Source: an uncultured bacterium
Lineage (GTDB): Bacteria > Omnitrophota > Omnitrophia > Omnitrophales > Aquincolibacteriaceae
Length of the DNA stretch: 64,000 nucleotides
Assembly: GCA_964562525.1 (NCBI GenBank)
Contig: CAZLTL010000004.1
Location: 6,171-70,170, forward strand
Direction of reading: 5' to 3'
In this document: piece after piece, positions 1-64,000 of the stretch
Numbering within the stretch: the first letter of the stretch is position 1
Layout of the letters: each line of letters begins with the position of its first letter
Translations under genes and position numbers: made by a program
Notes under the pieces: model-generated
Seen by the model: the letters and a program-made list of their open reading frames with translations, nothing else
What the model was told of the DNA's origin: nothing
The model's database searches: none

Positions 1-547
1 TGTCAAAGAAGGAAAGTTTCGCGAGGATCTTTATTATCGTTTGAATGTCGTGCCTATCTTTCTCCCCGCGCTCAGAGAGCGAAGGGAAGATATTCCGCTT
101 TTGGTGAATCATTTTCTTGCGATCGCGAATAAAGAGAACGGAAAAAAAGTGAAGTACGTTTCGGACTCCGCGATGAAATATTTAATGGCTTATGCTTGGC
201 CCGGTAATATTCGAGAATTACAAAACGCAGTGGAGCGCGCGGTTTTGCTTTGCAAGGGAGATACGATCGAGCCCAATCTTTTTCCGATTCCCGGGCACAA
301 AGATTCTCCCGGTCTCACGCAGTTTGAGCCCTCGCAGATAGTCGGCGCGGCAAGTTTTTCTGAAAATATTCCGGAGGGAGATTTGCCCGCGGCAGTTCAG
401 ATTTTAGAGGAAAAGATGATTCGCGAAGCTTTGAAAAAAACCGGCGGGAATCAAAGGCGAGCTTCCAAGATGCTTGGGCTTACGGAGCGTATTCTCGGAT
501 ATAAAATCAAAAACTATCAAATTCCCGCAAAAAATATAGTTGATTAA
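1..547 (+). CDS. sigma-54-dependent transcriptional activator (NtrC/Fis family), C-terminal portion; 5' end lies outside the window
   Basis: Frame is open from nt 1 (..GKFREDLYYRLNVVPI..), which carries the bEBP signature motif. C-terminal Fis-type HTH (RRASKMLGLTERILGYKIK). Confidence 0.85.
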   Translation, partial: VKEGKFREDLYYRLNVVPIFLPALRERREDIPLLVNHFLAIANKENGKKVKYVSDSAMKYLMAYAWPGNIRELQNAVERAVLLCKGDTIEPNLFPIPGHKDSPGLTQFEPSQIVGAASFSENIPEGDLPAAVQILEEKMIREALKKTGGNQRRASKMLGLTERILGYKIKNYQIPAKNIVD

Positions 548-646
548 AAAATACAAAATTGTTGTATTTAAATTTACAAAAACGTATTTTTTGATAATTT
601 TGGCTTATTTGTTTCAAATTTGAAGAGATAGATTTTTTCCTTCTGT

Positions 647-662
647 TGGCATGCGGATTGCA
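647..662 (+). promoter_or_regulatory. candidate sigma-54 -24/-12 promoter (TGGCAT-N5-TTGCA) for glnN
   Basis: tggcatgcggattgca matches TGGCAC-N5-TTGCW. It lies ~145 nt upstream of the glnN ATG and directly downstream of a bEBP gene. An ATACAA-N5-TTGTAT palindrome at ~565-581 could be the enhancer site. Confidence 0.55.
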
Positions 663-806
663 CGAATGGGTCTGGTGAATGGGGATTCTAAGGGGACAGA
701 AAGCGAATCGCGCTCTATAAAGCGTTGATTCGATTTAAGCTTCGTAGTAGGCTTTCAGCCTTCAAATGCACTTAAATTTTAACCAACATTAATTCAGGAG
801 ATTGTC

Positions 807-2921
807 ATGAGCTGTGAGAACAAACTGCCCGGAGTATTCGGGAGCAATGTATTCAATGATAAAGTAATGCGCGAACGTCTTCCGAAAGAGACCTACAAAG
901 CTCTCAGCAAGACGATTGAAAAGGGAACTCCGCTGACTCCCGAAGTTGCGAGTGTGGTCGCAAATGCCATGAAAGATTGGGCGCTTGAAAAAGGTGCTTC
1001 CCATTTTACGCATTGGTTCCAGCCTTTGACCGGTATTACCGCTGAAAAGCACGATTCATTTATTGATCCTGACATGAAGGGCGGTATCACGCTCGAATTA
1101 ACCGGCAATATGTTGATTCAAGGTGAACCCGACGCTTCTTCGTTTCCGAGTGGTGGGTTGCGCGCAACTTTCGAAGCCCGTGGTTACACCGCATGGGATT
1201 GTACTTCTCCCGCATTTTTGAAAGAAGACGCCGCAGGGGATTTGACACTTTGCATTCCGACAGCGTTTATGTCTTACACCGGTGAATCACTGGATAAGAA
1301 AACTCCGCTTCTCCGCTCGATGGAAGCTGTTTCGAAGCAGGCTGTGCGTTTGCTCCGTGTTCTTGGCAACAAGACAGTTCAGCGCGTGACTTCAACAGTG
1401 GGTCCTGAGCAAGAGTACTTCCTGATCGATAAGAAGTTCTATGATCAACGCATCGACCTTGCTCTTTCCGGACGCACGCTCTTTGGCGCGGCATCGCCGA
1501 AAGGGCAGGAACTCGAAGACCAGTACTTTGGTTCAATCAAAGATCGTGTCGCGAAGTTCATGAAAGAACTCGACATTGAACTTTGGAAAATGGGCGTAAC
1601 CGCGAAGACGAAGCATAACGAAGTGGCTCCCGCGCAGTTTGAAATCGCGGTTGTTTTCTCGACCACAAATATTGCGGTTGATCACAATCAGCTTGTGATG
1701 GAGAGCTTGCAAAAAATCGCTCTTCGCAACGGTCTCGTTTGCTTGTTGCATGAAAAACCGTTCGCAGGTGTGAATGGTTCCGGTAAGCATAACAACTGGT
1801 CGCTCGCTACAAACGAAGGCGAAAACCTTCTTGAGCCCGGCAAAACGCCGCATGACAACCTCCAGTTCTTGGTTGTTCTTGCTGCAATCATCAAGGCTGT
1901 CGATAAGCATGCCGGTAAGCTGCGCGCTTCCGCTGCGAATACCGGTAATGATCTTCGTCTCGGTGCGAATGAAGCTCCGCCGGCGATTATCTCGGTTTTC
2001 ATGGGTACGGGTTTGACGGATATTTTGAATCAAATTGCCGCAGGTAAAAAGGCTCAGTCAACGGATTATGGTTATCTGCATATGGGCGTGGATTCACTTC
2101 CGCCGCTTCCGTTGCATAATACCGATCGCAACCGTACTTCGCCTTTTGCTTTCACCGGTAATAAATTCGAATTTCGCATGGTGCCTTCTTCGGCATCCGT
2201 TGCCGGACCGAACACGATTCTCAACACAATTTCTGCGGAAGCTTTTGATGAAGTTGCTACGCGCCTTGAAAAAGTGGCCAAGGGCGATCTCAATAAAGAA
2301 GCTGAAAAAATTGTGCGTGAATATATCAAGGCTCATGGCCGCGTGATTTTTAACGGAAATGGATATTCACAGGATTGGGTTAAGGAAGCGAAAAAGCGCG
2401 GACTTCCGAATATCAGCTCCACGGTGGATGCTCTCGATGAGATGAATACGCCTGAAGCGCATAAGCTTTTCGAAAAGTATAAAGTGCTTTCGAAAACCGA
2501 ACTGCATTCGCGTCATGAAATCTATCTTGAAAGCTATATCAAGCAAATCGGAATTGAAGCGAAATGTGCAATCCGCATGTTGAAGACGCAGTATATTCCC
2601 GCTGTGATCTGCTACACGGGTAAACTTGCGGACACGATCAATTCGCTCAAATCGACGGGCGCTTCTTATGCCGTTCAAAAAGAGCTGTTGATTAATATCA
2701 CCACTCATCTTGAATCCGCAAAAGAAAAGCTTGATAAGCTTGAAGCAACGCTTGAAAAGTGCAGCAAAATTGAGCATGCCCCTGAAAAGGCGCGTGCTTT
2801 CCGTGACAAAGTGAAGGTTGCGATGGATGATGCTCGCACGGATATCGATGCATTGGAAGTTCTGGTTTGCGCTGAGGCGTGGCCGGTGCCGACATATGCC
2901 GATATGCTCTTCAAGCTGTAA
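807..2921 (+). CDS. glnN: glutamine synthetase type III
   Basis: 704 aa, the length typical of GSIII. AGGAG RBS 7 nt upstream of the ATG. Conserved GS core. Confidence 0.88.
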
Positions 2922-2955
2922 TATTTTGCCTCTGCGCTAAAGCGCAACCGGCGAG

Positions 2956-2994
2956 AAAAAGGCCGTGGAAGAAATTCCACGGCCTTTTTGTTTC
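2956..2994 (+). terminator. rho-independent terminator after glnN
   Basis: GGCCGTGGA-agaaat-TCCACGGCC stem-loop followed by a TTTTTGTTT tract. Confidence 0.7.
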
Positions 2995-3093
2995 ATTTTC
3001 CTCTGCGTCTCAAGCGGGGTATGCGGTTGGGTGAACCCAGAGCTAAACAAATATTGCTAGAGCGGCGGGAAAACCTCTGCTAGATTATCGCTG

Positions 3094-3456
3094 ATGAAAA
3101 AGATTTTACTTATCGCTGCCATTTTAGCTCTTGTTTCAGCACAGTCTTTTGCCGCTGAGATGGAATCACCTGGTCCCTTAAGAAAACTTCAACGCGGTTT
3201 TCTCAATATCGCACTGAGCCCCATGGAGTTAACCAACGAGCTTGCGGTCGAAAAGTATGAGAATGATGACCAAATGCCGCCAAGCTGGATGACCGGAACT
3301 GTGCGGGGAATTGCTTTTACCGCGGGCCGTGCGCTTGCCGGTGTCTATGACATTGCGACCTTTCCGATTCCTTTCCCTAAAGAGTATGGGCCGATCGTGC
3401 AGCCGGAGCTGCCGTGGGATAAGCTCAAAACCTCCCCAACCGTCCAGAGTAAATAA
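3094..3456 (+). CDS. small secreted hypothetical protein (signal peptide)
   Basis: N-terminal MKKILLIAAILALVSAQSFAA signal-peptide-like segment. 120 aa with no recognisable domain. Confidence 0.5.
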   Translation: MKKILLIAAILALVSAQSFAAEMESPGPLRKLQRGFLNIALSPMELTNELAVEKYENDDQMPPSWMTGTVRGIAFTAGRALAGVYDIATFPIPFPKEYGPIVQPELPWDKLKTSPTVQSK

Positions 3457-3621
3457 TTCGCTGAAAAAAGCTCATCTGCGGCGTCGCGAACCTCACAACA
3501 TTCGTGCGGCGTAGGTTTCACTACGCCTCCTCAGTTGCTCATTCGCTCCTGGCATCTAAGCCTTTTTGAGCGAATTTATCCAAATTTTTTGAGTGGTTAT
3601 AGCTTCGGGAAAGAAATCAGA

Positions 3622-4752
3622 TTATTTGGAGAGGAATGCGATGATCTCGCGGGCGGCGGATTGGCTGGCGGATTGATTGCCGAGAATTTGATGGAGTTTT
3701 TCAAACTTTGATTTCATTGCCATCATTTTTGCTGGGGTTTTAAGATAATCAACCGCCAGTGCGGCGATTTTTTTAGGGCGGGCATCATTTTGAATAAACT
3801 CAGGAATGACGGGCTCATCTAAAAGTAAATTGCCCAAGCCTAAATATTTTACCTTCACCAGCATTCTTCCCAAAATATAAGTGGTCCATTCTGTTTTATA
3901 AAGTAAGAAAAAAGGTGTTCCGAGCAGTGCTGTCTCAAGCGTTGCGGTCCCCGAAGCGACGAGCGCGAAATCCATCGCGCGTACGGTTTCTTCAAAAGAG
4001 GTTTCATGGAATTGAACAGAGACGCCGGCTTGGCGCGCAAGTTCGGTGTAAAGTTCCGGCGGCAGTCCGGGAGCACGGTTGGCGTGGAAAACAGCTTGCG
4101 GCAGTGTCACTTGAATTAGCTTTGCCGCTTCGAGCATAACCGGAAAAATGCGCTTCAGCTCTCTTAGCCTTGACCCTGAAAAGAGTCCAATATGGACCCC
4201 ATCCTTGAGTGCCAGCTTTTTTTTGCAGTTAAAAAGGCTGGGCACAGAATTTAATTTTTCAATGAGAGGGTGCCCAACATATTCCGCTTCAACATTCCGG
4301 GCGCGGTAAAAATCTTTTTCAAACGGCAGCAAAACGAGCATTTTTTGAATATGTTTTTGAACAACCTTAACTCTGTTTTGACCCCAAGCCCAAAGTTGCG
4401 GCGCGATGTAATAATAAATCGGCGCTGTTTTTGAAACCCGCTTTGCCAACCGCAGATTGAATGCAGGGGAATCAAGACAGACGATCAAGTCAGGCTTTTC
4501 TTTTTCGATGTGCGCGACAGTTTCTTCGAATATTTTTTTATAAAGCGGATACTTGCGGATGACGTCCATGAATCCGAGCGATGCGATTTTAGTCATGTCG
4601 CGGTGGAGCGTCATGCCAGCGGCTTGCATTTGCGGCCCGCCGATACCTTGAATTTCAAGCGAGGGAATGCTTTTCTTTAGTTCGTGAATGAGTTCCGCGG
4701 CGTGATGGTCCGCGGAAGTTTCAAGCGCAGTAATGAAGATGCGTTTGTGCAT
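3622..4752 (-). CDS. lpxB: lipid-A-disaccharide synthase
   Basis: LpxB-like N-terminus MHKRIFITALETSADHHAAELIHELKK..GIGGPQM, ~376 aa. Start chosen at the internal Met (the ORF track extends 29 codons further upstream). Confidence 0.85.
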   Translation of the reverse strand: MHKRIFITALETSADHHAAELIHELKKSIPSLEIQGIGGPQMQAAGMTLHRDMTKIASLGFMDVIRKYPLYKKIFEETVAHIEKEKPDLIVCLDSPAFNLRLAKRVSKTAPIYYYIAPQLWAWGQNRVKVVQKHIQKMLVLLPFEKDFYRARNVEAEYVGHPLIEKLNSVPSLFNCKKKLALKDGVHIGLFSGSRLRELKRIFPVMLEAAKLIQVTLPQAVFHANRAPGLPPELYTELARQAGVSVQFHETSFEETVRAMDFALVASGTATLETALLGTPFFLLYKTEWTTYILGRMLVKVKYLGLGNLLLDEPVIPEFIQNDARPKKIAALAVDYLKTPAKMMAMKSKFEKLHQILGNQSASQSAAREIIAFLSK

Positions 4753-4759
4753 TCTGGTT

Positions 4760-5707
4760 TTAGCTCTGGGCTGCGCCCAACCGCGTTTGAGCTTGCTTGT
4801 CGATCGAGTCGCGAATTTGAATCGCCAGCGCCAACGCATCCCGCGCGGCGGTGTCCGGTTTCCCTAGGCCTGAGCCATCGAGAATGCTGTTAATGAAAAA
4901 CCGCAGTTCCTCTTTAAGCGGCTCACCTTTTTGGATATCAATGCTTTCTTGTTCGATTTTGTCCTCAATTTTTCGGATGATTTTACAGCTTTGCGCTTCG
5001 TAATCCAGGGAGAGATAGCCGTTTTCCTGGAAAACACGCAGACGGCGTTGTTTTTCGAAAGTCAGACGGGATGCCGTCAGATTAGCCACCGCGCCGTTTT
5101 CAAAGCGAATGCGAACATTCGCGATGTCTTCATAGGGCGTCAAAACATGAATGCCCATCGCATCAATGTTCTTGATGGGGGATTTGATCAGTCCCAGCAA
5201 AATATCGAGATCGTGGATCATGAGGTCAAGTACAACGCCGCAATCATTAATGCGGCCTGTAAAAGGTCCAAGGCGATGAATCTCGAGGAAACCCACGTTT
5301 TGAATAATTTCGGTGATACGCTTAAAGCCGGGGTTGTGCCGTTCAAGGTGTCCCACTTGCAGGGCTAAATTTTTACGTTTGGCGATTTCAATCAGCTCGT
5401 TGGCGTCTTCCAGTTTGAGCGTGATTGGTTTCTCAATCAAAGTGTGAATGCCCGCATTCAAAAAATCCTTGGCGACGGCATGATGCGTGAAAGTGGGGGT
5501 AACGATACTGACGGCGTCCACTTTACCGATGAGCTGGCGGTGATCCGTAAAAAAAGCGGTTTGATATTCATCCGCTTTGATTTTGGTTTCAGGATTGGAA
5601 TCGCAAATGCCCACCAATTCCGCTTCCGGAAGTTCATGATAAATGCGGGTATGAATTTTCCCTAGATAACCGACACCGATAACACCGACACGCAGTTTTT
5701 TTGACAT
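4760..5707 (-). CDS. Gfo/Idh/MocA-family NAD(P)-dependent oxidoreductase (possible GnnA-like UDP-GlcNAc 3-dehydrogenase; inference only)
   Basis: N-terminal Rossmann motif VGVIGVGYLGKIH. Sits immediately upstream of lpxB in the same orientation with an 8 nt gap. Confidence 0.75.
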   Translation of the reverse strand: MSKKLRVGVIGVGYLGKIHTRIYHELPEAELVGICDSNPETKIKADEYQTAFFTDHRQLIGKVDAVSIVTPTFTHHAVAKDFLNAGIHTLIEKPITLKLEDANELIEIAKRKNLALQVGHLERHNPGFKRITEIIQNVGFLEIHRLGPFTGRINDCGVVLDLMIHDLDILLGLIKSPIKNIDAMGIHVLTPYEDIANVRIRFENGAVANLTASRLTFEKQRRLRVFQENGYLSLDYEAQSCKIIRKIEDKIEQESIDIQKGEPLKEELRFFINSILDGSGLGKPDTAARDALALAIQIRDSIDKQAQTRLGAAQS

Positions 5708-5845
5708 TCGGGAATTATATATTGAGTTGTGGCGAATGACCAGTTCTCAAACCCCCGTACTTCCCGGAAGTGCGGGGGTTTGAAATGCGCTTATCCCTTG
5801 TTGCGAGGTATCATGGTAGAATGCCGTCTGTTTGAAAGGGGAAAT

Positions 5846-7630
5846 ATGGCTTATCAGTCCGAAAAAAATTCGATGGTGATTTACCGCCGATTGCTTGAAT
5901 ACATCCGTCCGCATTTGTGGCGCTTTGGCATTGCGGTGGTGTGTATGGTGGGTTATGCCATTACGGTGGCTTTGGCTTCCGCGATTCCTTATCTGACAAT
6001 CAGCGGTTTGACCAATAAGCGCGAAGTGATTTTAAGCAGCCAGGTTATTTCGCATCTTCCTTTTGAATTTGATATCCGCTTTGGCGTGATTTGGCTGCCT
6101 GTTTTAATTTTTGCCATCATCGGTTTTAAGAGTTTCTTCGATTATGTCCTCAATTATCAAATGACCAATGTGGGAATTCGCGCTGTTCGCAAAGTGCGCG
6201 AAGATTTATTCGCGCATTTAACCCGGCTTTCCAGCGATTTTTACAGCCGCGGGCGAACAGGTGATTTTTTGAGCCGTATCACGAATGATGTCAGTGCCAT
6301 TCAGGGTGGCGTGACCGATGTTTTGACTGATTTGGTAAAACAGCCGATTACGGTGCTTTTCCTTCTTCCCCCGGTTTTTCTTTGGGGTGGTCCCAGCGGT
6401 TTGATTGCGGTCGGTGTTTTCTCGATCGTCGCTTTACCGATTGTGATTTTGGGAAAATCATTGCGCCGCACCACCAAAAAAATGCAGGAACGCACCGGTG
6501 AAATCACGGCGTTTATCGGCGAAAGTCTGATGGGAATGACGATTGTGAAAGCGTTCAACCAAGAAAACCGCATGATTGATAAATTTAACTCGATCAACCG
6601 CACTGTTTTTGATCATTATAAAAAAACTATCCGCGTTACGATTTTGCAAAGACCGATGATTGAAATGATCGGCGCGGCCGGCGCGGCGCTGGCTGTGGGA
6701 ATGTCGGTGGAGCAGTTTACACCCGAGCGGTTCACCTCGTTTCTTGTCGCGCTTTTCCTGCTTTATGAGCCGGTTAAAAAAATTAGCAAAGTCAATAACA
6801 CGATTCAGCAATCGGTCGCGGCGGGGCAGCGTATTTTTGAGATTTTAGATGAAGTTCCTTCTGTGCGTGATTTGCCTAATGCGATTCACTTTAAAGAGCC
6901 TGTTCGCGAAGTAGTTTATGACAAGATTTCTTTTAAATATCAAACCGGCGGCGAGATTTTTTCTGATTTTTCGCTTTCGGTAAAAGCGGGCGAAGTCCTG
7001 GCGATTGTCGGGCAAAGCGGGTCCGGCAAAAGCACCTTAGTGAATTTGTTGCCGCGTTTTTATGATCCCTCCGCCGGTGCCGTGCGCGTGAATGGAACTG
7101 ATTTAAGAAATATGACTTTAAAGTCATTACGCGACATGATTGCGATTGTGACTCAGGATACGATTTTGTTTAACGGGACTGTGCGTGAGAATATTGCTTA
7201 TGCCAATCCTCAGGCTTCGATGGCTGAAGTCGAAACTGCGGCGCAAGCGGCGCAAGCCCATACTTTTATTTCGGCGATGCCGCAAGGTTATGACACCAAT
7301 ATCGGCGACCGTGGTATGAATCTGTCGGGGGGGCAGCGACAAAGGCTTTCAATCGCACGCGCGCTTTTAAAAAATCCGCCGATTCTTATTTTGGATGAAG
7401 CGACTTCGAACCTTGATACGCAAAGCGAGTCTGAAGTTCAAATCGCGCTCGAAAATTTAATGAAAGGGCGCACCGTGTTTGTGATTGCGCATCGCTTATC
7501 AACCGTTAAAAAAGCCAACCGAATTATTGTTATGCGTCATGGTAAGGTCATTGAAGAGGGGACGCATGATGTGCTTCTCGCCAAAAACGGAATATATAAA
7601 GACCTTTACGATCTCCAATTCTCCGCTTAA
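5846..7630 (+). CDS. msbA: ABC transporter permease/ATPase fusion, MsbA-like lipid exporter
   Basis: Six-TM N-terminal domain plus Walker A GQSGSGKST, ABC signature LSGGQRQR and Walker B ILILDEAT. Start set at the Met preceded by AAGGGG (ORF track starts 39 codons earlier). Confidence 0.8.
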   Translation: MAYQSEKNSMVIYRRLLEYIRPHLWRFGIAVVCMVGYAITVALASAIPYLTISGLTNKREVILSSQVISHLPFEFDIRFGVIWLPVLIFAIIGFKSFFDYVLNYQMTNVGIRAVRKVREDLFAHLTRLSSDFYSRGRTGDFLSRITNDVSAIQGGVTDVLTDLVKQPITVLFLLPPVFLWGGPSGLIAVGVFSIVALPIVILGKSLRRTTKKMQERTGEITAFIGESLMGMTIVKAFNQENRMIDKFNSINRTVFDHYKKTIRVTILQRPMIEMIGAAGAALAVGMSVEQFTPERFTSFLVALFLLYEPVKKISKVNNTIQQSVAAGQRIFEILDEVPSVRDLPNAIHFKEPVREVVYDKISFKYQTGGEIFSDFSLSVKAGEVLAIVGQSGSGKSTLVNLLPRFYDPSAGAVRVNGTDLRNMTLKSLRDMIAIVTQDTILFNGTVRENIAYANPQASMAEVETAAQAAQAHTFISAMPQGYDTNIGDRGMNLSGGQRQRLSIARALLKNPPILILDEATSNLDTQSESEVQIALENLMKGRTVFVIAHRLSTVKKANRIIVMRHGKVIEEGTHDVLLAKNGIYKDLYDLQFSA

Positions 7631-7793
7631 TAAATCACTGAAAATCATTCGTCTGCTTTGTTGAAAGAATCATCCGCTTGTGCGCTGTGCGTTTTTAGCA
7701 CAGCTCCGCGCGTCTTCTCCTTCGCCGCGCATCCAAATAATTTTGAGTGATTCCCCTGGGAAGCTTCCTTCTTTCGCATTCGAGTGAAGATAT

Positions 7794-7836
7794 AAAAAAA
7801 GCCCCTGCTTTTTGAGCAAGGGCTTTTTCTTTTACT
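7794..7836. terminator. bidirectional rho-independent terminator between convergent genes
   Basis: AAAAAAAGCCCCTGC-tttttga-GCAAGGGCTTTTTCTTTT: a GC stem with an A-tract upstream and a T-tract downstream. Confidence 0.75.
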
Positions 7837-7841
7837 TAAGA

Positions 7842-8270
7842 TTAAAAGTTGAACTTTACTTTGGTCGTGTCTTCGCTGTTATCTTCCGGTTCTTCAACGC
7901 GGAAACTATTGCGGTCCGCACGGCCCAGGGTGACAACTTCTGCGATACCTTTGGAAGTGTTCTCCAGAACTTTGCCGCTGCCTTTCATGACGCCTTGAAC
8001 CGTGCCTACAACGGGGGGATTTTCCGCCGTGCCTTCGGCTGTGTCCTGAAGAAGCCCTTTTGTGCTGTCATAAGTGGCTTGTTTAACGCCGCCGGCCATT
8101 TGCCCGACAGTGCTTCCATCTGATGCGGGAGTGTCATAACCCGCTTTTTTGTATTCTTTTTCCATTTTTTCAAAGTCTCGGGCTTCTTCGTCGTATTGCC
8201 CGCTCCGGCCCATGCCCATGGTCAATACGCACAACCCTATAATCAAAAAAATATTTAAAAATCCGCGCAT
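7842..8270 (-). CDS. small secreted hypothetical protein
   Basis: 142 aa with signal peptide MRGFLNIFLIIGLCVLTMG and a Gly/Thr/Glu-rich body. The terminator lies directly downstream. Confidence 0.5.
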   Translation of the reverse strand: MRGFLNIFLIIGLCVLTMGMGRSGQYDEEARDFEKMEKEYKKAGYDTPASDGSTVGQMAGGVKQATYDSTKGLLQDTAEGTAENPPVVGTVQGVMKGSGKVLENTSKGIAEVVTLGRADRNSFRVEEPEDNSEDTTKVKFNF

Positions 8271-8294
8271 ATTGGTAATCCTCTCAACCCGGAC

Positions 8295-8391
8295 GAAAGA
8301 CCATAGACTAAAGACTATAGACTCACGAAAGGTCTGTGGTCTTCGGTCTGTTGTCTATAGTCTGGTGGAAGTATACCCTTGAAGGGTATAA
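8295..8391. promoter_or_regulatory. array of four 11-bp AGAC(C/T)ATAGAC-type sites (2 direct + 2 inverted) plus a TATACCCTT-G-AAGGGTATA palindrome in the divergent promoter region
   Basis: agaccatagac (8298-8308) and agactatagac (8312-8322), with their reverse complements gtctgtggtct (8333-8343) and gtctatagtct (8353-8363). A perfect 9-bp inverted repeat lies at 8373-8391. Confidence 0.4.
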
Positions 8392-8501
8392 ATTCCCAAT
8401 ACAATTCAATATAGGAGTTATGTTATACTGCCCAATCGTTTTACTGGCAATTTTATGGTTTTAAGGAAGCAAGAATCAGGCGAAAGCGTGATTCTTTCAA
8501 T

Positions 8502-9800
8502 ATGGCAACGCAGAAAATACGCATCGGATTGTTGGGGTTAGGGCAGGTAGGCGGCGGCTTGGTCGAGATTCTTCATTCCAAGCGCGCTTGGTTTATCAGC
8601 CAGTTGGGCGTCGATTTTGAAATTCGCAAGATCGCTGTGCGTAATCTCTCCAAAAAACGCCCATTTAAGGTAGCAGCGCATCTTTTGACTAATAACCCTA
8701 AATTGGTTGTGAAAGACCCGGCCATTGACGTTGTTGTGGAATTGATCGGCGGAACAAAAGAAGCTCGCGTCTTGGTCAAGGAAGCTTTGAAAGCCGGAAA
8801 GCATGTGGTGACCGCTAATAAGGCTTTGCTTGCCGAGTATGGCGATGAAATTTTTAAATTGGCGTATCAGAAAAAACGCTGGATTTGTTTTGAAGCCAGC
8901 GTGGCCGGCGGTATTCCCGTTATGAAGGCTTTGCGCGAAGGTTTGGTCGCGAATAAGATTCAATCCATCGCTTCCATTATTAACGGAACCAGTAATTATA
9001 TTTTAAGCAGCATGACCGAGGACGGGACAGGGTTTGATGAGGCGTTGAAGCAAGCTCAGAAAAAGGGCTACGCGGAAGCCGATCCGACACTGGATATTGA
9101 TGGCACCGATGCGGCGCATAAGCTGGCAATTCTTTCGCGGTACGCGTTTAACGGCAGCATTGCTTTTGATTCGATTTACCGTGAGGGCATTACGGGAATT
9201 AAAAGCGAAGACATCCAGTTTGCGAGGCATTTCGGCTACCGCATCAAGTTGCTTGCGATTGCTAAGTGCTCTTCGGCGGGGCTTGAAGCGCGAGTGCAGC
9301 CCGCGCTGGTACCTGAAAAACATATTTTGGCGAATGTGAACGGCTCATTTAATGCGGTTCAAATTTGCGGTGATGAAGTCGGGGAAGTTCTTTTTTATGG
9401 ACGCGGCGCGGGATCGCATCCAACGGCGAGCGCGGTATTTGCTGATCTTGTGGATATTGCGAAGGGCGGCATTTATGGGCCGATCCAAAATTCGCTTTCT
9501 ATGCGGGGTACCAGCGGTGGCTTGAAGGTCCGTAGTATCGCTTCAACTGATTCGCGTTATTATTTGCGTTTTCACGTGATTGATCAGCCCGGAGTTTTGG
9601 CCGGAATTTCAAACGTGTTGGGTAAATACAAAATCAGTATTTCAGATGTAATTCAGCAAGAGCGCAGCGTGGGAAAAATTGTTCCGCTGATTATGCTGAC
9701 GCATGAAACGCATGAAAAATCAGTGCGCCAAGCTGTTCAGGTCATTGACCGGATGAAGCCGATCAAGGGCCGTTCTCAAGTGATTCGAATCGAAGGATAA
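8502..9800 (+). CDS. hom: homoserine dehydrogenase
   Basis: N-terminus [14 protein letters not shown] (NAD-binding) and a C-terminal ACT-like domain. Confidence 0.9.
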
Positions 9801-9804
9801 AGGT

Positions 9805-10920
9805 ATGACGACAGCAAAAAAATACGCGGTAAAAAAAATCGGAATTATCGAACGTTATCAGGAGTATTTGCCTGTGACGGATAAAACCCCGATTATTTCT
9901 TTGAATGAAGGCAATACCCCGCTTATCTTGGCGGAAGCTTTACCCAAAGAGCTTGGCCTCAAAAATATCCGTATTTATTATAAATTCGAAGGTTTAAATC
10001 CGACGGGTTCATTTAAAGATCGCGGCATGACGATGGCGATTTCCAAGGCCATGGAAGCTGGTGCAACAGCGGTGATGTGCGCTTCCACAGGCAATACTTC
10101 AGCGGCGGCAGCGGCTTACGCATCGCGTTGCGGCATGAAATGTTTCGTGCTGATCCCTGAAGGGAAGATTGCGAAAGGGAAGCTGGTGCAGGCTTACCGT
10201 TACGGCGCGACGACCATCATGATTCGCGGTAACTTTGATGACGCGCTTGAAATGGTAAAAGAAATGACCAAGGATGGAAAAATTACGCTGGTCAACTCTG
10301 TGAACCCTTACCGTATTGAAGGTCAAAAAACCGCGGCGTTTGAAATTATTGATGATTTGGGCGATGCCCCGGAATATCACGCGATTCCCGTGGGCAATGC
10401 GGGAAATATCACGGCTTATTGGAAGGGTTATAACGAATATAAAAAAGTCGGTAAGTCGGAAGTCTTGCCGAAAATGCTCGGCTTCCAAGCTGAAGGTTCG
10501 GCACCGATTGTTTATGACAAAATTTTTTCAAAGCCTGAAACGATTGCGACCGCGATCCGTATCGGCAATCCCGCAAGCTGGAAGGGCGCATTAGCGGCGC
10601 GCGATGAATCCGGCGGTTTAATTGACGCGGTGACTGATGAGGAAATTGGAAAAGCTTATCGTTTTATTGCCGAGCGCGAAGGTGTTTTTGCTGAGCCGGC
10701 ATCCGCTGCGGCTGTTGCGGGTGTGGTGAAGCTCGCGAAGAAAAATTACTTTAAAGAAGGTACGCGTATTGTGATTACGCTCACCGGCGCGGGGCTTAAA
10801 GATGTGGATTATGCTTTTAGTTTCAACGATGAAATCAAGGTAGCCGACGCGAAAGTGTCAGCTATCCGGGAGATTGTGGAAAATGAAGTACATACTGGTA
10901 GTTCTAGCCGGCGCTTGTGA
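9805..10920 (+). CDS. thrC: threonine synthase
   Basis: PLP-lysine motif SFKDRGMT. 371 aa. Follows hom with a 4 nt gap. Confidence 0.9.
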
Positions 10921-12082
10921 TAAGCCGGTAGCCCAATTAGGTGAACGAACTCCGCTGGATGCTGCCAAGCTTTCCAATCTGCATTTCTTTGCCAAGTCCG
11001 GCAAGGTTGGAACAGTTAAGTTGCTGACGGACAAAACTCCTTTTTCTCCCGACGCGGTTTTAATGAACGCGCTTGGCTATGATATTCAAAAAGACTATCC
11101 CGGGCGCGGTCCTTTGGATGCCGCAAATTGTGAGCTGAATCTTGAGGACAATGAAGTCGCGTTTTCCATGCACTTTGTCACAGAGGCGAATGGTGTTTTG
11201 GCGGATTCGACTGCGGGGCTGATCTCGACTAAAGAAGCGCGCGTTTTGACGCATTTCCTGAATAAAAAATTAGCCAGTGATTTTGTGCGTTTTTATTCCG
11301 GCGGAGAATACCGCAATGTAGTTGTGATTAAAGACTCCCATGGTTTCGCGGCGCTTTCCGCGCGCACCCAGGATCCCCGGATGGTAGAAGGGAAAGTCAT
11401 TCAAGATATTTTACCGAAAGGTCCCGGCGATGAAGCTTTAAAAAAGCTGATGTTTGACGCGAAATTACTTTTGCAGGATCACGAAATCAATCAAGTGCGT
11501 GTCGATTTAGGACAGAACCCGGCCAACATGATTTGGCTTTGGGGGCAGGGGCGCCGTCCCGCGCTGACGCCGTTAAAAGAAAAATATGATTTTCAATCCG
11601 GCGCTATTATTGCCGCGCGTGAATACGCTTTGGGTTTGGCGAGGTTGACGGGGTTAACCGCCGTTGAAGTCCGTCAGGAAGGCTTGGAATTCCATGAGTA
11701 TTGCGAGCGCGTGGTAAAAGCTTTTCACGAAGCCGTTGAAGAAAAAGATTTTGTGATGGTTGTTTTGCATAGCGCTGAAGAAGCTTCGCTTGCGGGAGAT
11801 TTATCGTCCAAAGTCAGCTCGCTGGAGGCGACTGATTTTTTTGTGCTTTCAAAAATTCGTGAATACCTACAGAAAAATGTGGAGGCACGTTTGTTGATTA
11901 CGCCCGGTTTTTCCGCGGCGTTTGAAGAGCGGAATTACAACCGCGAAGCGGTTCCTTTCGCGATGATCGGGAAGAATGTTTTTCCGGATGATGTTGAGAA
12001 GTTTACCGAGCTTGCGGCGAAGGCTTCTGAGTTGAAGCTGGGGAAGCCGGCCGAGCTTATGGATCTTTTATTTAAATCATAG
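10883..12082 (+). CDS. cofactor-independent phosphoglycerate mutase (ApgM) family protein, the family proposed as a non-orthologous homoserine kinase
   Basis: [10 protein letters not shown].. N-terminus typical of archaeal-type iPGM-like proteins. Sits between thrC and lysC. Start is uncertain: the ORF overlaps the thrC end. Confidence 0.65.
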
Positions 12083-12096
12083 TAGGGGTGAGGTTT

Positions 12097-13320
12097 ATGG
12101 CTCTTATTGTTCAGAAGTACGGCGGGTCTTCCGTTGCAAATGCGGAGCGTATTCGCAATGTCGCGAAGCGCGTTATCAAAACAAAAAAAGCAGGCAACAA
12201 AGTCGTTGTTGTTGTTTCAGCTATGGGTGATATGACGGATGATTTAATCACTTTATCGGAGCAAATCACCAAAAATCCGAGCGACCGCGAAATGGATATG
12301 CTGCTTTCAACCGGTGAGCAAGTTTCGGTCGCTTTGCTTGCAATGGCGATCGAAGAAATGGGGCATCCAGCCATTTCGATGACCGGTCCGCAAGTCGGTA
12401 TCATGACCGACACGCATCATTCTAAGGCGCGCATTGAAAATATTAAGGGTAGCCGCATCAAAGCCGCCTTGAAAGAAGGCAAAATTGTAATCGCAGCCGG
12501 TTTTCAGGGGCAAACAGCGACGGGCGAAATTACGACGCTGGGCCGCGGAGGATCCGATTTGACAGCCGTGGCTCTTGCCAAAGCTTTGGACGCGAAGCAT
12601 TGCGAGATTTACACCGACGTGGATGGAATTTATACGACTGATCCCCGCATTGTTCCGGATGCCCAGAAAATTGATGTGATCAGCTATGATGAAATTTTGG
12701 AATTAGCGTCGCTTGGTGCGAAGGTGATGCATTCACGTTCAATCGAAGTGGGTAAAAGATTCAATGTTCCGATTTATGTGCGAAATTCAATGAATGACAG
12801 GGAGGGTACTTTGATTACCAAAGAGAATAAAAAAATGGAAGATATCGTTGTGAGCGGAGCGGCTTTGAATGAAGACGAAGCGAAGATCACTTTGTTTGGT
12901 ATCCCTGACAGACCGGGTGTTGCCGCCAAGATTTTCAAAGATATTGCCGACGGTAATGTGAACGTCGATATGATCATTCAAAATAAAACCGAAACGGGCA
13001 AAACCGATTTGTCTTTCACGGTTTATAAAAGCGAGCTTTCCCGCGCGCTCAAAACGCTCGAGAAAATCGCAGATGAAGTCGGTGCTGATCGCGTGAGCTG
13101 CGATAAAAATATCGCGAAATTGAGCATTGTCGGAATCGGGATGCGTTCGCATACCGGTATCGCGTCCAAAATGTTTTCGGCCTTGGCGAAGAAAAAAATC
13201 AACATTGATATGATCGCGACTTCGGAAATCAAAGTGTCTTGCGTGATTGACGGCAATAAAGGCAAAGAAGCTTTGCGTGTTGTTCATGAAGCTTTTGGAT
13301 TAGGGAAGAAGCGTCGCTAA
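12097..13320 (+). CDS. lysC: aspartate kinase
   Basis: MALIVQKYGGSSV N-terminus and C-terminal tandem ACT domains. AGGGGTGAGG RBS upstream. Confidence 0.9.
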   Translation: MALIVQKYGGSSVANAERIRNVAKRVIKTKKAGNKVVVVVSAMGDMTDDLITLSEQITKNPSDREMDMLLSTGEQVSVALLAMAIEEMGHPAISMTGPQVGIMTDTHHSKARIENIKGSRIKAALKEGKIVIAAGFQGQTATGEITTLGRGGSDLTAVALAKALDAKHCEIYTDVDGIYTTDPRIVPDAQKIDVISYDEILELASLGAKVMHSRSIEVGKRFNVPIYVRNSMNDREGTLITKENKKMEDIVVSGAALNEDEAKITLFGIPDRPGVAAKIFKDIADGNVNVDMIIQNKTETGKTDLSFTVYKSELSRALKTLEKIADEVGADRVSCDKNIAKLSIVGIGMRSHTGIASKMFSALAKKKINIDMIATSEIKVSCVIDGNKGKEALRVVHEAFGLGKKRR

Positions 13321-13329
13321 GAATTTTTT

Positions 13330-14904
13330 ATGAGCGGGAAAAAGAATCAAAAAATCTGGCTCTATGACACCACCTTGCGTGATGGGACGCAGATGGAAGG
13401 GATTTCTTTGTCCGCGCATGACAAGGTTTTGATCGCGCGCCGTTTAGATGAATTTGGTATGCATTATATCGAGGGTGGCTGGCCGGGTTCTAATCCTAAG
13501 GACATGGCTTTTTTTGAAGAAATCCGCAAGGTGCCTTTGAAGCATGCCAAGATCGCGGCCTTTGGTTCGACGCGTAAAGCCAATGTTGCGGTCAAAGAAG
13601 ATAAGCAAATTCAAACTTTGCTTGATGCTAAAACGCCTGTTATCACCATTTTTGGAAAATCGTGGGATTTGCATGTGACCGACGTTTTTAAAACCACGCT
13701 CAAAGAAAATTTGAAAATGGTCGCGGAAAGCGTCGAGTATTTGAAGTCCAAGAAAAAAGAAGTGATCTATGACGCGGAACATTTTTTTGACGGCTTCAAA
13801 GCTAATCCGGAATACGCGCTGGAAGTGATCAAAACGGCCGCCGCCGCGGGCGCGGACAATATCTCTCTGTGTGATACGAATGGCGGCACTTTGCCGGAAG
13901 AGCTTGCGCATATCATGGATTTTATCCGCAAAGAAATCAAAACACCGCTTGGTATTCATTGTCACAACGACTCCGAGTTGGGCGTGGCAAATTCTTTGGC
14001 GGCTTTGCGTGCGGGAGCAGTACTCATCCAGGGAACTGTGAACGGGATCGGTGAGCGCTGTGGAAACGCCAATATTCTTAGCATTCTTGCAAATGCTCAA
14101 ATCAAGATGGGTTACGAAGCATTGCCGGAATCAAAGCTGAAAGCTTTAACGGGCCTTTCGCATTTTGTTGCAGAAATCTGCAATCAGAATTTATCGAATA
14201 ATCAGCCTTTTACGGGTCGATCAGCATTTGCCCACAAAGGCGGCGTGCATATTGATGCGATGGTGAAGAATCAGAAAACCTACGAGCATTTGAATCCGGA
14301 AAAAATTGGTAACACGCGTCATTACTTGGTTTCGGAGTTGGGCGGAAGAACCAATGTGCTTTTGAAGTCGAAAGAATTGAATTTGAATTTAGAGAAGGAT
14401 GCCCCTGAAACAAAAAAGATTTTGAGCGAAATTCAGCGGCTTGAAAATGACGGCTATCAATTTGAAGCCGCCGAAGCAAGCTTTGAAATTTTGGTGAAAA
14501 AGATTTTGGGTAAATTTAAGCCTTTCTTCGAGGTGAAGGCGGTTGCTGTGCGCAGTGAAAATATCGGCGGCGGACAGCCTAAAACGATTGCAGATGTAAA
14601 TATTGTTGCTAAAGGCAAAGAACTTTATCAGGCGGCTGAGGGCGATGGTCCGGTGAATGCGCTGGATCAGGCTTTCCGTAAGGCATTGATGGGGTCGTAT
14701 CCTGAAATTGAATCTATCCGCTTAACGGATTATAAAGTGCGCGTTGTGAATTCGCAGGCCGGAACGGCGGCGAAGGTGCGTGTGTTCATCGAGTTTCAGG
14801 ATGATGGTAAGACTTGGACGACAGTCGGTGTGCATGAAAATATCATTGAGGCGTCATGGAAGGCGCTTGTCGAAGCCATCGAATATAAACTTCTTAAAAG
14901 TTAA
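13330..14904 (+). CDS. cimA: citramalate synthase / 2-isopropylmalate synthase family (LeuA-like; the YIEGGWPGSNPKD motif suggests the CimA type)
   Basis: LYDTTLRDGTQ pyruvate-carboxylase-like TIM-barrel N-terminus and a C-terminal regulatory domain. 524 aa. Confidence 0.75.
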   Translation: MSGKKNQKIWLYDTTLRDGTQMEGISLSAHDKVLIARRLDEFGMHYIEGGWPGSNPKDMAFFEEIRKVPLKHAKIAAFGSTRKANVAVKEDKQIQTLLDAKTPVITIFGKSWDLHVTDVFKTTLKENLKMVAESVEYLKSKKKEVIYDAEHFFDGFKANPEYALEVIKTAAAAGADNISLCDTNGGTLPEELAHIMDFIRKEIKTPLGIHCHNDSELGVANSLAALRAGAVLIQGTVNGIGERCGNANILSILANAQIKMGYEALPESKLKALTGLSHFVAEICNQNLSNNQPFTGRSAFAHKGGVHIDAMVKNQKTYEHLNPEKIGNTRHYLVSELGGRTNVLLKSKELNLNLEKDAPETKKILSEIQRLENDGYQFEAAEASFEILVKKILGKFKPFFEVKAVAVRSENIGGGQPKTIADVNIVAKGKELYQAAEGDGPVNALDQAFRKALMGSYPEIESIRLTDYKVRVVNSQAGTAAKVRVFIEFQDDGKTWTTVGVHENIIEASWKALVEAIEYKLLKS

Positions 14905-14910
14905 GTTTTT

Positions 14911-15528
14911 GTGAAAAGACAGCTTCTTTCAAAAGTTTTGCCACTCGCTTTCTTGCTTCTTACTCTTTGTTCCACGGCATACGCAGATGCAGGCCTGCCG
15001 ATGATCTTTATAACTTTGCCCTCGATGCTTCTTGCACTTTTTCCGGTGATTCTGGTTGAGGCTTATATTTATTTCCGTTTCTTAAAAGTAGCGCCTAAAA
15101 AAATATTTGTAACATCTTTATTCTCTAACCTTGTTTCTACAGTTATCGGCTTCCCTTTAACATGGGGATTAAACACGATTTGTATGCTGATTATCGGTCT
15201 TTTGGCATTTTTTATTGGCCCGCTGCGAGAACCCGTATTTAGCTTATTTGAAAATCCTTTTGTCAGTTCGGTATTTTTTTATGCATGGTTAGGCCCGAAA
15301 TTTGAAGTATGGATGGTGCTTCTGGCAGTATTAGTGCACTTGATCGTCGCATTTTGGGTATCGATATTCATCGAATTTAAATTTACAAGTTGGTTTCTTA
15401 AAAGTGAGACGATTGATCAAGCTTTGCTTAAAAATACCGTTGTCCGCGCAAATCTGGTTAGCTATTTTTTGCTTATTAGCGTGTTAGTTTATGCAATTTG
15501 GCGTCATTCAAAAGGACAGCTTTTTTAA
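14911..15528 (+). CDS. hypothetical integral membrane protein
   Basis: 205 aa with multiple hydrophobic helices. Its stop overlaps the valS ATG (TAATG). Confidence 0.45.
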   Translation: MKRQLLSKVLPLAFLLLTLCSTAYADAGLPMIFITLPSMLLALFPVILVEAYIYFRFLKVAPKKIFVTSLFSNLVSTVIGFPLTWGLNTICMLIIGLLAFFIGPLREPVFSLFENPFVSSVFFYAWLGPKFEVWMVLLAVLVHLIVAFWVSIFIEFKFTSWFLKSETIDQALLKNTVVRANLVSYFLLISVLVYAIWRHSKGQLF

Positions 15529-18335
15529 TGAAAGAACTCGAAAAAAGATATAACGCTAAAGAGATCGAAGAGCGGATTTATAAGAATTGGGAAGAGAAAG
15601 GTTTCTTTCGTCCTGAATCTCAACCTCACCGTTCTTCTAAGGTTTCTCAAAATGGGTCAGATGCAAGGCGGCCGCAAGCGACCGCGGAGGCGCATCAAGG
15701 AGCATGCGCCGCACAAGGAAGCGCAGCGGGCAACGCCGCAGATGGCCATTTTCAGAAACCTTATGTCATTGTGATTCCGCCGCCGAATGTCACTGGCATT
15801 CTCCATATGGGGCATGCGCTCAACAATACCATTCAAGACGTCATGATACGCTTCAACCGCATGAAGGGCATTGAAACCCTCTGGGTGCCGGGCGTGGATC
15901 ATGCCGGTATCGCAACGCAGAATGTGGTCGAAAAGAAGCTCGCCAAAGAGGGTAAGCGCCGCTGGGATTTGGGCCGTGAAAAATTTCTCGAAGAAGTTTG
16001 GAAATGGAAAAAAGAATCCGGCGATACGATTACCCGCCAATTGCGCCGTCTCGGGGCTTCCTGCGATTGGTCGCGCGAAGCGTTTACGATGAATGAAAAT
16101 CTTTCCAAAGCGGTGCGCGAAGTTTTTGTCACGCTTCACGAAAAAGGGTTGGTCTATCAAGGTAACCGCATTATCAATTGGTGTCCGCGATGCCAAACAG
16201 CGCTTTCGGATGAAGAAGCAGAGCACAAAGATACCGAAGGCGGGCTTTATCATTTGAAATACTCCGTGGTTGGCAAGAAGGCGCCTTTCGAAAAAATGGG
16301 CGAAGATCACATCGTGGTTGCGACAACGCGCCCGGAAACCATGTTGGGCGATACGGCTGTCGCGGTCAATCCTGAAGACCCGCGCTATAAGCATTTGATC
16401 GGTAAAAAAATTCTTCTCCCGCTTGTGAATCGCGAGATTCCCGTGATTGCCGATGAATTTGTTGATCCGAAATTCGGAACCGGGATGGTGAAGGTGACGC
16501 CCGCGCATGACCCGAATGACTTTGAAATGGGCCAGCGTCACAATCTTCCGCAAATTAATGTCATGGCGCCGAATGGCAAAATGAATGAATCGGCCGGGCC
16601 GTATAACGGCATGGACCGTTTTGAAGCGCGCAAAAAAGTCATCGAAGACTTAGATGCTCAGGGGCTTTTCCTTAAGAAAGAAAAGCATATGCACGCCGTC
16701 GGGCAATGTTACCGCTGTCAAACTGTGGTGGAGCCTTATCTTTCCAAACAATGGTTTGTGAAAATGCAGCCGCTTGCTGATAAAGCTTTAAAAGAACACA
16801 AAGCAGGCAAAACAGTTTTTACACCCGACCGTTGGACCAAGGTTTATACCAATTGGCTTGAAGGAATTCGCGACTGGTGTATTTCGCGTCAGATCTGGTG
16901 GGGGCATCAAATTCCGGCTTGGTATGACGATGCCGGTAATGTTTTTGTTGCTCGCTCTGAAGCGGAAGCTTTGGCCGCGGCAAAAAAGAAAAACGGGAAA
17001 GACACGCCGTTGAAACAAGACCCGGACGTTCTAGATACCTGGTTTTCTTCGTGGCTTTGGCCTTTTTCTACTTTAGGTTGGCCCGACAAAAATCATCCTG
17101 ATTTGAAAAAGTTTTATCCGGGCTCGGATTTGATCACAGCGCCTGAAATTATTTTCTTCTGGGTGGCGCGCATGATTATGGCGGGCTGTGAGTTTTTGGG
17201 TGAAGTGCCTTTTAACCGCATTTATTTGCACGGCACCGTGCGTGATGATCAGGGCCGCAAAATGTCGAAGTCGCTCGGCAATTCAATTGATCCTTTGGAA
17301 GTGATCGAGGAAATGGGTGCTGATGCACTCCGTTGGTCGCTTGTTATGCTTTCTGCGCAGGATGTTTACCTTTCCCGCGAAAAATTTGAAGTTGGCCGTA
17401 ATTTTACTAATAAACTGTGGAATGCCTCGCGGTTTGTATTAATGGGGCTTGAAGGCTACACCGAGGGAACCACCGCACTGAAAGTCGATTCGAAAACCCT
17501 GCCGGCCGCGCACCGTTGGATTCTTTCAACCTTGGAAAAGAAAACCAAGTTGATTGAAAAAGAATTGGCGCAGTTCGGGTTGAGCCAAGCTTCGACTGAG
17601 CTTTATCATTTTGTCTGGAATGATTTTTGCGATTGGTTTATCGAGCTCGCGAAGCCGTATCTGCAAGATGAAAAGACCAAAAAAGAAACGCAGGCTGTAC
17701 TTTTTTATGTGCTCGAAAAGATTCTGCGACTTCTTCATCCGTTTATGCCGTTTACCACCGAAGAAATATGGCAGCGTTTCCGTGACTTGGCTCAGGATAA
17801 AGACCAATGGCCTGAAACGATTATGCACGCGAATTGGTCGGGCGATGTAACGGGCAGCATGAGCGATGAAACCGCTGAGAAAGAGATCGATCTTTTGCAA
17901 AGAGCGGTCACAGGTTTCCGCGATTTGCAGGTTTTACAAGGACAGTCTCTTAAGACAATGGCATGCGCTATTGTTGTTCATAATCCGCAAGTTCGCGGCT
18001 CGCTTGAAAGGCAATTACCCCAAATTGTTAAGCTCGCAAAAGTTCAATCGATTAGTTTTATCGATGCCAAAGACATGGATCTGTATTCCATGCGAGCCTA
18101 TCCGGATTTTTCTGTTTTAGTTCCGAAGGCGAGTGATTCTCAAAAAGAAACTGAGATGCTTGAGAAAAAAATCGCGGAACTCAAACCGTGGATTGAATCC
18201 ATGGAGAAAAAACTTTCGAACGAGAACTTCGTTGCGCGCGCACCCAAACAAGTGATTGACGGCGAAAAAGCCAAACTCGAAGATGCCAAAAAACTTCTCG
18301 TATCCTGCCAAGAACAGCTCGCTAAGCTCAAATAA
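15528..18335 (+). CDS. valS: valine--tRNA ligase
   Basis: HIGH motif PPPNVTGILHMGHAL and KMSKS motif KMSKSLGN. C-terminal coiled coil. Contains an unusual ~43 aa insertion before the HIGH region. Confidence 0.9.
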   Translation: MKELEKRYNAKEIEERIYKNWEEKGFFRPESQPHRSSKVSQNGSDARRPQATAEAHQGACAAQGSAAGNAADGHFQKPYVIVIPPPNVTGILHMGHALNNTIQDVMIRFNRMKGIETLWVPGVDHAGIATQNVVEKKLAKEGKRRWDLGREKFLEEVWKWKKESGDTITRQLRRLGASCDWSREAFTMNENLSKAVREVFVTLHEKGLVYQGNRIINWCPRCQTALSDEEAEHKDTEGGLYHLKYSVVGKKAPFEKMGEDHIVVATTRPETMLGDTAVAVNPEDPRYKHLIGKKILLPLVNREIPVIADEFVDPKFGTGMVKVTPAHDPNDFEMGQRHNLPQINVMAPNGKMNESAGPYNGMDRFEARKKVIEDLDAQGLFLKKEKHMHAVGQCYRCQTVVEPYLSKQWFVKMQPLADKALKEHKAGKTVFTPDRWTKVYTNWLEGIRDWCISRQIWWGHQIPAWYDDAGNVFVARSEAEALAAAKKKNGKDTPLKQDPDVLDTWFSSWLWPFSTLGWPDKNHPDLKKFYPGSDLITAPEIIFFWVARMIMAGCEFLGEVPFNRIYLHGTVRDDQGRKMSKSLGNSIDPLEVIEEMGADALRWSLVMLSAQDVYLSREKFEVGRNFTNKLWNASRFVLMGLEGYTEGTTALKVDSKTLPAAHRWILSTLEKKTKLIEKELAQFGLSQASTELYHFVWNDFCDWFIELAKPYLQDEKTKKETQAVLFYVLEKILRLLHPFMPFTTEEIWQRFRDLAQDKDQWPETIMHANWSGDVTGSMSDETAEKEIDLLQRAVTGFRDLQVLQGQSLKTMACAIVVHNPQVRGSLERQLPQIVKLAKVQSISFIDAKDMDLYSMRAYPDFSVLVPKASDSQKETEMLEKKIAELKPWIESMEKKLSNENFVARAPKQVIDGEKAKLEDAKKLLVSCQEQLAKLK

Positions 18336-19143
18336 AAGCGCCGCGCTTTCCAAAGCAACGCTTGAATCTATCCGTCTGGCCTTAAACGAAGATATCGGTT
18401 CCGCGGATATCACTTCACAATTATTGATTTTGTCATCCGCAAAAGGAAAAGCCGTCATCTTTTCCAAATCCGCCGGAGTTTTTTCCGGTCTGACCTCCGC
18501 CCAAGCTGTTTGTAAGCTGACCGGTGTTTCCATTCGGTTCTTTGTCAAAGAAGGCGCGTTGCTTAAAAAGAATCAGCGCGTGATCGAGTTGTCCGGAAAA
18601 ATGCATGCAATTTTAAAAGCCGAGCGCGTTTTGCTGAATTTAATCGGGCATTTATCCGGCATCGCAACTCAAACGGCTCAGTTTGTTCAAAAGGTTGAAG
18701 GGACAAAATGCCGAATCATTGATACGCGCAAAACCACGCCCCTTTGGCGCGAGCTCGAAAAAGCCGCCGTGCTTGCGGGCGGGGGTTTCAATCACCGTTT
18801 TGGTTTGTTTGATTATGTTTTGGTGAAAGAGAATCATCGCCGTTTCGGAAATTTAAAGAAACTGCGCGGAAAATTTGAAATCGAAGTGCGCGACTTCGAT
18901 GAACTTATGGAAGCTTTTGATTTGGGCGCGGAAGTTGCGATGCTCGATCACTTTACACCCGCTCAGGCGAAGAAAGCCGTCCAGCTCCGTAACCGCATCA
19001 GCCCGCAAACTTTTCTTGAAGCTTCGGGCAATATGACGCTCAAAACCGTGCGCGCTTACGCTGTGGCCGGTGTGGACACCATTTCAGTCGGCGCCCTAAC
19101 ACACTCTGTGTCTACCCATGATTTCAGTCTCATCGTTATTTAA
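18283..19143 (+). CDS. nadC: nicotinate-nucleotide pyrophosphorylase (quinolinate phosphoribosyltransferase)
   Basis: QPRTase family pattern (..LALNEDIG..DITS.., TIM-barrel C-terminus). The only ATG starts (18256 or 18283) overlap the valS 3' end by 53-80 nt. Confidence 0.75.
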   Translation: MPKNFSYPAKNSSLSSNKSAALSKATLESIRLALNEDIGSADITSQLLILSSAKGKAVIFSKSAGVFSGLTSAQAVCKLTGVSIRFFVKEGALLKKNQRVIELSGKMHAILKAERVLLNLIGHLSGIATQTAQFVQKVEGTKCRIIDTRKTTPLWRELEKAAVLAGGGFNHRFGLFDYVLVKENHRRFGNLKKLRGKFEIEVRDFDELMEAFDLGAEVAMLDHFTPAQAKKAVQLRNRISPQTFLEASGNMTLKTVRAYAVAGVDTISVGALTHSVSTHDFSLIVI

Positions 19144-19221
19144 ATTCTGCAACCCTGAGGCTTGCCTCAGGAGCTGTGGTCGTATGACCATTCCAGCGCA
19201 TGACTTCAGCCTCTTAATCGC

Positions 19222-21282
19222 ATGAGCGAAGCCAATCTGTTCAAGCTTGCCTCCGACATGAAGCCTTGCGGTGATCAGCCGCAGGCGATCGAGAAGCTCC
19301 TCAAAGGTTTTAAGTCCGGCATGAAAGAGCAGGTTTTGCTTGGCGTCACCGGCTCCGGTAAAACCTTTACGATGGCGAATGTGATCGCTCAGCTGGGACG
19401 GCCCGCATTGGTGCTTTCGCATAATAAAACGCTCGCGGCTCAGCTTTACTCCGAAATGAAAGAGTTTTTCCCCGAGAACTCGGTGGAGTATTTCGTCTCC
19501 TATTACGATTATTACCAGCCCGAAGCCTATATTGCGCATTCCGATACTTACATCGAAAAAGACGCATCCATCAACGATAACCTCGACCGCCTACGTCTTG
19601 CAGCGACGAGCGCGGTTCTGTCGCGGCCGGATTGTATTATTGTTTCGAGCGTTTCTTGTATTTATGGTTTAGGCGCGCCGGAAGATTGGCAAAACATGTT
19701 AATCGCGATTGAATCCGGCGAAACCAAATCGATGGATGATTTCTTGATCGGGCTTATTCGCATTCAATATGAAAGATCAGTGGGCGAATTTAAACGCGGT
19801 TCATTCCGCGTGCGCGGCGGGAAAGTTGATATTTTTCCGGCCTATAGCGAACACCCATTGCGGGTGGAGTTTTCCGACACCCAGATCGAATCGATTTGGT
19901 CTCTGGACCCGATCAATTTTCAGCCGCAAAAGCAATTACCTAAGTTGGCGATTTATCCCGCCAAGCATTTCGTTACTTCCAATGATCGTGTCCAAACTGC
20001 GATGGCAGCTATTGAAGCGGAGCTGATTCAAAGATTGCGTGAGCTGAATTTACAGAACAAAGATTTAGAAGCCAAGCGGCTCGAATCCCGCACGCGCTAT
20101 GATTTAGAAATGCTGAAAGAGCTGGGATATTGCTCGGGCATTGAAAATTATTCGCGTCATCTCGCGGGACGCGAACCGGGCTCGACACCGGCAACCTTGG
20201 TGGATTATTTTCCGAAAGATTTTATTTTGATGATCGATGAATCGCATCAAACCATTCCGCAAATTCGCGGCATGTTTAACGGCGACTTTGCTCGCAAGAA
20301 AAACCTGGTGGAGTTTGGCTTTCGTTTGCCATCGGCTTTAGACAATCGCCCGCTTAAATTTGATGAGTTTGAAAGAAAAGTCGGACAAGTGCTTTATGTT
20401 TCGGCAACGCCCGGGCCTTATGAAATGGGCCGCAAAGATCAGGTTGTTGAACAGGTCATTCGCCCGACGGGATTAGTGGACCCGCTTGTGGAAGTTCGTA
20501 AAACCGACGGGCAAATTGATGATTTGATCGCGGAAATTAAAATCCGCGCCAAAAAACAAGAGCGCGTCATGGTGACCACTATCACCAAAAAAATGGCCGA
20601 AGATCTCAGCCGTTATTTAAGCGATTTAGGGATTAAGGTCAGCTATATTCATTCCGAGTTTGACGCATTTGAACGTGTTGAAATTTTACGCGACCTGCGG
20701 CTCAATAAATATGACTGCATTATCGGCGTGAATCTTTTGCGTGAAGGTTTGGACTTGCCCGAAGTATCACTAGTGGCAATTTTGGACGCGGACAAAGAAG
20801 GTTTTTTACGTAGCGATGTGTCACTAATTCAGATCGCAGGCCGCGCGGCGCGCCATCTTCACGGTCTTGTGATTATGTATGCTGACCGCGTTACGGATTC
20901 GATGAAGCGCGCGATGGGGGAAATGGACCGCCGCCGCAAAATTCAGCTTCAATACAACGCCGATAACAATATTAAGCCGACCACGATTATCAAAGAAATA
21001 CGCAACGGCATTGAAAAATGGAAAAAAGCCGAAGATTTAACGCATCAGGTTGTCGGAGAGTCAGATGAAGATTACCGCAGTAAAAGTTATTTATCTTCTT
21101 TGAAAGTAAAAATGGAGCAAGCCGCCGCGGCGCTTGAATTTGATAAAGCCGCTTATTACCGCGATAAAATCCGTGAATTCGAAAAAGACCAGGGAATCAC
21201 CGAAAGCACGCTCGGCAACTTTCAGCCTTCCGCGCCCATGGTACCTCAGCCGCGTAAAGGCAAAGGCCGTAAACGCTCTTAA
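19222..21282 (+). CDS. uvrB: excinuclease ABC subunit B
   Basis: Walker A GVTGSGKT, helicase motifs and a C-terminal UVR domain (AAYYRDKIREFE). 686 aa. Confidence 0.95.
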   Translation: MSEANLFKLASDMKPCGDQPQAIEKLLKGFKSGMKEQVLLGVTGSGKTFTMANVIAQLGRPALVLSHNKTLAAQLYSEMKEFFPENSVEYFVSYYDYYQPEAYIAHSDTYIEKDASINDNLDRLRLAATSAVLSRPDCIIVSSVSCIYGLGAPEDWQNMLIAIESGETKSMDDFLIGLIRIQYERSVGEFKRGSFRVRGGKVDIFPAYSEHPLRVEFSDTQIESIWSLDPINFQPQKQLPKLAIYPAKHFVTSNDRVQTAMAAIEAELIQRLRELNLQNKDLEAKRLESRTRYDLEMLKELGYCSGIENYSRHLAGREPGSTPATLVDYFPKDFILMIDESHQTIPQIRGMFNGDFARKKNLVEFGFRLPSALDNRPLKFDEFERKVGQVLYVSATPGPYEMGRKDQVVEQVIRPTGLVDPLVEVRKTDGQIDDLIAEIKIRAKKQERVMVTTITKKMAEDLSRYLSDLGIKVSYIHSEFDAFERVEILRDLRLNKYDCIIGVNLLREGLDLPEVSLVAILDADKEGFLRSDVSLIQIAGRAARHLHGLVIMYADRVTDSMKRAMGEMDRRRKIQLQYNADNNIKPTTIIKEIRNGIEKWKKAEDLTHQVVGESDEDYRSKSYLSSLKVKMEQAAAALEFDKAAYYRDKIREFEKDQGITESTLGNFQPSAPMVPQPRKGKGRKRS

Positions 21283-21331
21283 TTGGGCGTTTATCACCCT
21301 AAAATAAGCCTAAAATAACCCCGTCGGGGGA

Positions 21332-21359
21332 TTGATTTTAGTTTTTATTTTGGTATAAT
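21332..21359 (+). promoter_or_regulatory. candidate sigma-70 promoter for the tRNA (TTGATT-16-TATAAT)
   Basis: ttgatt at 21332-21337 and tataat at 21354-21359, ~80 nt upstream of the tRNA 5' end. Confidence 0.4.
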
Positions 21360-21438
21360 ACTCCTTATCTCACTTCGATCTCTCCTTTCTACCAACTTTT
21401 TTGGAACGAGAAAAATCGTCTTTATTTTATTGATTTGT

Positions 21439-21515
<77 letters not shown>

Positions 21516-21525
21516 TATAACGCTA

Positions 21526-21560
21526 AGAGCCACAGTCACTTAAGACTGTGGCTCTTTTGC
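21526..21560 (+). terminator. hairpin terminator after the tRNA (probably island-borne)
   Basis: AGAGCCACAGTC-acttaa-GACTGTGGCTCT followed by TTTTGCTTTG. Confidence 0.6.
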
Positions 21561-21582
21561 TTTGTAATCCATAAAATACCCC

Positions 21583-21604
21583 CTGTTAACACTTTTGTTA
21601 ACAG
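21583..21604. repeat. half-copy of the island GTTAACA-palindrome element (GTTAACACTTTTGTTAACAG)
   Basis: Shares GTTAACACTTTTG with the full repeats at 28323, 30077 and 30584. Sits 68 nt after the tRNA 3' end and 26 nt before the first island gene. Confidence 0.5.
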
Positions 21605-21629
21605 TTCATCCATTGAAGCGTGAACCTAT

Positions 21630-22460
21630 ATGACAGAATGTATTTCTCAAGCCCTTAAAGACCTTTTGCCGGAGCATCCGCACAAGCGATATGCCCCTAT
21701 AGAGGTTTGCATTTATTGCGGCAGCAAACAAAATTTAAGTGATGAGCATATTATCCCGTATGGTTTTGGCGGTAGATGGGTGCTTCCCAAAGCTAGCTGT
21801 TTTAATTGTGCAAAAAAAACGAGTCAATTTGAAATGGTTTGTCTTCGTACAATGTATGGGCCATTACGCCAGCTATACGATCTCCCTAGCAGAAAAGGGA
21901 AAGCAGATAAGTTACCTTTAAAAATTAAATATGTGCCATCTAATGAATGGCAAACAGTTTTGGTGGATCAGGTTGATTATCCTTTTTTAGTTGGTTTCCC
22001 TTATTTCTCATTGCCTAATCTGGTTTCAGGTGCGAAAGATGCGGAGAGAACTGGAGCAACAACCAAGCGCATATGGATACGGGGCGCTTCTGCATATGTA
22101 AATTTCGATGAGCATCTAAAAGCTTTAAGTCAGCGATTAAAAGCGTACGAGTTATTTCCAGAGTTTCATCTTCATGTTAAAGAATTTTGTCAGATGCTTG
22201 TTAAGACGGCTTATTCATATGCAGTGGCTGAGCTGGGTTATGGCGTATTTAAGCCTTTTCTGTTACCGCACATCGTCCAAGATGAGTTATCCAATTGTGC
22301 AGACTTTATCGGTAGCTTAGAAAAAGATGAGATTCCGGGGAAAGCACTTCACGAATTATTTATCTGCAATACTATGAGAGGCGATATCGCGGTAAGAGTG
22401 CGCTTTTTAGCAAAATTAGGCACGCCAACTTATTTTGTTGTTGTGGGATCAGTTAATTGA
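21630..22460 (+). CDS. HNH-nuclease-domain protein with a C-terminal domain of unknown function
   Basis: N-terminal CIYCGSK..SDEHIIPYGFGG..CFNCAKKT matches the C-x2-C / D-H-I-x-P / N / C-x2-C HNH pattern. The ~200 aa C-terminal region has no recognisable motif. Confidence 0.55.
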   Translation: MTECISQALKDLLPEHPHKRYAPIEVCIYCGSKQNLSDEHIIPYGFGGRWVLPKASCFNCAKKTSQFEMVCLRTMYGPLRQLYDLPSRKGKADKLPLKIKYVPSNEWQTVLVDQVDYPFLVGFPYFSLPNLVSGAKDAERTGATTKRIWIRGASAYVNFDEHLKALSQRLKAYELFPEFHLHVKEFCQMLVKTAYSYAVAELGYGVFKPFLLPHIVQDELSNCADFIGSLEKDEIPGKALHELFICNTMRGDIAVRVRFLAKLGTPTYFVVVGSVN

Positions 22461-22473
22461 GGAATTTGATTAA

Positions 22474-23214
22474 ATGATTTGTCGGTATTGCAATCAGGAA
22501 ACAAAGCTCATAAAGTCCCATATAGTTCCCGAGAAGTTTTATTTGCAGGCGTTAGACCGGACTCAAAAAAACGACAAGCTTATTATCATTGATAAGCGAA
22601 AAAAATATACACCTGCATCTCCAATCGGACTTTATGACCTTGGCATTTTATGCGCTTCATGTGACGGTAAGCTTGGTGTCTTTGACAACGCCGCACAGTT
22701 GTTATTTCTAAAAGACATTCAACGATACAAGTCCCCAGATAAAGATTTGTATGTTTTGCCCTTATCTGCTTTTGACTACCAAAAAATAAAATTATTCATT
22801 GTTTCAGTGCTGTGGAGAGCATCAATATCTACACTAGAAGCTTTTGAGGCTGTTCAGCTCGGCTATAAATACGAAAAAATAGCATTAGATATTATAAAAG
22901 ATCCATCAAAAGATGATGATGACACATTTGCTTTTTTTGTTTTGAAATTTAAGAATAAGCCCAACTTAAGAATGGATGGGATATTTGTGCCTCCAATGAG
23001 GAACAAAATCGATGGTATAAATAGCTATAGGTTTGTTTTTGCCGGGTATGTTTTTCATATTAAAGTTGATAGTCGCAAGTATCCTCCTCTATTTCATGGT
23101 CTTTGTTTGAGTTCAAAGAGAGACTTTTTAATAATCGAGACCAGCCCTGAGAATGAAAAATTCACATTGGAACATATGAACGGAATACGGATTGCTAGGC
23201 AAAATTTACAGTAA
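22474..23214 (+). CDS. HNH-nuclease-domain protein, paralog of the upstream gene
   Basis: CRYCNQ..KSHIVPEKF..CASCDGK HNH-like N-terminus. GAGGA RBS 10 nt upstream. AT-rich with an unknown C-terminal domain. Confidence 0.55.
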   Translation: MICRYCNQETKLIKSHIVPEKFYLQALDRTQKNDKLIIIDKRKKYTPASPIGLYDLGILCASCDGKLGVFDNAAQLLFLKDIQRYKSPDKDLYVLPLSAFDYQKIKLFIVSVLWRASISTLEAFEAVQLGYKYEKIALDIIKDPSKDDDDTFAFFVLKFKNKPNLRMDGIFVPPMRNKIDGINSYRFVFAGYVFHIKVDSRKYPPLFHGLCLSSKRDFLIIETSPENEKFTLEHMNGIRIARQNLQ

Positions 23215-23621
23215 ATTACAAACACACCTAAATAAAAGGTTCTGGATACCGTGGGGACAGGTCGATTTTCTTCATCTTTAAGGGACATGATCCCGAATGT
23301 GCGGGATATGTGTGGGGGGGGATGTAAAAAGTAAAATGCCTCTTGCTTGGAAACCGAACCGTTAGCCATTTTTTTGCGAAACTGAGTTTTAAGATAGCCT
23401 GTCTTTAGCAAACGCTGTAAAGCCTTATAGCAAAATAAGCTATAACCCATTTCAACAAGTTTTTTATGCCTTCCCGAAATAAAAATATTTTCTAGCGAAA
23501 AATAATTTTATTTAAAAAAGTTAAAAAACTCCTCTTTTCACCACATTAGTGTAGTGAGAGCCATCGTTAACTCTTATGTTTAAGAGAATGACGAGGGTTT
23601 TTAAAAGAAGAGGAAAAATAT

Positions 23622-23837
23622 ATGAAGAAAAAAGCACGCACTCCGCTCAAATCAATCCGCATTTACTGCACCACAGTCTGTTCCAGTCAGTTAAAAGAAG
23701 TTCGCTTGTGTTCTATGAGCGATTGTCCGCTTTATATCTATCGGTTTGGGCGAAATCCATCCAGATCAGGCATTGGTGGGACCTTAGATAAGATTACTCG
23801 AAAAAATGATGTTGAGTCGGGCAAAACTACAAAATAA
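23622..23837 (+). CDS. small Cys-rich (putative zinc-ribbon) protein; alternative frame 23576-23791 is equally possible
   Basis: 71 aa with C-x3-C ... C-x4-C spacing. AGAGGAAAAATAT RBS before the ATG. Confidence 0.3.
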   Translation: MKKKARTPLKSIRIYCTTVCSSQLKEVRLCSMSDCPLYIYRFGRNPSRSGIGGTLDKITRKNDVESGKTTK

Positions 23838-23847
23838 GGGCATTTCC

Positions 23848-24078
23848 ATGAATAAATCAGAATCATATTCGACCCAAAATTTATATGAGGCGGCCTTTTG
23901 TTTCTGCAAGGGTTTTAAACTTGCCGGTAAACGCCGGGAAGGTAGCAAGGTAACTGTTCTTTTTGAAGGTAAAAATGTGCGCGAAGAAGCCATTAAATTT
24001 TACAACGGTGGAAAAATCGAAGCCAAGGCGCTTACCGATGCGTACCGAACTCTCAAAGATTATATTTTCGAGAGATAA
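23848..24078 (+). CDS. small conserved mobile-element protein (DUF5659-like, recalled from memory)
   Basis: YSTQNLYEAAFCFCKGFKL..FYNG..DAYRTLKDYI pattern that I associate with a small phage/ICE-borne family. Start Met is uncertain. Confidence 0.4.
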   Translation: MNKSESYSTQNLYEAAFCFCKGFKLAGKRREGSKVTVLFEGKNVREEAIKFYNGGKIEAKALTDAYRTLKDYIFER

Positions 24079-24105
24079 GCTGCAAAAAAATGAGGAGAAA
24101 AAAGA

Positions 24106-24609
24106 ATGGCTCTTTTCAATTCAATCCACTCAAGCATGTGGGAAGATGACAAATTCCGTAAACTTGCAGATCTCAAATCTAGACTTTTATTTATCTATGC
24201 TTTTACCAATCATAGATGTTCAGTTTCTGGAATATACAAAATTTCCATCGAAACGATGAGTTTTGAGCTGGGGTTTTCCCCAGACTGTATAACGCAACTG
24301 CAAGAAGTCATTGATGTCGGTTTGGTTTCATACGACTTCAATAAAAATGTGATTTGGGTGCATGGAAAAATGAAGTTTGATAAGTCGTGGCGAGCAAAAA
24401 TGAGATTAAAATCGATTCAACGCAGCATAGATGAGTTTTCTAAATGTTCATTTATGAGCGATGTTTATTCTCGCTATCCCTTTTTAATTGAACTTGCACT
24501 TGAGTCAGACAAAAGAATGACAGAGCTCCGGGGAAGTCTGGCGCCAGAGGTAGAGTCAGCTTTAGAGGCAGAGGAAGCGAAAGAGGAAGAGATAAGAGGG
24601 TCTATATAG
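24106..24609 (+). CDS. hypothetical protein (island cargo; possibly a replication/regulatory winged-helix protein, speculative)
   Basis: 167 aa. GAGGAG RBS 11 nt upstream. Acidic C-terminal tail. Confidence 0.45.
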   Translation: MALFNSIHSSMWEDDKFRKLADLKSRLLFIYAFTNHRCSVSGIYKISIETMSFELGFSPDCITQLQEVIDVGLVSYDFNKNVIWVHGKMKFDKSWRAKMRLKSIQRSIDEFSKCSFMSDVYSRYPFLIELALESDKRMTELRGSLAPEVESALEAEEAKEEEIRGSI

Positions 24610-24612
24610 GGT

Positions 24613-24846
24613 ATGGATACCGTCTCCGTTGTTGGTAGTTATTTAAATATGCGCGAAGCTGGAAAATACATTGGCCAGAGTTATCGCTGGATGCAAAGAA
24701 ATTACATTGATTTGATCAAGAACGGAGTTCCTGTGTTTCGATTACCCAAAGACTCGCCTAAAGGCCGGTTAGTGTTTGAAAGGGCCGGTTTGGATCAATA
24801 CATGTTTCAATGTCGCATTGAAGGTAACTTTGAAACCTTTGGGTAA
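24613..24846 (+). CDS. excisionase/AlpA-like helix-turn-helix DNA-binding protein
   Basis: 77 aa. LNMREAGKYIGQSYRWM..GVPVFRLPK..GRLVFERAGLDQYM resembles the HTH_17/Xis family. Located directly upstream of the integrase. Confidence 0.55.
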   Translation: MDTVSVVGSYLNMREAGKYIGQSYRWMQRNYIDLIKNGVPVFRLPKDSPKGRLVFERAGLDQYMFQCRIEGNFETFG

Positions 24847-24903
24847 CCTACCCAAAGGTCTAATAAGAAACTCAGCAATACAAATGGGATTAAGAAAGAG
24901 AGG

Positions 24904-24924
24904 GTGTTAACAGTGTTTGTTAAC
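24904..24924. repeat. half-copy of the island GTTAACA-palindrome element (GTGTTAACAGTGTTTGTTAACG)
   Basis: Matches the first half of the full repeat TGTTAACAGTAGTTGTTAAC. Confidence 0.45.
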
Positions 24925-24938
24925 GAAAAGGAACAAAG

Positions 24939-25076
24939 TCAGCGTTTTTCAGCTTCTTTGGTGAGGATTAGCTGTACCAAGTTAGACAGGGAGCGACCTT
25001 CGCGCTTGGCACGGGCCTCCAGCTTCTTTTTAAGCTCGTCTGTAACCTTGAATGAGAGTGTTTGGTCTTTTTTCAT
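24939..25076 (-). CDS. ribbon-helix-helix (CopG/Arc-like) DNA-binding protein, 45 aa (not in the ORF track because it is under 60 aa)
   Basis: Translation MKKDQTLSFKVTDELKKKLEARAKREGRSLSNLVQLILTKEAEKR shows the classic RHH beta-strand plus two helices pattern. Divergent from the integrase gene. Confidence 0.55.
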   Translation of the reverse strand: MKKDQTLSFKVTDELKKKLEARAKREGRSLSNLVQLILTKEAEKR

Positions 25077-25154
25077 GTAAGTAAATGTAAGTAATTATAT
25101 GTTGCTTTCTCGGGATAATCCTCTAAAATAAAGTAAGTAAAAGTAAGTAATTAT
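25077..25154. repeat. two 22-bp direct repeats (GTAAGTAAaTGTAAGTAATTAT / GTAAGTAAaaGTAAGTAATTAT) in the int/RHH divergent promoter region
   Basis: 25077-25098 and 25133-25154 match at 21 of 22 positions. Each is itself a tandem GTAAGTAA unit. Confidence 0.6.
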
Positions 25155-25162
25155 GAGGATAT

Positions 25163-26197
25163 ATGGCTAGCATCTTTAAACGGAATAAAACCTGGTATGT
25201 GTCCTTCCTCGCAAGTGGAAAGCAGGTAGTTAAGAGCTTGAAAACTAGCGATGAGAAGCTCGCTAGGCATTTGAAGAAGGAATTTGAGGTGAAGTCCCGC
25301 CTTAAAGAACTTCGCACTGAAAAACGCATTTCAGTCGAGGAATATTGCAAGCAATACCTAGATGAAGTGACATATCGGAAGCAATCGACCAATGTTGCTG
25401 ATTATTCCCGGATTCGAGACTTTTTAGGAACGCATGGAAAGAAAACCATCAACAGCATTAACTACGATGACATCAGGGCTTATCTGAAACGCTATGAGTC
25501 TAAATCTCCCAAGACCTATAACGAGGTTATTCTGACCCTGAAACGATTTTTTAGACTGGCCGTCGAGCGAAGCTATATCCTGAAAAATCCGGTAGTAGGT
25601 TTTCGCCATAAAAAAGTTCCTCAAACATTGCCGCGCTTTCTGACAGACGAAGAATACGGCACTTTGGAGAAATTATCCATAGATGAGGGTATCTATCCAA
25701 TGGTGGTTGTGGCCAGGTACACGGGATTGAGGCTGGCAGAGCTCTTACATCTTGAATGGCAAGATTTTGATTGGGGACGGAAACTGGTTAGGGTGCTGAA
25801 CAAACCCAAATTCAATCATACGGTTAAAAATTATCATACGCGAGTTGTGCCGGTTTCTGATGAGTTGAGAGATAAGTTATTGCCCTATATCAAATCAGAA
25901 GGGCTTTGTTTTCCCGGCCCCGAAGGAAGTCCCTATTACCATGAGGGGCCTCGAAAACTCATCCGCCGAATTATTGATAAGTCAGGCTTGCGCGAAGGCC
26001 GACGCATGGGATGGCACGAATTTCGTCATACTTTTGCTTCACGATTAGCTCAGGAAGGTATTTCTCTCTATAAAATTTCTAAGTGGCTTGGACACTCCGA
26101 TTTTAAAACCACACAGATTTATGCTCATTTCGCTCCTATATACGATGATGATATAGAAAAGCTATCTATAAAGCCTATTTTCTCAAAAATCGCTTAA
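25163..26197 (+). CDS. site-specific tyrosine recombinase (phage-type integrase)
   Basis: N-terminal arm-binding-like domain (KRNKTWYVSF). Catalytic R..H-x-x-R..Y residues (LRLAEL, HEFRHTFAS, IYAH). GAGGAT RBS. Confidence 0.9.
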   Translation: MASIFKRNKTWYVSFLASGKQVVKSLKTSDEKLARHLKKEFEVKSRLKELRTEKRISVEEYCKQYLDEVTYRKQSTNVADYSRIRDFLGTHGKKTINSINYDDIRAYLKRYESKSPKTYNEVILTLKRFFRLAVERSYILKNPVVGFRHKKVPQTLPRFLTDEEYGTLEKLSIDEGIYPMVVVARYTGLRLAELLHLEWQDFDWGRKLVRVLNKPKFNHTVKNYHTRVVPVSDELRDKLLPYIKSEGLCFPGPEGSPYYHEGPRKLIRRIIDKSGLREGRRMGWHEFRHTFASRLAQEGISLYKISKWLGHSDFKTTQIYAHFAPIYDDDIEKLSIKPIFSKIA

Positions 26198-26322
26198 TAG
26201 CTCCTTGCGTTTTGTCGATGCTCTATAGGCAGTCTGTAAAAGGAGGCTTTTAAACCTATTTTGAATAGTGTAATATCTACATATCACCAATACACTTACA
26301 TCAAAAAAAGCACTATTTAGCA

Positions 26323-27039
26323 ATGACCAGCAGCATTAAAAATTCAAAGCTCGATAATTTTCAGTTAGTTGCTTTTTGTCCAGGAATACAAATAGCGGAT
26401 AAATTAAAAGCTGCGAGTGAAATAAATAATGCGGCGCGGGGTCTTTTTGATGGTGATCCCACGATTTTTCCAATCCCAGGCGAAGCGCCTCCCGAAGTTC
26501 CTCGCATTATATTAAAATCAAAAGATAATTTGCGTCTTTTTCAAGTTGCGGGCAATCGTATTGATTTTATTTATAAATTATCCGATGCAGAAAGAGAATC
26601 TGAAGTATTGAAGGTAGGCAAGGAACTATTTCAAATTTTCTCATCTATTTGTGCAGCCATATTGGAACAAAACGGAACAAAATTTACAAGAACAGCATTG
26701 GTTACTAATTGGGCAATTTTCTTAGAGGAAGAATCTCCTAATTATTTGGTAAAAACATATACAAAAGAACCGGCAATTTTTAATTCACCAGCAGCTTTTG
26801 AACTTCATAACCTTAATAAAAGTGCATTTTCCAAGTGTAAAGTAAACCAATGGTTAAGAATAAAATCGGCCCAAACTCCTCAGGGAACTCCGAATGTTTT
26901 AAATGTAATTGTAGATATAAATTCATTAGCGGAAGAAGCATATGAAGTTAATACAGATTTTTTAAGTTCTTTTCTCTCAGAGGCGATCAATGAGACTTCA
27001 AAGATTATCAAGTCTCATTTTGGAACGATTTTAAAATGA
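26323..27039 (+). CDS. hypothetical protein, cassette gene 1 of 3
   Basis: 238 aa with no recognisable motif. Stop overlaps the next start (ATGA). Confidence 0.45.
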   Translation: MTSSIKNSKLDNFQLVAFCPGIQIADKLKAASEINNAARGLFDGDPTIFPIPGEAPPEVPRIILKSKDNLRLFQVAGNRIDFIYKLSDAERESEVLKVGKELFQIFSSICAAILEQNGTKFTRTALVTNWAIFLEEESPNYLVKTYTKEPAIFNSPAAFELHNLNKSAFSKCKVNQWLRIKSAQTPQGTPNVLNVIVDINSLAEEAYEVNTDFLSSFLSEAINETSKIIKSHFGTILK

Positions 27040-27686
27040 GAACCATTCGCCTTTCTGAAAAGTCTATTTTTGGCAATTGTGCAGTTCAAACAGTGAATGC
27101 ACCTCAAAACTCTTCTTCTCCTGAGCCCAATCTTTTTTTGAAAAACTGTGTAAATGAGGATCTGTTTAAAATTCTTGTTCAAAGGGTTGATGGTTCGCAA
27201 AATTTTCAAATTGAAGATATATCCAATTTGCCCGTAGTTACTGTCCGCGAAGCTCCCTCATTAATATTTGGAGCTTATGTAATGCAGCTGGTAAACCATG
27301 TTTCTCGTCCTGAAAGTTTTCATATTGTCGCAAGTGGGGATTCGGTCATTGATATGTCGACAATTATCTGTGATTTTAAAAAATTGATACCCCAAGAGAA
27401 AGCAGATGAGCGGGAGCTTCTTTTTTTAGAGGCGGCAAAGCGATTTAAACAATTTCCTCAAGTCAAAGCGATTTATATTCAGGAGTGCCGTGAAGATTTG
27501 TTTATTTATGGTTTGTTGGATATTAAAGAATACGATGATGATCTGATGGATTCATTACTTGATGAAGAATATGAGATAAGGCAACAATTTAAAGATTTTA
27601 TACTTTCTTTCTTCTATCCCCCTATTGGAGACACCGACCGAAAAGATGTAGTACATCCTGCTTCACGTTGCATTTTTTCGAGGTAG
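27036..27686 (+). CDS. hypothetical protein, cassette gene 2 of 3
   Basis: 216 aa, acidic, no recognisable motif. Translationally coupled on both sides. Confidence 0.45.
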   Translation: MRTIRLSEKSIFGNCAVQTVNAPQNSSSPEPNLFLKNCVNEDLFKILVQRVDGSQNFQIEDISNLPVVTVREAPSLIFGAYVMQLVNHVSRPESFHIVASGDSVIDMSTIICDFKKLIPQEKADERELLFLEAAKRFKQFPQVKAIYIQECREDLFIYGLLDIKEYDDDLMDSLLDEEYEIRQQFKDFILSFFYPPIGDTDRKDVVHPASRCIFSR

Positions 27687-28321
27687 TTGTGGCAGATTAC
27701 TCTGTGCATTATGCCCAAGCTACTCACAACAGATTGACCGCGACCAAACTTGTTGATGAACCACCTCACCACGATTGGGGAATAACGGCCGCCTTTTACT
27801 CAGCCATCCATTATTTTGAATGCTGGCTGTTTGGCGAAACGGAAAAACACACCGAAACGAGTATTCCGGTAGACCCAAATAATAACAGATGGAAATTCTC
27901 ACCGCATGCGTGGCGAGAGAAATTAGTTGAGCAGAAAATGTCACGAAATGCGTTTAAAGCCTTCCGAAAGTTGAGGGAAAATAGTGAGACTTCAAGATAT
28001 TTGACATTTTCAATGGCCCCAATCTCGATGCCCGCGGCACAGTTTTTCAAACCAGAGGCAGCAAAAAAAATAGTCGCAGTAGAGCTTGAAACATTTCTCT
28101 CCGAACTTAGAATCCCATGGAGAAAATTTGTTTATTCTTTAGAGTTGGATCAGTCTATTGGCCCCTTGGCGCCATTTATTATCAGAAGCATGTTTGCTTC
28201 ATTTAGTGACCAAACACAATTTCTTCAAACATCCAAATCCGATTTAACCAAGATTTTTGGCGCACAAACGTCGGCGTTGATACGAGCAGTTGAAGCTAAA
28301 GGTTTTAGTTTCTCGGTCTAA
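27668..28321 (+). CDS. hypothetical protein, cassette gene 3 of 3
   Basis: 217 aa. Overlaps gene 2 by 19 nt. No recognisable motif. Confidence 0.45.
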   Translation: MHFFEVVVADYSVHYAQATHNRLTATKLVDEPPHHDWGITAAFYSAIHYFECWLFGETEKHTETSIPVDPNNNRWKFSPHAWREKLVEQKMSRNAFKAFRKLRENSETSRYLTFSMAPISMPAAQFFKPEAAKKIVAVELETFLSELRIPWRKFVYSLELDQSIGPLAPFIIRSMFASFSDQTQFLQTSKSDLTKIFGAQTSALIRAVEAKGFSFSV

Positions 28322-28322
28322 A

Positions 28323-28368
28323 TTTGTTAACAATAGTTGTTAACACTTTTGATGGTAAATAGCGGTAA
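28323..28368 (+). repeat. island repeat copy A (TTTGTTAACAATAGTTGTTAACACTTTTGATGGTAAATAGCGGTAA)
   Basis: Starts 2 nt after the stop of cassette gene 3, with a TATAAT at 28385-28390 downstream. Precedes the transglutaminase-like gene. Confidence 0.7.
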
Positions 28369-28397
28369 GATCTTTAGATTAGAGTATAATTCAGCTT

Positions 28398-29549
28398 ATG
28401 TTTTTTTATTCGATTTCGTTCTTCCGCCTGCTGCGAATTGCTTTACCCTCATTGATAGTTCTTATGTTTTTACAAACTTATCTTCATGCGCAAGAGAACG
28501 TGGGCTCTATACCAACAAGCTCCATTCTAGAAAAGGTCGAAGAATTAGCAAACACGCCAGAAGCTAATATTGATCTTGAAAAAGAAATCTTTGAGCTTCT
28601 AAAGATTACTAATCGGGATTTGCTGGGTAAAGATATTGATATTCAAATTTATCAATCTCAAATTAGTGAGTTGGCACAGGAGTTAGCGGTTTATTTGGAA
28701 GGCGAGAGTGATCCTTACAAACGTATAAATAGAATGAATGAGTTTCTTTTTAAAGAAAAAAAGTTTTCAGCTGATTTTGGCAAAATCAACCCGAATGCAC
28801 CGCTACTAACTTCTGTTCTTGATGGCAATCCTGGGATGTGTGACACGTTGTCACTCCTTTATCGATTGGTGGGATTGCGACTTGGAATGCCACTGGAAAG
28901 TATTTTTCTTACAAACCATACGTTTGTACGCTATGTCTCGAATGGTTTTAGCATCAATATCGAAGCCACTGATGCCGGAAAATCGTATAACGATGACTGG
29001 TATGTTGAACAGTTCAAGCTCTCTGGTTCTAAAACAGATTTTTTTTCTGTCCCTGGAGCCAAGGCAACTATTTTTGCTTATTTGATTAACCTTGGCGCCC
29101 ATTATAGAACGCACGGTCGTCTTGATGATTCAATCGCAATCCACCGCAAGGTAGTCGATTTGTATCCAAATATATTTTTGGCTCACATCAATTTGGGGTG
29201 GGGCTACTTGGGTAAAAAAATGTTTGATGAGGCCATAAAGGAATATGAGGTCGCCTTGACTTTGTTTCCGAATGAATCTCTTGCTTGGCGTATGTTAGGA
29301 GCTGCGAGCGTTCAGAAAAATATGAAAACAGATGCAATAGCATATTTGGAGAAGGCGCTTGCTCTTAATAAAGATGATGAAGAGGCAAAAGATTATCTTC
29401 GTATTGCAAAACAGTTGCCGGATGCAAATCGTAAAGGGAGAGATTGGGGAATGGACTCATATTATAAAGAGCTGGGTATCGCTCCCAAGAGTAAAAAAAT
29501 AAAGGAGGAGGTTGCAAATGAGAATCGACCAGTGGTCAACCAATGGTAA
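28398..29549 (+). CDS. secreted transglutaminase-like cysteine-protease-fold protein with C-terminal TPR repeats
   Basis: Signal peptide. Core GMCDTLSLLY..LGMP..FLTNHTFVRY resembles the transglutaminase-like Cys/His core. C-terminal TPR-like repeats (EAIKEYEVALTLFP.., AIAYLEKALALN). Confidence 0.6.
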   Translation: MFFYSISFFRLLRIALPSLIVLMFLQTYLHAQENVGSIPTSSILEKVEELANTPEANIDLEKEIFELLKITNRDLLGKDIDIQIYQSQISELAQELAVYLEGESDPYKRINRMNEFLFKEKKFSADFGKINPNAPLLTSVLDGNPGMCDTLSLLYRLVGLRLGMPLESIFLTNHTFVRYVSNGFSINIEATDAGKSYNDDWYVEQFKLSGSKTDFFSVPGAKATIFAYLINLGAHYRTHGRLDDSIAIHRKVVDLYPNIFLAHINLGWGYLGKKMFDEAIKEYEVALTLFPNESLAWRMLGAASVQKNMKTDAIAYLEKALALNKDDEEAKDYLRIAKQLPDANRKGRDWGMDSYYKELGIAPKSKKIKEEVANENRPVVNQW

Positions 29550-29553
29550 TACG

Positions 29554-30054
29554 ATGCATAGCAGAAAACTCATAACACTTTTTTTTCTTGTGGCGGGGTG
29601 TATTTGCTTTGCAGGGCTTAGTGCGGCAAAAGATAATGATGTTGTTTACCAGTCAGGTGTCCATGAGAGCAAAGTGGGAAACGTGGATATAAATTATCTT
29701 TTTCAAAACTATGTTGGAACAATAGAAGCAGATAGGGCGTTAAAAGAGCGGGCAAGCGAAAAAGACGTTGTAAGAAATCAAATCAAAGAGCAAATCGAAG
29801 CTCTAAAAGCTCAGGCTGATGATAGCGATGCTTTGTATGAAAAGGTATCAGAGTTGAAGAAATATGATGATGAAACGCTTGCGTCGATTGCCGAAGAACG
29901 AAAAGTGGTTTTAGGGCAGATATTTCAGAAAATAAATTCATCTATATCAGAATATGGGCAAAGAGAAGGGTATTCAATTATTTATAATGCTGGCTCCCGA
30001 AAGAAAGGCAAGTCGATAACAAAAGATATTTTGAAGCTATTGAATAATTCATAA
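29554..30054 (+). CDS. OmpH/Skp-like periplasmic chaperone
   Basis: Signal peptide followed by a coiled-coil region and a C-terminus ..GYSIIYNAGSRKKGKSITKDILKLL resembling the Skp C-terminus (..AVAYNSSDVKDITADVLKQV). Confidence 0.55.
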   Translation: MHSRKLITLFFLVAGCICFAGLSAAKDNDVVYQSGVHESKVGNVDINYLFQNYVGTIEADRALKERASEKDVVRNQIKEQIEALKAQADDSDALYEKVSELKKYDDETLASIAEERKVVLGQIFQKINSSISEYGQREGYSIIYNAGSRKKGKSITKDILKLLNNS

Positions 30055-30076
30055 GATATTGTGATGCGCTTGGATA

Positions 30077-30134
30077 CCCAGCGGTCTATTTGTTAACAGT
30101 AGTTGTTAACACTTTTGATGGCAAATAGCGGTTA
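30077..30134 (+). repeat. island repeat copy B (ACCCAGCGGTCTATTTGTTAACAGTAGTTGTTAACACTTTTGATGGCAAATAGCGGTTAA)
   Basis: Differs from copy C at only two positions across ~58 bp. Precedes the 30161 gene. Confidence 0.7.
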
Positions 30135-30160
30135 AAAGTGAATGAAAAAAAGGGGGAGGG

Positions 30161-30529
30161 ATGATTTCATTTTTAAGAAAATTTCTACCGAATCAAGATT
30201 TGAAAGTTGCATTTAAAAATGTAATGGAAATAAGGATGGGGGCGCCTTTTAATGGCGCAGATTTGGAGCTAACAGGTAGTTGGATTCCTGATCTTCCTCA
30301 GGGGGGATGGCAAGATTTAACAGCATGTAGTAGCGACAAGCGATATGTAGGTCTTGTGCGCTGGGAGCATCTCGAAGGAAGTCCAAACTTCGTTGTTTAC
30401 ACAATTGATACCAAAAGGAAAGACTTCACAAAAGCTGATCGCGTAGCTGGCTGCTGCAAGAAAATATGGTGGGATGAAAATTCTCAGAAATTTGAATTTG
30501 ATCGTTTTTTGTATGTAAAAACCAAATGA
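30161..30529 (+). CDS. hypothetical protein (island cargo)
   Basis: 122 aa. Strong AGGGGGAGGG RBS. Confidence 0.45.
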   Translation: MISFLRKFLPNQDLKVAFKNVMEIRMGAPFNGADLELTGSWIPDLPQGGWQDLTACSSDKRYVGLVRWEHLEGSPNFVVYTIDTKRKDFTKADRVAGCCKKIWWDENSQKFEFDRFLYVKTK

Positions 30530-30583
30530 AGCCACAGAAATCTTGCTATTTGCTCTAGATGTCGCTTAGCAATTTTTGACTTA

Positions 30584-30641
30584 CCCAACGGTCTATTTGT
30601 TAACAGTAGTTGTTAACACTTTTGATGGTAAATAGCGGTAA
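30584..30641 (+). repeat. island repeat copy C
   Basis: ACCCAACGGTCTATTTGTTAACAGTAGTTGTTAACACTTTTGATGGTAAATAGCGGTAA. Last copy, ~105 nt before attR. Confidence 0.7.
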
Positions 30642-30735
30642 ATATCGGTCAAACTCGGATAAATAAATTTTCAAAAAATTCTCCTAACTCCTTTATTTTT
30701 GGTTATATCGGTCAATGTTGGATAATATCGGTAAA
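30642..30735. repeat. three ATATCGGT(C/A)AA direct repeats (candidate integrase arm-type sites) proximal to attR
   Basis: atatcggtcaaactcggataa (30642), atatcggtcaatgttggataa (30705) and atatcggtaaa (30725). Confidence 0.5.
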
Positions 30736-30748
30736 TGTTTTGAAGCTC

Positions 30749-30798
30749 GCTCATAACCCAAAGGTCCCAGGTTCAAATCCTGGCCCCGCTACCATATA
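30749..30798 (+). repeat. attR: 50-bp exact direct repeat of the tRNA-fMet 3' half (anticodon loop to CCA plus TATA)
   Basis: gctcataacccaaaggtcccaggttcaaatcctggccccgctaccatata is identical to 21470-21519. Confidence 0.9.
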
Positions 30799-30801
30799 GA
30801 A

Positions 30802-30836
30802 AACCCGATTGGGCTTTAGCCCAGTCGGGTTTTTTC
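30802..30836 (+). terminator. rho-independent terminator (probably the original tRNA terminator)
   Basis: AACCCGATTGGGC-ttta-GCCCAGTCGGGTT followed by TTTTTC. Confidence 0.65.
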
Positions 30837-30885
30837 ATTTTCGCTCTTGATTGACTTAGAGCGCTCAAAACCAGTACCATCTTGC

Positions 30886-32022
30886 ATGATATTTCAGCGT
30901 CTTTTTATTCTCCTGCTTTTGTGTTTGGTCCCGCTCTCTTCATTCGCGGAGACTCCTGAGCGAGGCCTTTTTGTTTCGGTGATTGAAAACCCGCCCGTAC
31001 TGACAAGTCAAGAAGCCATGCGCGAAATGATTGCCTTTGCGAAAAAAGCGGGCATGAAAAAGTTATTTGTGCAGATTTACCGAGAGGGGAAGGCTTGGTT
31101 TCCTTCCTCGGTCGGAGATTCCGCGCCGTATCAGGATGCTTTACTAAAAGTTAGCGAAGATCCGTTTGCATTTTTGATTCGTGAAGCTCAGGCTGAGGGC
31201 CTTGAGGTGCATGCTTGGATTAATCTACTTAGCCTTGGCGCGAACGCGGAAGCGCCTATTCTCAAAAAATATGGCCGCGAAGTATTGACCCGGAACAAAG
31301 AGGATAAAAAAGAAATCATAGATTATCTTATTGATAGCCAGTATTGGCTTGAACCCGGTGATTTGCGGGTTCGTTCTGAGTTAGCGAAACTGGTTTCGGA
31401 AATTGTTTCAACTTATCCTAAGCTGAACGGTATTCAGTTGGACTATATTCGTTATCCCGATACGAAACCTGCTTATGGATATACGATGATTAATTTGAGG
31501 CGGTTTCAAAAAGCCACGGGATTGAATAAGCTAAGCGAAAAAGATCAAACCTGGCGGAAATGGAAGCGCGATCAGGTGACCGAGCTTGTGCGGCTCTTGG
31601 TTGCGCGCGCCCGCGGAATCAATCCCGGCATTCAGGTTTCTACGACGGGTTGCGCGCCCTATGTCCGCGCGCGTGAAGAAGCTTTTCAAGATTGGGCGGA
31701 ATGGATTAATCTCGGATATGTTGATTTTGTTGCAATGATGAATTATCCCGATGATTTGAATGAATTTAAAAAATACGTGGCTGGCGCAAAAAAGAAAGCC
31801 AGCGATTTTAAAAAGGTTTATTTGGCTGTGGGGGCCTATAAGTTTTTGGAAAACCCAACCGGTTTTGACGGTATTTGGGCGGCGTGCGAGCAGGAGTCAA
31901 GTCGTGGATGCGTTGCTTTTTATTATGGGAATTTTGTGGAAGCGCCGGCGCTTAAAGAGACCTTTTTGAGTACCTTGCCTGTTTCTCAGGGGTCAGAAGA
32001 AGAATCACGGATTACGGTATAA
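30886..32022 (+). CDS. glycoside-hydrolase-like family 10 (DUF187/YngK-like) lipoprotein
   Basis: Signal peptide MIFQRLFILLLLCLVPLSSFA. Pattern ..KKLFVQIYREGKAWFPS..HAWINLL.. fits the GHL10 family. Confidence 0.55.
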   Translation: MIFQRLFILLLLCLVPLSSFAETPERGLFVSVIENPPVLTSQEAMREMIAFAKKAGMKKLFVQIYREGKAWFPSSVGDSAPYQDALLKVSEDPFAFLIREAQAEGLEVHAWINLLSLGANAEAPILKKYGREVLTRNKEDKKEIIDYLIDSQYWLEPGDLRVRSELAKLVSEIVSTYPKLNGIQLDYIRYPDTKPAYGYTMINLRRFQKATGLNKLSEKDQTWRKWKRDQVTELVRLLVARARGINPGIQVSTTGCAPYVRAREEAFQDWAEWINLGYVDFVAMMNYPDDLNEFKKYVAGAKKKASDFKKVYLAVGAYKFLENPTGFDGIWAACEQESSRGCVAFYYGNFVEAPALKETFLSTLPVSQGSEEESRITV

Positions 32023-32061
32023 TAGGTTCCTGAAATTTTCTTACAATAAACGGAGAAATTT

Positions 32062-32658
32062 ATGAAAAAAGGATTATTGATCGGTCTTGGAATTGTTGTT
32101 TTGCTGGCTGTTCTTTTCACTTCGGTTTTTGGAGGAACTTATAACAAACTGGTTACGGCTGAAGAAAATGTGAAGAAAGCTTGGTCGCAGGTTGAAAATG
32201 TTTATCAGCGTCGTCTTGACCTTATTCCGAACCTGGTGGAAACGGTGAAGGGGTATGCCGCGCATGAAAGTGATACTTTGCAGGCGATCACGGAAGCCCG
32301 CGCGAGTGTCGGCCAAATGAAGGTGACTTCGGATGTTGTGAATAACCCTGAAGCTTTTCAGAAATTTCAGGAATCCCAAGGTGCGATGACTTCTTTCTTG
32401 TCGAGGCTGCTTATGGTTTCAGAACGTTATCCTGATTTGAAAGCTAATCAAAACTTTCTTGATCTGCAAGCGCAGCTGGAAGGGACAGAGAACCGTATCT
32501 CGGTTGAACGCGGCCGTTACAATGAGGCCGCGCAGTCGTTCAATACTTTGCGCCGCACTTTCCCCACGGTCATTCTTGCCGGCTGGATGGGTTTCAAAGA
32601 AAAAGTTTATTTTGAAGCCGATAAGGGCGCAGAAAAAGCTCCACAAGTTAAGTTTTAA
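32062..32658 (+). CDS. LemA family protein
   Basis: N-terminal TM followed by ..YNKLV..EENVKKAWSQVENVYQRRLDLIPNLVETVKGYAAHE. Classic LemA. Confidence 0.85.
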   Translation: MKKGLLIGLGIVVLLAVLFTSVFGGTYNKLVTAEENVKKAWSQVENVYQRRLDLIPNLVETVKGYAAHESDTLQAITEARASVGQMKVTSDVVNNPEAFQKFQESQGAMTSFLSRLLMVSERYPDLKANQNFLDLQAQLEGTENRISVERGRYNEAAQSFNTLRRTFPTVILAGWMGFKEKVYFEADKGAEKAPQVKF

Positions 32659-32664
32659 TTTTTC

Positions 32665-33504
32665 GTGAGTCTTTCTGTTTTGAAAACGGAGCGGAGCTTT
32701 AAATCTCGGCTCCGTTTTTTTCTTCTTGGATTTGTTTTAGCTTCCACTTGCTCTTTTTCTGCTTTCGCTGAATTTCAAATTCCTGACAAACCCGATGGTT
32801 ATGTGACCGATACGATCGGCCTTCTTTCTCCGCAAAGCCGTGGACAAATAGAAAGTGCTTTGCGTCAGTTTGAAGCTGAAACTTCGAACCAGGTTGTTGT
32901 GGCAATTTTTTCAACTCTCGATGGATTCTCTCTTGAAGATGTGTCGATTCGTATGGCGCAAAAATGGAAAGCCGGACAAAAGGGCCGCGATAACGGCGTG
33001 CTTTTTTTAGTGTTTCGTGATGATCGCCAAATGCGCATTGAAGTGGGGTATGGGCTCGAAGGGGTTTTAACCGATTTGCTTTGCAGTCAAATTATTCGTA
33101 ATGACGTGGTTCCTCATTTTCGTTCCGGAGATTATGAACGCGGCATTTTTGAAGGTGTGAGGGCGATTATGGATGCTGCGCGCGGTGAGTATCAGCCCAT
33201 GACCGCGGTACAACAAAACAATGACGGCTCTGCCTTTGCTATTTTGTTTGCGATCGTCGTAGTTGTTTTTTTTGCCGATTTAATTCGCTATGGTGTTTAT
33301 GCAAAAACACACGCGGCTTCCCAGCGGTATGGTTTTTGGGAATGGTTTTTTCTTTTCGCAATTCTTTGGTTTATTCTCAGAATTTTAATCGAAAGCTCTT
33401 TGCGCTCGGGCGGCCGCGGCTGGTCCAGCGGAGGAGGATCTTCCGGAGGTTTTTCGGGAGGCGGCGGGAGTTTTGGTGGCGGCGGAGCTTCAGGGCGATG
33501 GTAA
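32665..33504 (+). CDS. TPM-domain (YgcG-like) membrane protein with a Gly/Ser-rich C-terminal tail
   Basis: GYVTDTIGLLSPQSRGQIESAL..VVVAIFSTLDGFSLED..GVLFLVFRDDRQMRIEVGYGLEG. Ends in the tail GGGSSGGFSGGGGSFGGGGASGRW. Confidence 0.8.
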   Translation: MSLSVLKTERSFKSRLRFFLLGFVLASTCSFSAFAEFQIPDKPDGYVTDTIGLLSPQSRGQIESALRQFEAETSNQVVVAIFSTLDGFSLEDVSIRMAQKWKAGQKGRDNGVLFLVFRDDRQMRIEVGYGLEGVLTDLLCSQIIRNDVVPHFRSGDYERGIFEGVRAIMDAARGEYQPMTAVQQNNDGSAFAILFAIVVVVFFADLIRYGVYAKTHAASQRYGFWEWFFLFAILWFILRILIESSLRSGGRGWSSGGGSSGGFSGGGGSFGGGGASGRW

Positions 33505-33540
33505 ATACGATATTCAAAAAGAAATATGCCGTCAGCTCGG

Positions 33541-33572
33541 ACAGTCCTCAGGCTTCGCCTTGCGGAACTCGC
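33541..33572. repeat. intergenic repeat ACAGTCCTC..GCTTCGC..TGCGGAACTCGC, copy 1
   Basis: About 28 of 32 positions match a copy at 36647-36674. Confidence 0.5.
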
Positions 33573-33693
33573 TTTCGGCTTATTTCTTCTTTGAATATTT
33601 CCGCCACTGGGGTGGTGAGAGAGGTAAGCGGAACTTTGTCTGTAAGAGATTTGTGCTTGTAAACTCGCACTGAAGAATAAGAGAGATTATAAA

Positions 33694-34167
33694 ATGGTTA
33701 AATTTCAATGGTTTCCGGACAGGGATGCTTCGCCGCGGTTTTTCTTTTCAAACAATGAAAAGAAAAAAATCAGCGAGGCGATTGCGGATTTAGAAAAAAA
33801 GACTTCGGCGGAGCTGCGGGTTCATGTCGAAACGAAAAACCCCAAGCTGTCTATTTTAGAGCAAGCGCGAAATGCTTTTGAGCGTTTAGGAATGACTCAG
33901 ACTGTTGAAAAAAACGGCGTGTTGATTTTTATTTGCTCTGACAGCCATGAGTTTGCCGTTTTAGGTGATGCGGGAATTGACCGCCGTGTTCCTCCTCATT
34001 TTTGGGAAGATGTCTCAAGACGTATGTCGGAGAAATTTGCCCAAAGCTTTTTTGTTCAGGGGGTTTGCGAGGGAATTCATCTTGCCGGTGAAAAGCTACA
34101 AGCTTATTTTCCTTTTCGCCCGGATGACAGCAACGAATTGCCTAATACGGTGTCTCATTCTGTTTGA
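33694..34167 (+). CDS. TPM-domain protein (cytoplasmic YgcG-like)
   Basis: ..KISEAIADLEKKTSAELRVHVE..NGVLIFICSDSHEFAVLGDAGI. Third member of the LemA-TPM-TPM triad. Confidence 0.7.
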   Translation: MVKFQWFPDRDASPRFFFSNNEKKKISEAIADLEKKTSAELRVHVETKNPKLSILEQARNAFERLGMTQTVEKNGVLIFICSDSHEFAVLGDAGIDRRVPPHFWEDVSRRMSEKFAQSFFVQGVCEGIHLAGEKLQAYFPFRPDDSNELPNTVSHSV

Positions 34168-34278
34168 CAGAGAGTGCTTTCGAGTTGAATCCTCAGTTGC
34201 CATTTAGTTCGCCGCACTTTACAATGGTAAGACTTAGTCTTAACTAGCTTTGTTTCCTTCAATACTAGGCAGAGTGAT

Positions 34279-34506
34279 ATGTTTCTTAGCGATCTCAAAG
34301 TCAGCGACAAAGCGGTGATCCGTGGCTTTCAAGGCGAAAGCATTTTGCAGGAGCGGCTCATGGAGCTGGGCGTGGTGCCGGGTACTGCTGTGTTGTTAAA
34401 AAGATTTGCGCCTTTGGGCGACCCCATGGAAATTATTGTGCGTGGGTATAGCCTTTCCATTCGCAAGGAAGACGCCAAGCAAATTTTAGTTGAACCGCTT
34501 CTCTAA
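34279..34506 (+). CDS. feoA: ferrous iron transport protein A
   Basis: 75 aa SH3-like FeoA (LSDLKVSDKAVIRGF..LMELGVVPGT). Confidence 0.85.
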   Translation: MFLSDLKVSDKAVIRGFQGESILQERLMELGVVPGTAVLLKRFAPLGDPMEIIVRGYSLSIRKEDAKQILVEPLL

Positions 34507-34510
34507 TGTT

Positions 34511-36508
34511 ATGAATTCTCCCGCTGCTTCTGAATCAATTCCCTTAGTTGCTTTAATTGGCAATCCCAATGTCGGTAAGACGACGCTATTCAATGCTTTG
34601 ACCGGTCTTCGGCACAATACCGCCAATTACCCCGGTGTTACGGTTGAAAAAAAATGGGGTAAGGTTAAGTTGAGCGCGGCCTCATTGGAGGTTGATTTGA
34701 TTGATTTGCCCGGGACTTACAGCTTAAATCCCAAGTCACCCGATGAAGAAATCGTTCAACACGTTCTAACAGGTCATCAAGCCGGAACGAAAAGGCCGGA
34801 CTTGGCGGTGTTGGTGGTGGACGCGAATAATCTTAATCGGAATCTTTATCTGACGCTCCAAGTCATGGGACTGGGTCTTCCGGTTGTGCTTGTGTTGAAT
34901 ATGTGGGATGAGGCGCTGCAAAGCGGCAAGAAAATTGATTTGGAAAAAATTAAATCCGAATTGGGTGTCGCGGTGGTGACCACGGAAGCTCAGCTCGGCA
35001 TCGGGATCGAGAGTTTGCGCTCTGCGATCGCGGACGGTTTAAAAAATCAAACAAAACCCAAGGCCGGCGCTGATTTTTCAAAAAAGACCCCCACGGAATG
35101 TTATTCCCTGATCGACCGCTTAGCTTCTCTGTTTGTAAAGGAGCCCGCGGAAGAGGTGAAAACGATTTCGCATAAAATCGACGATGTTTTAACGCATCCA
35201 TTTTTCGGCTGGATTGTTTTTGCTTCAGTGATGGGGGTTATTTTTCAGTCGATTTTTTCCTGGGCGACGCCGCTCATGGATTTAATTTCAAGCGGTGTGG
35301 AATGGCTCGGCCGTTTGGCGGCATCGGTTATTCCGGACGGGCAGTTGGAAAGTCTTGTCGTTGACGGTGTGATTGCAGGTGTTGGAAACGTGATTGTTTT
35401 TGTGCCTCAGATTTTTCTGCTCTTTTTCTTTATCGCCGTGTTTGAAGATTTTGGCTATATGGCCCGCGCGGCTTTCGTGCTTGATCGAATTATGAAAAAA
35501 GTGGGGCTCAACGGAAAAACATTTCTTCCGCTCCTGAGTTCCTTTGCCTGCGCCATTCCCGGTATTATGGCAACGCGCACCATTCCGGATAAAAAAGATC
35601 GGCTCGCGACCATTTTGGTTGCGCCGCTCATGAGCTGCAGCGCGCGCTTACCGGTTTACGCTTTGATGATCAGTGCATTCATCCCTCAGGAAAGGGTGTT
35701 TGGGGTTTTTGATTTAAAGGGTGTGACGCTTTTTGCGATGTATTTTTTAAGCATCGCCACAGGCCTCACGATGGCGGCCATTTTTAGAAAGAGTTTGCTG
35801 AGAGGTAACCAGTCGCCCTTTTTGTTGGAGCTGCCGCCTTACCGTATTCCGCGCCTTCAAAATGTTTTGCTTGTGATGTGGGACCGCGGCAAAGAATTTA
35901 TTAAGAATGCCGGAACTACAATTTTCTTTCTTTCGATTATTCTTTGGTTTTTAGTCAGCTATCCGAAAAGTGACGCGGTCAAAGTCAAGTATGAAGGATT
36001 GCGCCAGCAAGCTTCGCAGTCGCTGCAGGCGGAAGCGCTTCAACAACAATGGGATCATCTTGAAAACGAAGAGGCGGGGGAGCAACTGCGCTCGAGTTTT
36101 GCCGGAAGATTAGGACGTTTGATTGAGCCTGTGATTCAGCCTCTTGGATTTAATTGGAAAATCGGCATTGGATTAGTTTCTTCTTTTGCGGCGCGTGAAG
36201 TTTTGGTGAGTACGCTTGCGATTATTTACAATGTCGGTGACGAGGCCGATGAGAACTCAGCGGATTTGATTTCGGCGCTGCGTGCGGAAAAAGATCCGCT
36301 GACGGGCCAACCCGTGTATACGCCTCTCGTTGCTGTTGGCATCATGGTTTTCTTTGTACTGGCTTGCCAATGTATGTCGACTGTCGCGATTGTGAAACGC
36401 GAAACCGGCGGATGGGGTTGGCCCCTTTTTATGGTGGGGTATATGACCGCATTAGCATGGCTGGGAGCGTTCGCTGTTCACCAGATAGGTAAGTTGTTGG
36501 GGTTTTAA
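34511..36508 (+). CDS. feoB: ferrous iron transport protein B
   Basis: N-terminal G-domain GNPNVGKTTLFNALTG. Polytopic C-terminal domain with gate motifs. Confidence 0.9.
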   Translation: MNSPAASESIPLVALIGNPNVGKTTLFNALTGLRHNTANYPGVTVEKKWGKVKLSAASLEVDLIDLPGTYSLNPKSPDEEIVQHVLTGHQAGTKRPDLAVLVVDANNLNRNLYLTLQVMGLGLPVVLVLNMWDEALQSGKKIDLEKIKSELGVAVVTTEAQLGIGIESLRSAIADGLKNQTKPKAGADFSKKTPTECYSLIDRLASLFVKEPAEEVKTISHKIDDVLTHPFFGWIVFASVMGVIFQSIFSWATPLMDLISSGVEWLGRLAASVIPDGQLESLVVDGVIAGVGNVIVFVPQIFLLFFFIAVFEDFGYMARAAFVLDRIMKKVGLNGKTFLPLLSSFACAIPGIMATRTIPDKKDRLATILVAPLMSCSARLPVYALMISAFIPQERVFGVFDLKGVTLFAMYFLSIATGLTMAAIFRKSLLRGNQSPFLLELPPYRIPRLQNVLLVMWDRGKEFIKNAGTTIFFLSIILWFLVSYPKSDAVKVKYEGLRQQASQSLQAEALQQQWDHLENEEAGEQLRSSFAGRLGRLIEPVIQPLGFNWKIGIGLVSSFAAREVLVSTLAIIYNVGDEADENSADLISALRAEKDPLTGQPVYTPLVAVGIMVFFVLACQCMSTVAIVKRETGGWGWPLFMVGYMTALAWLGAFAVHQIGKLLGF

Positions 36509-36615
36509 TGGAATGTCGCAACTGTAAATCCGAAATTGATGACGAAGCTTTTAATAAAGGCGAATGTCCGAAATGCGGAGTGGAACTAGTCTATGGTTCC
36601 CCGGGCTGCGGATAG
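36508..36615 (+). CDS. 35-aa Cys4 zinc-ribbon peptide coupled to feoB (TAATG overlap); not in the ORF track
   Basis: MECRNCKSEIDDEAFNKGECPKCGVELVYGSPGCG: two C-x2-C pairs. Confidence 0.45.
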   Translation: MECRNCKSEIDDEAFNKGECPKCGVELVYGSPGCG

Positions 36616-36646
36616 ATTCCGCTTAATCGCTATTCTGCTCGCTCAA

Positions 36647-36674
36647 ACAGTCCTCGCTTCGCTGCGGAACTCGC
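36647..36674. repeat. intergenic repeat ACAGTCCTC..GCTTCGC..TGCGGAACTCGC, copy 2
   Basis: Matches 33541-33572. Embedded in a longer imperfect palindrome (cgctattctgctcgc ... gcagagcagcgataacg). Confidence 0.5.
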
Positions 36675-36757
36675 CGCAGAGCAGCGATAACGCTCCATAG
36701 GGATTTTGCTATTCGCCTTCGGCTCATAGCGACTGGAATTTTGCTAGCCGCAAAATA

Positions 36758-37123
36758 TCACTGAATGGCGAATTGTTTTAACGCGGATAAATCGAGATGC
36801 TCGAGCGCTGATATGTGGGTGGCTTCTAAATCCACCTGCGGGGCTTTGCCCGCGTCATAAGCTTCTTTCCAGCGCAACGCGCATAAGCACCATTTATCAC
36901 CCGGTTTGAGTCCGGGAAAACCCCAATCTTCTACAGGCGTCGAAAGGTCATTGCCGCGTGATTTTGAAAATTCAAGAAACTCCGCTGTGGCAACCATGCA
37001 GACAATATGCAGGCCATAATCATCGGGACCTGTATTACAAAATCCGTCACGGTAAAATCCCGTAACAGGGTCTTGGCAGCAGCTTTTTAGCGGAGTTCCG
37101 AGGACGTTTTTTGCGGTGCTCAT
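36758..37123 (-). CDS. DUF2237 family protein
   Basis: ..LGTPLKSCCQDPVTGFYRDGFCNTGPDD..WCLCALRWKEA, a pattern I recognise as DUF2237. Confidence 0.7.
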   Translation of the reverse strand: MSTAKNVLGTPLKSCCQDPVTGFYRDGFCNTGPDDYGLHIVCMVATAEFLEFSKSRGNDLSTPVEDWGFPGLKPGDKWCLCALRWKEAYDAGKAPQVDLEATHISALEHLDLSALKQFAIQ

Positions 37124-37188
37124 GGGCGGTATCTTAATGCATACTTTGTTTCTTGTCCCTTGTTGTTTGTAACCTTATAATTTGCGCC

Positions 37189-38655
37189 ATGAAAATTAAA
37201 GCCGGTCTTTTTATACTGGTGTTTCTACTCACTTTGGGCGGACGCATCTCGGCTGATGAAGCTTGGGAGCGCGTCCAAAAAACAGGCGAGTTGCGCTGGG
37301 GCGGCGATGCTGCGGGCGGCGCGCCTTATGTCTTTCCTGATGCTGATCAGCCCGATAGCTTGATTGGCTTTGAAATTGATTTGGTGGAAGCTCTCGCCAA
37401 GAAGCTGGGCGTGAAAGCAAAGTTTGTCAGTGTTCAATGGGATCAACTGGTGCCCGCGCTTTTGCGCGATGATTTTGACGCGGTGTTTAACGGTCTTGAA
37501 GTGACGCAGGATCGTCTTGCCGCGATTGATTTTTCGATTCCGTATTATTTCTTCTCCGAACAAATTACCGTGCGCGCTGAAAACAATGCCATTCGCACCT
37601 TCAACGATTTGCACGGCAAAAAAGTTGGCACGCTTTCGGCAACGCTGGCGCATAAGATTCTCGAAGATGATGGCAAGATCACCGCCATCGGTTATCCCTC
37701 GCCGGTGGAAGCTTACCGCGATCTTGAAATCGGTCGTCTCGATGCCGTGTTTATGGATGTTCCGATTGCGGCGTTTTATGCGGCCGGTAACCCCAAGTTA
37801 AAAAATCTTTCCGATCTTGCTGGCGAGGGGATTTACGCCGCGGGCGTGCGTAAAGATTCGCCGCAGCTGAAAATGAAAATTAACGAAGCCTTGATTCAGA
37901 TGATTCAATCGGGGGAGTTAAAGAAAATCTATCTCAAATGGAATATGTGGAATGAAAAGCAAGAGAAGCTAGCTGATCCCAAACAATGGGATGTGAAAAG
38001 AGAGCATGAAAAAAATCCCGTCTTAAAATTCGGGCGGCTTTTATTGCAGGGCGCGGGCATGACTTTGATTTTGTCTTTTCTTTCGATGGGGATTGCGGTC
38101 GTTGTCGGCTCGGCGATTTGCGCCGGTAAACTTTACGGTAATTGGTTTGTGCGCGGTTTTTGCAACGTGTATGTCGAAGTCGTGCGCGGTACACCGCTTC
38201 TGATTCAACTTTATTTGCTTTATTATGGTTTGCCGAATCTCGGCATTCAGTTACCGGCCTTTGCCGCGGCGATTTTAGGTTTAGGTTTCAATTATGCCGC
38301 CTACGAGGCTGAAATCTATCGCGCGGGGCTTTTATCTCTTCCTAAAGGACAGGAAGAGGCCGCTCGATCGCTAGGTATGACTGGCTGGCAGGCGCATCGA
38401 TTTGTATTGGTACCTCAGGCCGTGCGCACCATTTTGCCGCCTTCGACAAATGATTTTATTGCGCTGTTTAAAGATACTTCGCTGGTTTCGATTATTACCG
38501 TCATGGAACTGACACGCGCATACACAACGGCCGCGACCACGACTTACCGTTTTCTTGAACTCGGTCTCGCCACTGCGGCGCTTTATTTTTTGATGAGCTT
38601 TCCTTTGTCTTTGTGGTCACGAAAATTAGAAGGGAATTCAATAAGACATGTGTAA
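37189..38655 (+). CDS. amino-acid ABC transporter, fused periplasmic substrate-binding (family 3) and permease protein
   Basis: N-terminal SBP_bac_3-like domain (GFEIDLVEALAKKLG). C-terminal permease with the EAA-like motif EAARSLGMTGWQ. Confidence 0.8.
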   Translation: MKIKAGLFILVFLLTLGGRISADEAWERVQKTGELRWGGDAAGGAPYVFPDADQPDSLIGFEIDLVEALAKKLGVKAKFVSVQWDQLVPALLRDDFDAVFNGLEVTQDRLAAIDFSIPYYFFSEQITVRAENNAIRTFNDLHGKKVGTLSATLAHKILEDDGKITAIGYPSPVEAYRDLEIGRLDAVFMDVPIAAFYAAGNPKLKNLSDLAGEGIYAAGVRKDSPQLKMKINEALIQMIQSGELKKIYLKWNMWNEKQEKLADPKQWDVKREHEKNPVLKFGRLLLQGAGMTLILSFLSMGIAVVVGSAICAGKLYGNWFVRGFCNVYVEVVRGTPLLIQLYLLYYGLPNLGIQLPAFAAAILGLGFNYAAYEAEIYRAGLLSLPKGQEEAARSLGMTGWQAHRFVLVPQAVRTILPPSTNDFIALFKDTSLVSIITVMELTRAYTTAATTTYRFLELGLATAALYFLMSFPLSLWSRKLEGNSIRHV

Positions 38656-38807
38656 GTGTCGAACTGACATAGCCGTCGGCTTTCTTCGTCGTCCTGCATC
38701 GACAATGTTCATCGACATTGCCTGCTTCGGACTTCTTGAAATCCTAGGCTCTCTCAGTTCTTTGACTTTACACCTGCTTATGAAATCCCTTCTTGGAAAA
38801 CAAAAGC

Positions 38808-39509
38808 ATGCTTCCGTACATTAAAGTTAAAAATTTGGGAAAAAGTTACGGAAAGAATGAAATCATCCGGGATTTGTCTTTGGACATTAGTTCGGGCGAG
38901 GTGATTGTTTTTAAAGGTCCGTCCGGAATCGGTAAAAGCACATTATTGCGCTCGCTGACCTATCTCGAGCCTTTTCAAAAAGGCAGTATTGAAGTCGGCA
39001 AGTATGTTTTAAATGCGAATTTGGACCGCCGCAAAGAACGCGAAACGATTCGCGCGGTGAGGACGCAGCTTGGCTTTGTGTTTCAGTTTTTCAATTTATT
39101 TCCGCATTTAACCGTGATTGAAAATTTGACGCTGGCGCCTATTCAGGTTTTGAGAAAATCAAAAGAAGAAGCGTTGGAAGAGGCGCGAAAACTTTTGAAG
39201 AAAGTTGGGCTGGAAGAGAAGGCGAATTTTCATCCCGAACAACTATCGGGCGGACAGCGGCAGCGCGTTGGGATTGCAAGGGCGCTTGCGATGAAACCGA
39301 AAGCCATTCTTTTTGATGAACCGACTTCAAGTCTCGACCCTGAAATGAAAGGCGAGATCGTGCGAGCAATGAGCGATCTCGCGGCTGAGGGAATGACGAT
39401 GTTGATTGTGACGCATGAGCCCGCCGTTGTGGAAGGAATCGCATCCCGGATTATCCAGTTCAGCACAGGGCTTGAAGTTGTTTCCGACAAAAAAACACGG
39501 TTTCAATAA
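38808..39509 (+). CDS. amino-acid ABC transporter ATP-binding protein
   Basis: Walker A GPSGIGKST, LSGGQRQRV and ILFDEPTSSLD. Confidence 0.85.
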   Translation: MLPYIKVKNLGKSYGKNEIIRDLSLDISSGEVIVFKGPSGIGKSTLLRSLTYLEPFQKGSIEVGKYVLNANLDRRKERETIRAVRTQLGFVFQFFNLFPHLTVIENLTLAPIQVLRKSKEEALEEARKLLKKVGLEEKANFHPEQLSGGQRQRVGIARALAMKPKAILFDEPTSSLDPEMKGEIVRAMSDLAAEGMTMLIVTHEPAVVEGIASRIIQFSTGLEVVSDKKTRFQ

Positions 39510-39560
39510 ACACGGTTTTGTTTAACCGCTGAAAATAGAAACCGTTAATGAAAGAAGCTC

Positions 39561-40352
39561 ATGGTTGACTCCTCCCCGAAATTTCCCGCGAGCCTTTTAC
39601 TCTTATCTCAAGTGCAGCCGCTTCCGTTTATTACAGTTGAAGATTTAAGGAATGTTTTTGTTTTTCATAAGCCCGGATTGACCGCGCATTCGGCAAAAGG
39701 TTATGTCAGCCACTTCAGCACAGCCTCAGCTAGGCACGAAGGTTTTTCCTTGCGGGATTATTTTTCACAGGCGGGTTTGGATAAGCAGTATCCGCCGGAT
39801 GAAATGATTTGCTTCGGGCGGCTTGATCGAGATACGTCAGGTTTGTTAGTGTTGGCAAAAAGAAATCTTCACCCCAAATTCATTGATCAGGTTTTGCTTA
39901 ATCCGAATTTTAAAAAAACGGGACCCAAAGTGACTAAGGTTTATTGCGCCAAGGTGAAAGGGCAAATCGACGCTGAAAAATTAAGCCGTGTCCGTTCGCT
40001 TCAAATTCCCGGGGCGAATGAAGTTCCCGTTGAAGTGCGCGTGGAAAGCGCGCGTGTGCTTTCTGTGGTTAAGGAGGAGCATCTCTTGCTCAGCTCATTT
40101 GTGGAAATGGAAGTCAATGAGGGCAAGCATCATCAGGTTAAGAAAATGTTTTACGCTTTGGGACATCCCGTGCGCCTAGGCGGCTTGCATCGCACGCGTT
40201 TTGGCTTTTTAACTTTGGCATCGGCGCCGGATCCCGGTTCCGCTGAAATGGAAACGGGGAGCATTCGGGCTCTTTTTCCGGCTGAAAAGGAAGGGTTGGT
40301 TGAACTCTATAATGAGTGGCTTGGGTTAATGCGGAAGGAACATCAGATATAG
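39561..40352 (+). CDS. pseudouridine synthase (RsuA/RluE-type, no S4 domain seen)
   Basis: Catalytic motif FGRLDRDTSGLLVLAKR. Confidence 0.7.
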   Translation: MVDSSPKFPASLLLLSQVQPLPFITVEDLRNVFVFHKPGLTAHSAKGYVSHFSTASARHEGFSLRDYFSQAGLDKQYPPDEMICFGRLDRDTSGLLVLAKRNLHPKFIDQVLLNPNFKKTGPKVTKVYCAKVKGQIDAEKLSRVRSLQIPGANEVPVEVRVESARVLSVVKEEHLLLSSFVEMEVNEGKHHQVKKMFYALGHPVRLGGLHRTRFGFLTLASAPDPGSAEMETGSIRALFPAEKEGLVELYNEWLGLMRKEHQI

Positions 40353-40473
40353 ATGTTAAAAATATAGCAAGATATAGCATTCCATTGTTAAATAGTCTTA
40401 AGTATGTCATCTTTGGACTGTGAGCGCAGATTTTAAACAAGACGAGTTTTGTAACTGATTACGGAGTGAGATT

Positions 40474-40866
40474 TTGAAACTTTTTACGAAGAAGCAGCGC
40501 CTGATGCCCGAATGGATCGATAAGATTGAGGAGCTCAAGTCGGTTCGGATTTTACGCATGAAAGGCGACCTAAATACGTTTGCGGTCGCGCAGCTTGAGC
40601 GCTTCGCCGCAATTGTACGCCGCAAAAAGGGTTATGAGTTCAAACACCTTCTTTTAGATTTTACCCAGGTAACAAGCATTGATTTCGCCGCGGTGGCAGC
40701 TTTGGTCCGTACTCTGCGCGAGCATCAAAAGCGCAGTGAAAACCTAGGGCTGGTCAACTTGAAATCCGAGCTGCAGCATATTCTTTGGCTTGCTAAAGTG
40801 GGACATCTTTTCCCTTCTTATGCCAACGAAGCGGATGCCCTTAAAGACTTCGAAACCCGCTTTTAA
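40474..40866 (+). CDS. STAS-domain protein (anti-sigma-factor antagonist-like)
   Basis: 130 aa with a SpoIIAA-like pattern (..LRMKGDLNTFAVAQLERF..LLLDFTQVTSIDFAAVAAL). Confidence 0.65.
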   Translation: MKLFTKKQRLMPEWIDKIEELKSVRILRMKGDLNTFAVAQLERFAAIVRRKKGYEFKHLLLDFTQVTSIDFAAVAALVRTLREHQKRSENLGLVNLKSELQHILWLAKVGHLFPSYANEADALKDFETRF

Positions 40867-40970
40867 ACTTTCCTCTTTGCGCTGATTTTCCACGCTTTCT
40901 CCTGTTTAGGATTTAAACTCATTCCGAGTTATAATGAGCCTTCTTCATTTTATTTATTCGGGAGATTATT

Positions 40971-43115
40971 ATGAACCACGTTCTTGATAAGAAATCATCC
41001 GCATCTGATCTGTCGCATCTTTTTTCACCCCGTTCGATTGCGGTCATTGGCGCTTCGCGTCGCCCTGAAACTGTTGGCTATGCAATGGTAGACAACTTAG
41101 TTCGCGGAGGATTCAAAGGGGAAATTTATTTGGTGAATCCCAAAGCCGATGAGATTTGCGGTCTGAAGTGTTTTCATTCTGTCGAAGCTATTCCCGAATC
41201 CTTTGATCTCGCTGTTGTGATTGTTCCGCCGACTGCTGCCGCTGAAACCCTGAAGGCTTGCGGAGAAAAAGGCGCAAAGGCTGCCATTGTGATTACGGCG
41301 GGCTTTCGCGAAATCGGAGCGGAAGGCCGGAAGTTGGAAGATGCACTTTGCGCGGTCGCGCGCGATTATGACATTGCCATGCTGGGGCCCAATTGTTTGG
41401 GGATGATCAATACCGACCCTGATTTTTTAGTGAACGCCAGTTTCGCTCGTACGATGCCGGTGGCGGGTAATATTGCTTTTATTTCTCAAAGCGGCGCGCT
41501 GTGCACGGCAGTTTTGGATTATGCGAAAGGCGCGGCGATCGGTTTTTCAAAATTTGTCAGCCTGGGAAATAAATCCGCGCTGAATGAAATGGATATGCTC
41601 ACGTATCTTAAGAATGATCCGAAGACGCATGTGATTCTGCTTTACGTCGAAGATTTGGTGGACGCACGTAAATTTATCGAGGCTAGCCGCGAAATTACCG
41701 GTGAGCTTGAAAAATCAAAACCCATTTTAGTGATTAAATCGGGCCGCACCGCTCAAGGCGCGAAAGCGGCGCAATCGCACACGGGTTCGTTGATGGGCGC
41801 GGATGAAGTGTATGACGCGATTTTTGCGCAAGCGGGTGTTTTGCGCATGGACAGCATTCAGCAAATGTTTGATCTTGCGATTGCGTTTTCGCAGCAGCCT
41901 TTTCCAAAGGGCCCGAACACCGCGATCATTACCAATGCCGGCGGTCCCGGAATTATGGCGACGGATACGTGTATCCGTGCGGGCCTGAGCCTTGCCAAGT
42001 TAACACCCGAAACAGAAGCCGCGCTGGCGAAGGTGCTTCCGCCGACGGCCAACATTCATAATCCGATCGATGTGATCGGTGATGCGCGCGCGGACCGTTA
42101 TGAAGAGGCGCTTAAGGTCGTCGCGAAAGATCCGAATGTGGACAGTATCCTCGTTATTTTAACACCGCAGGCGATGACCGCGATTGAAGAAACTGCGCGG
42201 GTGATTGTGAAAGCAGCTAAAGAAATTAAAGTACCGATTATTTCCTGCTTCATGGGGATTGCTGACGTTTCGACCGGCGTCAAAATTTTGGAAGAGAACG
42301 GGATTCCGCATTATCGCTTTCCCGAAAACGCGGGGCAGGTCTTGGGTTTGATGAACCGGTATCAGGAATGGATTCAGCGCCCACGTACTTCCGTGAAAGC
42401 TTTTCAGGTGGACTCCGCGGCGGTGAAGAAAATTATTCAGGAAACCAAGCAAAGCGGACAAAGCATGGTTCCGATTGATCGCGCGATGGCGATTTTTGAA
42501 GCCTATGGATTTCCGGTGCTGCCGTATGGTTTTGCGCGCACGGCGCAGGAAGCGGCTCAACTTGCGGAAAAAATTGGTTTTCCGACCGTAGTCAAAACGA
42601 TTTCACCGCAAATTGTGCATAAATTTGATTTTGGCGCTGTGCGTTTAAATTTGAACGACGCGCAAGAAGTTGCCCAGGCTTGCAATTTGATGACCGCAAA
42701 ATTTAAGCAAGTTTTTCCGGAAGGGAAATTGGACGGATTTTTTGTGCAGAAAATGTCGGCAAAAGGTTTGGAAGTGATTTTGGGCATGAACCGCGATGCG
42801 GCCCTGGGCGCGACTTTGATGTTTGGTCTCGGCGGAATTTACGTCGAGGTTTTAAAAGATGTAACTTTCCGTTTGGCGCCTTTGCGTAAGCGCAGCGCGG
42901 AATTGATGGTTCAGGAGATTCGCGGTTATCGTATGCTGAAAGGTGTGCGCGGGGAAAAGGCCTCGGATATCGCAAAAATCACGGAATGTATTGAAAGACT
43001 TTCGCAGTTGGCTTGCGATCATCCTGAAATTCAGGAAATCGACATGAACCCACTGATGGTGCACGCCGAAGGACTGGGCGCTTCGGTATTGGACGCGCGA
43101 ATTATTTTAAAATAA
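40971..43115 (+). CDS. acetate--CoA ligase (ADP-forming) family protein, fused alpha/beta (CoA-binding + succinyl-CoA-synthetase-like + ATP-grasp)
   Basis: IAVIGASRRPETVGY CoA-binding N-terminus and a C-terminal ATP-grasp. 714 aa. Confidence 0.8.
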   Translation: MNHVLDKKSSASDLSHLFSPRSIAVIGASRRPETVGYAMVDNLVRGGFKGEIYLVNPKADEICGLKCFHSVEAIPESFDLAVVIVPPTAAAETLKACGEKGAKAAIVITAGFREIGAEGRKLEDALCAVARDYDIAMLGPNCLGMINTDPDFLVNASFARTMPVAGNIAFISQSGALCTAVLDYAKGAAIGFSKFVSLGNKSALNEMDMLTYLKNDPKTHVILLYVEDLVDARKFIEASREITGELEKSKPILVIKSGRTAQGAKAAQSHTGSLMGADEVYDAIFAQAGVLRMDSIQQMFDLAIAFSQQPFPKGPNTAIITNAGGPGIMATDTCIRAGLSLAKLTPETEAALAKVLPPTANIHNPIDVIGDARADRYEEALKVVAKDPNVDSILVILTPQAMTAIEETARVIVKAAKEIKVPIISCFMGIADVSTGVKILEENGIPHYRFPENAGQVLGLMNRYQEWIQRPRTSVKAFQVDSAAVKKIIQETKQSGQSMVPIDRAMAIFEAYGFPVLPYGFARTAQEAAQLAEKIGFPTVVKTISPQIVHKFDFGAVRLNLNDAQEVAQACNLMTAKFKQVFPEGKLDGFFVQKMSAKGLEVILGMNRDAALGATLMFGLGGIYVEVLKDVTFRLAPLRKRSAELMVQEIRGYRMLKGVRGEKASDIAKITECIERLSQLACDHPEIQEIDMNPLMVHAEGLGASVLDARIILK

Positions 43116-43291
43116 TTCGTCGATTGATTTCGTAACGATTAGTTATTGTAAAAAAACTTCTTCAGCCATTCGTCATCGCCTTTGATGGACACAATGGTTC
43201 GCTTAATCTGCTGCTGACAGCCCGCAATCTTGAACGAATACTTCTTTTTTGTGAAAAGCGAGCTTTTCGGAAGTTTGCGATTGGACATAGG

Positions 43292-43645
43292 CTAAGTCTC
43301 CTTTGTTTTTTGTTGGAATTGAACAGCGAAGCAGGACTGAGATTCGGAATAAGCCGGAGAAGAAATAGGGCGTTTAAATTCCGACGGAACTTCAAGTTCG
43401 AGAAGAAAAATCAAATCTAAGTCACGGATGGGCATGAGATAATCGAGACGCATCCAAAAACGGCTTTTGAGCCGAGGCGAGTAGCATTCGCCGTAACCTT
43501 CAGCGGCGCTGAGACCGAGAAACCGAAAAAAATCACCCTGAATGACTTCTTCTCCGTACTCGCCGTGCCTTTTTAAAGCAGCACATTCAACGAGTTTGAG
43601 CCAATCACCGCATTCGGGCGCTTTTTTTTGGGCCATAAACCTCAT
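43292..43645 (-). CDS. hypothetical protein
   Basis: 117 aa ORF with no recognisable motif. A 49-aa ORF (43139-43288, minus strand) follows it. Confidence 0.3.
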   Translation of the reverse strand: MRFMAQKKAPECGDWLKLVECAALKRHGEYGEEVIQGDFFRFLGLSAAEGYGECYSPRLKSRFWMRLDYLMPIRDLDLIFLLELEVPSEFKRPISSPAYSESQSCFAVQFQQKTKET

Positions 43646-44129
43646 CAGTTGAAGCGTGATGTTTTACCCATCAAAATCATCGGCGCAAATTCAAAAAAAT
43701 TGAAGTGATTTTCGTGTAAAAATCAATTTCTGTTTAAATTAAAAATCACACAGCCAACAACACTTTCCGTGCCATATTTCTTTACGAGACTGCTAACACC
43801 CGAAAAAATTCTCTAAAAACTAATTTTGACCTAAGCGCTTTTTCATTGAAGAAGAAGCTTTGGTTTAATTCGAACTTAGGAGGCGAAATAGCTTAAGCCT
43901 TTGAACTAGGGGCTAGTTTTTGGTTTTTACCAAAAAAAGGTTCAGTTTTTAGATTGGTATGACGATAGCAGTAGTAAGCTAAATAGGCTATTTTTGCTAT
44001 TAATTGATGGTTTTATATATTTGTTGATATGTTTATTGACTAATTATGTTTTTATGATACGTTTTACTTTGAAGAGCAATTTGAGAGTTTGGAAACAAAT
44101 TTAGCAACCGATAAGGAGCAGAGGAGAGC

Positions 44130-44330
44130 ATGAAAAAATTATTAGCAAAATTCAATAAATCGTTTAACAGCCAAAAAGGCCAATCGATGGTCGAGTACGC
44201 CTTGATTCTTGCCTTGATTGTAGGCGCGGCGGCTTTGATCATGAGTCCCATCGGACAATCCGTTACAGCGGCATTTCAGGGTATTATCGCAGGGTTTGCG
44301 ACTGGCGGTGGTGGTGCACCCGCGAACTAA
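44130..44330 (+). CDS. flp: Flp family type IVb pilin
   Basis: 66 aa with the prepilin motif G-QSMV-EY followed by a hydrophobic helix. Preceded by a ~480 bp AT-rich leader. Confidence 0.8.
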   Translation: MKKLLAKFNKSFNSQKGQSMVEYALILALIVGAAALIMSPIGQSVTAAFQGIIAGFATGGGGAPAN

Positions 44331-44354
44331 GCATTCTTATCAATTTCCGCTCTC

Positions 44355-44813
44355 ATGATCGGTTGGCTATTCCCTTCGCGTAAGGGGTTTCCTCGCAACC
44401 AAAAAGGGCAAGTTCTAGTTGAACTTGCCCTTTGCGGTGCGATTTATGCTTTATTGATCATGGGAACCTTTGATGCTTCGAGAGTGTTATTTCGTTTGCA
44501 TCAATTGACCCAAGTCGCGCGCGAAGGCGCCCGCATCGCAAGTATGACAGCCGGGATCGATAATGCGTCCGGTCAAGGCGTGGTTGATGGACGTATTAAT
44601 CAAATTCTGACTAAAATGAATTTGCTAAATAGTCCCGGACTTTTAGTTTCAATCACCCCGGTTGTTGTCACGTCCGACGACGGCGTTGAAACAAAGTTAG
44701 TTGAAGTTCAATTGTCGCAGAATGTGGCTAGTATTATCGGCGGCGCTTCGTTGATCCCCGGTTTGGCGAGTCAGACCATCTCGGTGACGATCGCAATGCC
44801 GCAATTTGTTTAG
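44355..44813 (+). CDS. TadE-like pseudopilin
   Basis: TadE N-terminal motif GQVLVELALCGAIYALLIMGTFDASR. Confidence 0.75.
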   Translation: MIGWLFPSRKGFPRNQKGQVLVELALCGAIYALLIMGTFDASRVLFRLHQLTQVAREGARIASMTAGIDNASGQGVVDGRINQILTKMNLLNSPGLLVSITPVVVTSDDGVETKLVEVQLSQNVASIIGGASLIPGLASQTISVTIAMPQFV

Positions 44814-44835
44814 CGGCTGAAAGCAAAAAATCAAT

Positions 44836-46413
44836 ATGTTCGGGCTTCAGATAAAACAAGGTCAAGCGGGGCAGGCTCTGATTGAAGCCGCATTAGCGCT
44901 TCCCGTATTGCTGATGTTAAGTTTTCTGATGATTGACGTGGGTACCGGTTTTTTTGTCCGAAACACCATGAACAATGTCGCACGTGATGAAGCCCGAATT
45001 TTAGCCACCGACCCAAAACTTAACCCAAATTACCGCCCTCCCGTAGGATCAACGCAAACTCCGCAGCAAGCTGTGGCTCAGGCAATCAGTGACGCTAAAA
45101 CCCGTATTACAATTCGCATCGCGCCGATTGCCGGTATGGGGAAACCACTTTCAGTAAGTAATGATGGGATTCAAATTTTGGTTCCCGGTGTTAATGGAAC
45201 CCCGGGCAATTTAACGGATAATCCCGTTGAGGTCCGGATTACGCGGCAATTGAATTTGATTTCAGCGAACTTTATACCCGACGCGGCGGCGGACCGCATT
45301 ATCAATACATCCGTTAGCGCTTCGGCTTTTGTTGAAAAAGGCACTATTTCCGGCGACATTAATCTTGTGACAGAGAATGGCAGGTCAATTACCACTGAAA
45401 CGGATTTGTGTCAGGAGGGAGAGATTTGTACTTGTGAGACAGATAAAACCCTTTGCACCCGCGAAGAACTTTGCAAGTTTTACGATAACGAAAGGGCGAA
45501 GTGCACACTTAAAGAAAGATGCGATTTCTTTGGAGAATGTGGTTGCAAGTATGATATCTCTAAGTGTAGCAATGAAGAACTTTGTGAAAAAGGGAATACT
45601 CGATCTTGCTGCGTTGCTTATGGTGGAGAAGGTGGAAATGGAAAAAAACCGAATGGCGAGCCAGCTTGTTCGGATTCTGACTATTGCTGGTATGGGACAG
45701 GAAATAAAATAAGCGATAGATGCTGTAAGGTTGCCTGGAACTATTTTTGCCCGGGAAACAATTCTTGTGAGCAATATAAATATTATTTATCTTTATTATT
45801 TCCAGACCCTCTAAAGCTAGGTGCTTACGAAAAGTACTATGTGAATTATTTTTGTTGTCCGCTAAATCCAGCTCCTGCCGAGTGTTGTGATTTCAGCACT
45901 CAGTATTGTAGTAATTCTACAAAATGCGAGAGAAGCGATATTAATGCTTGTTGCCAACTAGAACCTGGTCAGCCTGGATCAGAAAAATGTCACTGCCAAT
46001 ATGACATTAACCGCTGTAGTAGCGGTTCCGAATTTTGCCAATACTATCCGAATAGTGACCAATGTTGTCAGTTTGATCAAACGAAATGTAATGGAGAGCA
46101 GCTTTGTCGATTAAAAGGTGATCTTGCATCTTGCACAACGGATTGTTTAAAGTGCTCATATGCTTCCGCTAAGGATCCGGATGCTTGTTGCCGATGTAGG
46201 AGTGATTGGTGCAGTGATAACAATATATGCACCTATTATGATCAGAGCACTCGCTGCCGGTGTTTACCTGGGGGCGAAGGAACAACTAGCGAGTGTTGCG
46301 TGTATAGGCGGGATACGTCTTTGGCTTGCTGTCAGGCGAATATGAATCAGTGTAAGCCCGTCGATGTTTGCAGTGTGTATCCCGATCAGCCGAAATGTAA
46401 GGTTGAGGGGTAG
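44836..46413 (+). CDS. TadE-like N-terminal domain fused to a ~330 aa extremely cysteine-rich repeat domain (putative pilus-associated adhesin)
   Basis: N-terminus GQALIEAALALPVLLMLSFLMIDVGTGFFVRNTM is TadE-like. The C-terminal part has ~52 Cys with a recurring C-x5-7-C..CC pattern and internal repeats (CKYDISKCSNEELC / CQYDINRCSSGSEFC). Confidence 0.7.
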   Translation: MFGLQIKQGQAGQALIEAALALPVLLMLSFLMIDVGTGFFVRNTMNNVARDEARILATDPKLNPNYRPPVGSTQTPQQAVAQAISDAKTRITIRIAPIAGMGKPLSVSNDGIQILVPGVNGTPGNLTDNPVEVRITRQLNLISANFIPDAAADRIINTSVSASAFVEKGTISGDINLVTENGRSITTETDLCQEGEICTCETDKTLCTREELCKFYDNERAKCTLKERCDFFGECGCKYDISKCSNEELCEKGNTRSCCVAYGGEGGNGKKPNGEPACSDSDYCWYGTGNKISDRCCKVAWNYFCPGNNSCEQYKYYLSLLFPDPLKLGAYEKYYVNYFCCPLNPAPAECCDFSTQYCSNSTKCERSDINACCQLEPGQPGSEKCHCQYDINRCSSGSEFCQYYPNSDQCCQFDQTKCNGEQLCRLKGDLASCTTDCLKCSYASAKDPDACCRCRSDWCSDNNICTYYDQSTRCRCLPGGEGTTSECCVYRRDTSLACCQANMNQCKPVDVCSVYPDQPKCKVEG

Positions 46414-46446
46414 TTGTTTTTAACTGATTGAGATGAGGTTGTTTTT

Positions 46447-47226
46447 GTGAGGCTTTCTCCTAAACTTATTTTGTTTGTTGCCATGCTGAGCGCGTTCATC
46501 GCGTTTACGATGATTTTTCGTATTTTTTCAGAGCTTAAAAAAGATCCGCGAGGAATAAATGTTGTTACGGCGGTGCGGGATTTAGAAGTGGGTGAGACGA
46601 TTGAAAAATCGGATATCCAGATTCAATTGGCACCCAAAGGAACCAATATTAATTCTGTTTTTACCGAATTGGAGCAGGTTGAGGGGAAGGTCCTGCGTAA
46701 TCCCATTCGCCGCGGCGCGCTGATTCAGTCTTTTGATGTTGCCGACGAAGCAGATAGTGTTGCGGGGCTTATTCCCGAAAATTATCGCGCTTCCACGCTT
46801 AGTTTCGTGTTGCCGATAGAAACTTCCCGCCTGCTTAAATTTGGAAGACGTGTTGATATTTTATTTACGGATACCTCGACCAAAGATTTTGAGACTAAGA
46901 CGATTATGCAAAACATTCTTGTGATTAAAGCGGGCCCTTCGAAGCCGCCCGCCAAAGCGAAGCCCGGTACGGAAGAATTCAGCCCCACGATGGATGTGAC
47001 AATCGCAGTGCGCCCTGAAGGTGCCGAAATTTTAGCGTACTCGATGAAGAAGGGTAAACTCGACCTGAGTGTCCGCTCTTTAACTGAGAAGAATGCGGAT
47101 GAGGTTTACATGAATTTACGGGATGTGATGGGCGTGAAGCCTGCGCCTATTTTTATGCAGCCTGCCGCCGTTGACAATGAGGTTGAGATTTACCGCGGTG
47201 TGAAAAAAGAAAAGGTCATTGTGTGA
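46447..47226 (+). CDS. cpaB: Flp pilus assembly protein CpaB/RcpC
   Basis: N-terminal TM followed by a SAF-like domain (VVTAVRDLEVGETIEKSDI). Confidence 0.8.
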   Translation: MRLSPKLILFVAMLSAFIAFTMIFRIFSELKKDPRGINVVTAVRDLEVGETIEKSDIQIQLAPKGTNINSVFTELEQVEGKVLRNPIRRGALIQSFDVADEADSVAGLIPENYRASTLSFVLPIETSRLLKFGRRVDILFTDTSTKDFETKTIMQNILVIKAGPSKPPAKAKPGTEEFSPTMDVTIAVRPEGAEILAYSMKKGKLDLSVRSLTEKNADEVYMNLRDVMGVKPAPIFMQPAAVDNEVEIYRGVKKEKVIV

Positions 47227-48980
47227 GAAAGCTAAATTTTCTTTTCAGCGTAGCCACTCTTTTTGTTTTCAATGCGAATGTTTTGTTGAGCCAGCCCGTG
47301 ACTGAAGCCGCTCCCTCCGATCTCAATCAGTCGGATGCGGGCATGGAGCAAACAGCATCGGATACTGTTTTGAGAAATTCCGCTATGGTTGAATCGATCG
47401 GGAATGAAGATTGGCAAACAGAAAATATCGCGGGACGCAAAGACATTCATATCGTTGTCGGAAACAGTCATCTGCTTCAACTCGACCGCGCCATGACGCG
47501 CATCGCGATTTCTGATCCGGAAGTGGCTGACGCGGTTGTGGTGAATAGGCGGGAAATTTTGATCTCTTCCAAAAAACGCGGCTCTTCGAATTTGCTCGTC
47601 TGGGACCGTCAGGGAAAAATTTTTATTTATACGCTCATTATTGTCGGCGATCCCGTCGCACTTAAGTCCGCGCTAACCTCGATTTCGCCTGATAATCCCG
47701 TTGAAGTTTTTTCAACTGAAAAAGGCTATGTTGTAAGCGGAAATGTGGATACGGTCCAGGTTCAGAAGCAAATCGCGGAAACATCCAAAGCTTTTTCGGC
47801 CGATAGCATCAGCATTGTTACGGTCAATGAAGCGAAACAAATCCTGCTGGAAATTCAGGTAGTTGAAGTTGACCGCAGTAAAAACAGCGAGTTTGGAATA
47901 GACGGAGCTTATTTAGCTGAAAAATTCGGGTTCACTTTTATGCCCGGCGGATTAGGGCCTATTTCAGCGGTTGTGAATGATGCCGGCGACAGAACGGTTT
48001 TGGGAGTACCTGAGGAAGGTGTTAAAGCATTGTTTACCGGAACCTACAGTGATCCGAAAAGATCAGTCAATACGGTCATTCGTGCGCTGGAAACGCAAAG
48101 TTTGGTGAAGGTGATTTCTCGCCCCAACATTTTGGTACGTGACGGAGCTGAAGCCAAAATTTTAGTGGGTGGACAATTCCCGATTCCGCAGGTAACGCAG
48201 ACAACCACAAGCGTGACCTACAAAGAATTTGGTACAAAGTTGACTTATACACCGACAATTTTGCCGCAAGAAATGATTCGTTTCGAAATTCAAACGGAAG
48301 TGAGCGAACTCGATTCCGCTAACGGAATTCAGGCCAATGGATTTTCCTTGCCGGCGATTACAAGCCGAATCGCGAATACCACCGTTGAAATCAAGGACAA
48401 GGAAACTTTGGTTATTGGCGGCATGATTTCGCAGCGGAACACGAACATTGAATCAGGGACGCCTTATCTCAGAAAGGTGCCCTTGCTGGGCAAATTATTT
48501 AAAAATACGGACAAGCAATCAAATAATGTTGAGCTGGTCATTATGATGACGCCACATATTCTGGATTCGACCCAGCGCGGCGCAAAAATGAACGGATTGC
48601 AGGACGAGTCATTGATCAGTGAATTGAAAGAATTGCCAAGACCCCCTTTTGAAGATGAAAAAGCGCTTGCGATCGAAGAAGCTTTGATGCGATTTGAGAA
48701 CATGCCGTCGGAGAAGCCGCCCGTTGATTCCCGAGCGTATGAGCGTACGGAACTTCGCGAAAAGATAGAAGATAAAAAAAATAAAAAACGCGCTAAAAAA
48801 GAAGCCCGCATCGAGAAAAAAAGGGTTGAGCAAGCTGCTGTAACCTCACAAAAACCCTTGTTTTCAAAAAAAGATGAGATTGAAAAGATGAAAGTAGAGA
48901 CGAAAGAAAATGTCGTTAATGCTGCGGATGAAAGCAAGGTGGTCGTAAAAGACGACGTGAAATGGGAAATTCGTGGTTAA
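47223..48980 (+). CDS. cpaC: Flp pilus secretin CpaC/RcpA with a Lys/Glu-rich C-terminal extension
   Basis: Secretin domain ..ETQSLVKVISRPNILVRDGAEAKILVGGQFPIP... The C-terminal ~90 aa is K/E-rich. Confidence 0.85.
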   Translation: MRKLNFLFSVATLFVFNANVLLSQPVTEAAPSDLNQSDAGMEQTASDTVLRNSAMVESIGNEDWQTENIAGRKDIHIVVGNSHLLQLDRAMTRIAISDPEVADAVVVNRREILISSKKRGSSNLLVWDRQGKIFIYTLIIVGDPVALKSALTSISPDNPVEVFSTEKGYVVSGNVDTVQVQKQIAETSKAFSADSISIVTVNEAKQILLEIQVVEVDRSKNSEFGIDGAYLAEKFGFTFMPGGLGPISAVVNDAGDRTVLGVPEEGVKALFTGTYSDPKRSVNTVIRALETQSLVKVISRPNILVRDGAEAKILVGGQFPIPQVTQTTTSVTYKEFGTKLTYTPTILPQEMIRFEIQTEVSELDSANGIQANGFSLPAITSRIANTTVEIKDKETLVIGGMISQRNTNIESGTPYLRKVPLLGKLFKNTDKQSNNVELVIMMTPHILDSTQRGAKMNGLQDESLISELKELPRPPFEDEKALAIEEALMRFENMPSEKPPVDSRAYERTELREKIEDKKNKKRAKKEARIEKKRVEQAAVTSQKPLFSKKDEIEKMKVETKENVVNAADESKVVVKDDVKWEIRG

Positions 48981-50589
48981 GATAAGGTCTTTTCTTCATT
49001 TTAAAAATCAGCGTGGAATCGTTTTCATTTACAGCGTATTTTTTTTTATTGTCGCTATCGGGTTTGTGGCTTTGGCCGCTGATCTTGGACACGCTTATAT
49101 TGTTTCAACTGAGCTAAAATCTGTCGCGGATGCTGCGGCTTTGACCGCGGCAGCCAGTTTTTTGACTGAAATGCGACAACGGGCTGAGGCGGATGACGAT
49201 TTGACTGACGCGAGCGTCGCGGACGCGGTTAAAGCCGCGACAACAGCGGCAGCGAACGCGATTATTCAAAGGAGTCGCATGATCAGCCAAGGAGCGGTTG
49301 CTGTGAATTTGAAATTTGGAAGTTATAATACCGCCAGCAACCAAACATACAATGAGCAGACGGGAAGCTTATTTACGGAGCTTTCAACGGCGAGCTTATC
49401 GAGTATTTCTGCCTTTCAAGTTCAAGTTTCGCGTTCGGGCGGAGGTATGCCGACTATTTTTGCACGGACTTTCGGTGTTAATTTTATTTCAATGTCACGG
49501 AGTTCGGTTTCTATTTTGGCGCCGCGGAACTTTCTTATGGTGATTGATACTTCTGGCTCTATGGATGACATCACTTATGTCAGGACAACCACTATGAATG
49601 GCGATGGGACCGTCAGTCCGCCTGCCACGGTTTGGCCGCCTGAAGAGAGCTTTATCAGCAGGCCCACAGTGACCGCTAATTTTCCGATTCTATTTTCGCC
49701 GCAGGCTCCCGCAACGACAGATGCTTTTGCCAATTTTGAAGTGGTGCCGCCTGAGCCCTTGAGCGTTGTTTTGCAGTCGTCGCTTGAATTTTTAGACGGG
49801 ATTGCGGACACTTCGACGTTAGGGGATCGAGCCGGGGTTTATTATTTCGCGCGCAACACCAGTGCAAAAATCAACCAGGTGAATAATTCAATCATTCCGA
49901 TTACCACGCAAAATATTACGGATGTTTTTGAACCGCTTTTGACGAACCGTGCCCTCTACGATGGGTTGCGCCTTTTCAATAAGGCAACGGCTTTACCGAA
50001 TGGATCTTTTCTTGGCGCGGATGATTTTGCTTATGAATACCCAACGTCGGGAGCGGGAATATTTCCGTATCTTCCTGCGACCGAGCAATTTAACGGTCCC
50101 ATCGCGATTCCGCAAGGGAATACGAACATCGGCGACGCGATTAAATTTGCTTTAACTAATTTAAGTAATTCGCCGAGTAATACCACTCAGAGCATTACGA
50201 CCATTATCTTATTTACGGACGGAATGCCGGATTGCGCTCCGACAGCTCCCGGTGCGCCGGTTAAGTGCTATGGAACGGGCGCGACGGCTGACGAGCTGGA
50301 GGCTGCGCGGAATTATGTTTTTCAGCAAGCGCAAATAGCTATTGATAAAAATATTCGCATTTATCCGATTACTTACGGCAACTTTGGTTATGATGGTTCC
50401 GATCCAGACTCCGATGAGGCTGCGGAGGCCGCGAAAGCGACGCTGCTTTTTGACGCCATTGCGCAAATGTCCGGATTAACGGAACATTTTCATATCGCCA
50501 ACACCGCGAATCCTGACGAGATCGATGCCGAGTTGGACGACATTTTTGAGCAAATCAAATTATTGGTCCCGTTTTCTTTGGTGGGATAG
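48973..50589 (+). CDS. TadG-like pilus assembly protein with a vWA domain
   Basis: N-terminal TadG-type TM/pseudopilin-like segment. MIDAS motif DTSGSMDD. Confidence 0.7.
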   Translation: MVKIRSFLHFKNQRGIVFIYSVFFFIVAIGFVALAADLGHAYIVSTELKSVADAAALTAAASFLTEMRQRAEADDDLTDASVADAVKAATTAAANAIIQRSRMISQGAVAVNLKFGSYNTASNQTYNEQTGSLFTELSTASLSSISAFQVQVSRSGGGMPTIFARTFGVNFISMSRSSVSILAPRNFLMVIDTSGSMDDITYVRTTTMNGDGTVSPPATVWPPEESFISRPTVTANFPILFSPQAPATTDAFANFEVVPPEPLSVVLQSSLEFLDGIADTSTLGDRAGVYYFARNTSAKINQVNNSIIPITTQNITDVFEPLLTNRALYDGLRLFNKATALPNGSFLGADDFAYEYPTSGAGIFPYLPATEQFNGPIAIPQGNTNIGDAIKFALTNLSNSPSNTTQSITTIILFTDGMPDCAPTAPGAPVKCYGTGATADELEAARNYVFQQAQIAIDKNIRIYPITYGNFGYDGSDPDSDEAAEAAKATLLFDAIAQMSGLTEHFHIANTANPDEIDAELDDIFEQIKLLVPFSLVG

Positions 50590-50596
50590 AGGAAAG

Positions 50597-51814
50597 ATGG
50601 AAAACTATAAATTAAAGATTGCGATGCTTTTTCCCGCGGATGATAGCTTTCATTTTTTGGAGGCATTTTTCCGCAAGCATCCCGATTTGAGTTGCACCAT
50701 TGAACGCTGTCCGCTTGACATTTCACCTGAGCAGATTTTCTTGCGTCACGCGCCGCAAATGGTCGTCGCCGATTTGGTTAATCTTTCCGATGAGGAGCAG
50801 TTCCAGCTCAAAGATAAATTTAAAAAGATAAGTGAAGTCGTTCCTCTGGTCGGACTTATGGATGAAAAACTTAAGAGCCGCGCGCTTGAATACGTTAAAA
50901 TCGGAATGCGTGATTTTATACAAGTTCCGTTTGATGAAGATGATCTTGTTCAGGTTATAGCTCGTTTTCGTCAGGGCGCCCTGCCTTCGGCATTGAGAAA
51001 AACCGGCAAAGCCTATACGTTTCTGAACTTTAAAGGCGGCGTGGGAAATACTTTTTTAGCCGTGAATACCGCTGTGACTTTGGCGCGGATGTCGCAAAAA
51101 AAAGTACTTTTGTGGGATATGGCGCTTCAGTCCGGAGATATCCCGTTTTTTCTCAATTGCAATCCCAAGTTTTCGTTGGTTGAGATTATTCAAAACTTGG
51201 ATCAAGTGGATGAAAGCTATCTAAAAGGAGTTTTACCTCCGACAGAACACGGAGTTTCAATTTTGCCCGCTCCGCGCAGAATTGAAGACATGGACCAGTT
51301 GACGCCGCAAAGCGTAGAAAAGGCTCTGCATATCTTTTTGGGCTATTTTGACCACATTATTATTGACGGCGGCAACCGTTTAAGTGATCCGCTGATGCCG
51401 ATTATTGACGGTTCATGTCATGTTTTCTTGACCAGCACCTTGGAGCTAATCGCGCTGCGCGGTGCGTCGCGCTGCATCGGACTTCTGGAGCAATTGCGTT
51501 GTTCGCCTGAAAAAATTAAAGTTGTCGTAAACCGCTTTAATTCGAAATATGAAGCGATCTCTAAAGAAAAAGCGGAAGAAATTTTAAAGTATGAAATCGC
51601 TCATTTTTTCAGCAATGATTATTCCGGCGTGTGCCAAAGCGTTAATTTAGGACAAGCGGTGATTGATGCTGCGCCGGGTTCGCCGCTGAATCAACAGTTT
51701 AAAGCTTTTGTTAAAAAAATACTCAATCACTTTGTCGAAGAAAAAAACAGCAACAATTTTTTTGCGGGCTTAAACAAAGTGTTTAAAAAAGGGTCGTCCC
51801 ATGTCGCTGGCTGA
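50597..51814 (+). CDS. cpaE: CpaE/TadZ ParA-MinD-like ATPase with an N-terminal receiver-like domain
   Basis: Deviant Walker A FLNFKGGVGNTFLA. GAGGAAAG RBS before the Met at 50597. Confidence 0.8.
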   Translation: MENYKLKIAMLFPADDSFHFLEAFFRKHPDLSCTIERCPLDISPEQIFLRHAPQMVVADLVNLSDEEQFQLKDKFKKISEVVPLVGLMDEKLKSRALEYVKIGMRDFIQVPFDEDDLVQVIARFRQGALPSALRKTGKAYTFLNFKGGVGNTFLAVNTAVTLARMSQKKVLLWDMALQSGDIPFFLNCNPKFSLVEIIQNLDQVDESYLKGVLPPTEHGVSILPAPRRIEDMDQLTPQSVEKALHIFLGYFDHIIIDGGNRLSDPLMPIIDGSCHVFLTSTLELIALRGASRCIGLLEQLRCSPEKIKVVVNRFNSKYEAISKEKAEEILKYEIAHFFSNDYSGVCQSVNLGQAVIDAAPGSPLNQQFKAFVKKILNHFVEEKNSNNFFAGLNKVFKKGSSHVAG

Positions 51815-53114
51815 TCGTATCCGCCAAAACGCGCCGATCGGTAAATCTCCGCTGGCTTCTTCGTCTCCCGAATCTTCGATTCAAAACTCAGCTTTCCAAA
51901 GTCTCAAGTTTCGAATGCACCAAAAGCTGATTGAAAGGCTTGATTTGGAAGTCATCAGCCGCCTGTCTCCGGAAGAGGCGCATAATCAAGTAACCGAGTT
52001 TGTTAAAAAACTGGTTATGGAAGAAAAAGTTGCGTTAAACGCGGAACAGCAGCAAGGCTTGATCAAGGAAATCGTTGATGAGACTTTTGGTTTGGGACCG
52101 CTTGAGCCTTTGCTGGCAAAGCCGACGGTGGATGAAATTCTTGTCAATGGTTCTCAGCGGATTTTTGTGGAAGAGTTTGGAAAACTAATTTTGACAAACG
52201 TGAAATTTCGCGATGACGCGCATTTGCGGAACGTGATTAACCGTATTGTTGCCAGCGTGGGGCGTCGTATTGATGAGGCTTCACCCATGGTGGACGCGCG
52301 TCTTCCCGATGGATCGCGTGTTAACGCAATTATTCCGCCGCTTGCTTTGAATGGACCGGTGCTTTCCATTCGTCGATTTAAAAAAGACCCATTGAAAGTT
52401 CATGATCTTGTCCGTTCCGGCTCGATGAATGAAAAAATGGCGGAGTATTTGCAGCTGGCCGTCGAGAATAAACTTAATATCCTAATTTCCGGCGGAACGG
52501 GAACGGGAAAAACTACCTTATTGAACGTTGTTTCTGCGTTTATTCCAAGCGGGGAGCGCATCATTACGATTGAGGACGCGGCGGAACTTCAGCTTCAGCA
52601 GCCGCATGTCGTTCGTCTTGAAACTCGCCCCGCCAACGCGGAGGGGAAAGGGCAGGTTCTCCAGCGTGATCTTTTGCGTAACTCTTTGCGTATGCGTCCG
52701 GACCGCATTGTGATCGGTGAAGTTCGCGGCGCGGAAGCGCTGGACATGTTGCAAGCCATGAATACGGGCCATGAAGGATCGCTGACAACGGTGCATTCCA
52801 ATTCGCCCCGTGACGCACTAAGTAGAATTGAGACCATGGTTTTGCTTGGAAATTCCAATTTGACACATGTTTCAATCATCCGTCAAATTGCTTCCGCTCT
52901 GCATTTAATTGTTCAAATTAAGCGGTACGCGGACGGCAGCCGAAAGATATCGACGATATCCGAGGTTACGGGCATGGAAGGGGATGTGATCAGTCTTCAG
53001 GATATTGTTCAATTTGAAGAGAAGGGTGTTGATGATCGAGGTAAAGTTGTGGGACAGTTTACTTTTTCGGCTTTAAAGCCAAGGTTTTTGAACAAGGCTC
53101 ATAAACAGCACTAA
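51801..53114 (+). CDS. cpaF: CpaF/TadA type II/IV secretion ATPase
   Basis: Walker [10 protein letters not shown] and Asp/His boxes. Confidence 0.9.
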
Positions 53115-53123
53115 GTCGCTTCC

Positions 53124-54092
53124 ATGAATACTCTTTTCATTGCGGCTTTATTTTTAGCGATCGCGGCCTTCCTCTTTATTTATTTTTTCTTGGACAAAAC
53201 CGCTGGCGATTCTGCTTTTCGTGAAGCTCGTTTGAATGCCCGCCTTGCTGAGATGACAAGGAAAAACACCGAAAGCGTTGAGAAAAAAAATCGCTATAGC
53301 GATATCCGCGCGTTGAATCGGATTTTAATGCGGCAAGCTTTTGTCACTCGGCTCAATCGAATGCTGCAGGTGAGCGGGTGGGGCATTTCGATGGGTGTTT
53401 TTATTCTGGGGTCCTTGCTCGGGGCGTTTTTGGCTTTTGGCTTCCTTTACAAGGCGGGCATCACACCTTGGGTCGCTGCCCCTGCCGCTGCCATCATGCT
53501 TTGGTTTATCCCAACCGCAATTCTTAAATACAGATATAACCTCTATCTGGACTTATTTAGCCAGCGTTTTCCCGCCGCGCTTCAAATTATTCACGGAGCG
53601 ATCGGTGTTGGATTTGGTTTGTCGCAAGCGTTATCGAGAGTTGCCAAGGACGCCCCCCATCCCGTGAATAAAGAGTTCGCGGGAATTCTTGCCGAAATTC
53701 AACTTGGTGAAAATTTAATCAACGCGCTTTCTAATCTTTATAAAAGAATTCCAACTTCAGATGTTAAAACATTCGTGATCGCAATCTCAATTCAGCATGA
53801 TTCCGGCGGGAACCTTTCCGAGTTGATCGGTAATCTTGAGAAAACAATCAACGCCAGGGTGCTATTACGCAAAGAATTAAGCGCTCTCACCGCGCAGGCC
53901 AAGATGAGCGGTAAAGTTTTAGTCGCGATTCCTTTTTGTTTAGCCGCGATACTTTATTTAATCAACCCTGAGTATTTAAAGCCGCTTTTCGAAGAAGAGA
54001 TGGGCCGCAAAGTGATCATGTACACTTTAGCTCAAATCGTGATTGGCACGCTTGTGATTCGGAAAATGGTCAATATGAAATTGACGGTCTAA
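53124..54092 (+). CDS. tadB: TadB (T2SS-F family inner-membrane platform protein)
   Basis: T2SSF-like domain with TM pattern. Confidence 0.85.
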   Translation: MNTLFIAALFLAIAAFLFIYFFLDKTAGDSAFREARLNARLAEMTRKNTESVEKKNRYSDIRALNRILMRQAFVTRLNRMLQVSGWGISMGVFILGSLLGAFLAFGFLYKAGITPWVAAPAAAIMLWFIPTAILKYRYNLYLDLFSQRFPAALQIIHGAIGVGFGLSQALSRVAKDAPHPVNKEFAGILAEIQLGENLINALSNLYKRIPTSDVKTFVIAISIQHDSGGNLSELIGNLEKTINARVLLRKELSALTAQAKMSGKVLVAIPFCLAAILYLINPEYLKPLFEEEMGRKVIMYTLAQIVIGTLVIRKMVNMKLTV

Positions 54093-54096
54093 AGGC

Positions 54097-54897
54097 ATGC
54101 ATCTTTTTTTTATCGCCTCAGTTATGTTGAGTGTCGCTCTTGGCTCCGGAATATGGGCTTGGTTGACGATCTATGAGCAAAGCCGGCGTATGAAAAAGCG
54201 CATGGCGGAACTTTCCGCGCAGGAAAATCTTCAAGAGCGCACCGTGAAGCTTGAAAAGCCGACCCCCAAGAACTACAGCTTTGAAAATTTAATTTTTCTT
54301 TTTGGACCTACGGGGCTTGCTATCGCTTGGCAGCAGGTGGTACCCGGACCTGTCGTGCCCAAATTGATGATTGCGATCGCAGTTTCCGTGTTTTTGAAAA
54401 TTATTTGGAAGAGACATCAAATCAACCGTTATCGAATCCGGATTGAAGAAGCATTGCCCACAACTTTGGATCTTCTGGTGGTTTGTATTGAGGCTGGTAT
54501 GTCGCTGGCATCGGCGTTGGTTCGGGTTGCCGAAGAAACTAGGGGGGGACCGCTCTCGGATGAGCTTAAGAAAACTTTTTATGAAATGAACGTTGGGCTT
54601 TCCATGGAGCAGGCTTTCCGCAATCTTGCGGTGCGTACGAATGTTGTGGACGTTGGGTCGCTTGTGACAACGATTATTGAAGCCGAACAAATTGGGATGA
54701 AGCTTGGAGAAACTTTGCGCAGCCACTCCGCCATGCTAAGGGAGACGATCCGTATGCGGACGCGTGAAAAGATTTTAAAGATTCCTGTTAAAGTGTTGTT
54801 TCCGCTGGTTTTCTTTTTTATGCCCGCAATTTTTTCGATTGTTCTGGCTCCTGCGGTTATTAAACTGATACCTGTATTTCAAAGTATGGGGAAATAA
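54097..54897 (+). CDS. tadC: TadC (T2SS-F family inner-membrane platform protein)
   Basis: T2SSF-like domain. Follows tadB. Confidence 0.85.
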   Translation: MHLFFIASVMLSVALGSGIWAWLTIYEQSRRMKKRMAELSAQENLQERTVKLEKPTPKNYSFENLIFLFGPTGLAIAWQQVVPGPVVPKLMIAIAVSVFLKIIWKRHQINRYRIRIEEALPTTLDLLVVCIEAGMSLASALVRVAEETRGGPLSDELKKTFYEMNVGLSMEQAFRNLAVRTNVVDVGSLVTTIIEAEQIGMKLGETLRSHSAMLRETIRMRTREKILKIPVKVLFPLVFFFMPAIFSIVLAPAVIKLIPVFQSMGK

Positions 54898-54898
54898 T

Positions 54899-55240
54899 AT
54901 GAAATTGATTTCCGATCGGACAAAAAATGTTTTAGTCCAAGATTTAAAAGTTGCCGATAAGCCCTGGTCGCGTATTCAGGGACTTCTTTTTAAGCCTATG
55001 CTTTCGCCTGAGCAAGGGCTCGCGCTTATTCCGTGTAATTCCATTCACTCTCTGGGGATGCGTTATTCAATGGATGTGATTTATTTAGATAAGAAAAACA
55101 AAGTGCTTAAATGCACGCATGATTTTCGTCCCAATTCTCTGGGGCCGCTCGTATGGAAGGCGAAGACGGTTATTGAGATGCCCGCTGGAAAACTTCGCGG
55201 CTTAGATGTTCAAGTCGGGGATCAACTGACTTACGCTTAA
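54899..55240 (+). CDS. DUF192 family protein
   Basis: 113 aa with ..GLLF..L..GLALIPCNSIHSLGMRYSMDVIYLD pattern. Starts 2 nt after the tadC stop. Confidence 0.65.
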   Translation: MKLISDRTKNVLVQDLKVADKPWSRIQGLLFKPMLSPEQGLALIPCNSIHSLGMRYSMDVIYLDKKNKVLKCTHDFRPNSLGPLVWKAKTVIEMPAGKLRGLDVQVGDQLTYA

Positions 55241-55295
55241 ATTTATTTTTCAGAAACCTCCCGCAATCTATCTTTGGCGTTTGCTATAATGCAGC

Positions 55296-56963
55296 ATGGA
55301 TTTTTTCAAAGATACGATTCAACTGCTGCACCTTTCTGAAGCCGCCACGGCGATTCTCGTTTTAAGTTTGACGATTGTGCTGGGGCTCGCCTTCGGCAAA
55401 ATTAATTTCCGCGGCGTGCGCTTCGGCGTCGCGGGCGTGATGTTTTCCGGTCTTTTGCTGGGCCATTTTAAAATTAACTTTTCACCTGAGTTGGCGGAGT
55501 TTATCCGTGAATTCGGTTTGATGCTTTTTGTTTACACAATCGGTGTGGAGGTGGGACCCGCTTTTTTCTCATCGTTGCGCAAAGAGGGTGCGAAACTCAA
55601 CCTTATCGCTTTTGTTTTAGTTTCATCCGGGGCATTGATTGCTTTTGGGTTGGCAAAATATTTCGATATTCCGGCTCCCGCGGCGGCCGGTCTTTTTTCC
55701 GGTGCATCGACGAATACCCCCAGTCTTGCTGCGGGCCAGCAGCTGCTTAAAGGCATGGCTGATATGACGCCCGATATGCTCAAAATGCCGGGCTTGGGCT
55801 ATGCCGTGGCTTATCCGTTCGGAATTTTGGGGGTGATTATTACTTTCGTGACCCTTCGCTTGTTTTGTCGCGTTGATCCTTCTGCGGAAGCGGAGGCTTA
55901 TCAGGCTGCGCATTTAAAAGAAAATCCCCAGCTTGAAACCGTTGATTTAAAAATTGAGAACTCGGATTTGGACGGGATGCGTATTCGCGAGATTTTACCT
56001 TTCCGCGATGTGATTATTTCGCGGGTCGTTCATGACGGGAAAGTTCGCGTGGCTTTGCCTAAAACAGCGATTCATACGGGGGATATGATCCGCGTTGTCG
56101 GAACGAAACCTCAGTTAGAAGCGTTGTGTTTCGCAATCGGTGCGCAAACAGATTTTGAGAAACATTCCGACAGCTCGGTACAAATGCGCCGCATGGTCGT
56201 GACCAAGACGGAGTTATCCGGGAAACTGATCAGCGAGTTGGATGCGTCTCATTATGGCGTGACGATTACCCGTGCGCGGCGGGGAGACCTTGAATTTCCG
56301 GGTACAGGCAATGTTAAAATCGCATTCGGTGATATTTTGAGCGTGGTGGGACATGAAGATGATTTGAAAAAGTTTCGCGGTGTTCTCGGCGATCATCCCA
56401 AAATTTTAGATCATCCTCATCTCATTCCTGCGTTTGTCTGTCTTGCCTTGGGTGTTCTTTTGGGCAGTTTGCCTTTGCAGATTCCGGGCATTCCCGCGCC
56501 GCTTAAAATCGGTTTGGCGGGCGGTGTTTTAATCGCGGCGTTGCTTTTAAGTTATATCGGAAAAATCGGCCCGCTTGTTTGGTATTTGCCCGCGAGCGGA
56601 AGCTTGATGCTGCGTGAAATCGGAATTGCTCTTTTTCTTGCCTGCGTGGGGCTTCGTTCAGGCGACAAATTAGTCGAAACGTTTTCTTCCGGTCCTGGGC
56701 TTTTGTGGCTTGGCTGCGGCGTGACGATTACGATTGTTCCGCTGATGCTGACAGCGTTTTTTCTGCGGCTTAAACTGAAAATGAATTATTTGTCTTTGTG
56801 CGGCTTACTTTCAGGCTGTTACACCAGTCCCTCCACTTTGGCTTACGCGAATCAGCTGGCGGCTTCGAGCGCGCCCGTTGTTTCCTACGCCGCGGTTTAT
56901 CCGCTGGTGATGATTTTGCGCGTGATAGCGGCCGAGCTGCTCATTCTCTTTTTAATGAAATAG
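55296..56963 (+). CDS. YidE/YbjL (AspT/AAE family) putative transporter with tandem TrkA-C domains
   Basis: Duplicated membrane domains flank two central RCK_C/TrkA_C-like regions. 555 aa. Confidence 0.75.
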   Translation: MDFFKDTIQLLHLSEAATAILVLSLTIVLGLAFGKINFRGVRFGVAGVMFSGLLLGHFKINFSPELAEFIREFGLMLFVYTIGVEVGPAFFSSLRKEGAKLNLIAFVLVSSGALIAFGLAKYFDIPAPAAAGLFSGASTNTPSLAAGQQLLKGMADMTPDMLKMPGLGYAVAYPFGILGVIITFVTLRLFCRVDPSAEAEAYQAAHLKENPQLETVDLKIENSDLDGMRIREILPFRDVIISRVVHDGKVRVALPKTAIHTGDMIRVVGTKPQLEALCFAIGAQTDFEKHSDSSVQMRRMVVTKTELSGKLISELDASHYGVTITRARRGDLEFPGTGNVKIAFGDILSVVGHEDDLKKFRGVLGDHPKILDHPHLIPAFVCLALGVLLGSLPLQIPGIPAPLKIGLAGGVLIAALLLSYIGKIGPLVWYLPASGSLMLREIGIALFLACVGLRSGDKLVETFSSGPGLLWLGCGVTITIVPLMLTAFFLRLKLKMNYLSLCGLLSGCYTSPSTLAYANQLAASSAPVVSYAAVYPLVMILRVIAAELLILFLMK

Positions 56964-56973
56964 GGAGAGAGCG

Positions 56974-57195
56974 ATGAGTGTGAATTTAATGCTTGGAAAT
57001 TTATTGATCGCTTTTGGAGTGATGAAGTTGGGGTTGTACTTCTTTGGTAAGAAGTTGACGCTGGCCCGTCTTGAAGCTTTGAAAGCCCGTTTTGGAGACC
57101 GTAAGGGTGCCTGGCTTTATCTTTTTATTTACGCTGTGCTGCCGATTGCTTTTGGTATTGCCATGCTTTTCCGCGAATACCGTTTGCCGCATTAA
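56974..57195 (+). CDS. small two-TM membrane protein
   Basis: 73 aa, hydrophobic. Confidence 0.4.
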   Translation: MSVNLMLGNLLIAFGVMKLGLYFFGKKLTLARLEALKARFGDRKGAWLYLFIYAVLPIAFGIAMLFREYRLPH

Positions 57196-57770
57196 ACCGG
57201 AAAAATACTCGAAAAAAACTCTCCGCGCCCGCTTACGTTGGCTTTAAGAAAAACCTGCGTCAAATATTGTTTTACTGTCTTTTCTGAAATGCGAAGGATG
57301 TCCGCGATCTCCGAGTTCGAGAGCCCTTTTAATAGCAGTCTTGCGATTTCATTTTCGCGATCGGTGAGCTTGAGCTCCGCGAGCCCCCGGTCTGCACAAT
57401 GCTGGACAGATAAATTTTCCGTTGTGACTTTCTTGATCGCTTTCATCAGAGATTCAAATTTAAAAGGCTTTTCCAGAAGATAATTTGCGCTGGCGTTGAG
57501 AGCGTCGCGTGCGTGCTCAAGGCTATTAAACGCGGTGATTAAAATACAGGGAGTTTGAATGCTGCGGCCGCGTAATTTGCGGATGAGTTCAATTCCGCTG
57601 ATGCCCGGTAAACGTATGTCTGTGATTAATACATCAAATGCACCCGGCGTGATGGCTTCCAGTAGCTCTTCCGCCCGGTCGAAAAAAGAGCATGAATGCC
57701 CTTCGGAACGAAGCCTTTCACCAAAAATCTGCCGAGCGTCGCGATCGTCTTCGACATAACCTATTTTCAC
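57192..57770 (-). CDS. response regulator, NarL/FixJ (LuxR-type HTH) family
   Basis: REC domain with DVLITDIRLPGISG. C-terminal GerE/LuxR-type HTH. Confidence 0.85.
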   Translation of the reverse strand: MKIGYVEDDRDARQIFGERLRSEGHSCSFFDRAEELLEAITPGAFDVLITDIRLPGISGIELIRKLRGRSIQTPCILITAFNSLEHARDALNASANYLLEKPFKFESLMKAIKKVTTENLSVQHCADRGLAELKLTDRENEIARLLLKGLSNSEIADILRISEKTVKQYLTQVFLKANVSGRGEFFSSIFPV

Positions 57771-58732
57771 AGTAGCGACTCCGCGGGAATTTCAATTTTT
57801 ACGAACGCGCGTGATCCGTTATTCGCAATTTCAAGCGTGCCGCCGATATTTTCAAGCGTGTCGCGGGCAAGCATCAGTCCAATTCCCATTCCCGTTGAGC
57901 TGCGCACCGCTTTTTTGGCGTTCACCTCAAGCACGTAATCCGGAAAGTTTGCGCCGTTATTGATGATTTCAATGACGGCAAAGCCATGTTTGGAGCAATC
58001 CATTTGAGCGTTAAGTTGGATCTCCGCGTTCAGCTGTTTTTTTGAACAAGCTTGAATCGCATTTTGAAAAAGAATCGTAAAACATTGCTCGAGTAAAAGC
58101 GGATGAACATGCGCGATGAAAGGTTTAATGTTTTCTGAATAACGTATGGATGCCGCGTTTAAATCGTTATAAACCGATTGGTTCAGAAACGAGTGCAGCC
58201 AATCCGTGAAAACGGTGCGCTGTCTCGCGCTGATTTCATCCCAAGGTCCGCTCATGCGTTTAAGTTGTTCAGCTGTGTCGTTTAAACGCTGCAGGTTTCT
58301 TTCCGCGATTTCACGGTCGGTTTGCGGGAGGTGATGGATGGATTTTTCCAAAAGCGCACTTAGATTATGAATGGGGTTGCGGATTTCATGCAGCACATGC
58401 GCAAGCAGGGTGTTCGCCAAAAGCCGTGAGCGAAGGTTGTAATTTTGCGTTGAAAGCGATTGGTTTAACGATTGGTTGCGTTGAAATAACGTGACGCCGA
58501 TTCCCGCTAGAACGCCCAAAACAACCGGAACAATCAAATCAAAGCCTTTGTGCATGAACCAAAGCACAGGATGGTCTTTTGTGCCTACGACATCAAACCA
58601 ATACTCAAGTCCGGCATAAATTAAGCCAACAGCCAGACCGACCACCGGCCCCCAACATTTGGAATTACTGCAAAAAGGACTCCGACTTTGGTCGGATGCG
58701 CTTTGTCTGAATAAAGACGAAAATAAACTCAT
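57767..58732 (-). CDS. sensor histidine kinase (two TM segments)
   Basis: H-box LAHVLHEIRNPIHNL and a HATPase_c region (GMGIGL). Overlaps the response regulator gene by 4 nt. Confidence 0.8.
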   Translation of the reverse strand: MSLFSSLFRQSASDQSRSPFCSNSKCWGPVVGLAVGLIYAGLEYWFDVVGTKDHPVLWFMHKGFDLIVPVVLGVLAGIGVTLFQRNQSLNQSLSTQNYNLRSRLLANTLLAHVLHEIRNPIHNLSALLEKSIHHLPQTDREIAERNLQRLNDTAEQLKRMSGPWDEISARQRTVFTDWLHSFLNQSVYNDLNAASIRYSENIKPFIAHVHPLLLEQCFTILFQNAIQACSKKQLNAEIQLNAQMDCSKHGFAVIEIINNGANFPDYVLEVNAKKAVRSSTGMGIGLMLARDTLENIGGTLEIANNGSRAFVKIEIPAESLL

Positions 58733-59327
58733 GCGAAAATTATATAAGTGTTCATGGTGTTGGCAAATTGTCGCATTCGCCGTGTTTTTTGGCTACAGCG
58801 GATTAGCCGGAGCAGACGGGTATGAAACAAATGCGGCTTCGAAAGGCGAGGTCCGTTTTGAGACGTCATCCACTTTACATGGCGTGGAAGGCCATGCCGA
58901 GGAGTGGAGCGGTAAAGTTGAATTTAATCCCCTGACAGGGCAAGCCGTGGTGCCCTTTGAAATTCGCGTGCCTATTCGCTCGCTGAGTACTTCTCATAAA
59001 GCGAGAGATAAGGCCATGCTTAAAATGTTTGAAGATAAAAAGTTTCCGGATGCTGTTTGGAAAGTGGAGTCTTGGTCTTGCCTGGATTATAAGGCTGAAA
59101 AGGGAGGCCAATGCCACGCGACGGGAACACTCAGTATGCATGGGAATAGCATTGCGAATGAAGCTGATGTGATGCTTCAGCTGACTTCTGACGGATTTGA
59201 GGCTAAAACCGCTTTTGATTTAACGACCAATTCATTCGGCTTAAAACCGCCCTCGGTTTTGGGCGTGATTCGGGTTGCCAAGCTGGTCAAAGTTTTTGTT
59301 CAAACACAATGGAAGAAAACTGCGTGA
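58731..59327 (+). CDS. YceI-like domain protein (secreted)
   Basis: Signal peptide. ..VRFETSSTLHGVEGHAEEWSGKV.. fits the YceI family. The start is uncertain because it abuts the divergent kinase start. Confidence 0.6.
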   Translation: MRKLYKCSWCWQIVAFAVFFGYSGLAGADGYETNAASKGEVRFETSSTLHGVEGHAEEWSGKVEFNPLTGQAVVPFEIRVPIRSLSTSHKARDKAMLKMFEDKKFPDAVWKVESWSCLDYKAEKGGQCHATGTLSMHGNSIANEADVMLQLTSDGFEAKTAFDLTTNSFGLKPPSVLGVIRVAKLVKVFVQTQWKKTA

Positions 59328-60493
59328 AAAATTCTTTTCCGGCATTACAAAACGGTGATGTGTGGGACGCGATTGTGATCGGTGCCGGAATTGCCGGAGG
59401 CGTGACTGCGCTCCAATTGGGCGACGCGGGCTGGCGTGTTTTACTGGTTGAAAAAACGTCTTTTCCGCGCGAGAAAGTTTGCGGCGGATTCATGGGGCCA
59501 GAGAACAGTGAGTTGCTCAAAACAACGGGCATTTGGGAAAAACTTAAAAAAACAGATCTGATTCCGCTTGAACAAATGTGGCTGACCTCGCCGCGGGGTG
59601 CGTCCGTGCGCATGGGATTTCCTCAAGCTTCAGGACCCGGACTCGCGGTTTGCCGTAAAAATTTGGATGCGGCCATTGTGGAATGCGCTCAAGAGCGTGG
59701 CGTTGTGTTTGCCGCTCCCGCACATGCGGAACAGGCCGCGCCCGGCGTTTATATGATTCACTCTCCGCATCAGGCGGAACCCGTTAAAGTTTTCGCGCGG
59801 CATGTGATTGATGCGCGCGGCGGAGCTGCTTTGAAAGAAGCTGCGACTGTGGGTTTTGGAATGGCGGCCTACTTTGAAGGTGTGCGGTGGATGAAAAATC
59901 GCGTCATTTTGCATTTTGCCAATGACGGGCATTTTGGCTTGGATCCCGTTTTGGGAGACCGCGTCACCGGCTGCTTCGTTGCGACACAAGCCATGCTGGA
60001 TCGTGTCGGAAAGAATCCGCAAAAATTATTTGAAGATTTTTGTGCGCAAAACCGTTTTTTGGCTTCGCAAATGAAAAGGGCAAAGCAAGTTTCAAGTTGG
60101 CAGGGGATCCCGCTGAAGCTTTCAAGTAAGCCCGTTTTTTTTGAGAAAGGCGTGTTCCGGGTTGGGGATGCGGTTGCGACCGTGGATCCGGTGGTCGGCG
60201 GAGGCATGACTTTGGCTTTGCAAGGAGCTTCTATGCTCGCGGAGTCGCTTTTAGAGTACGATGTTAACCGTGTGGATGAGGTTCGGGCAGCGCGCGCTTA
60301 TGCGCGAAGATGGAATCAGTCGTTTGGTTGGAAGCTGCCTGTCTCCCATCTTTGGGGACGAGTGGGGCATCATCCTTTTTTTACGGAAGGAATGCTGCGG
60401 CTTATAAGTATGCAGAGAAATCTTTTAAAAAAATTATTTGAGTGGCATCACTCCGCGTTACCGGCGGTAAAAAAATTAGAAGGGGTCGCATGA
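59309..60493 (+). CDS. FAD-dependent oxidoreductase (geranylgeranyl-reductase / flavin monooxygenase-like)
   Basis: GAGIAGGVTALQLGDAGWRVLLVEK FAD-binding motif. Confidence 0.8.
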   Translation: MEENCVKNSFPALQNGDVWDAIVIGAGIAGGVTALQLGDAGWRVLLVEKTSFPREKVCGGFMGPENSELLKTTGIWEKLKKTDLIPLEQMWLTSPRGASVRMGFPQASGPGLAVCRKNLDAAIVECAQERGVVFAAPAHAEQAAPGVYMIHSPHQAEPVKVFARHVIDARGGAALKEAATVGFGMAAYFEGVRWMKNRVILHFANDGHFGLDPVLGDRVTGCFVATQAMLDRVGKNPQKLFEDFCAQNRFLASQMKRAKQVSSWQGIPLKLSSKPVFFEKGVFRVGDAVATVDPVVGGGMTLALQGASMLAESLLEYDVNRVDEVRAARAYARRWNQSFGWKLPVSHLWGRVGHHPFFTEGMLRLISMQRNLLKKLFEWHHSALPAVKKLEGVA

Positions 60494-61581
60494 AAGAAAG
60501 TCATTGGATTGCGGTTGAAACCGCGTTGCCTCAAATGAAGGTGACGCAAAAGGATGCTTGGCTTTGTGCTCAGGGAAGGCCCGGAACGGACGCGAAAACT
60601 CAGAGTTGGTATAAGCGCTTTTTACATGACCCCGGAATTGAAACACGCCATTTTGCGCTTGAGAATTTGGCTCAGGTTTATTTTGAATCACCGGATGAGT
60701 CGCACGCGCGCTTTCAAAAAGAAGCCGTGAGGTTGGGCGCGGAAGCTTTATTGAAGTCGCTTAAATCAGCCGGTCTTAAACCGCAAGATTTGGACGCGCT
60801 TGTGACGACCACGTGCACAGGCTATCTTTGTCCGGGTTTAAGTTCTTACATTGCCGAAGCGGCAGGTTTGCGCGCGGATATTCATGCCGTTGATTTAGCG
60901 GGAACGGGCTGCGGCGCGGCAATTCCCGCGCTTCGCAACGCGGATCATTTTTTGAAAAACAGCCCGGAATCGTTTGCCGCGGTTTTGTGCGTTGAAGTTT
61001 GTTCGGCCGCGATTGATTGGGGCAGTGAAATTGATTTAATTCTATCGAACGCGATTTTTGCGGACGGCGCGGCTTGCGCTGTTTTAACGAATCATCCCTC
61101 CCGTAAAGGATTGCTCCAACATGGATTTGATTCCATTCTCTGGCCGGAATACCGCGAGCATTTACGGTTTAAAACACGGAACAGCCGTTTATCGAATGTG
61201 ATTCATCCAGAAGTACCAAAAATTGCTGCACGAGCGGTGCAGTCTTTGGCTTCAAAAATAACCGCGCAATCCGAAAAAGATTTTCAGACATTTGCGGTTC
61301 ATCCCGGTGGGCGCAAAGTGTTGGATGCGGTGGAAGACGCGGTGCCGGCGATGAAAGACAAACTGGAAGCTTCCCGAGCGGTTTTAAAGCGCTGCGGCAA
61401 TATGTCTTCACCCAGCGTGCTGTTTGTGATGCGTGAATTATTGGATACCGGACGGATTTTAAAAAATGAAAAAACCATGCTGTTTGCTTTCGGCGCCGGC
61501 TTTACCGCCTTCGCGAGCTCCGTTCAAGCTGTTGAATTGCCGATTTCTTTGCGGACAGCGCAGAAAGAGGTTCTCGTATGA
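60490..61581 (+). CDS. type III polyketide synthase (chalcone/stilbene synthase family)
   Basis: Active-site Cys in TTCTGYLCPG. His in FAVHPGGRKVLD. Asn in GNMSSPSVLFV. Confidence 0.85.
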   Translation: MKESHWIAVETALPQMKVTQKDAWLCAQGRPGTDAKTQSWYKRFLHDPGIETRHFALENLAQVYFESPDESHARFQKEAVRLGAEALLKSLKSAGLKPQDLDALVTTTCTGYLCPGLSSYIAEAAGLRADIHAVDLAGTGCGAAIPALRNADHFLKNSPESFAAVLCVEVCSAAIDWGSEIDLILSNAIFADGAACAVLTNHPSRKGLLQHGFDSILWPEYREHLRFKTRNSRLSNVIHPEVPKIAARAVQSLASKITAQSEKDFQTFAVHPGGRKVLDAVEDAVPAMKDKLEASRAVLKRCGNMSSPSVLFVMRELLDTGRILKNEKTMLFAFGAGFTAFASSVQAVELPISLRTAQKEVLV

Positions 61582-62345
61582 CAGTAGCTTATGACAAAAA
61601 AGCCAAACACAAACTATTGGATGAAGTCGGATTTCGCGAGCATTTTAAAGCGGAGAGCTGGGCTGAATTTAACCGCCAGTTTTTTGATGGACTGGCTCCT
61701 AAGTATGACAAGTTGAATGAAGTTCTTAGTTTGGGCCAGCATCACCGGATTAAACAAACCGCGATTCAAAAAATCGGAATCAAACCCGGCGACCGAATAT
61801 TGGATCTTTGCACCGGCAGCGGCGATGTCGCGCTTTGGATCGCGAAGCATTATCCGCAATGCGAAGTGGTTGGCGGTGATGTGTCGCAGAAAATGCTTGA
61901 GATCGCTTCGCGGCGAGGAGCGGGATTACCGAACTTAAAATTTCAAACCGCGGATTGCATGGCTTTGCCTTTTCAGTCGGGAACTTTTGATGTTGTGATC
62001 GTGAGCTTTGGTTTAAGGAACTTGGATGATTTAAAAGCCGGGCTTTTGGAAATGAAGCGCGTTGCCAAGTCAGGTGCCAAAGTAGTGAATTTGGATTTGG
62101 GCCGTCCGCAAGGCCGGTTTTTAAACTGGGTGCATGAAATTTATTTCCGGAGAATTATTCCGTTTCTTGGGAAACATATTTTTCATCGCGGGGAATTTAA
62201 TTCTTTCGCGTATTTGCCGAATTCCGGAAAATATTTTCCGAATCAGCGCGAATTAACCGCAATTTTTCAGGAGTTGGGTTTTCAGAATGTCAGGAATTAT
62301 GACTATATGTTGGGTGCCATAGCACAGCAAGTTGCAGTGGTATAA
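61578..62345 (+). CDS. class I SAM-dependent methyltransferase (UbiE/MenG-like)
   Basis: ILDLCTGSGDV (motif I) and VVIVSFGLRNLDD. Confidence 0.85.
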   Translation: MTVAYDKKAKHKLLDEVGFREHFKAESWAEFNRQFFDGLAPKYDKLNEVLSLGQHHRIKQTAIQKIGIKPGDRILDLCTGSGDVALWIAKHYPQCEVVGGDVSQKMLEIASRRGAGLPNLKFQTADCMALPFQSGTFDVVIVSFGLRNLDDLKAGLLEMKRVAKSGAKVVNLDLGRPQGRFLNWVHEIYFRRIIPFLGKHIFHRGEFNSFAYLPNSGKYFPNQRELTAIFQELGFQNVRNYDYMLGAIAQQVAVV

Positions 62346-62352
62346 TGTGCGC

Positions 62353-63024
62353 ATGAATTTCCGCGTTTTACTTTTAATCTCAATTTTGTGTCTGACCGCT
62401 TTCAATGTCGGTGCCACTCCGCTTGAAGACGAAGATGCGGGTTTTTGGATTCGCACGGACGCAGAAAAGAAACTGAACGAAAAGTGGAAGATGAGCTTAG
62501 GGGAAGAGATTCGCTTTCGCGAGCATGCCGGCTTCACTTACGCGGACACTCACGCAGGGGCATCTTGGTTGGCTTGTAAGTATTTTTTGGCCGGTGCGGA
62601 GTATTTACAGGTCAGACAAACAAGACTCTCTAAAGGAAAAGACCGCTGGTTTTGGGAAGCACGGCCGCGAATTTATGTGACACCGCAAATCACGATTAAA
62701 GGCTGGAAATTGGAAGACCGCAACATGCTCGAGTTTCGTGTCAAAGAGCAAATCCGCGACAGTTTGCGCTATCGTCAGCAGATTTCCATCACCGCCCCTT
62801 GGAAATGGACCCGGTTTCAAATTCAGCCGGCTTTTTTTGACGAGCTTTTTTTTGAGACGCATCGTAATGGTCTGACCGAGAATCGTTTGTTTTCCGGGGT
62901 CAAGGTGCAATATTGGAAACCTTTCACAGGCATGATTGGATATATGCGGCAAACAACAAAAAGCTCGGCCGGAGACTGGTTTGACTCGAATATCCTCGTG
63001 ACTACGGTTAAAGCCACGTTCTGA
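62353..63024 (+). CDS. DUF2490-like secreted/outer-membrane-associated protein
   Basis: Signal peptide. Pattern recalled from memory as DUF2490-like; low certainty. Confidence 0.45.
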   Translation: MNFRVLLLISILCLTAFNVGATPLEDEDAGFWIRTDAEKKLNEKWKMSLGEEIRFREHAGFTYADTHAGASWLACKYFLAGAEYLQVRQTRLSKGKDRWFWEARPRIYVTPQITIKGWKLEDRNMLEFRVKEQIRDSLRYRQQISITAPWKWTRFQIQPAFFDELFFETHRNGLTENRLFSGVKVQYWKPFTGMIGYMRQTTKSSAGDWFDSNILVTTVKATF

Positions 63025-63118
63025 ATTTGCCGTTAAACACCTGTATCTCTGATTTTCTTAACTTATAAAAACGGAAAATAAATCCCTATAGGACGGTTTC
63101 GTCCCTATAATGCCTCTC

Positions 63119-64000
63119 ATGAATACAACAAACAAAACACCGGATCCTGCTGTTCCGGTTCAAAATCAGCATACTTTTGATGGTCTTGGCATAGCGCCGA
63201 TGATCTTGGACATTCTCGATAAACTGAAATTTAAGCATCCCACGCCAATTCAGCACCAGTCTTTGCCTGCTGCAATTGAAGGGAAAGACTTAATCGGTAT
63301 CGCACAAACCGGTACAGGTAAAACTCTGGCCTTCGCCATTCCGATGGTGCAACGTTTAGCGGCCTTGAAAGGGAAGGGGCTGGTTATTGTCCCTACTCGC
63401 GAACTTGCTGCTCAGGTTGAAGAAACTCTGCATAAACTGACTCCCAAATTTAATATGCGCACGGCGCTTTTAATCGGCGGAGCTTCGATGCATATGCAAG
63501 TTCAGTCATTGCGCCGCGGAGCCAATATTATTATTGCAACTCCGGGTCGTTTGCTTGACCACATGGAACAGCGCACGGTCAGGCTCGATGATGTAAAAGT
63601 TTTAGTTCTCGACGAAGCGGACCGCATGTTTGACATGGGGTTTGAGCCGCAAATTCGCCAAGTAATGAAGCAAATTCCAAAAGAACGGCAAACCATGCTT
63701 TTTTCAGCGACCATGCCGCCGAAAATTATGCAATTGGCTTCAACCTATCTTCAGCTTCCGGCTTATGTAGAAATTGCTAAGCCCGGAACAACTTCGGATC
63801 TTGTGACACAAGAGCTTTACATTGTTAATAAGGAAAACAAAAATGGCTTGCTTGTGAAACTTCTTGAAAGCTCCAAGGGGAGCGTTCTTATTTTTTCACG
63901 CACAAAAATTGGTGCGGTCAAGATTGCACGCGGACTTCATCATGCGGGCATTAATGCCGCGCAAATTCACTCCGATCGCACACTGGGGCAGCGTCGCGAA
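63119..64000 (+). CDS. DEAD-box ATP-dependent RNA helicase, N-terminal part; 3' end lies outside the window
   Basis: Q-motif region, motif I AQTGTGKT, motif Ia PTRELA, DEAD box VLDEADRM and SAT. Open to the window end. Confidence 0.9.
   Translation, partial: MNTTNKTPDPAVPVQNQHTFDGLGIAPMILDILDKLKFKHPTPIQHQSLPAAIEGKDLIGIAQTGTGKTLAFAIPMVQRLAALKGKGLVIVPTRELAAQVEETLHKLTPKFNMRTALLIGGASMHMQVQSLRRGANIIIATPGRLLDHMEQRTVRLDDVKVLVLDEADRMFDMGFEPQIRQVMKQIPKERQTMLFSATMPPKIMQLASTYLQLPAYVEIAKPGTTSDLVTQELYIVNKENKNGLLVKLLESSKGSVLIFSRTKIGAVKIARGLHHAGINAAQIHSDRTLGQRRE

Follow-up and report, generated by a model that had tools for sequence, protein, structure and literature searches.

A TadE-type minor pilin with a hypervariable cysteine-repeat domain in a Tad locus of the Omnitrophota

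The Tad-like Kil system of Myxococcus xanthus has Tips made of KilL, KilM and KilN, minor pilins of TadE/F/G-like type whose distal domains vary and in which many intramolecular disulfides are predicted (Herrou et al. 2025, Nat Commun, PMC12075869). These minor pilins are encoded with the Tad machine, some subunits have extra C-terminal regions, and the variable domains are proposed to lie at the pilus extremity and to set target specificity. The canonical TadE and TadF proteins (PF07811; Aggregatibacter actinomycetemcomitans type) have the TadE motif and a Gly-1/Glu+5 leader, are encoded in the tad operon beside flp, and consist of about 150-200 aa with no repeat domain. In other modular minor pilins of type IV filaments, namely Streptococcus sanguinis PilB (VWA) and PilC (lectin) and also TadG (VWA), extra functional domains are grafted on pilin modules at the filament tip (PMC12075869). 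PilV of IncI-type conjugative plasmids (e.g. TP114) is a minor pilin whose C-terminal part is exchanged by a shufflon, the site-specific inversion of cassettes stored beside the gene (PMC9045228).

The window, which is the whole 64-kb stretch of DNA that was analysed, contains a Tad locus in which a TadE-type minor pilin continues into a C-terminal domain of cysteine repeats (Table 1). Like the Kil Tips, this Cys-repeat pilin belongs to a set of TadE/TadF/TadG-like minor pilins encoded with the machine, has an extra C-terminal region and comes from a lineage of predatory or suspected predatory bacteria. The two differ in that the distal variable domain of Kil sits on the large TadG-like KilN and is mixed alpha/beta, a distinction drawn from its published description, whereas the window locus has a tandem two-Cys array, with 16% Cys, on a pilin with the TadE motif; the window locus has one tip set and Kil has four paralogous ones. 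The motif, leader and operon position of canonical TadE/TadF are preserved, but 340 residues with 52 cysteines are added. The arrangement resembles that of S. sanguinis PilB and PilC and of TadG, whose grafted domains are known adhesion folds, whereas the Cys domain has no detectable relative in Pfam, among PDB sequences or in the fold libraries searched. The preliminary description had regarded such a module as not described for Tad systems; modular disulfide-rich Tad tip pilins are in fact published (PMC12075869), and what is added here is the phylum, the TadE-type carrier and the tandem two-Cys array.

Table 1. Features of the Tad locus and of the Cys-repeat pilin gene (positions in the window; a slash in a motif marks the predicted cleavage point)
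Feature	Coordinates	Strand	Basis
Flp major pilin	44130..44330	+	Pfam Flp_Fap E=2e-5, under gathering score; G/QSMVEY
TadE1, short TadE-like minor pilin, 152 aa, 1 Cys	44355..44813	+	Pfam TadE E=3e-10
Cys-repeat pilin, TadE-type minor pilin with C-terminal cysteine-repeat domain (whole gene)	44836..46413	+	Intact ORF, 525 aa + stop
Predicted class-III (prepilin) leader MFGLQIKQGQAG, predicted cleavage after Gly12	44836..44871	+	G/Q-A-L-I-E motif, Glu at +5
Conserved pilin module, mature residues 13-185: hydrophobic alpha1 with TadE motif, then head region	44872..45390	+	
Cys-repeat domain, residues 186-525, 52 Cys, seven clear C-x6-C-x5-C-x8-C modules	45391..46410	+	
Hypervariable cassette, about codons 214-492	45474..46311	+	blastn against closest relative L003
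Conserved C-terminal cap, ...CCQANMNQCKPVDVCSVYPDQPKCKVEG	46312..46410	+	Near-identical in P0002 and P0003
RcpC/CpaB	46447..47226	+	Pfam RcpC and SAF
RcpA/CpaC secretin	47223..48980	+	Pfam Secretin E=3e-44
TadG-like large minor pilin, 538 aa, 2 Cys	48973..50589	+	Pfam Tad (PF13400) 31 bits; VWA just under cutoff
TadZ (50525-51814), TadA ATPase (51801-53114), TadB (53124-54092), TadC (54097-54897)	50525..54897	+	Pfam CbiA/AAA_31, T2SSE, T2SSF x2
113-aa ORF closing the locus	54899..55240	+	ORF list; slot of DUF192 gene in L001 and L086 (117 and 113 aa)

The order flp-tadE-Cys-repeat pilin-rcpC-rcpA-tadG-tadZ-tadA-tadB-tadC, followed by a short ORF, is the same in the window and in the two relatives compared over the whole locus, L001 and the more distant L086. 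The short ORF matches their DUF192 genes in slot and length and is therefore probably a DUF192 gene, an assignment made from position and length only. The end of a Cys-repeat gene lies directly upstream of each of the seven RcpC homologue clusters with readable upstream DNA. One operon thus holds three minor pilins, TadE1, the Cys-repeat pilin and the TadG-like pilin (152, 525 and 538 aa), which is the composition of a Kil/Tad Tip set. The L086 orthologue of the TadG-like pilin matches VWA with E=5e-6. Among the window ORFs scanned, no prepilin peptidase (A24) and no Dsb gene were recognised, and scans for promoters and terminators returned sites no more frequent than chance. The best named relatives of both UvrB and RcpC are from Omnitrophota.

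The N-terminal part of the Cys-repeat pilin matches Pfam TadE (PF07811) over residues 12-54 with E=1.2e-10 and 41.8 bits against a cutoff of 22.9, which bears out the TadE/TadG-type N-terminus recognised in the preliminary description; the L086 homologue scores 32.3 bits against the same model. Two other models fall short of their cutoffs, NCBIfam NF041390 TadE_Rv3655c (14.8 bits, E=0.031; curated cutoff 40) and, as a test for the TadG type, PF13400 (13.5 bits; cutoff 22.3), and the protein has no VWA match. The boundary between leader and mature protein reads MFGLQIKQGQAG/QALIEAALALPVLLMLSFLMI and has the features of a class-III leader: it is short and basic, has Gly at -1 and Glu at +5, and precedes a hydrophobic alpha1, which is the single strongly hydrophobic segment of the protein (residues 14-36). 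The Glu+5 motif is also found in Flp (G/QSMVEY) and TadE1 (G/QVLVE) of the window, and in L001 and L086. The pilin module is 96, 78 and 73% identical to those of the close homologues and 54% identical to that of L086, with dN/dS of 0.03-0.11. In the same comparison with L086, RcpA, RcpC, TadB, TadC and TadZ are 52-58% and TadA is 75% identical, while TadE1, TadG and Flp are lower than the module; most of the Tad machinery is conserved to about the same degree as the N-terminal pilin module. In the AlphaFold model the pilin part consists of a long alpha1 (residues 12-57) together with four strands (110-172) at pLDDT 35-70, and the head is poorly modelled.

The gene is kept as a unit across its relatives. 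An identical copy of the ORF is present in a second, separate assembly, and three full-length homologues from other samples have 49-60% identity. A fifth full-length member, of 573 aa, was recovered from L086 via synteny (BLASTP E=4e-73), so that the homologues measure 534, 534, 543 and 573 aa. The fusion of the TadE and Cys parts is retained in every relative found, with the junction, the C-terminal cap and the operon slot alike in five or more independent assemblies that come from different samples; conservation across related Tad loci, proposed earlier as a check, extends to the slot between flp/tadE and rcpC in both L001 and L086, the relatives with the entire locus on a single contig. Comparison of P0002 with P0003 gives a dN/dS of about 0.06 for the Cys core. 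The Cys-repeat domain is under purifying selection, and the gene is real, conserved and selected.

All 52 cysteines lie within residues 192-521, where they make up 15.8% of the sequence, or about one residue in 6.3. Nine CC doublets are present and the dominant gaps between cysteines are 5, 6 and 8 residues. The domain in the window protein is irregular, with Cys-free loops of 18 and 28 residues interrupting the array, and has a single His in its 340 residues. The density of about one in six and the CC doublets noted in the preliminary description are confirmed, and the two repeat strings quoted there are found at residues 233-259 and 383-411. Internal repetition is confirmed by two approaches: an HMM of the module, based on seven instances of C-x6-C-x5-C-x8-C(C) from this protein, detects 4-5 copies of at least 8 bits in each of three homologues and none in 800 composition-preserving shuffles, and a local alignment of the first with the second half of the domain gives z=5.5 against shuffles. 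The L086 protein has about 27 near-perfect copies of a two-Cys unit of about 13 residues with a strict 13-residue period, C-x5-C-x6 (gaps 5,6,5,6...), a period that the window protein retains only in part. In the units of such regular relatives, a Gln and a hydrophobic position are invariant (29 of 29 each) and Gly occurs in 19 of 29; at the DNA level, the L086 array consists of tandem repeats of 39, 78, 234 and 273 nt. The Cys domain is a degenerate array of this two-Cys unit of about 13 residues. The module of about 23 aa in the window protein looks like two degenerate units of about 13 aa, judging from its sequence, and the earlier comparison with a disulfide knot gives way to this description.

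Conservation within the domain centres on the cysteines. In the homologue alignment 45 Cys columns are invariant, while identity outside the cysteines is only 32-42%. The domains of all five proteins have an even number of cysteines (52, 54, 54, 56 and 60). The variable Cys columns are mostly gained or lost as local pairs, and the remainder are one-residue shifts or compensating substitution, so that the count remains even. The even counts and the parity-preserving turnover suggest that the cysteines may be disulfide partners. Neither Pfam (at E<=10) nor NCBIfam has a match to the domain, and none was found among PDB sequences. Two checks proposed in the preliminary description were carried out: the search for the repeat module located it in the homologues and gave no match to a known domain in Pfam or among PDB sequences, and structure prediction produced models of low confidence. 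AlphaFold gives pLDDT 57.5 and pTM 0.26 for the full-length protein and pLDDT 66.6 and pTM 0.36 for the Cys domain, which is modelled with short helices and matches nothing in the fold libraries searched.

The central part of the array differs sharply from its flanks in closely related strains. With L003 as subject, blastn aligns 44352-45473 at 86.7% identity and 46312-46486 at 93.7%, and the 838 bp between have no detectable DNA similarity. The corresponding amino-acid identity is 51% for the cassette and 96% for the N-domain, and pS reaches 0.82 in the cassette, where synonymous sites are saturated, whereas the N-domain has 0.44 and the tail 0.28. Alleles differ by gain or loss of whole repeat modules, while the cap is still recognisable in distant members, for example as CSQEELCIVYPDDDSCKFEG and LCRVHPEDPTCAIEG. 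The central array is therefore a hypervariable cassette with sharp boundaries and fixed ends. In the comparison with L001, no products of the locus evolve faster than the Cys-repeat pilin (49% identity) and the TadG-like pilin (59%); TadA is 88% identical. Repeat turnover that erased positional homology, rather than import of foreign alleles, could account for part of the apparent replacement of the cassette. PilV likewise combines a constant N-terminal part with a C-terminal part that can be exchanged, the latter setting partner specificity in PilV, but its variation arises by inversion within a genome, whereas the Cys-repeat pilin varies between strains. A shufflon-type variable pilin was considered and found no support: no silent cassettes occur in the 64-kb window or in the 21.6 kb of L001 DNA searched, no meaningful inverted repeats surround the gene and no recombinase adjoins it; the nearest integrase is 19 kb away, in a separate island.

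How unusual the protein is among Tad loci can be judged from a scan of genomes for TadA, which gave a comparison set of 80 Tad loci from other phyla with identity of at most 60%. A quarter of the TadE-motif ORFs in this set are longer than about 370 aa, the TadG-like ones, and the median is 150 aa from the start of the motif. The size of the Cys-repeat pilin, singled out in the preliminary description, is thus not exceptional, but its Cys content is unique, at 10% of the protein where no other exceeds 2.3%. The spread of the family itself is less well captured. When 5.8 billion proteins were searched with the whole protein, the query and three homologues were the only hits, and this is an undercount: the 573-aa homologue from L086 is absent from that collection, although phmmer would score it at E=5e-55 at that database size. 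A profile of the Cys domain run against 1.84 billion representatives found its own cluster only, which is a weak null because the HMMER composition correction strips divergent arrays; in a local test on one such array 22.9 bits were left after 124 bits of bias. Scans of genome and metagenome contigs with the family alignment gave nothing useful, the peptide patterns being too specific (L086 reads IDAGHSLT and TINNIARD), and tblastn found no match in plasmids and phages. The large searches missed known members and database sampling of the family is too low. Because these genes break short-read assemblies and divergent arrays are hidden from profile searches by composition correction, the family is probably under-counted in catalogues.

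On balance, the Cys-repeat pilin is probably a Tad minor pilin of modular build, with a disulfide-braced repeat domain that is displayed at the pilus tip and contacts a host, prey or surface. A pathway can be proposed for its processing, tip location, disulfide bonding, fold and role in contact or adhesion. The 12-residue leader would be removed by a prepilin peptidase, as suggested by the G/QxxxE motif that the protein has in common with Flp and TadE1. By analogy with TadE/F/G and the Kil Tips of Myxococcus, alpha1 and the pilin module of about 170 residues would bundle with TadE1 and the TadG-like pilin, and this complex may prime polymerisation and end at the distal tip. The 340-residue C-terminal domain would be exported to the oxidising periplasm and beyond, where the 52 cysteines could form about 26 mostly sequence-local disulfides. 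These would lock the degenerate units of about 13 residues into a rigid, protease-resistant extension with the conserved cap at its end, and this extension is the part predicted to touch the outside, whether the envelope of a host or prey cell or some other surface. Between close relatives the centre of the array appears to be replaced or reshuffled with both ends fixed, a pattern expected of a surface that determines specificity or is exposed to immunity or phage.

Published Kil/Tad models put the distal variable domain on TadG/KilN, and the window locus has a TadG-like pilin too, an observation that runs against the tip reading.

The protein could instead work inside the machine, as a TadE-anchored periplasmic or inner-membrane part off the pilus that serves as a spacer, ruler, plug or sensor. 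Its fixed slot directly upstream of rcpC and the machinery-like conservation of its N-module would suit such a part, and the role of tip adhesin could then fall to the TadG-like pilin, as published models have it (PMC12075869). Yet an internal component is not expected to be the most variable product of its locus with cassette exchange between close relatives, and the G-1/E+5 leader, which Flp and TadE1 have as well, suggests that the protein is treated as a pilin. This alternative is unlikely.

The fold of the array raises another possibility, compatible with display at the tip, in which the units form a narrow disulfide-braced beta-solenoid like that of beetle antifreeze proteins (AFPs), with a flat face binding an ordered lattice such as ice, mineral or polysaccharide. 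The beetle protein TmAFP (1EZG) is built of 12-residue TCTxSxNCxxAx coils with one disulfide, C2-C8, per coil, and Dendroides isoforms tolerate extra residues (PMC8038014). The beetle AFPs and the Cys-repeat pilin have in common tandem repeats of 12-13 residues, the C-x5-C spacing, about 16% Cys and a repeat number that varies among isoforms. In the regular relatives the strict C-x5-C-x6 period with its constant Gln, hydrophobic and Gly positions adds a ladder-like conservation of the kind typical of solenoids. However, there is no match in sequence to the beetle proteins: the small inward Ser5 and Ala11 and the TCT face of TmAFP are unmatched, with E/D/L and N/Y/H instead, and since this comparison of core residues failed, TmAFP is retained as an analogy in repeat arithmetic only. 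The searches of Pfam and PDB sequences, the short helices of the low-confidence AlphaFold model and the irregular array of the window protein with its two Cys-free loops also speak against the solenoid, which is distinctly unlikely. A bolder proposal, equally speculative, is that the 13-residue units stack as a thin disulfide-braced solenoid spike, about 5-13 nm long depending on unit number, on the retractile Tad pilus tip of ultra-small, host-dependent Omnitrophota; spike and cap would recognise, and perhaps breach, the host or prey envelope, and exchange and expansion of the array would set host range. If true, this would amount to a protein fold not seen before and to a novel kind of pilus-tip organelle confined to one candidate phylum.

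The preliminary description also considered a metal- or surface-binding module. In its metal form, the thiolates of the Cys domain would bind metal or mineral or buffer redox in the manner of metallothionein, for capture, detoxification or attachment to metal sulfide. The 16% Cys with CC doublets invites this interpretation, anoxic, metal-rich settings are a frequent habitat of Omnitrophota, some of which encode cytochromes that reduce metals (PMC10066038), and the thiols could remain free if the envelope is reducing. The spacing is nevertheless unlike that of metallothionein clusters, with five C-x-C and one C-x-x-C among 51 gaps and C-x5-C, C-x6-C and C-x8-C dominating; Pfam contains no metallothionein or other match at E<=10, His is nearly absent, the even counts and parity-preserving gain and loss fit disulfides, and the domain follows an export and anchor signal, so that it does not classify as metallothionein-like. 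A metal-binding function is very improbable.

The base composition of the Cys-repeat domain is distinct, as the preliminary description had observed: GC is 42.7% against 48.1% overall and GC3 is 0.365 against 0.454. The GC3 drop is found in all five homologues, which indicates that low GC belongs to the domain and does not mark recent import, and import was rejected on this basis. That the ORF is an artefact, in which a frameshift, chimeric assembly or contamination has falsely fused a TadE gene to Cys-rich sequence, is effectively refuted, for although the GC3 of the Cys part is far under the mean of 0.508 (sd 0.024) for the other genes checked in the window and this part has no known-domain match, the independent assemblies agree in fusion, junction, cap and operon position, the gene is under purifying selection and every homologue has low GC3 too. 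Neither a frameshift, nor separate ORFs, nor a known Cys-rich domain, all named earlier as grounds for doubting the fusion, came to light in the relatives and the domain searches.

Omnitrophota are widespread, uncultured and suspected to be predators or parasites, and the Tad systems linked to such a life are a main genomic argument for it (PMC10066038). As the most variable product of the Tad operon, with a domain that has no detectable relative, the Cys-repeat pilin is a concrete candidate for a determinant of contact with host or prey. The arrays of the regular relatives are attractive for structure determination, since they may represent a new disulfide-rich repeat fold. Modular minor-pilin tips have recently been proposed as the means by which Tad pili are customised (PMC12075869), and the Cys-repeat pilin extends this idea to a new phylum, to a TadE-type carrier and to a tandem two-Cys module.

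The product of the gene under study joins a conventional pilin start to a cysteine-rich domain of internal repeats. As the preliminary description proposed, its N-terminus is of the TadE type: residues 12-54 match Pfam TadE (PF07811; E=1.2e-10, well over the gathering score). The N-terminus reads MFGLQIKQGQAG followed, after the putative processing site, by QALIEAALALPVLLMLSFLMI, with a short leader, Gly at -1 and Glu at +5, and includes the only strongly hydrophobic segment of the protein. The motif G↓Qxx(V/I)E is shared with the products of the two genes directly upstream, the Flp pilin (44130-44330) and a short TadE-like protein (TadE1, 44355-44813). All 52 cysteines are confined to residues 192-521 (15.8% of that stretch), with nine CC doublets and commonest Cys-Cys gaps of 5, 6 and 8 residues. 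Since cysteine positions, doublets and gaps agree, and both quoted peptide strings are present, the preliminary description was accurate; its observation is confirmed, and its interpretation, a pilus-tip adhesin or a metal- or surface-binding module, is partly supported.

Features of the window and their positions
Feature	Position	Strand	Remark
Cys-repeat TadE-type pilin gene	44836..46413	+	intact ORF, 525 residues
113-aa ORF closing the Tad operon	end of operon		in the place where relatives have DUF192; assigned by position
tRNA-Met gene	21439-21515		followed by low-GC stretch
HNH endonuclease ORF	21630-22460		in low-GC stretch
Tyrosine recombinase/phage integrase	25163-26197		in low-GC stretch

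An identical gene occurs in a separately assembled sample (contig L002). Three further samples yielded full-length homologues at 49-60% identity (534, 534 and 543 aa), one of them on a 34.5-kb contig, L001, with the operon order of the window. The Cys core is under selection, with a dN/dS of ~0.06 between two homologues, P0002 and P0003. A frameshift or assembly artefact is contradicted by these results, as are separate ORFs by the full-length relatives, and an artificial origin is practically out of the question. Nor does the Cys domain (residues 186-525) match a known cysteine-rich domain: Pfam gives no match at E<=10, the sole NCBIfam match is a sub-threshold TadE for the whole protein, and no match was obtained among PDB sequences with the family profile or a regular repeat array, or by tblastn on plasmid and phage records. 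The preliminary description gave ~150-200 aa as normal for TadE/TadF minor pilins. A TadA search supplied 80 Tad loci from many phyla for comparison; the lengths of their TadE-motif ORFs are bimodal (median 150 aa from the motif start), a quarter being TadG-like and longer than ~370 aa, and none has more than 13 Cys (2.3%). Length by itself is thus unremarkable, whereas the Cys-repeat domain stands out.

The internal repeats are substantiated by two analyses. The clearest module, C-x6-C-x5-C-x8-C(C) of ~23 residues, occurs seven times. An HMM trained on the seven picks out 4-5 copies per homologue but gets no hit in 800 composition-preserving shuffles, and aligning one half of the domain to the other gives z=5.5 relative to shuffled sequence. 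What the module is emerges from a more distant relative. RcpC, encoded immediately downstream, was used as a query and gave eight clusters, the closest named one from a Candidatus Omnitrophota MAG. Its contigs L086 (362 kb) and L087 (278 kb) keep the operon order of the window, with a gene for 573 residues at the matching position. The L086 product is unmistakably homologous to the window protein, judging by BLASTP (E=4e-73), 54% identity in the N-module (the conserved pilin module, to ~residue 185), Pfam TadE (E=1e-7), a common junction LC..ICTC.TD..LCT.EELC and a common C-terminal cap C..ELC.VYPD..CK.EG-stop. Its centre consists of ~27 near-perfect 13-residue units, C-T-Q-(E/D)-Q-x-C-(R/Q)-(L/Y/I)-(N/Y)-(H/N)-(T/S)-G, in which Cys gaps alternate 5,6,5,6; position 5 is Gln and position 9 hydrophobic in 29/29, and position 13 is Gly in 19/29. 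This constancy of the Gln and of the hydrophobic residue suggests that the units stack as in a solenoid. In the light of the L086 array, the 23-residue module of the window protein can be read as two degenerate 13-residue units; loops that lack cysteine, 18 and 28 residues long, interrupt its array. The DNA of the L086 array is made up of tandem 39-, 78-, 234- and 273-nt repeats, which the window gene lacks. Three short contigs from other samples (L091, L092, L093) carry the 3' end of a Cys-repeat gene directly upstream of RcpC, an arrangement found in all seven clusters with readable upstream DNA.

Divergence is very uneven along the Cys-repeat protein. Identities to L001 are 88% for TadA, 81% for RcpA, 79% for TadZ and TadC, 77% for TadB and 74% for RcpC, and among the pilins 65% for TadE1, 63% for Flp, 59% for the TadG-like protein and 49% for the Cys-repeat protein. 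Compared with its closest relative, P0002 on contig L003, the window protein (P0001) is 96% identical in the N-module and 51% in the Cys domain. At the DNA level blastn aligns window 44352-45473 (86.7%) and 46312-46486 (93.7%) as two collinear blocks, and neither blastn nor sliding windows detect similarity in the 838 bp between them; pS reaches 0.82 (saturated) in the core, compared with 0.44 for the N-module and 0.28 for the tail. The domain trees conflict, the N-module pairing P0001 with P0002 and the core pairing P0002 with P0003 (81% identity), with P0001 as distant as P0004, and entire modules of one allele are missing from another. The simplest explanation would be that recombination replaces the cassette, or that repeats turn over rapidly, with the conserved junction and cap as anchors. 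A shufflon is rejected: no silent cassettes were found in the window or L001 locus DNA, nor flanking inverted repeats or an adjoining recombinase at the gene, so that the variation lies between strains. The low GC noted for the Cys region holds, GC3 being 0.365, below both the N-module (0.454) and a set of 16 other window genes (0.508 +/- 0.024). Recent import was dropped as its source because the five homologues all show this fall. A 19-nt direct repeat, TTGAGGGGTAGTTGTTTTT / TTGAGATGAGGTTGTTTTT (window 46403-46446), lies across the stop codon and ends exactly at the rcpC GTG start, and the final ~35 codons (46312-46410) have pS of 0.28-0.47 versus 0.44-0.72 for the N-module in three comparisons among P0001-P0003. 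Both hint at a constraint on the nucleotide sequence itself, for example through translational coupling or as an anchor for recombination.

The Tad operon is complete and comprises, in order, Flp, TadE-like, Cys-repeat gene, RcpC, secretin RcpA, TadG-like pilin (VWA match weak), TadZ, TadA, TadB and TadC, and ends in L001 and L086 with a small DUF192 gene. No TadV/CpaA-type prepilin peptidase lies in or adjoining the operon of the window (43116-55240), L001 or L086, and neither an A24 prepilin peptidase nor a Dsb gene was recognised among the window ORFs scanned; Bdellovibrio tad loci reportedly likewise lack TadV (bioRxiv 10.64898/2026.07.08.737194). The TadG-like large minor pilin (48973-50589) ranks second in the locus for speed of evolution (identity 59% to L001 and 47% to L086) and has only two cysteines, so the putative tip would combine two large modules of different kinds. 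In L086 the short TadE-like pilin (7625-8203), as called, has a ~40-residue leader with a CC doublet ahead of its G↓QVLVE site, and its real start may lie further downstream. On L001 (6809-8245), Pfam identifies SBP_bac_3 (periplasmic amino-acid-binding) and BPD_transp_1 (ABC permease) fused in a single gene adjoined by an ATPase gene, and a 500-aa window ORF (37153-38655) is probably the same fusion, given its size and position; the ATPase gene lies upstream of flp by 0.3 kb in L001 and 4.6 kb in the window. Elsewhere, window 21439-30054 includes a stretch of 35-40% GC versus the window mean of 46%, several of its ORFs have no Pfam match, and the region resembles a genomic island or an integrated mobile element. 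A small cluster at 59309-62345 (FAD-dependent monooxygenase, type III polyketide synthase, UbiE/COQ5-type methyltransferase, then DUF2490) suggests production of an alkylresorcinol- or alkylpyrone-like lipid.

The best named relatives of UvrB (window 19222-21282; 70-72% identical) are almost all Candidatus Omnitrophota, as are those of RcpC, and the ADP-forming acetyl-CoA synthetase gene adjoining the Tad locus agrees with reports for some Omnitrophia (PMC10066038). Seymour et al. tied Tad complexes in Omnitrophota to predatory or parasitic life, with no analysis of minor pilins (PMC10066038), and the Cys-repeat pilin is likewise absent from the text of a 2026 preprint about complete genomes of Omnitrophota. 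A whole-protein search found four proteins among 5.8 billion, and a Cys-domain profile found one cluster among 1.84 billion representatives. This apparent rarity is misleading, because the L086 protein, which would score E=5e-55, is missing from the searched collection, the HMMER composition correction erases divergent arrays, and several short contigs (among L088-L093) end inside Cys-repeat arrays. The L086 protein (8230-9951) is a called gene, yet is missing from a 15-billion-protein collection. Many members probably go unseen because repeats break assemblies and catalogues have gaps, and the family spans at least one clade of Omnitrophota in which RcpC identity is 52% or higher.

The best-supported model, which we favour with some reserve, is a modular Tad minor pilin whose disulfide-braced repeat domain serves as the contact part of the tip. 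The conserved pilin module would join TadE1 and the TadG-like pilin in a priming and tip complex. Such a complex has been proposed for TadE/F/G and genetically shown for the Kil Tips, minor-pilin tip complexes of the Myxococcus Tad-like pilus (PMC12075869), which serve here as a model by analogy. A machine-internal periplasmic part is an unlikely role for the protein. A lattice-binding beta-solenoid is slightly less likely still. The repeat arithmetic recalls beetle antifreeze proteins, right-handed beta-helices of 12-residue coils with one C2-C8 disulfide each, of which Dendroides isoforms tolerate extra residues (PMC8038014); however, their small core residues and TCT face are unmatched in the array, so the likeness is kept as an analogy only. 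A thiolate metal binder is improbable. In the homologue alignment 45 Cys columns are invariant, with identity elsewhere in the domain down to 32-42%, and each of the four proteins has an even number of Cys (52, 54, 54, 56), because variable columns are mostly gained or lost jointly, in local pairs or groups, the remainder being shifts by one residue or a substitution that compensates. Disulfides between cysteines close in sequence would leave such a pattern. As a tip contact part, the Cys-repeat domain would form a disulfide-braced, exposed extension that touches a target and is under diversifying pressure, and the protein is, on this model, a modular Tad tip pilin that carries a hypervariable cassette and a domain of two-cysteine repeats not described before.
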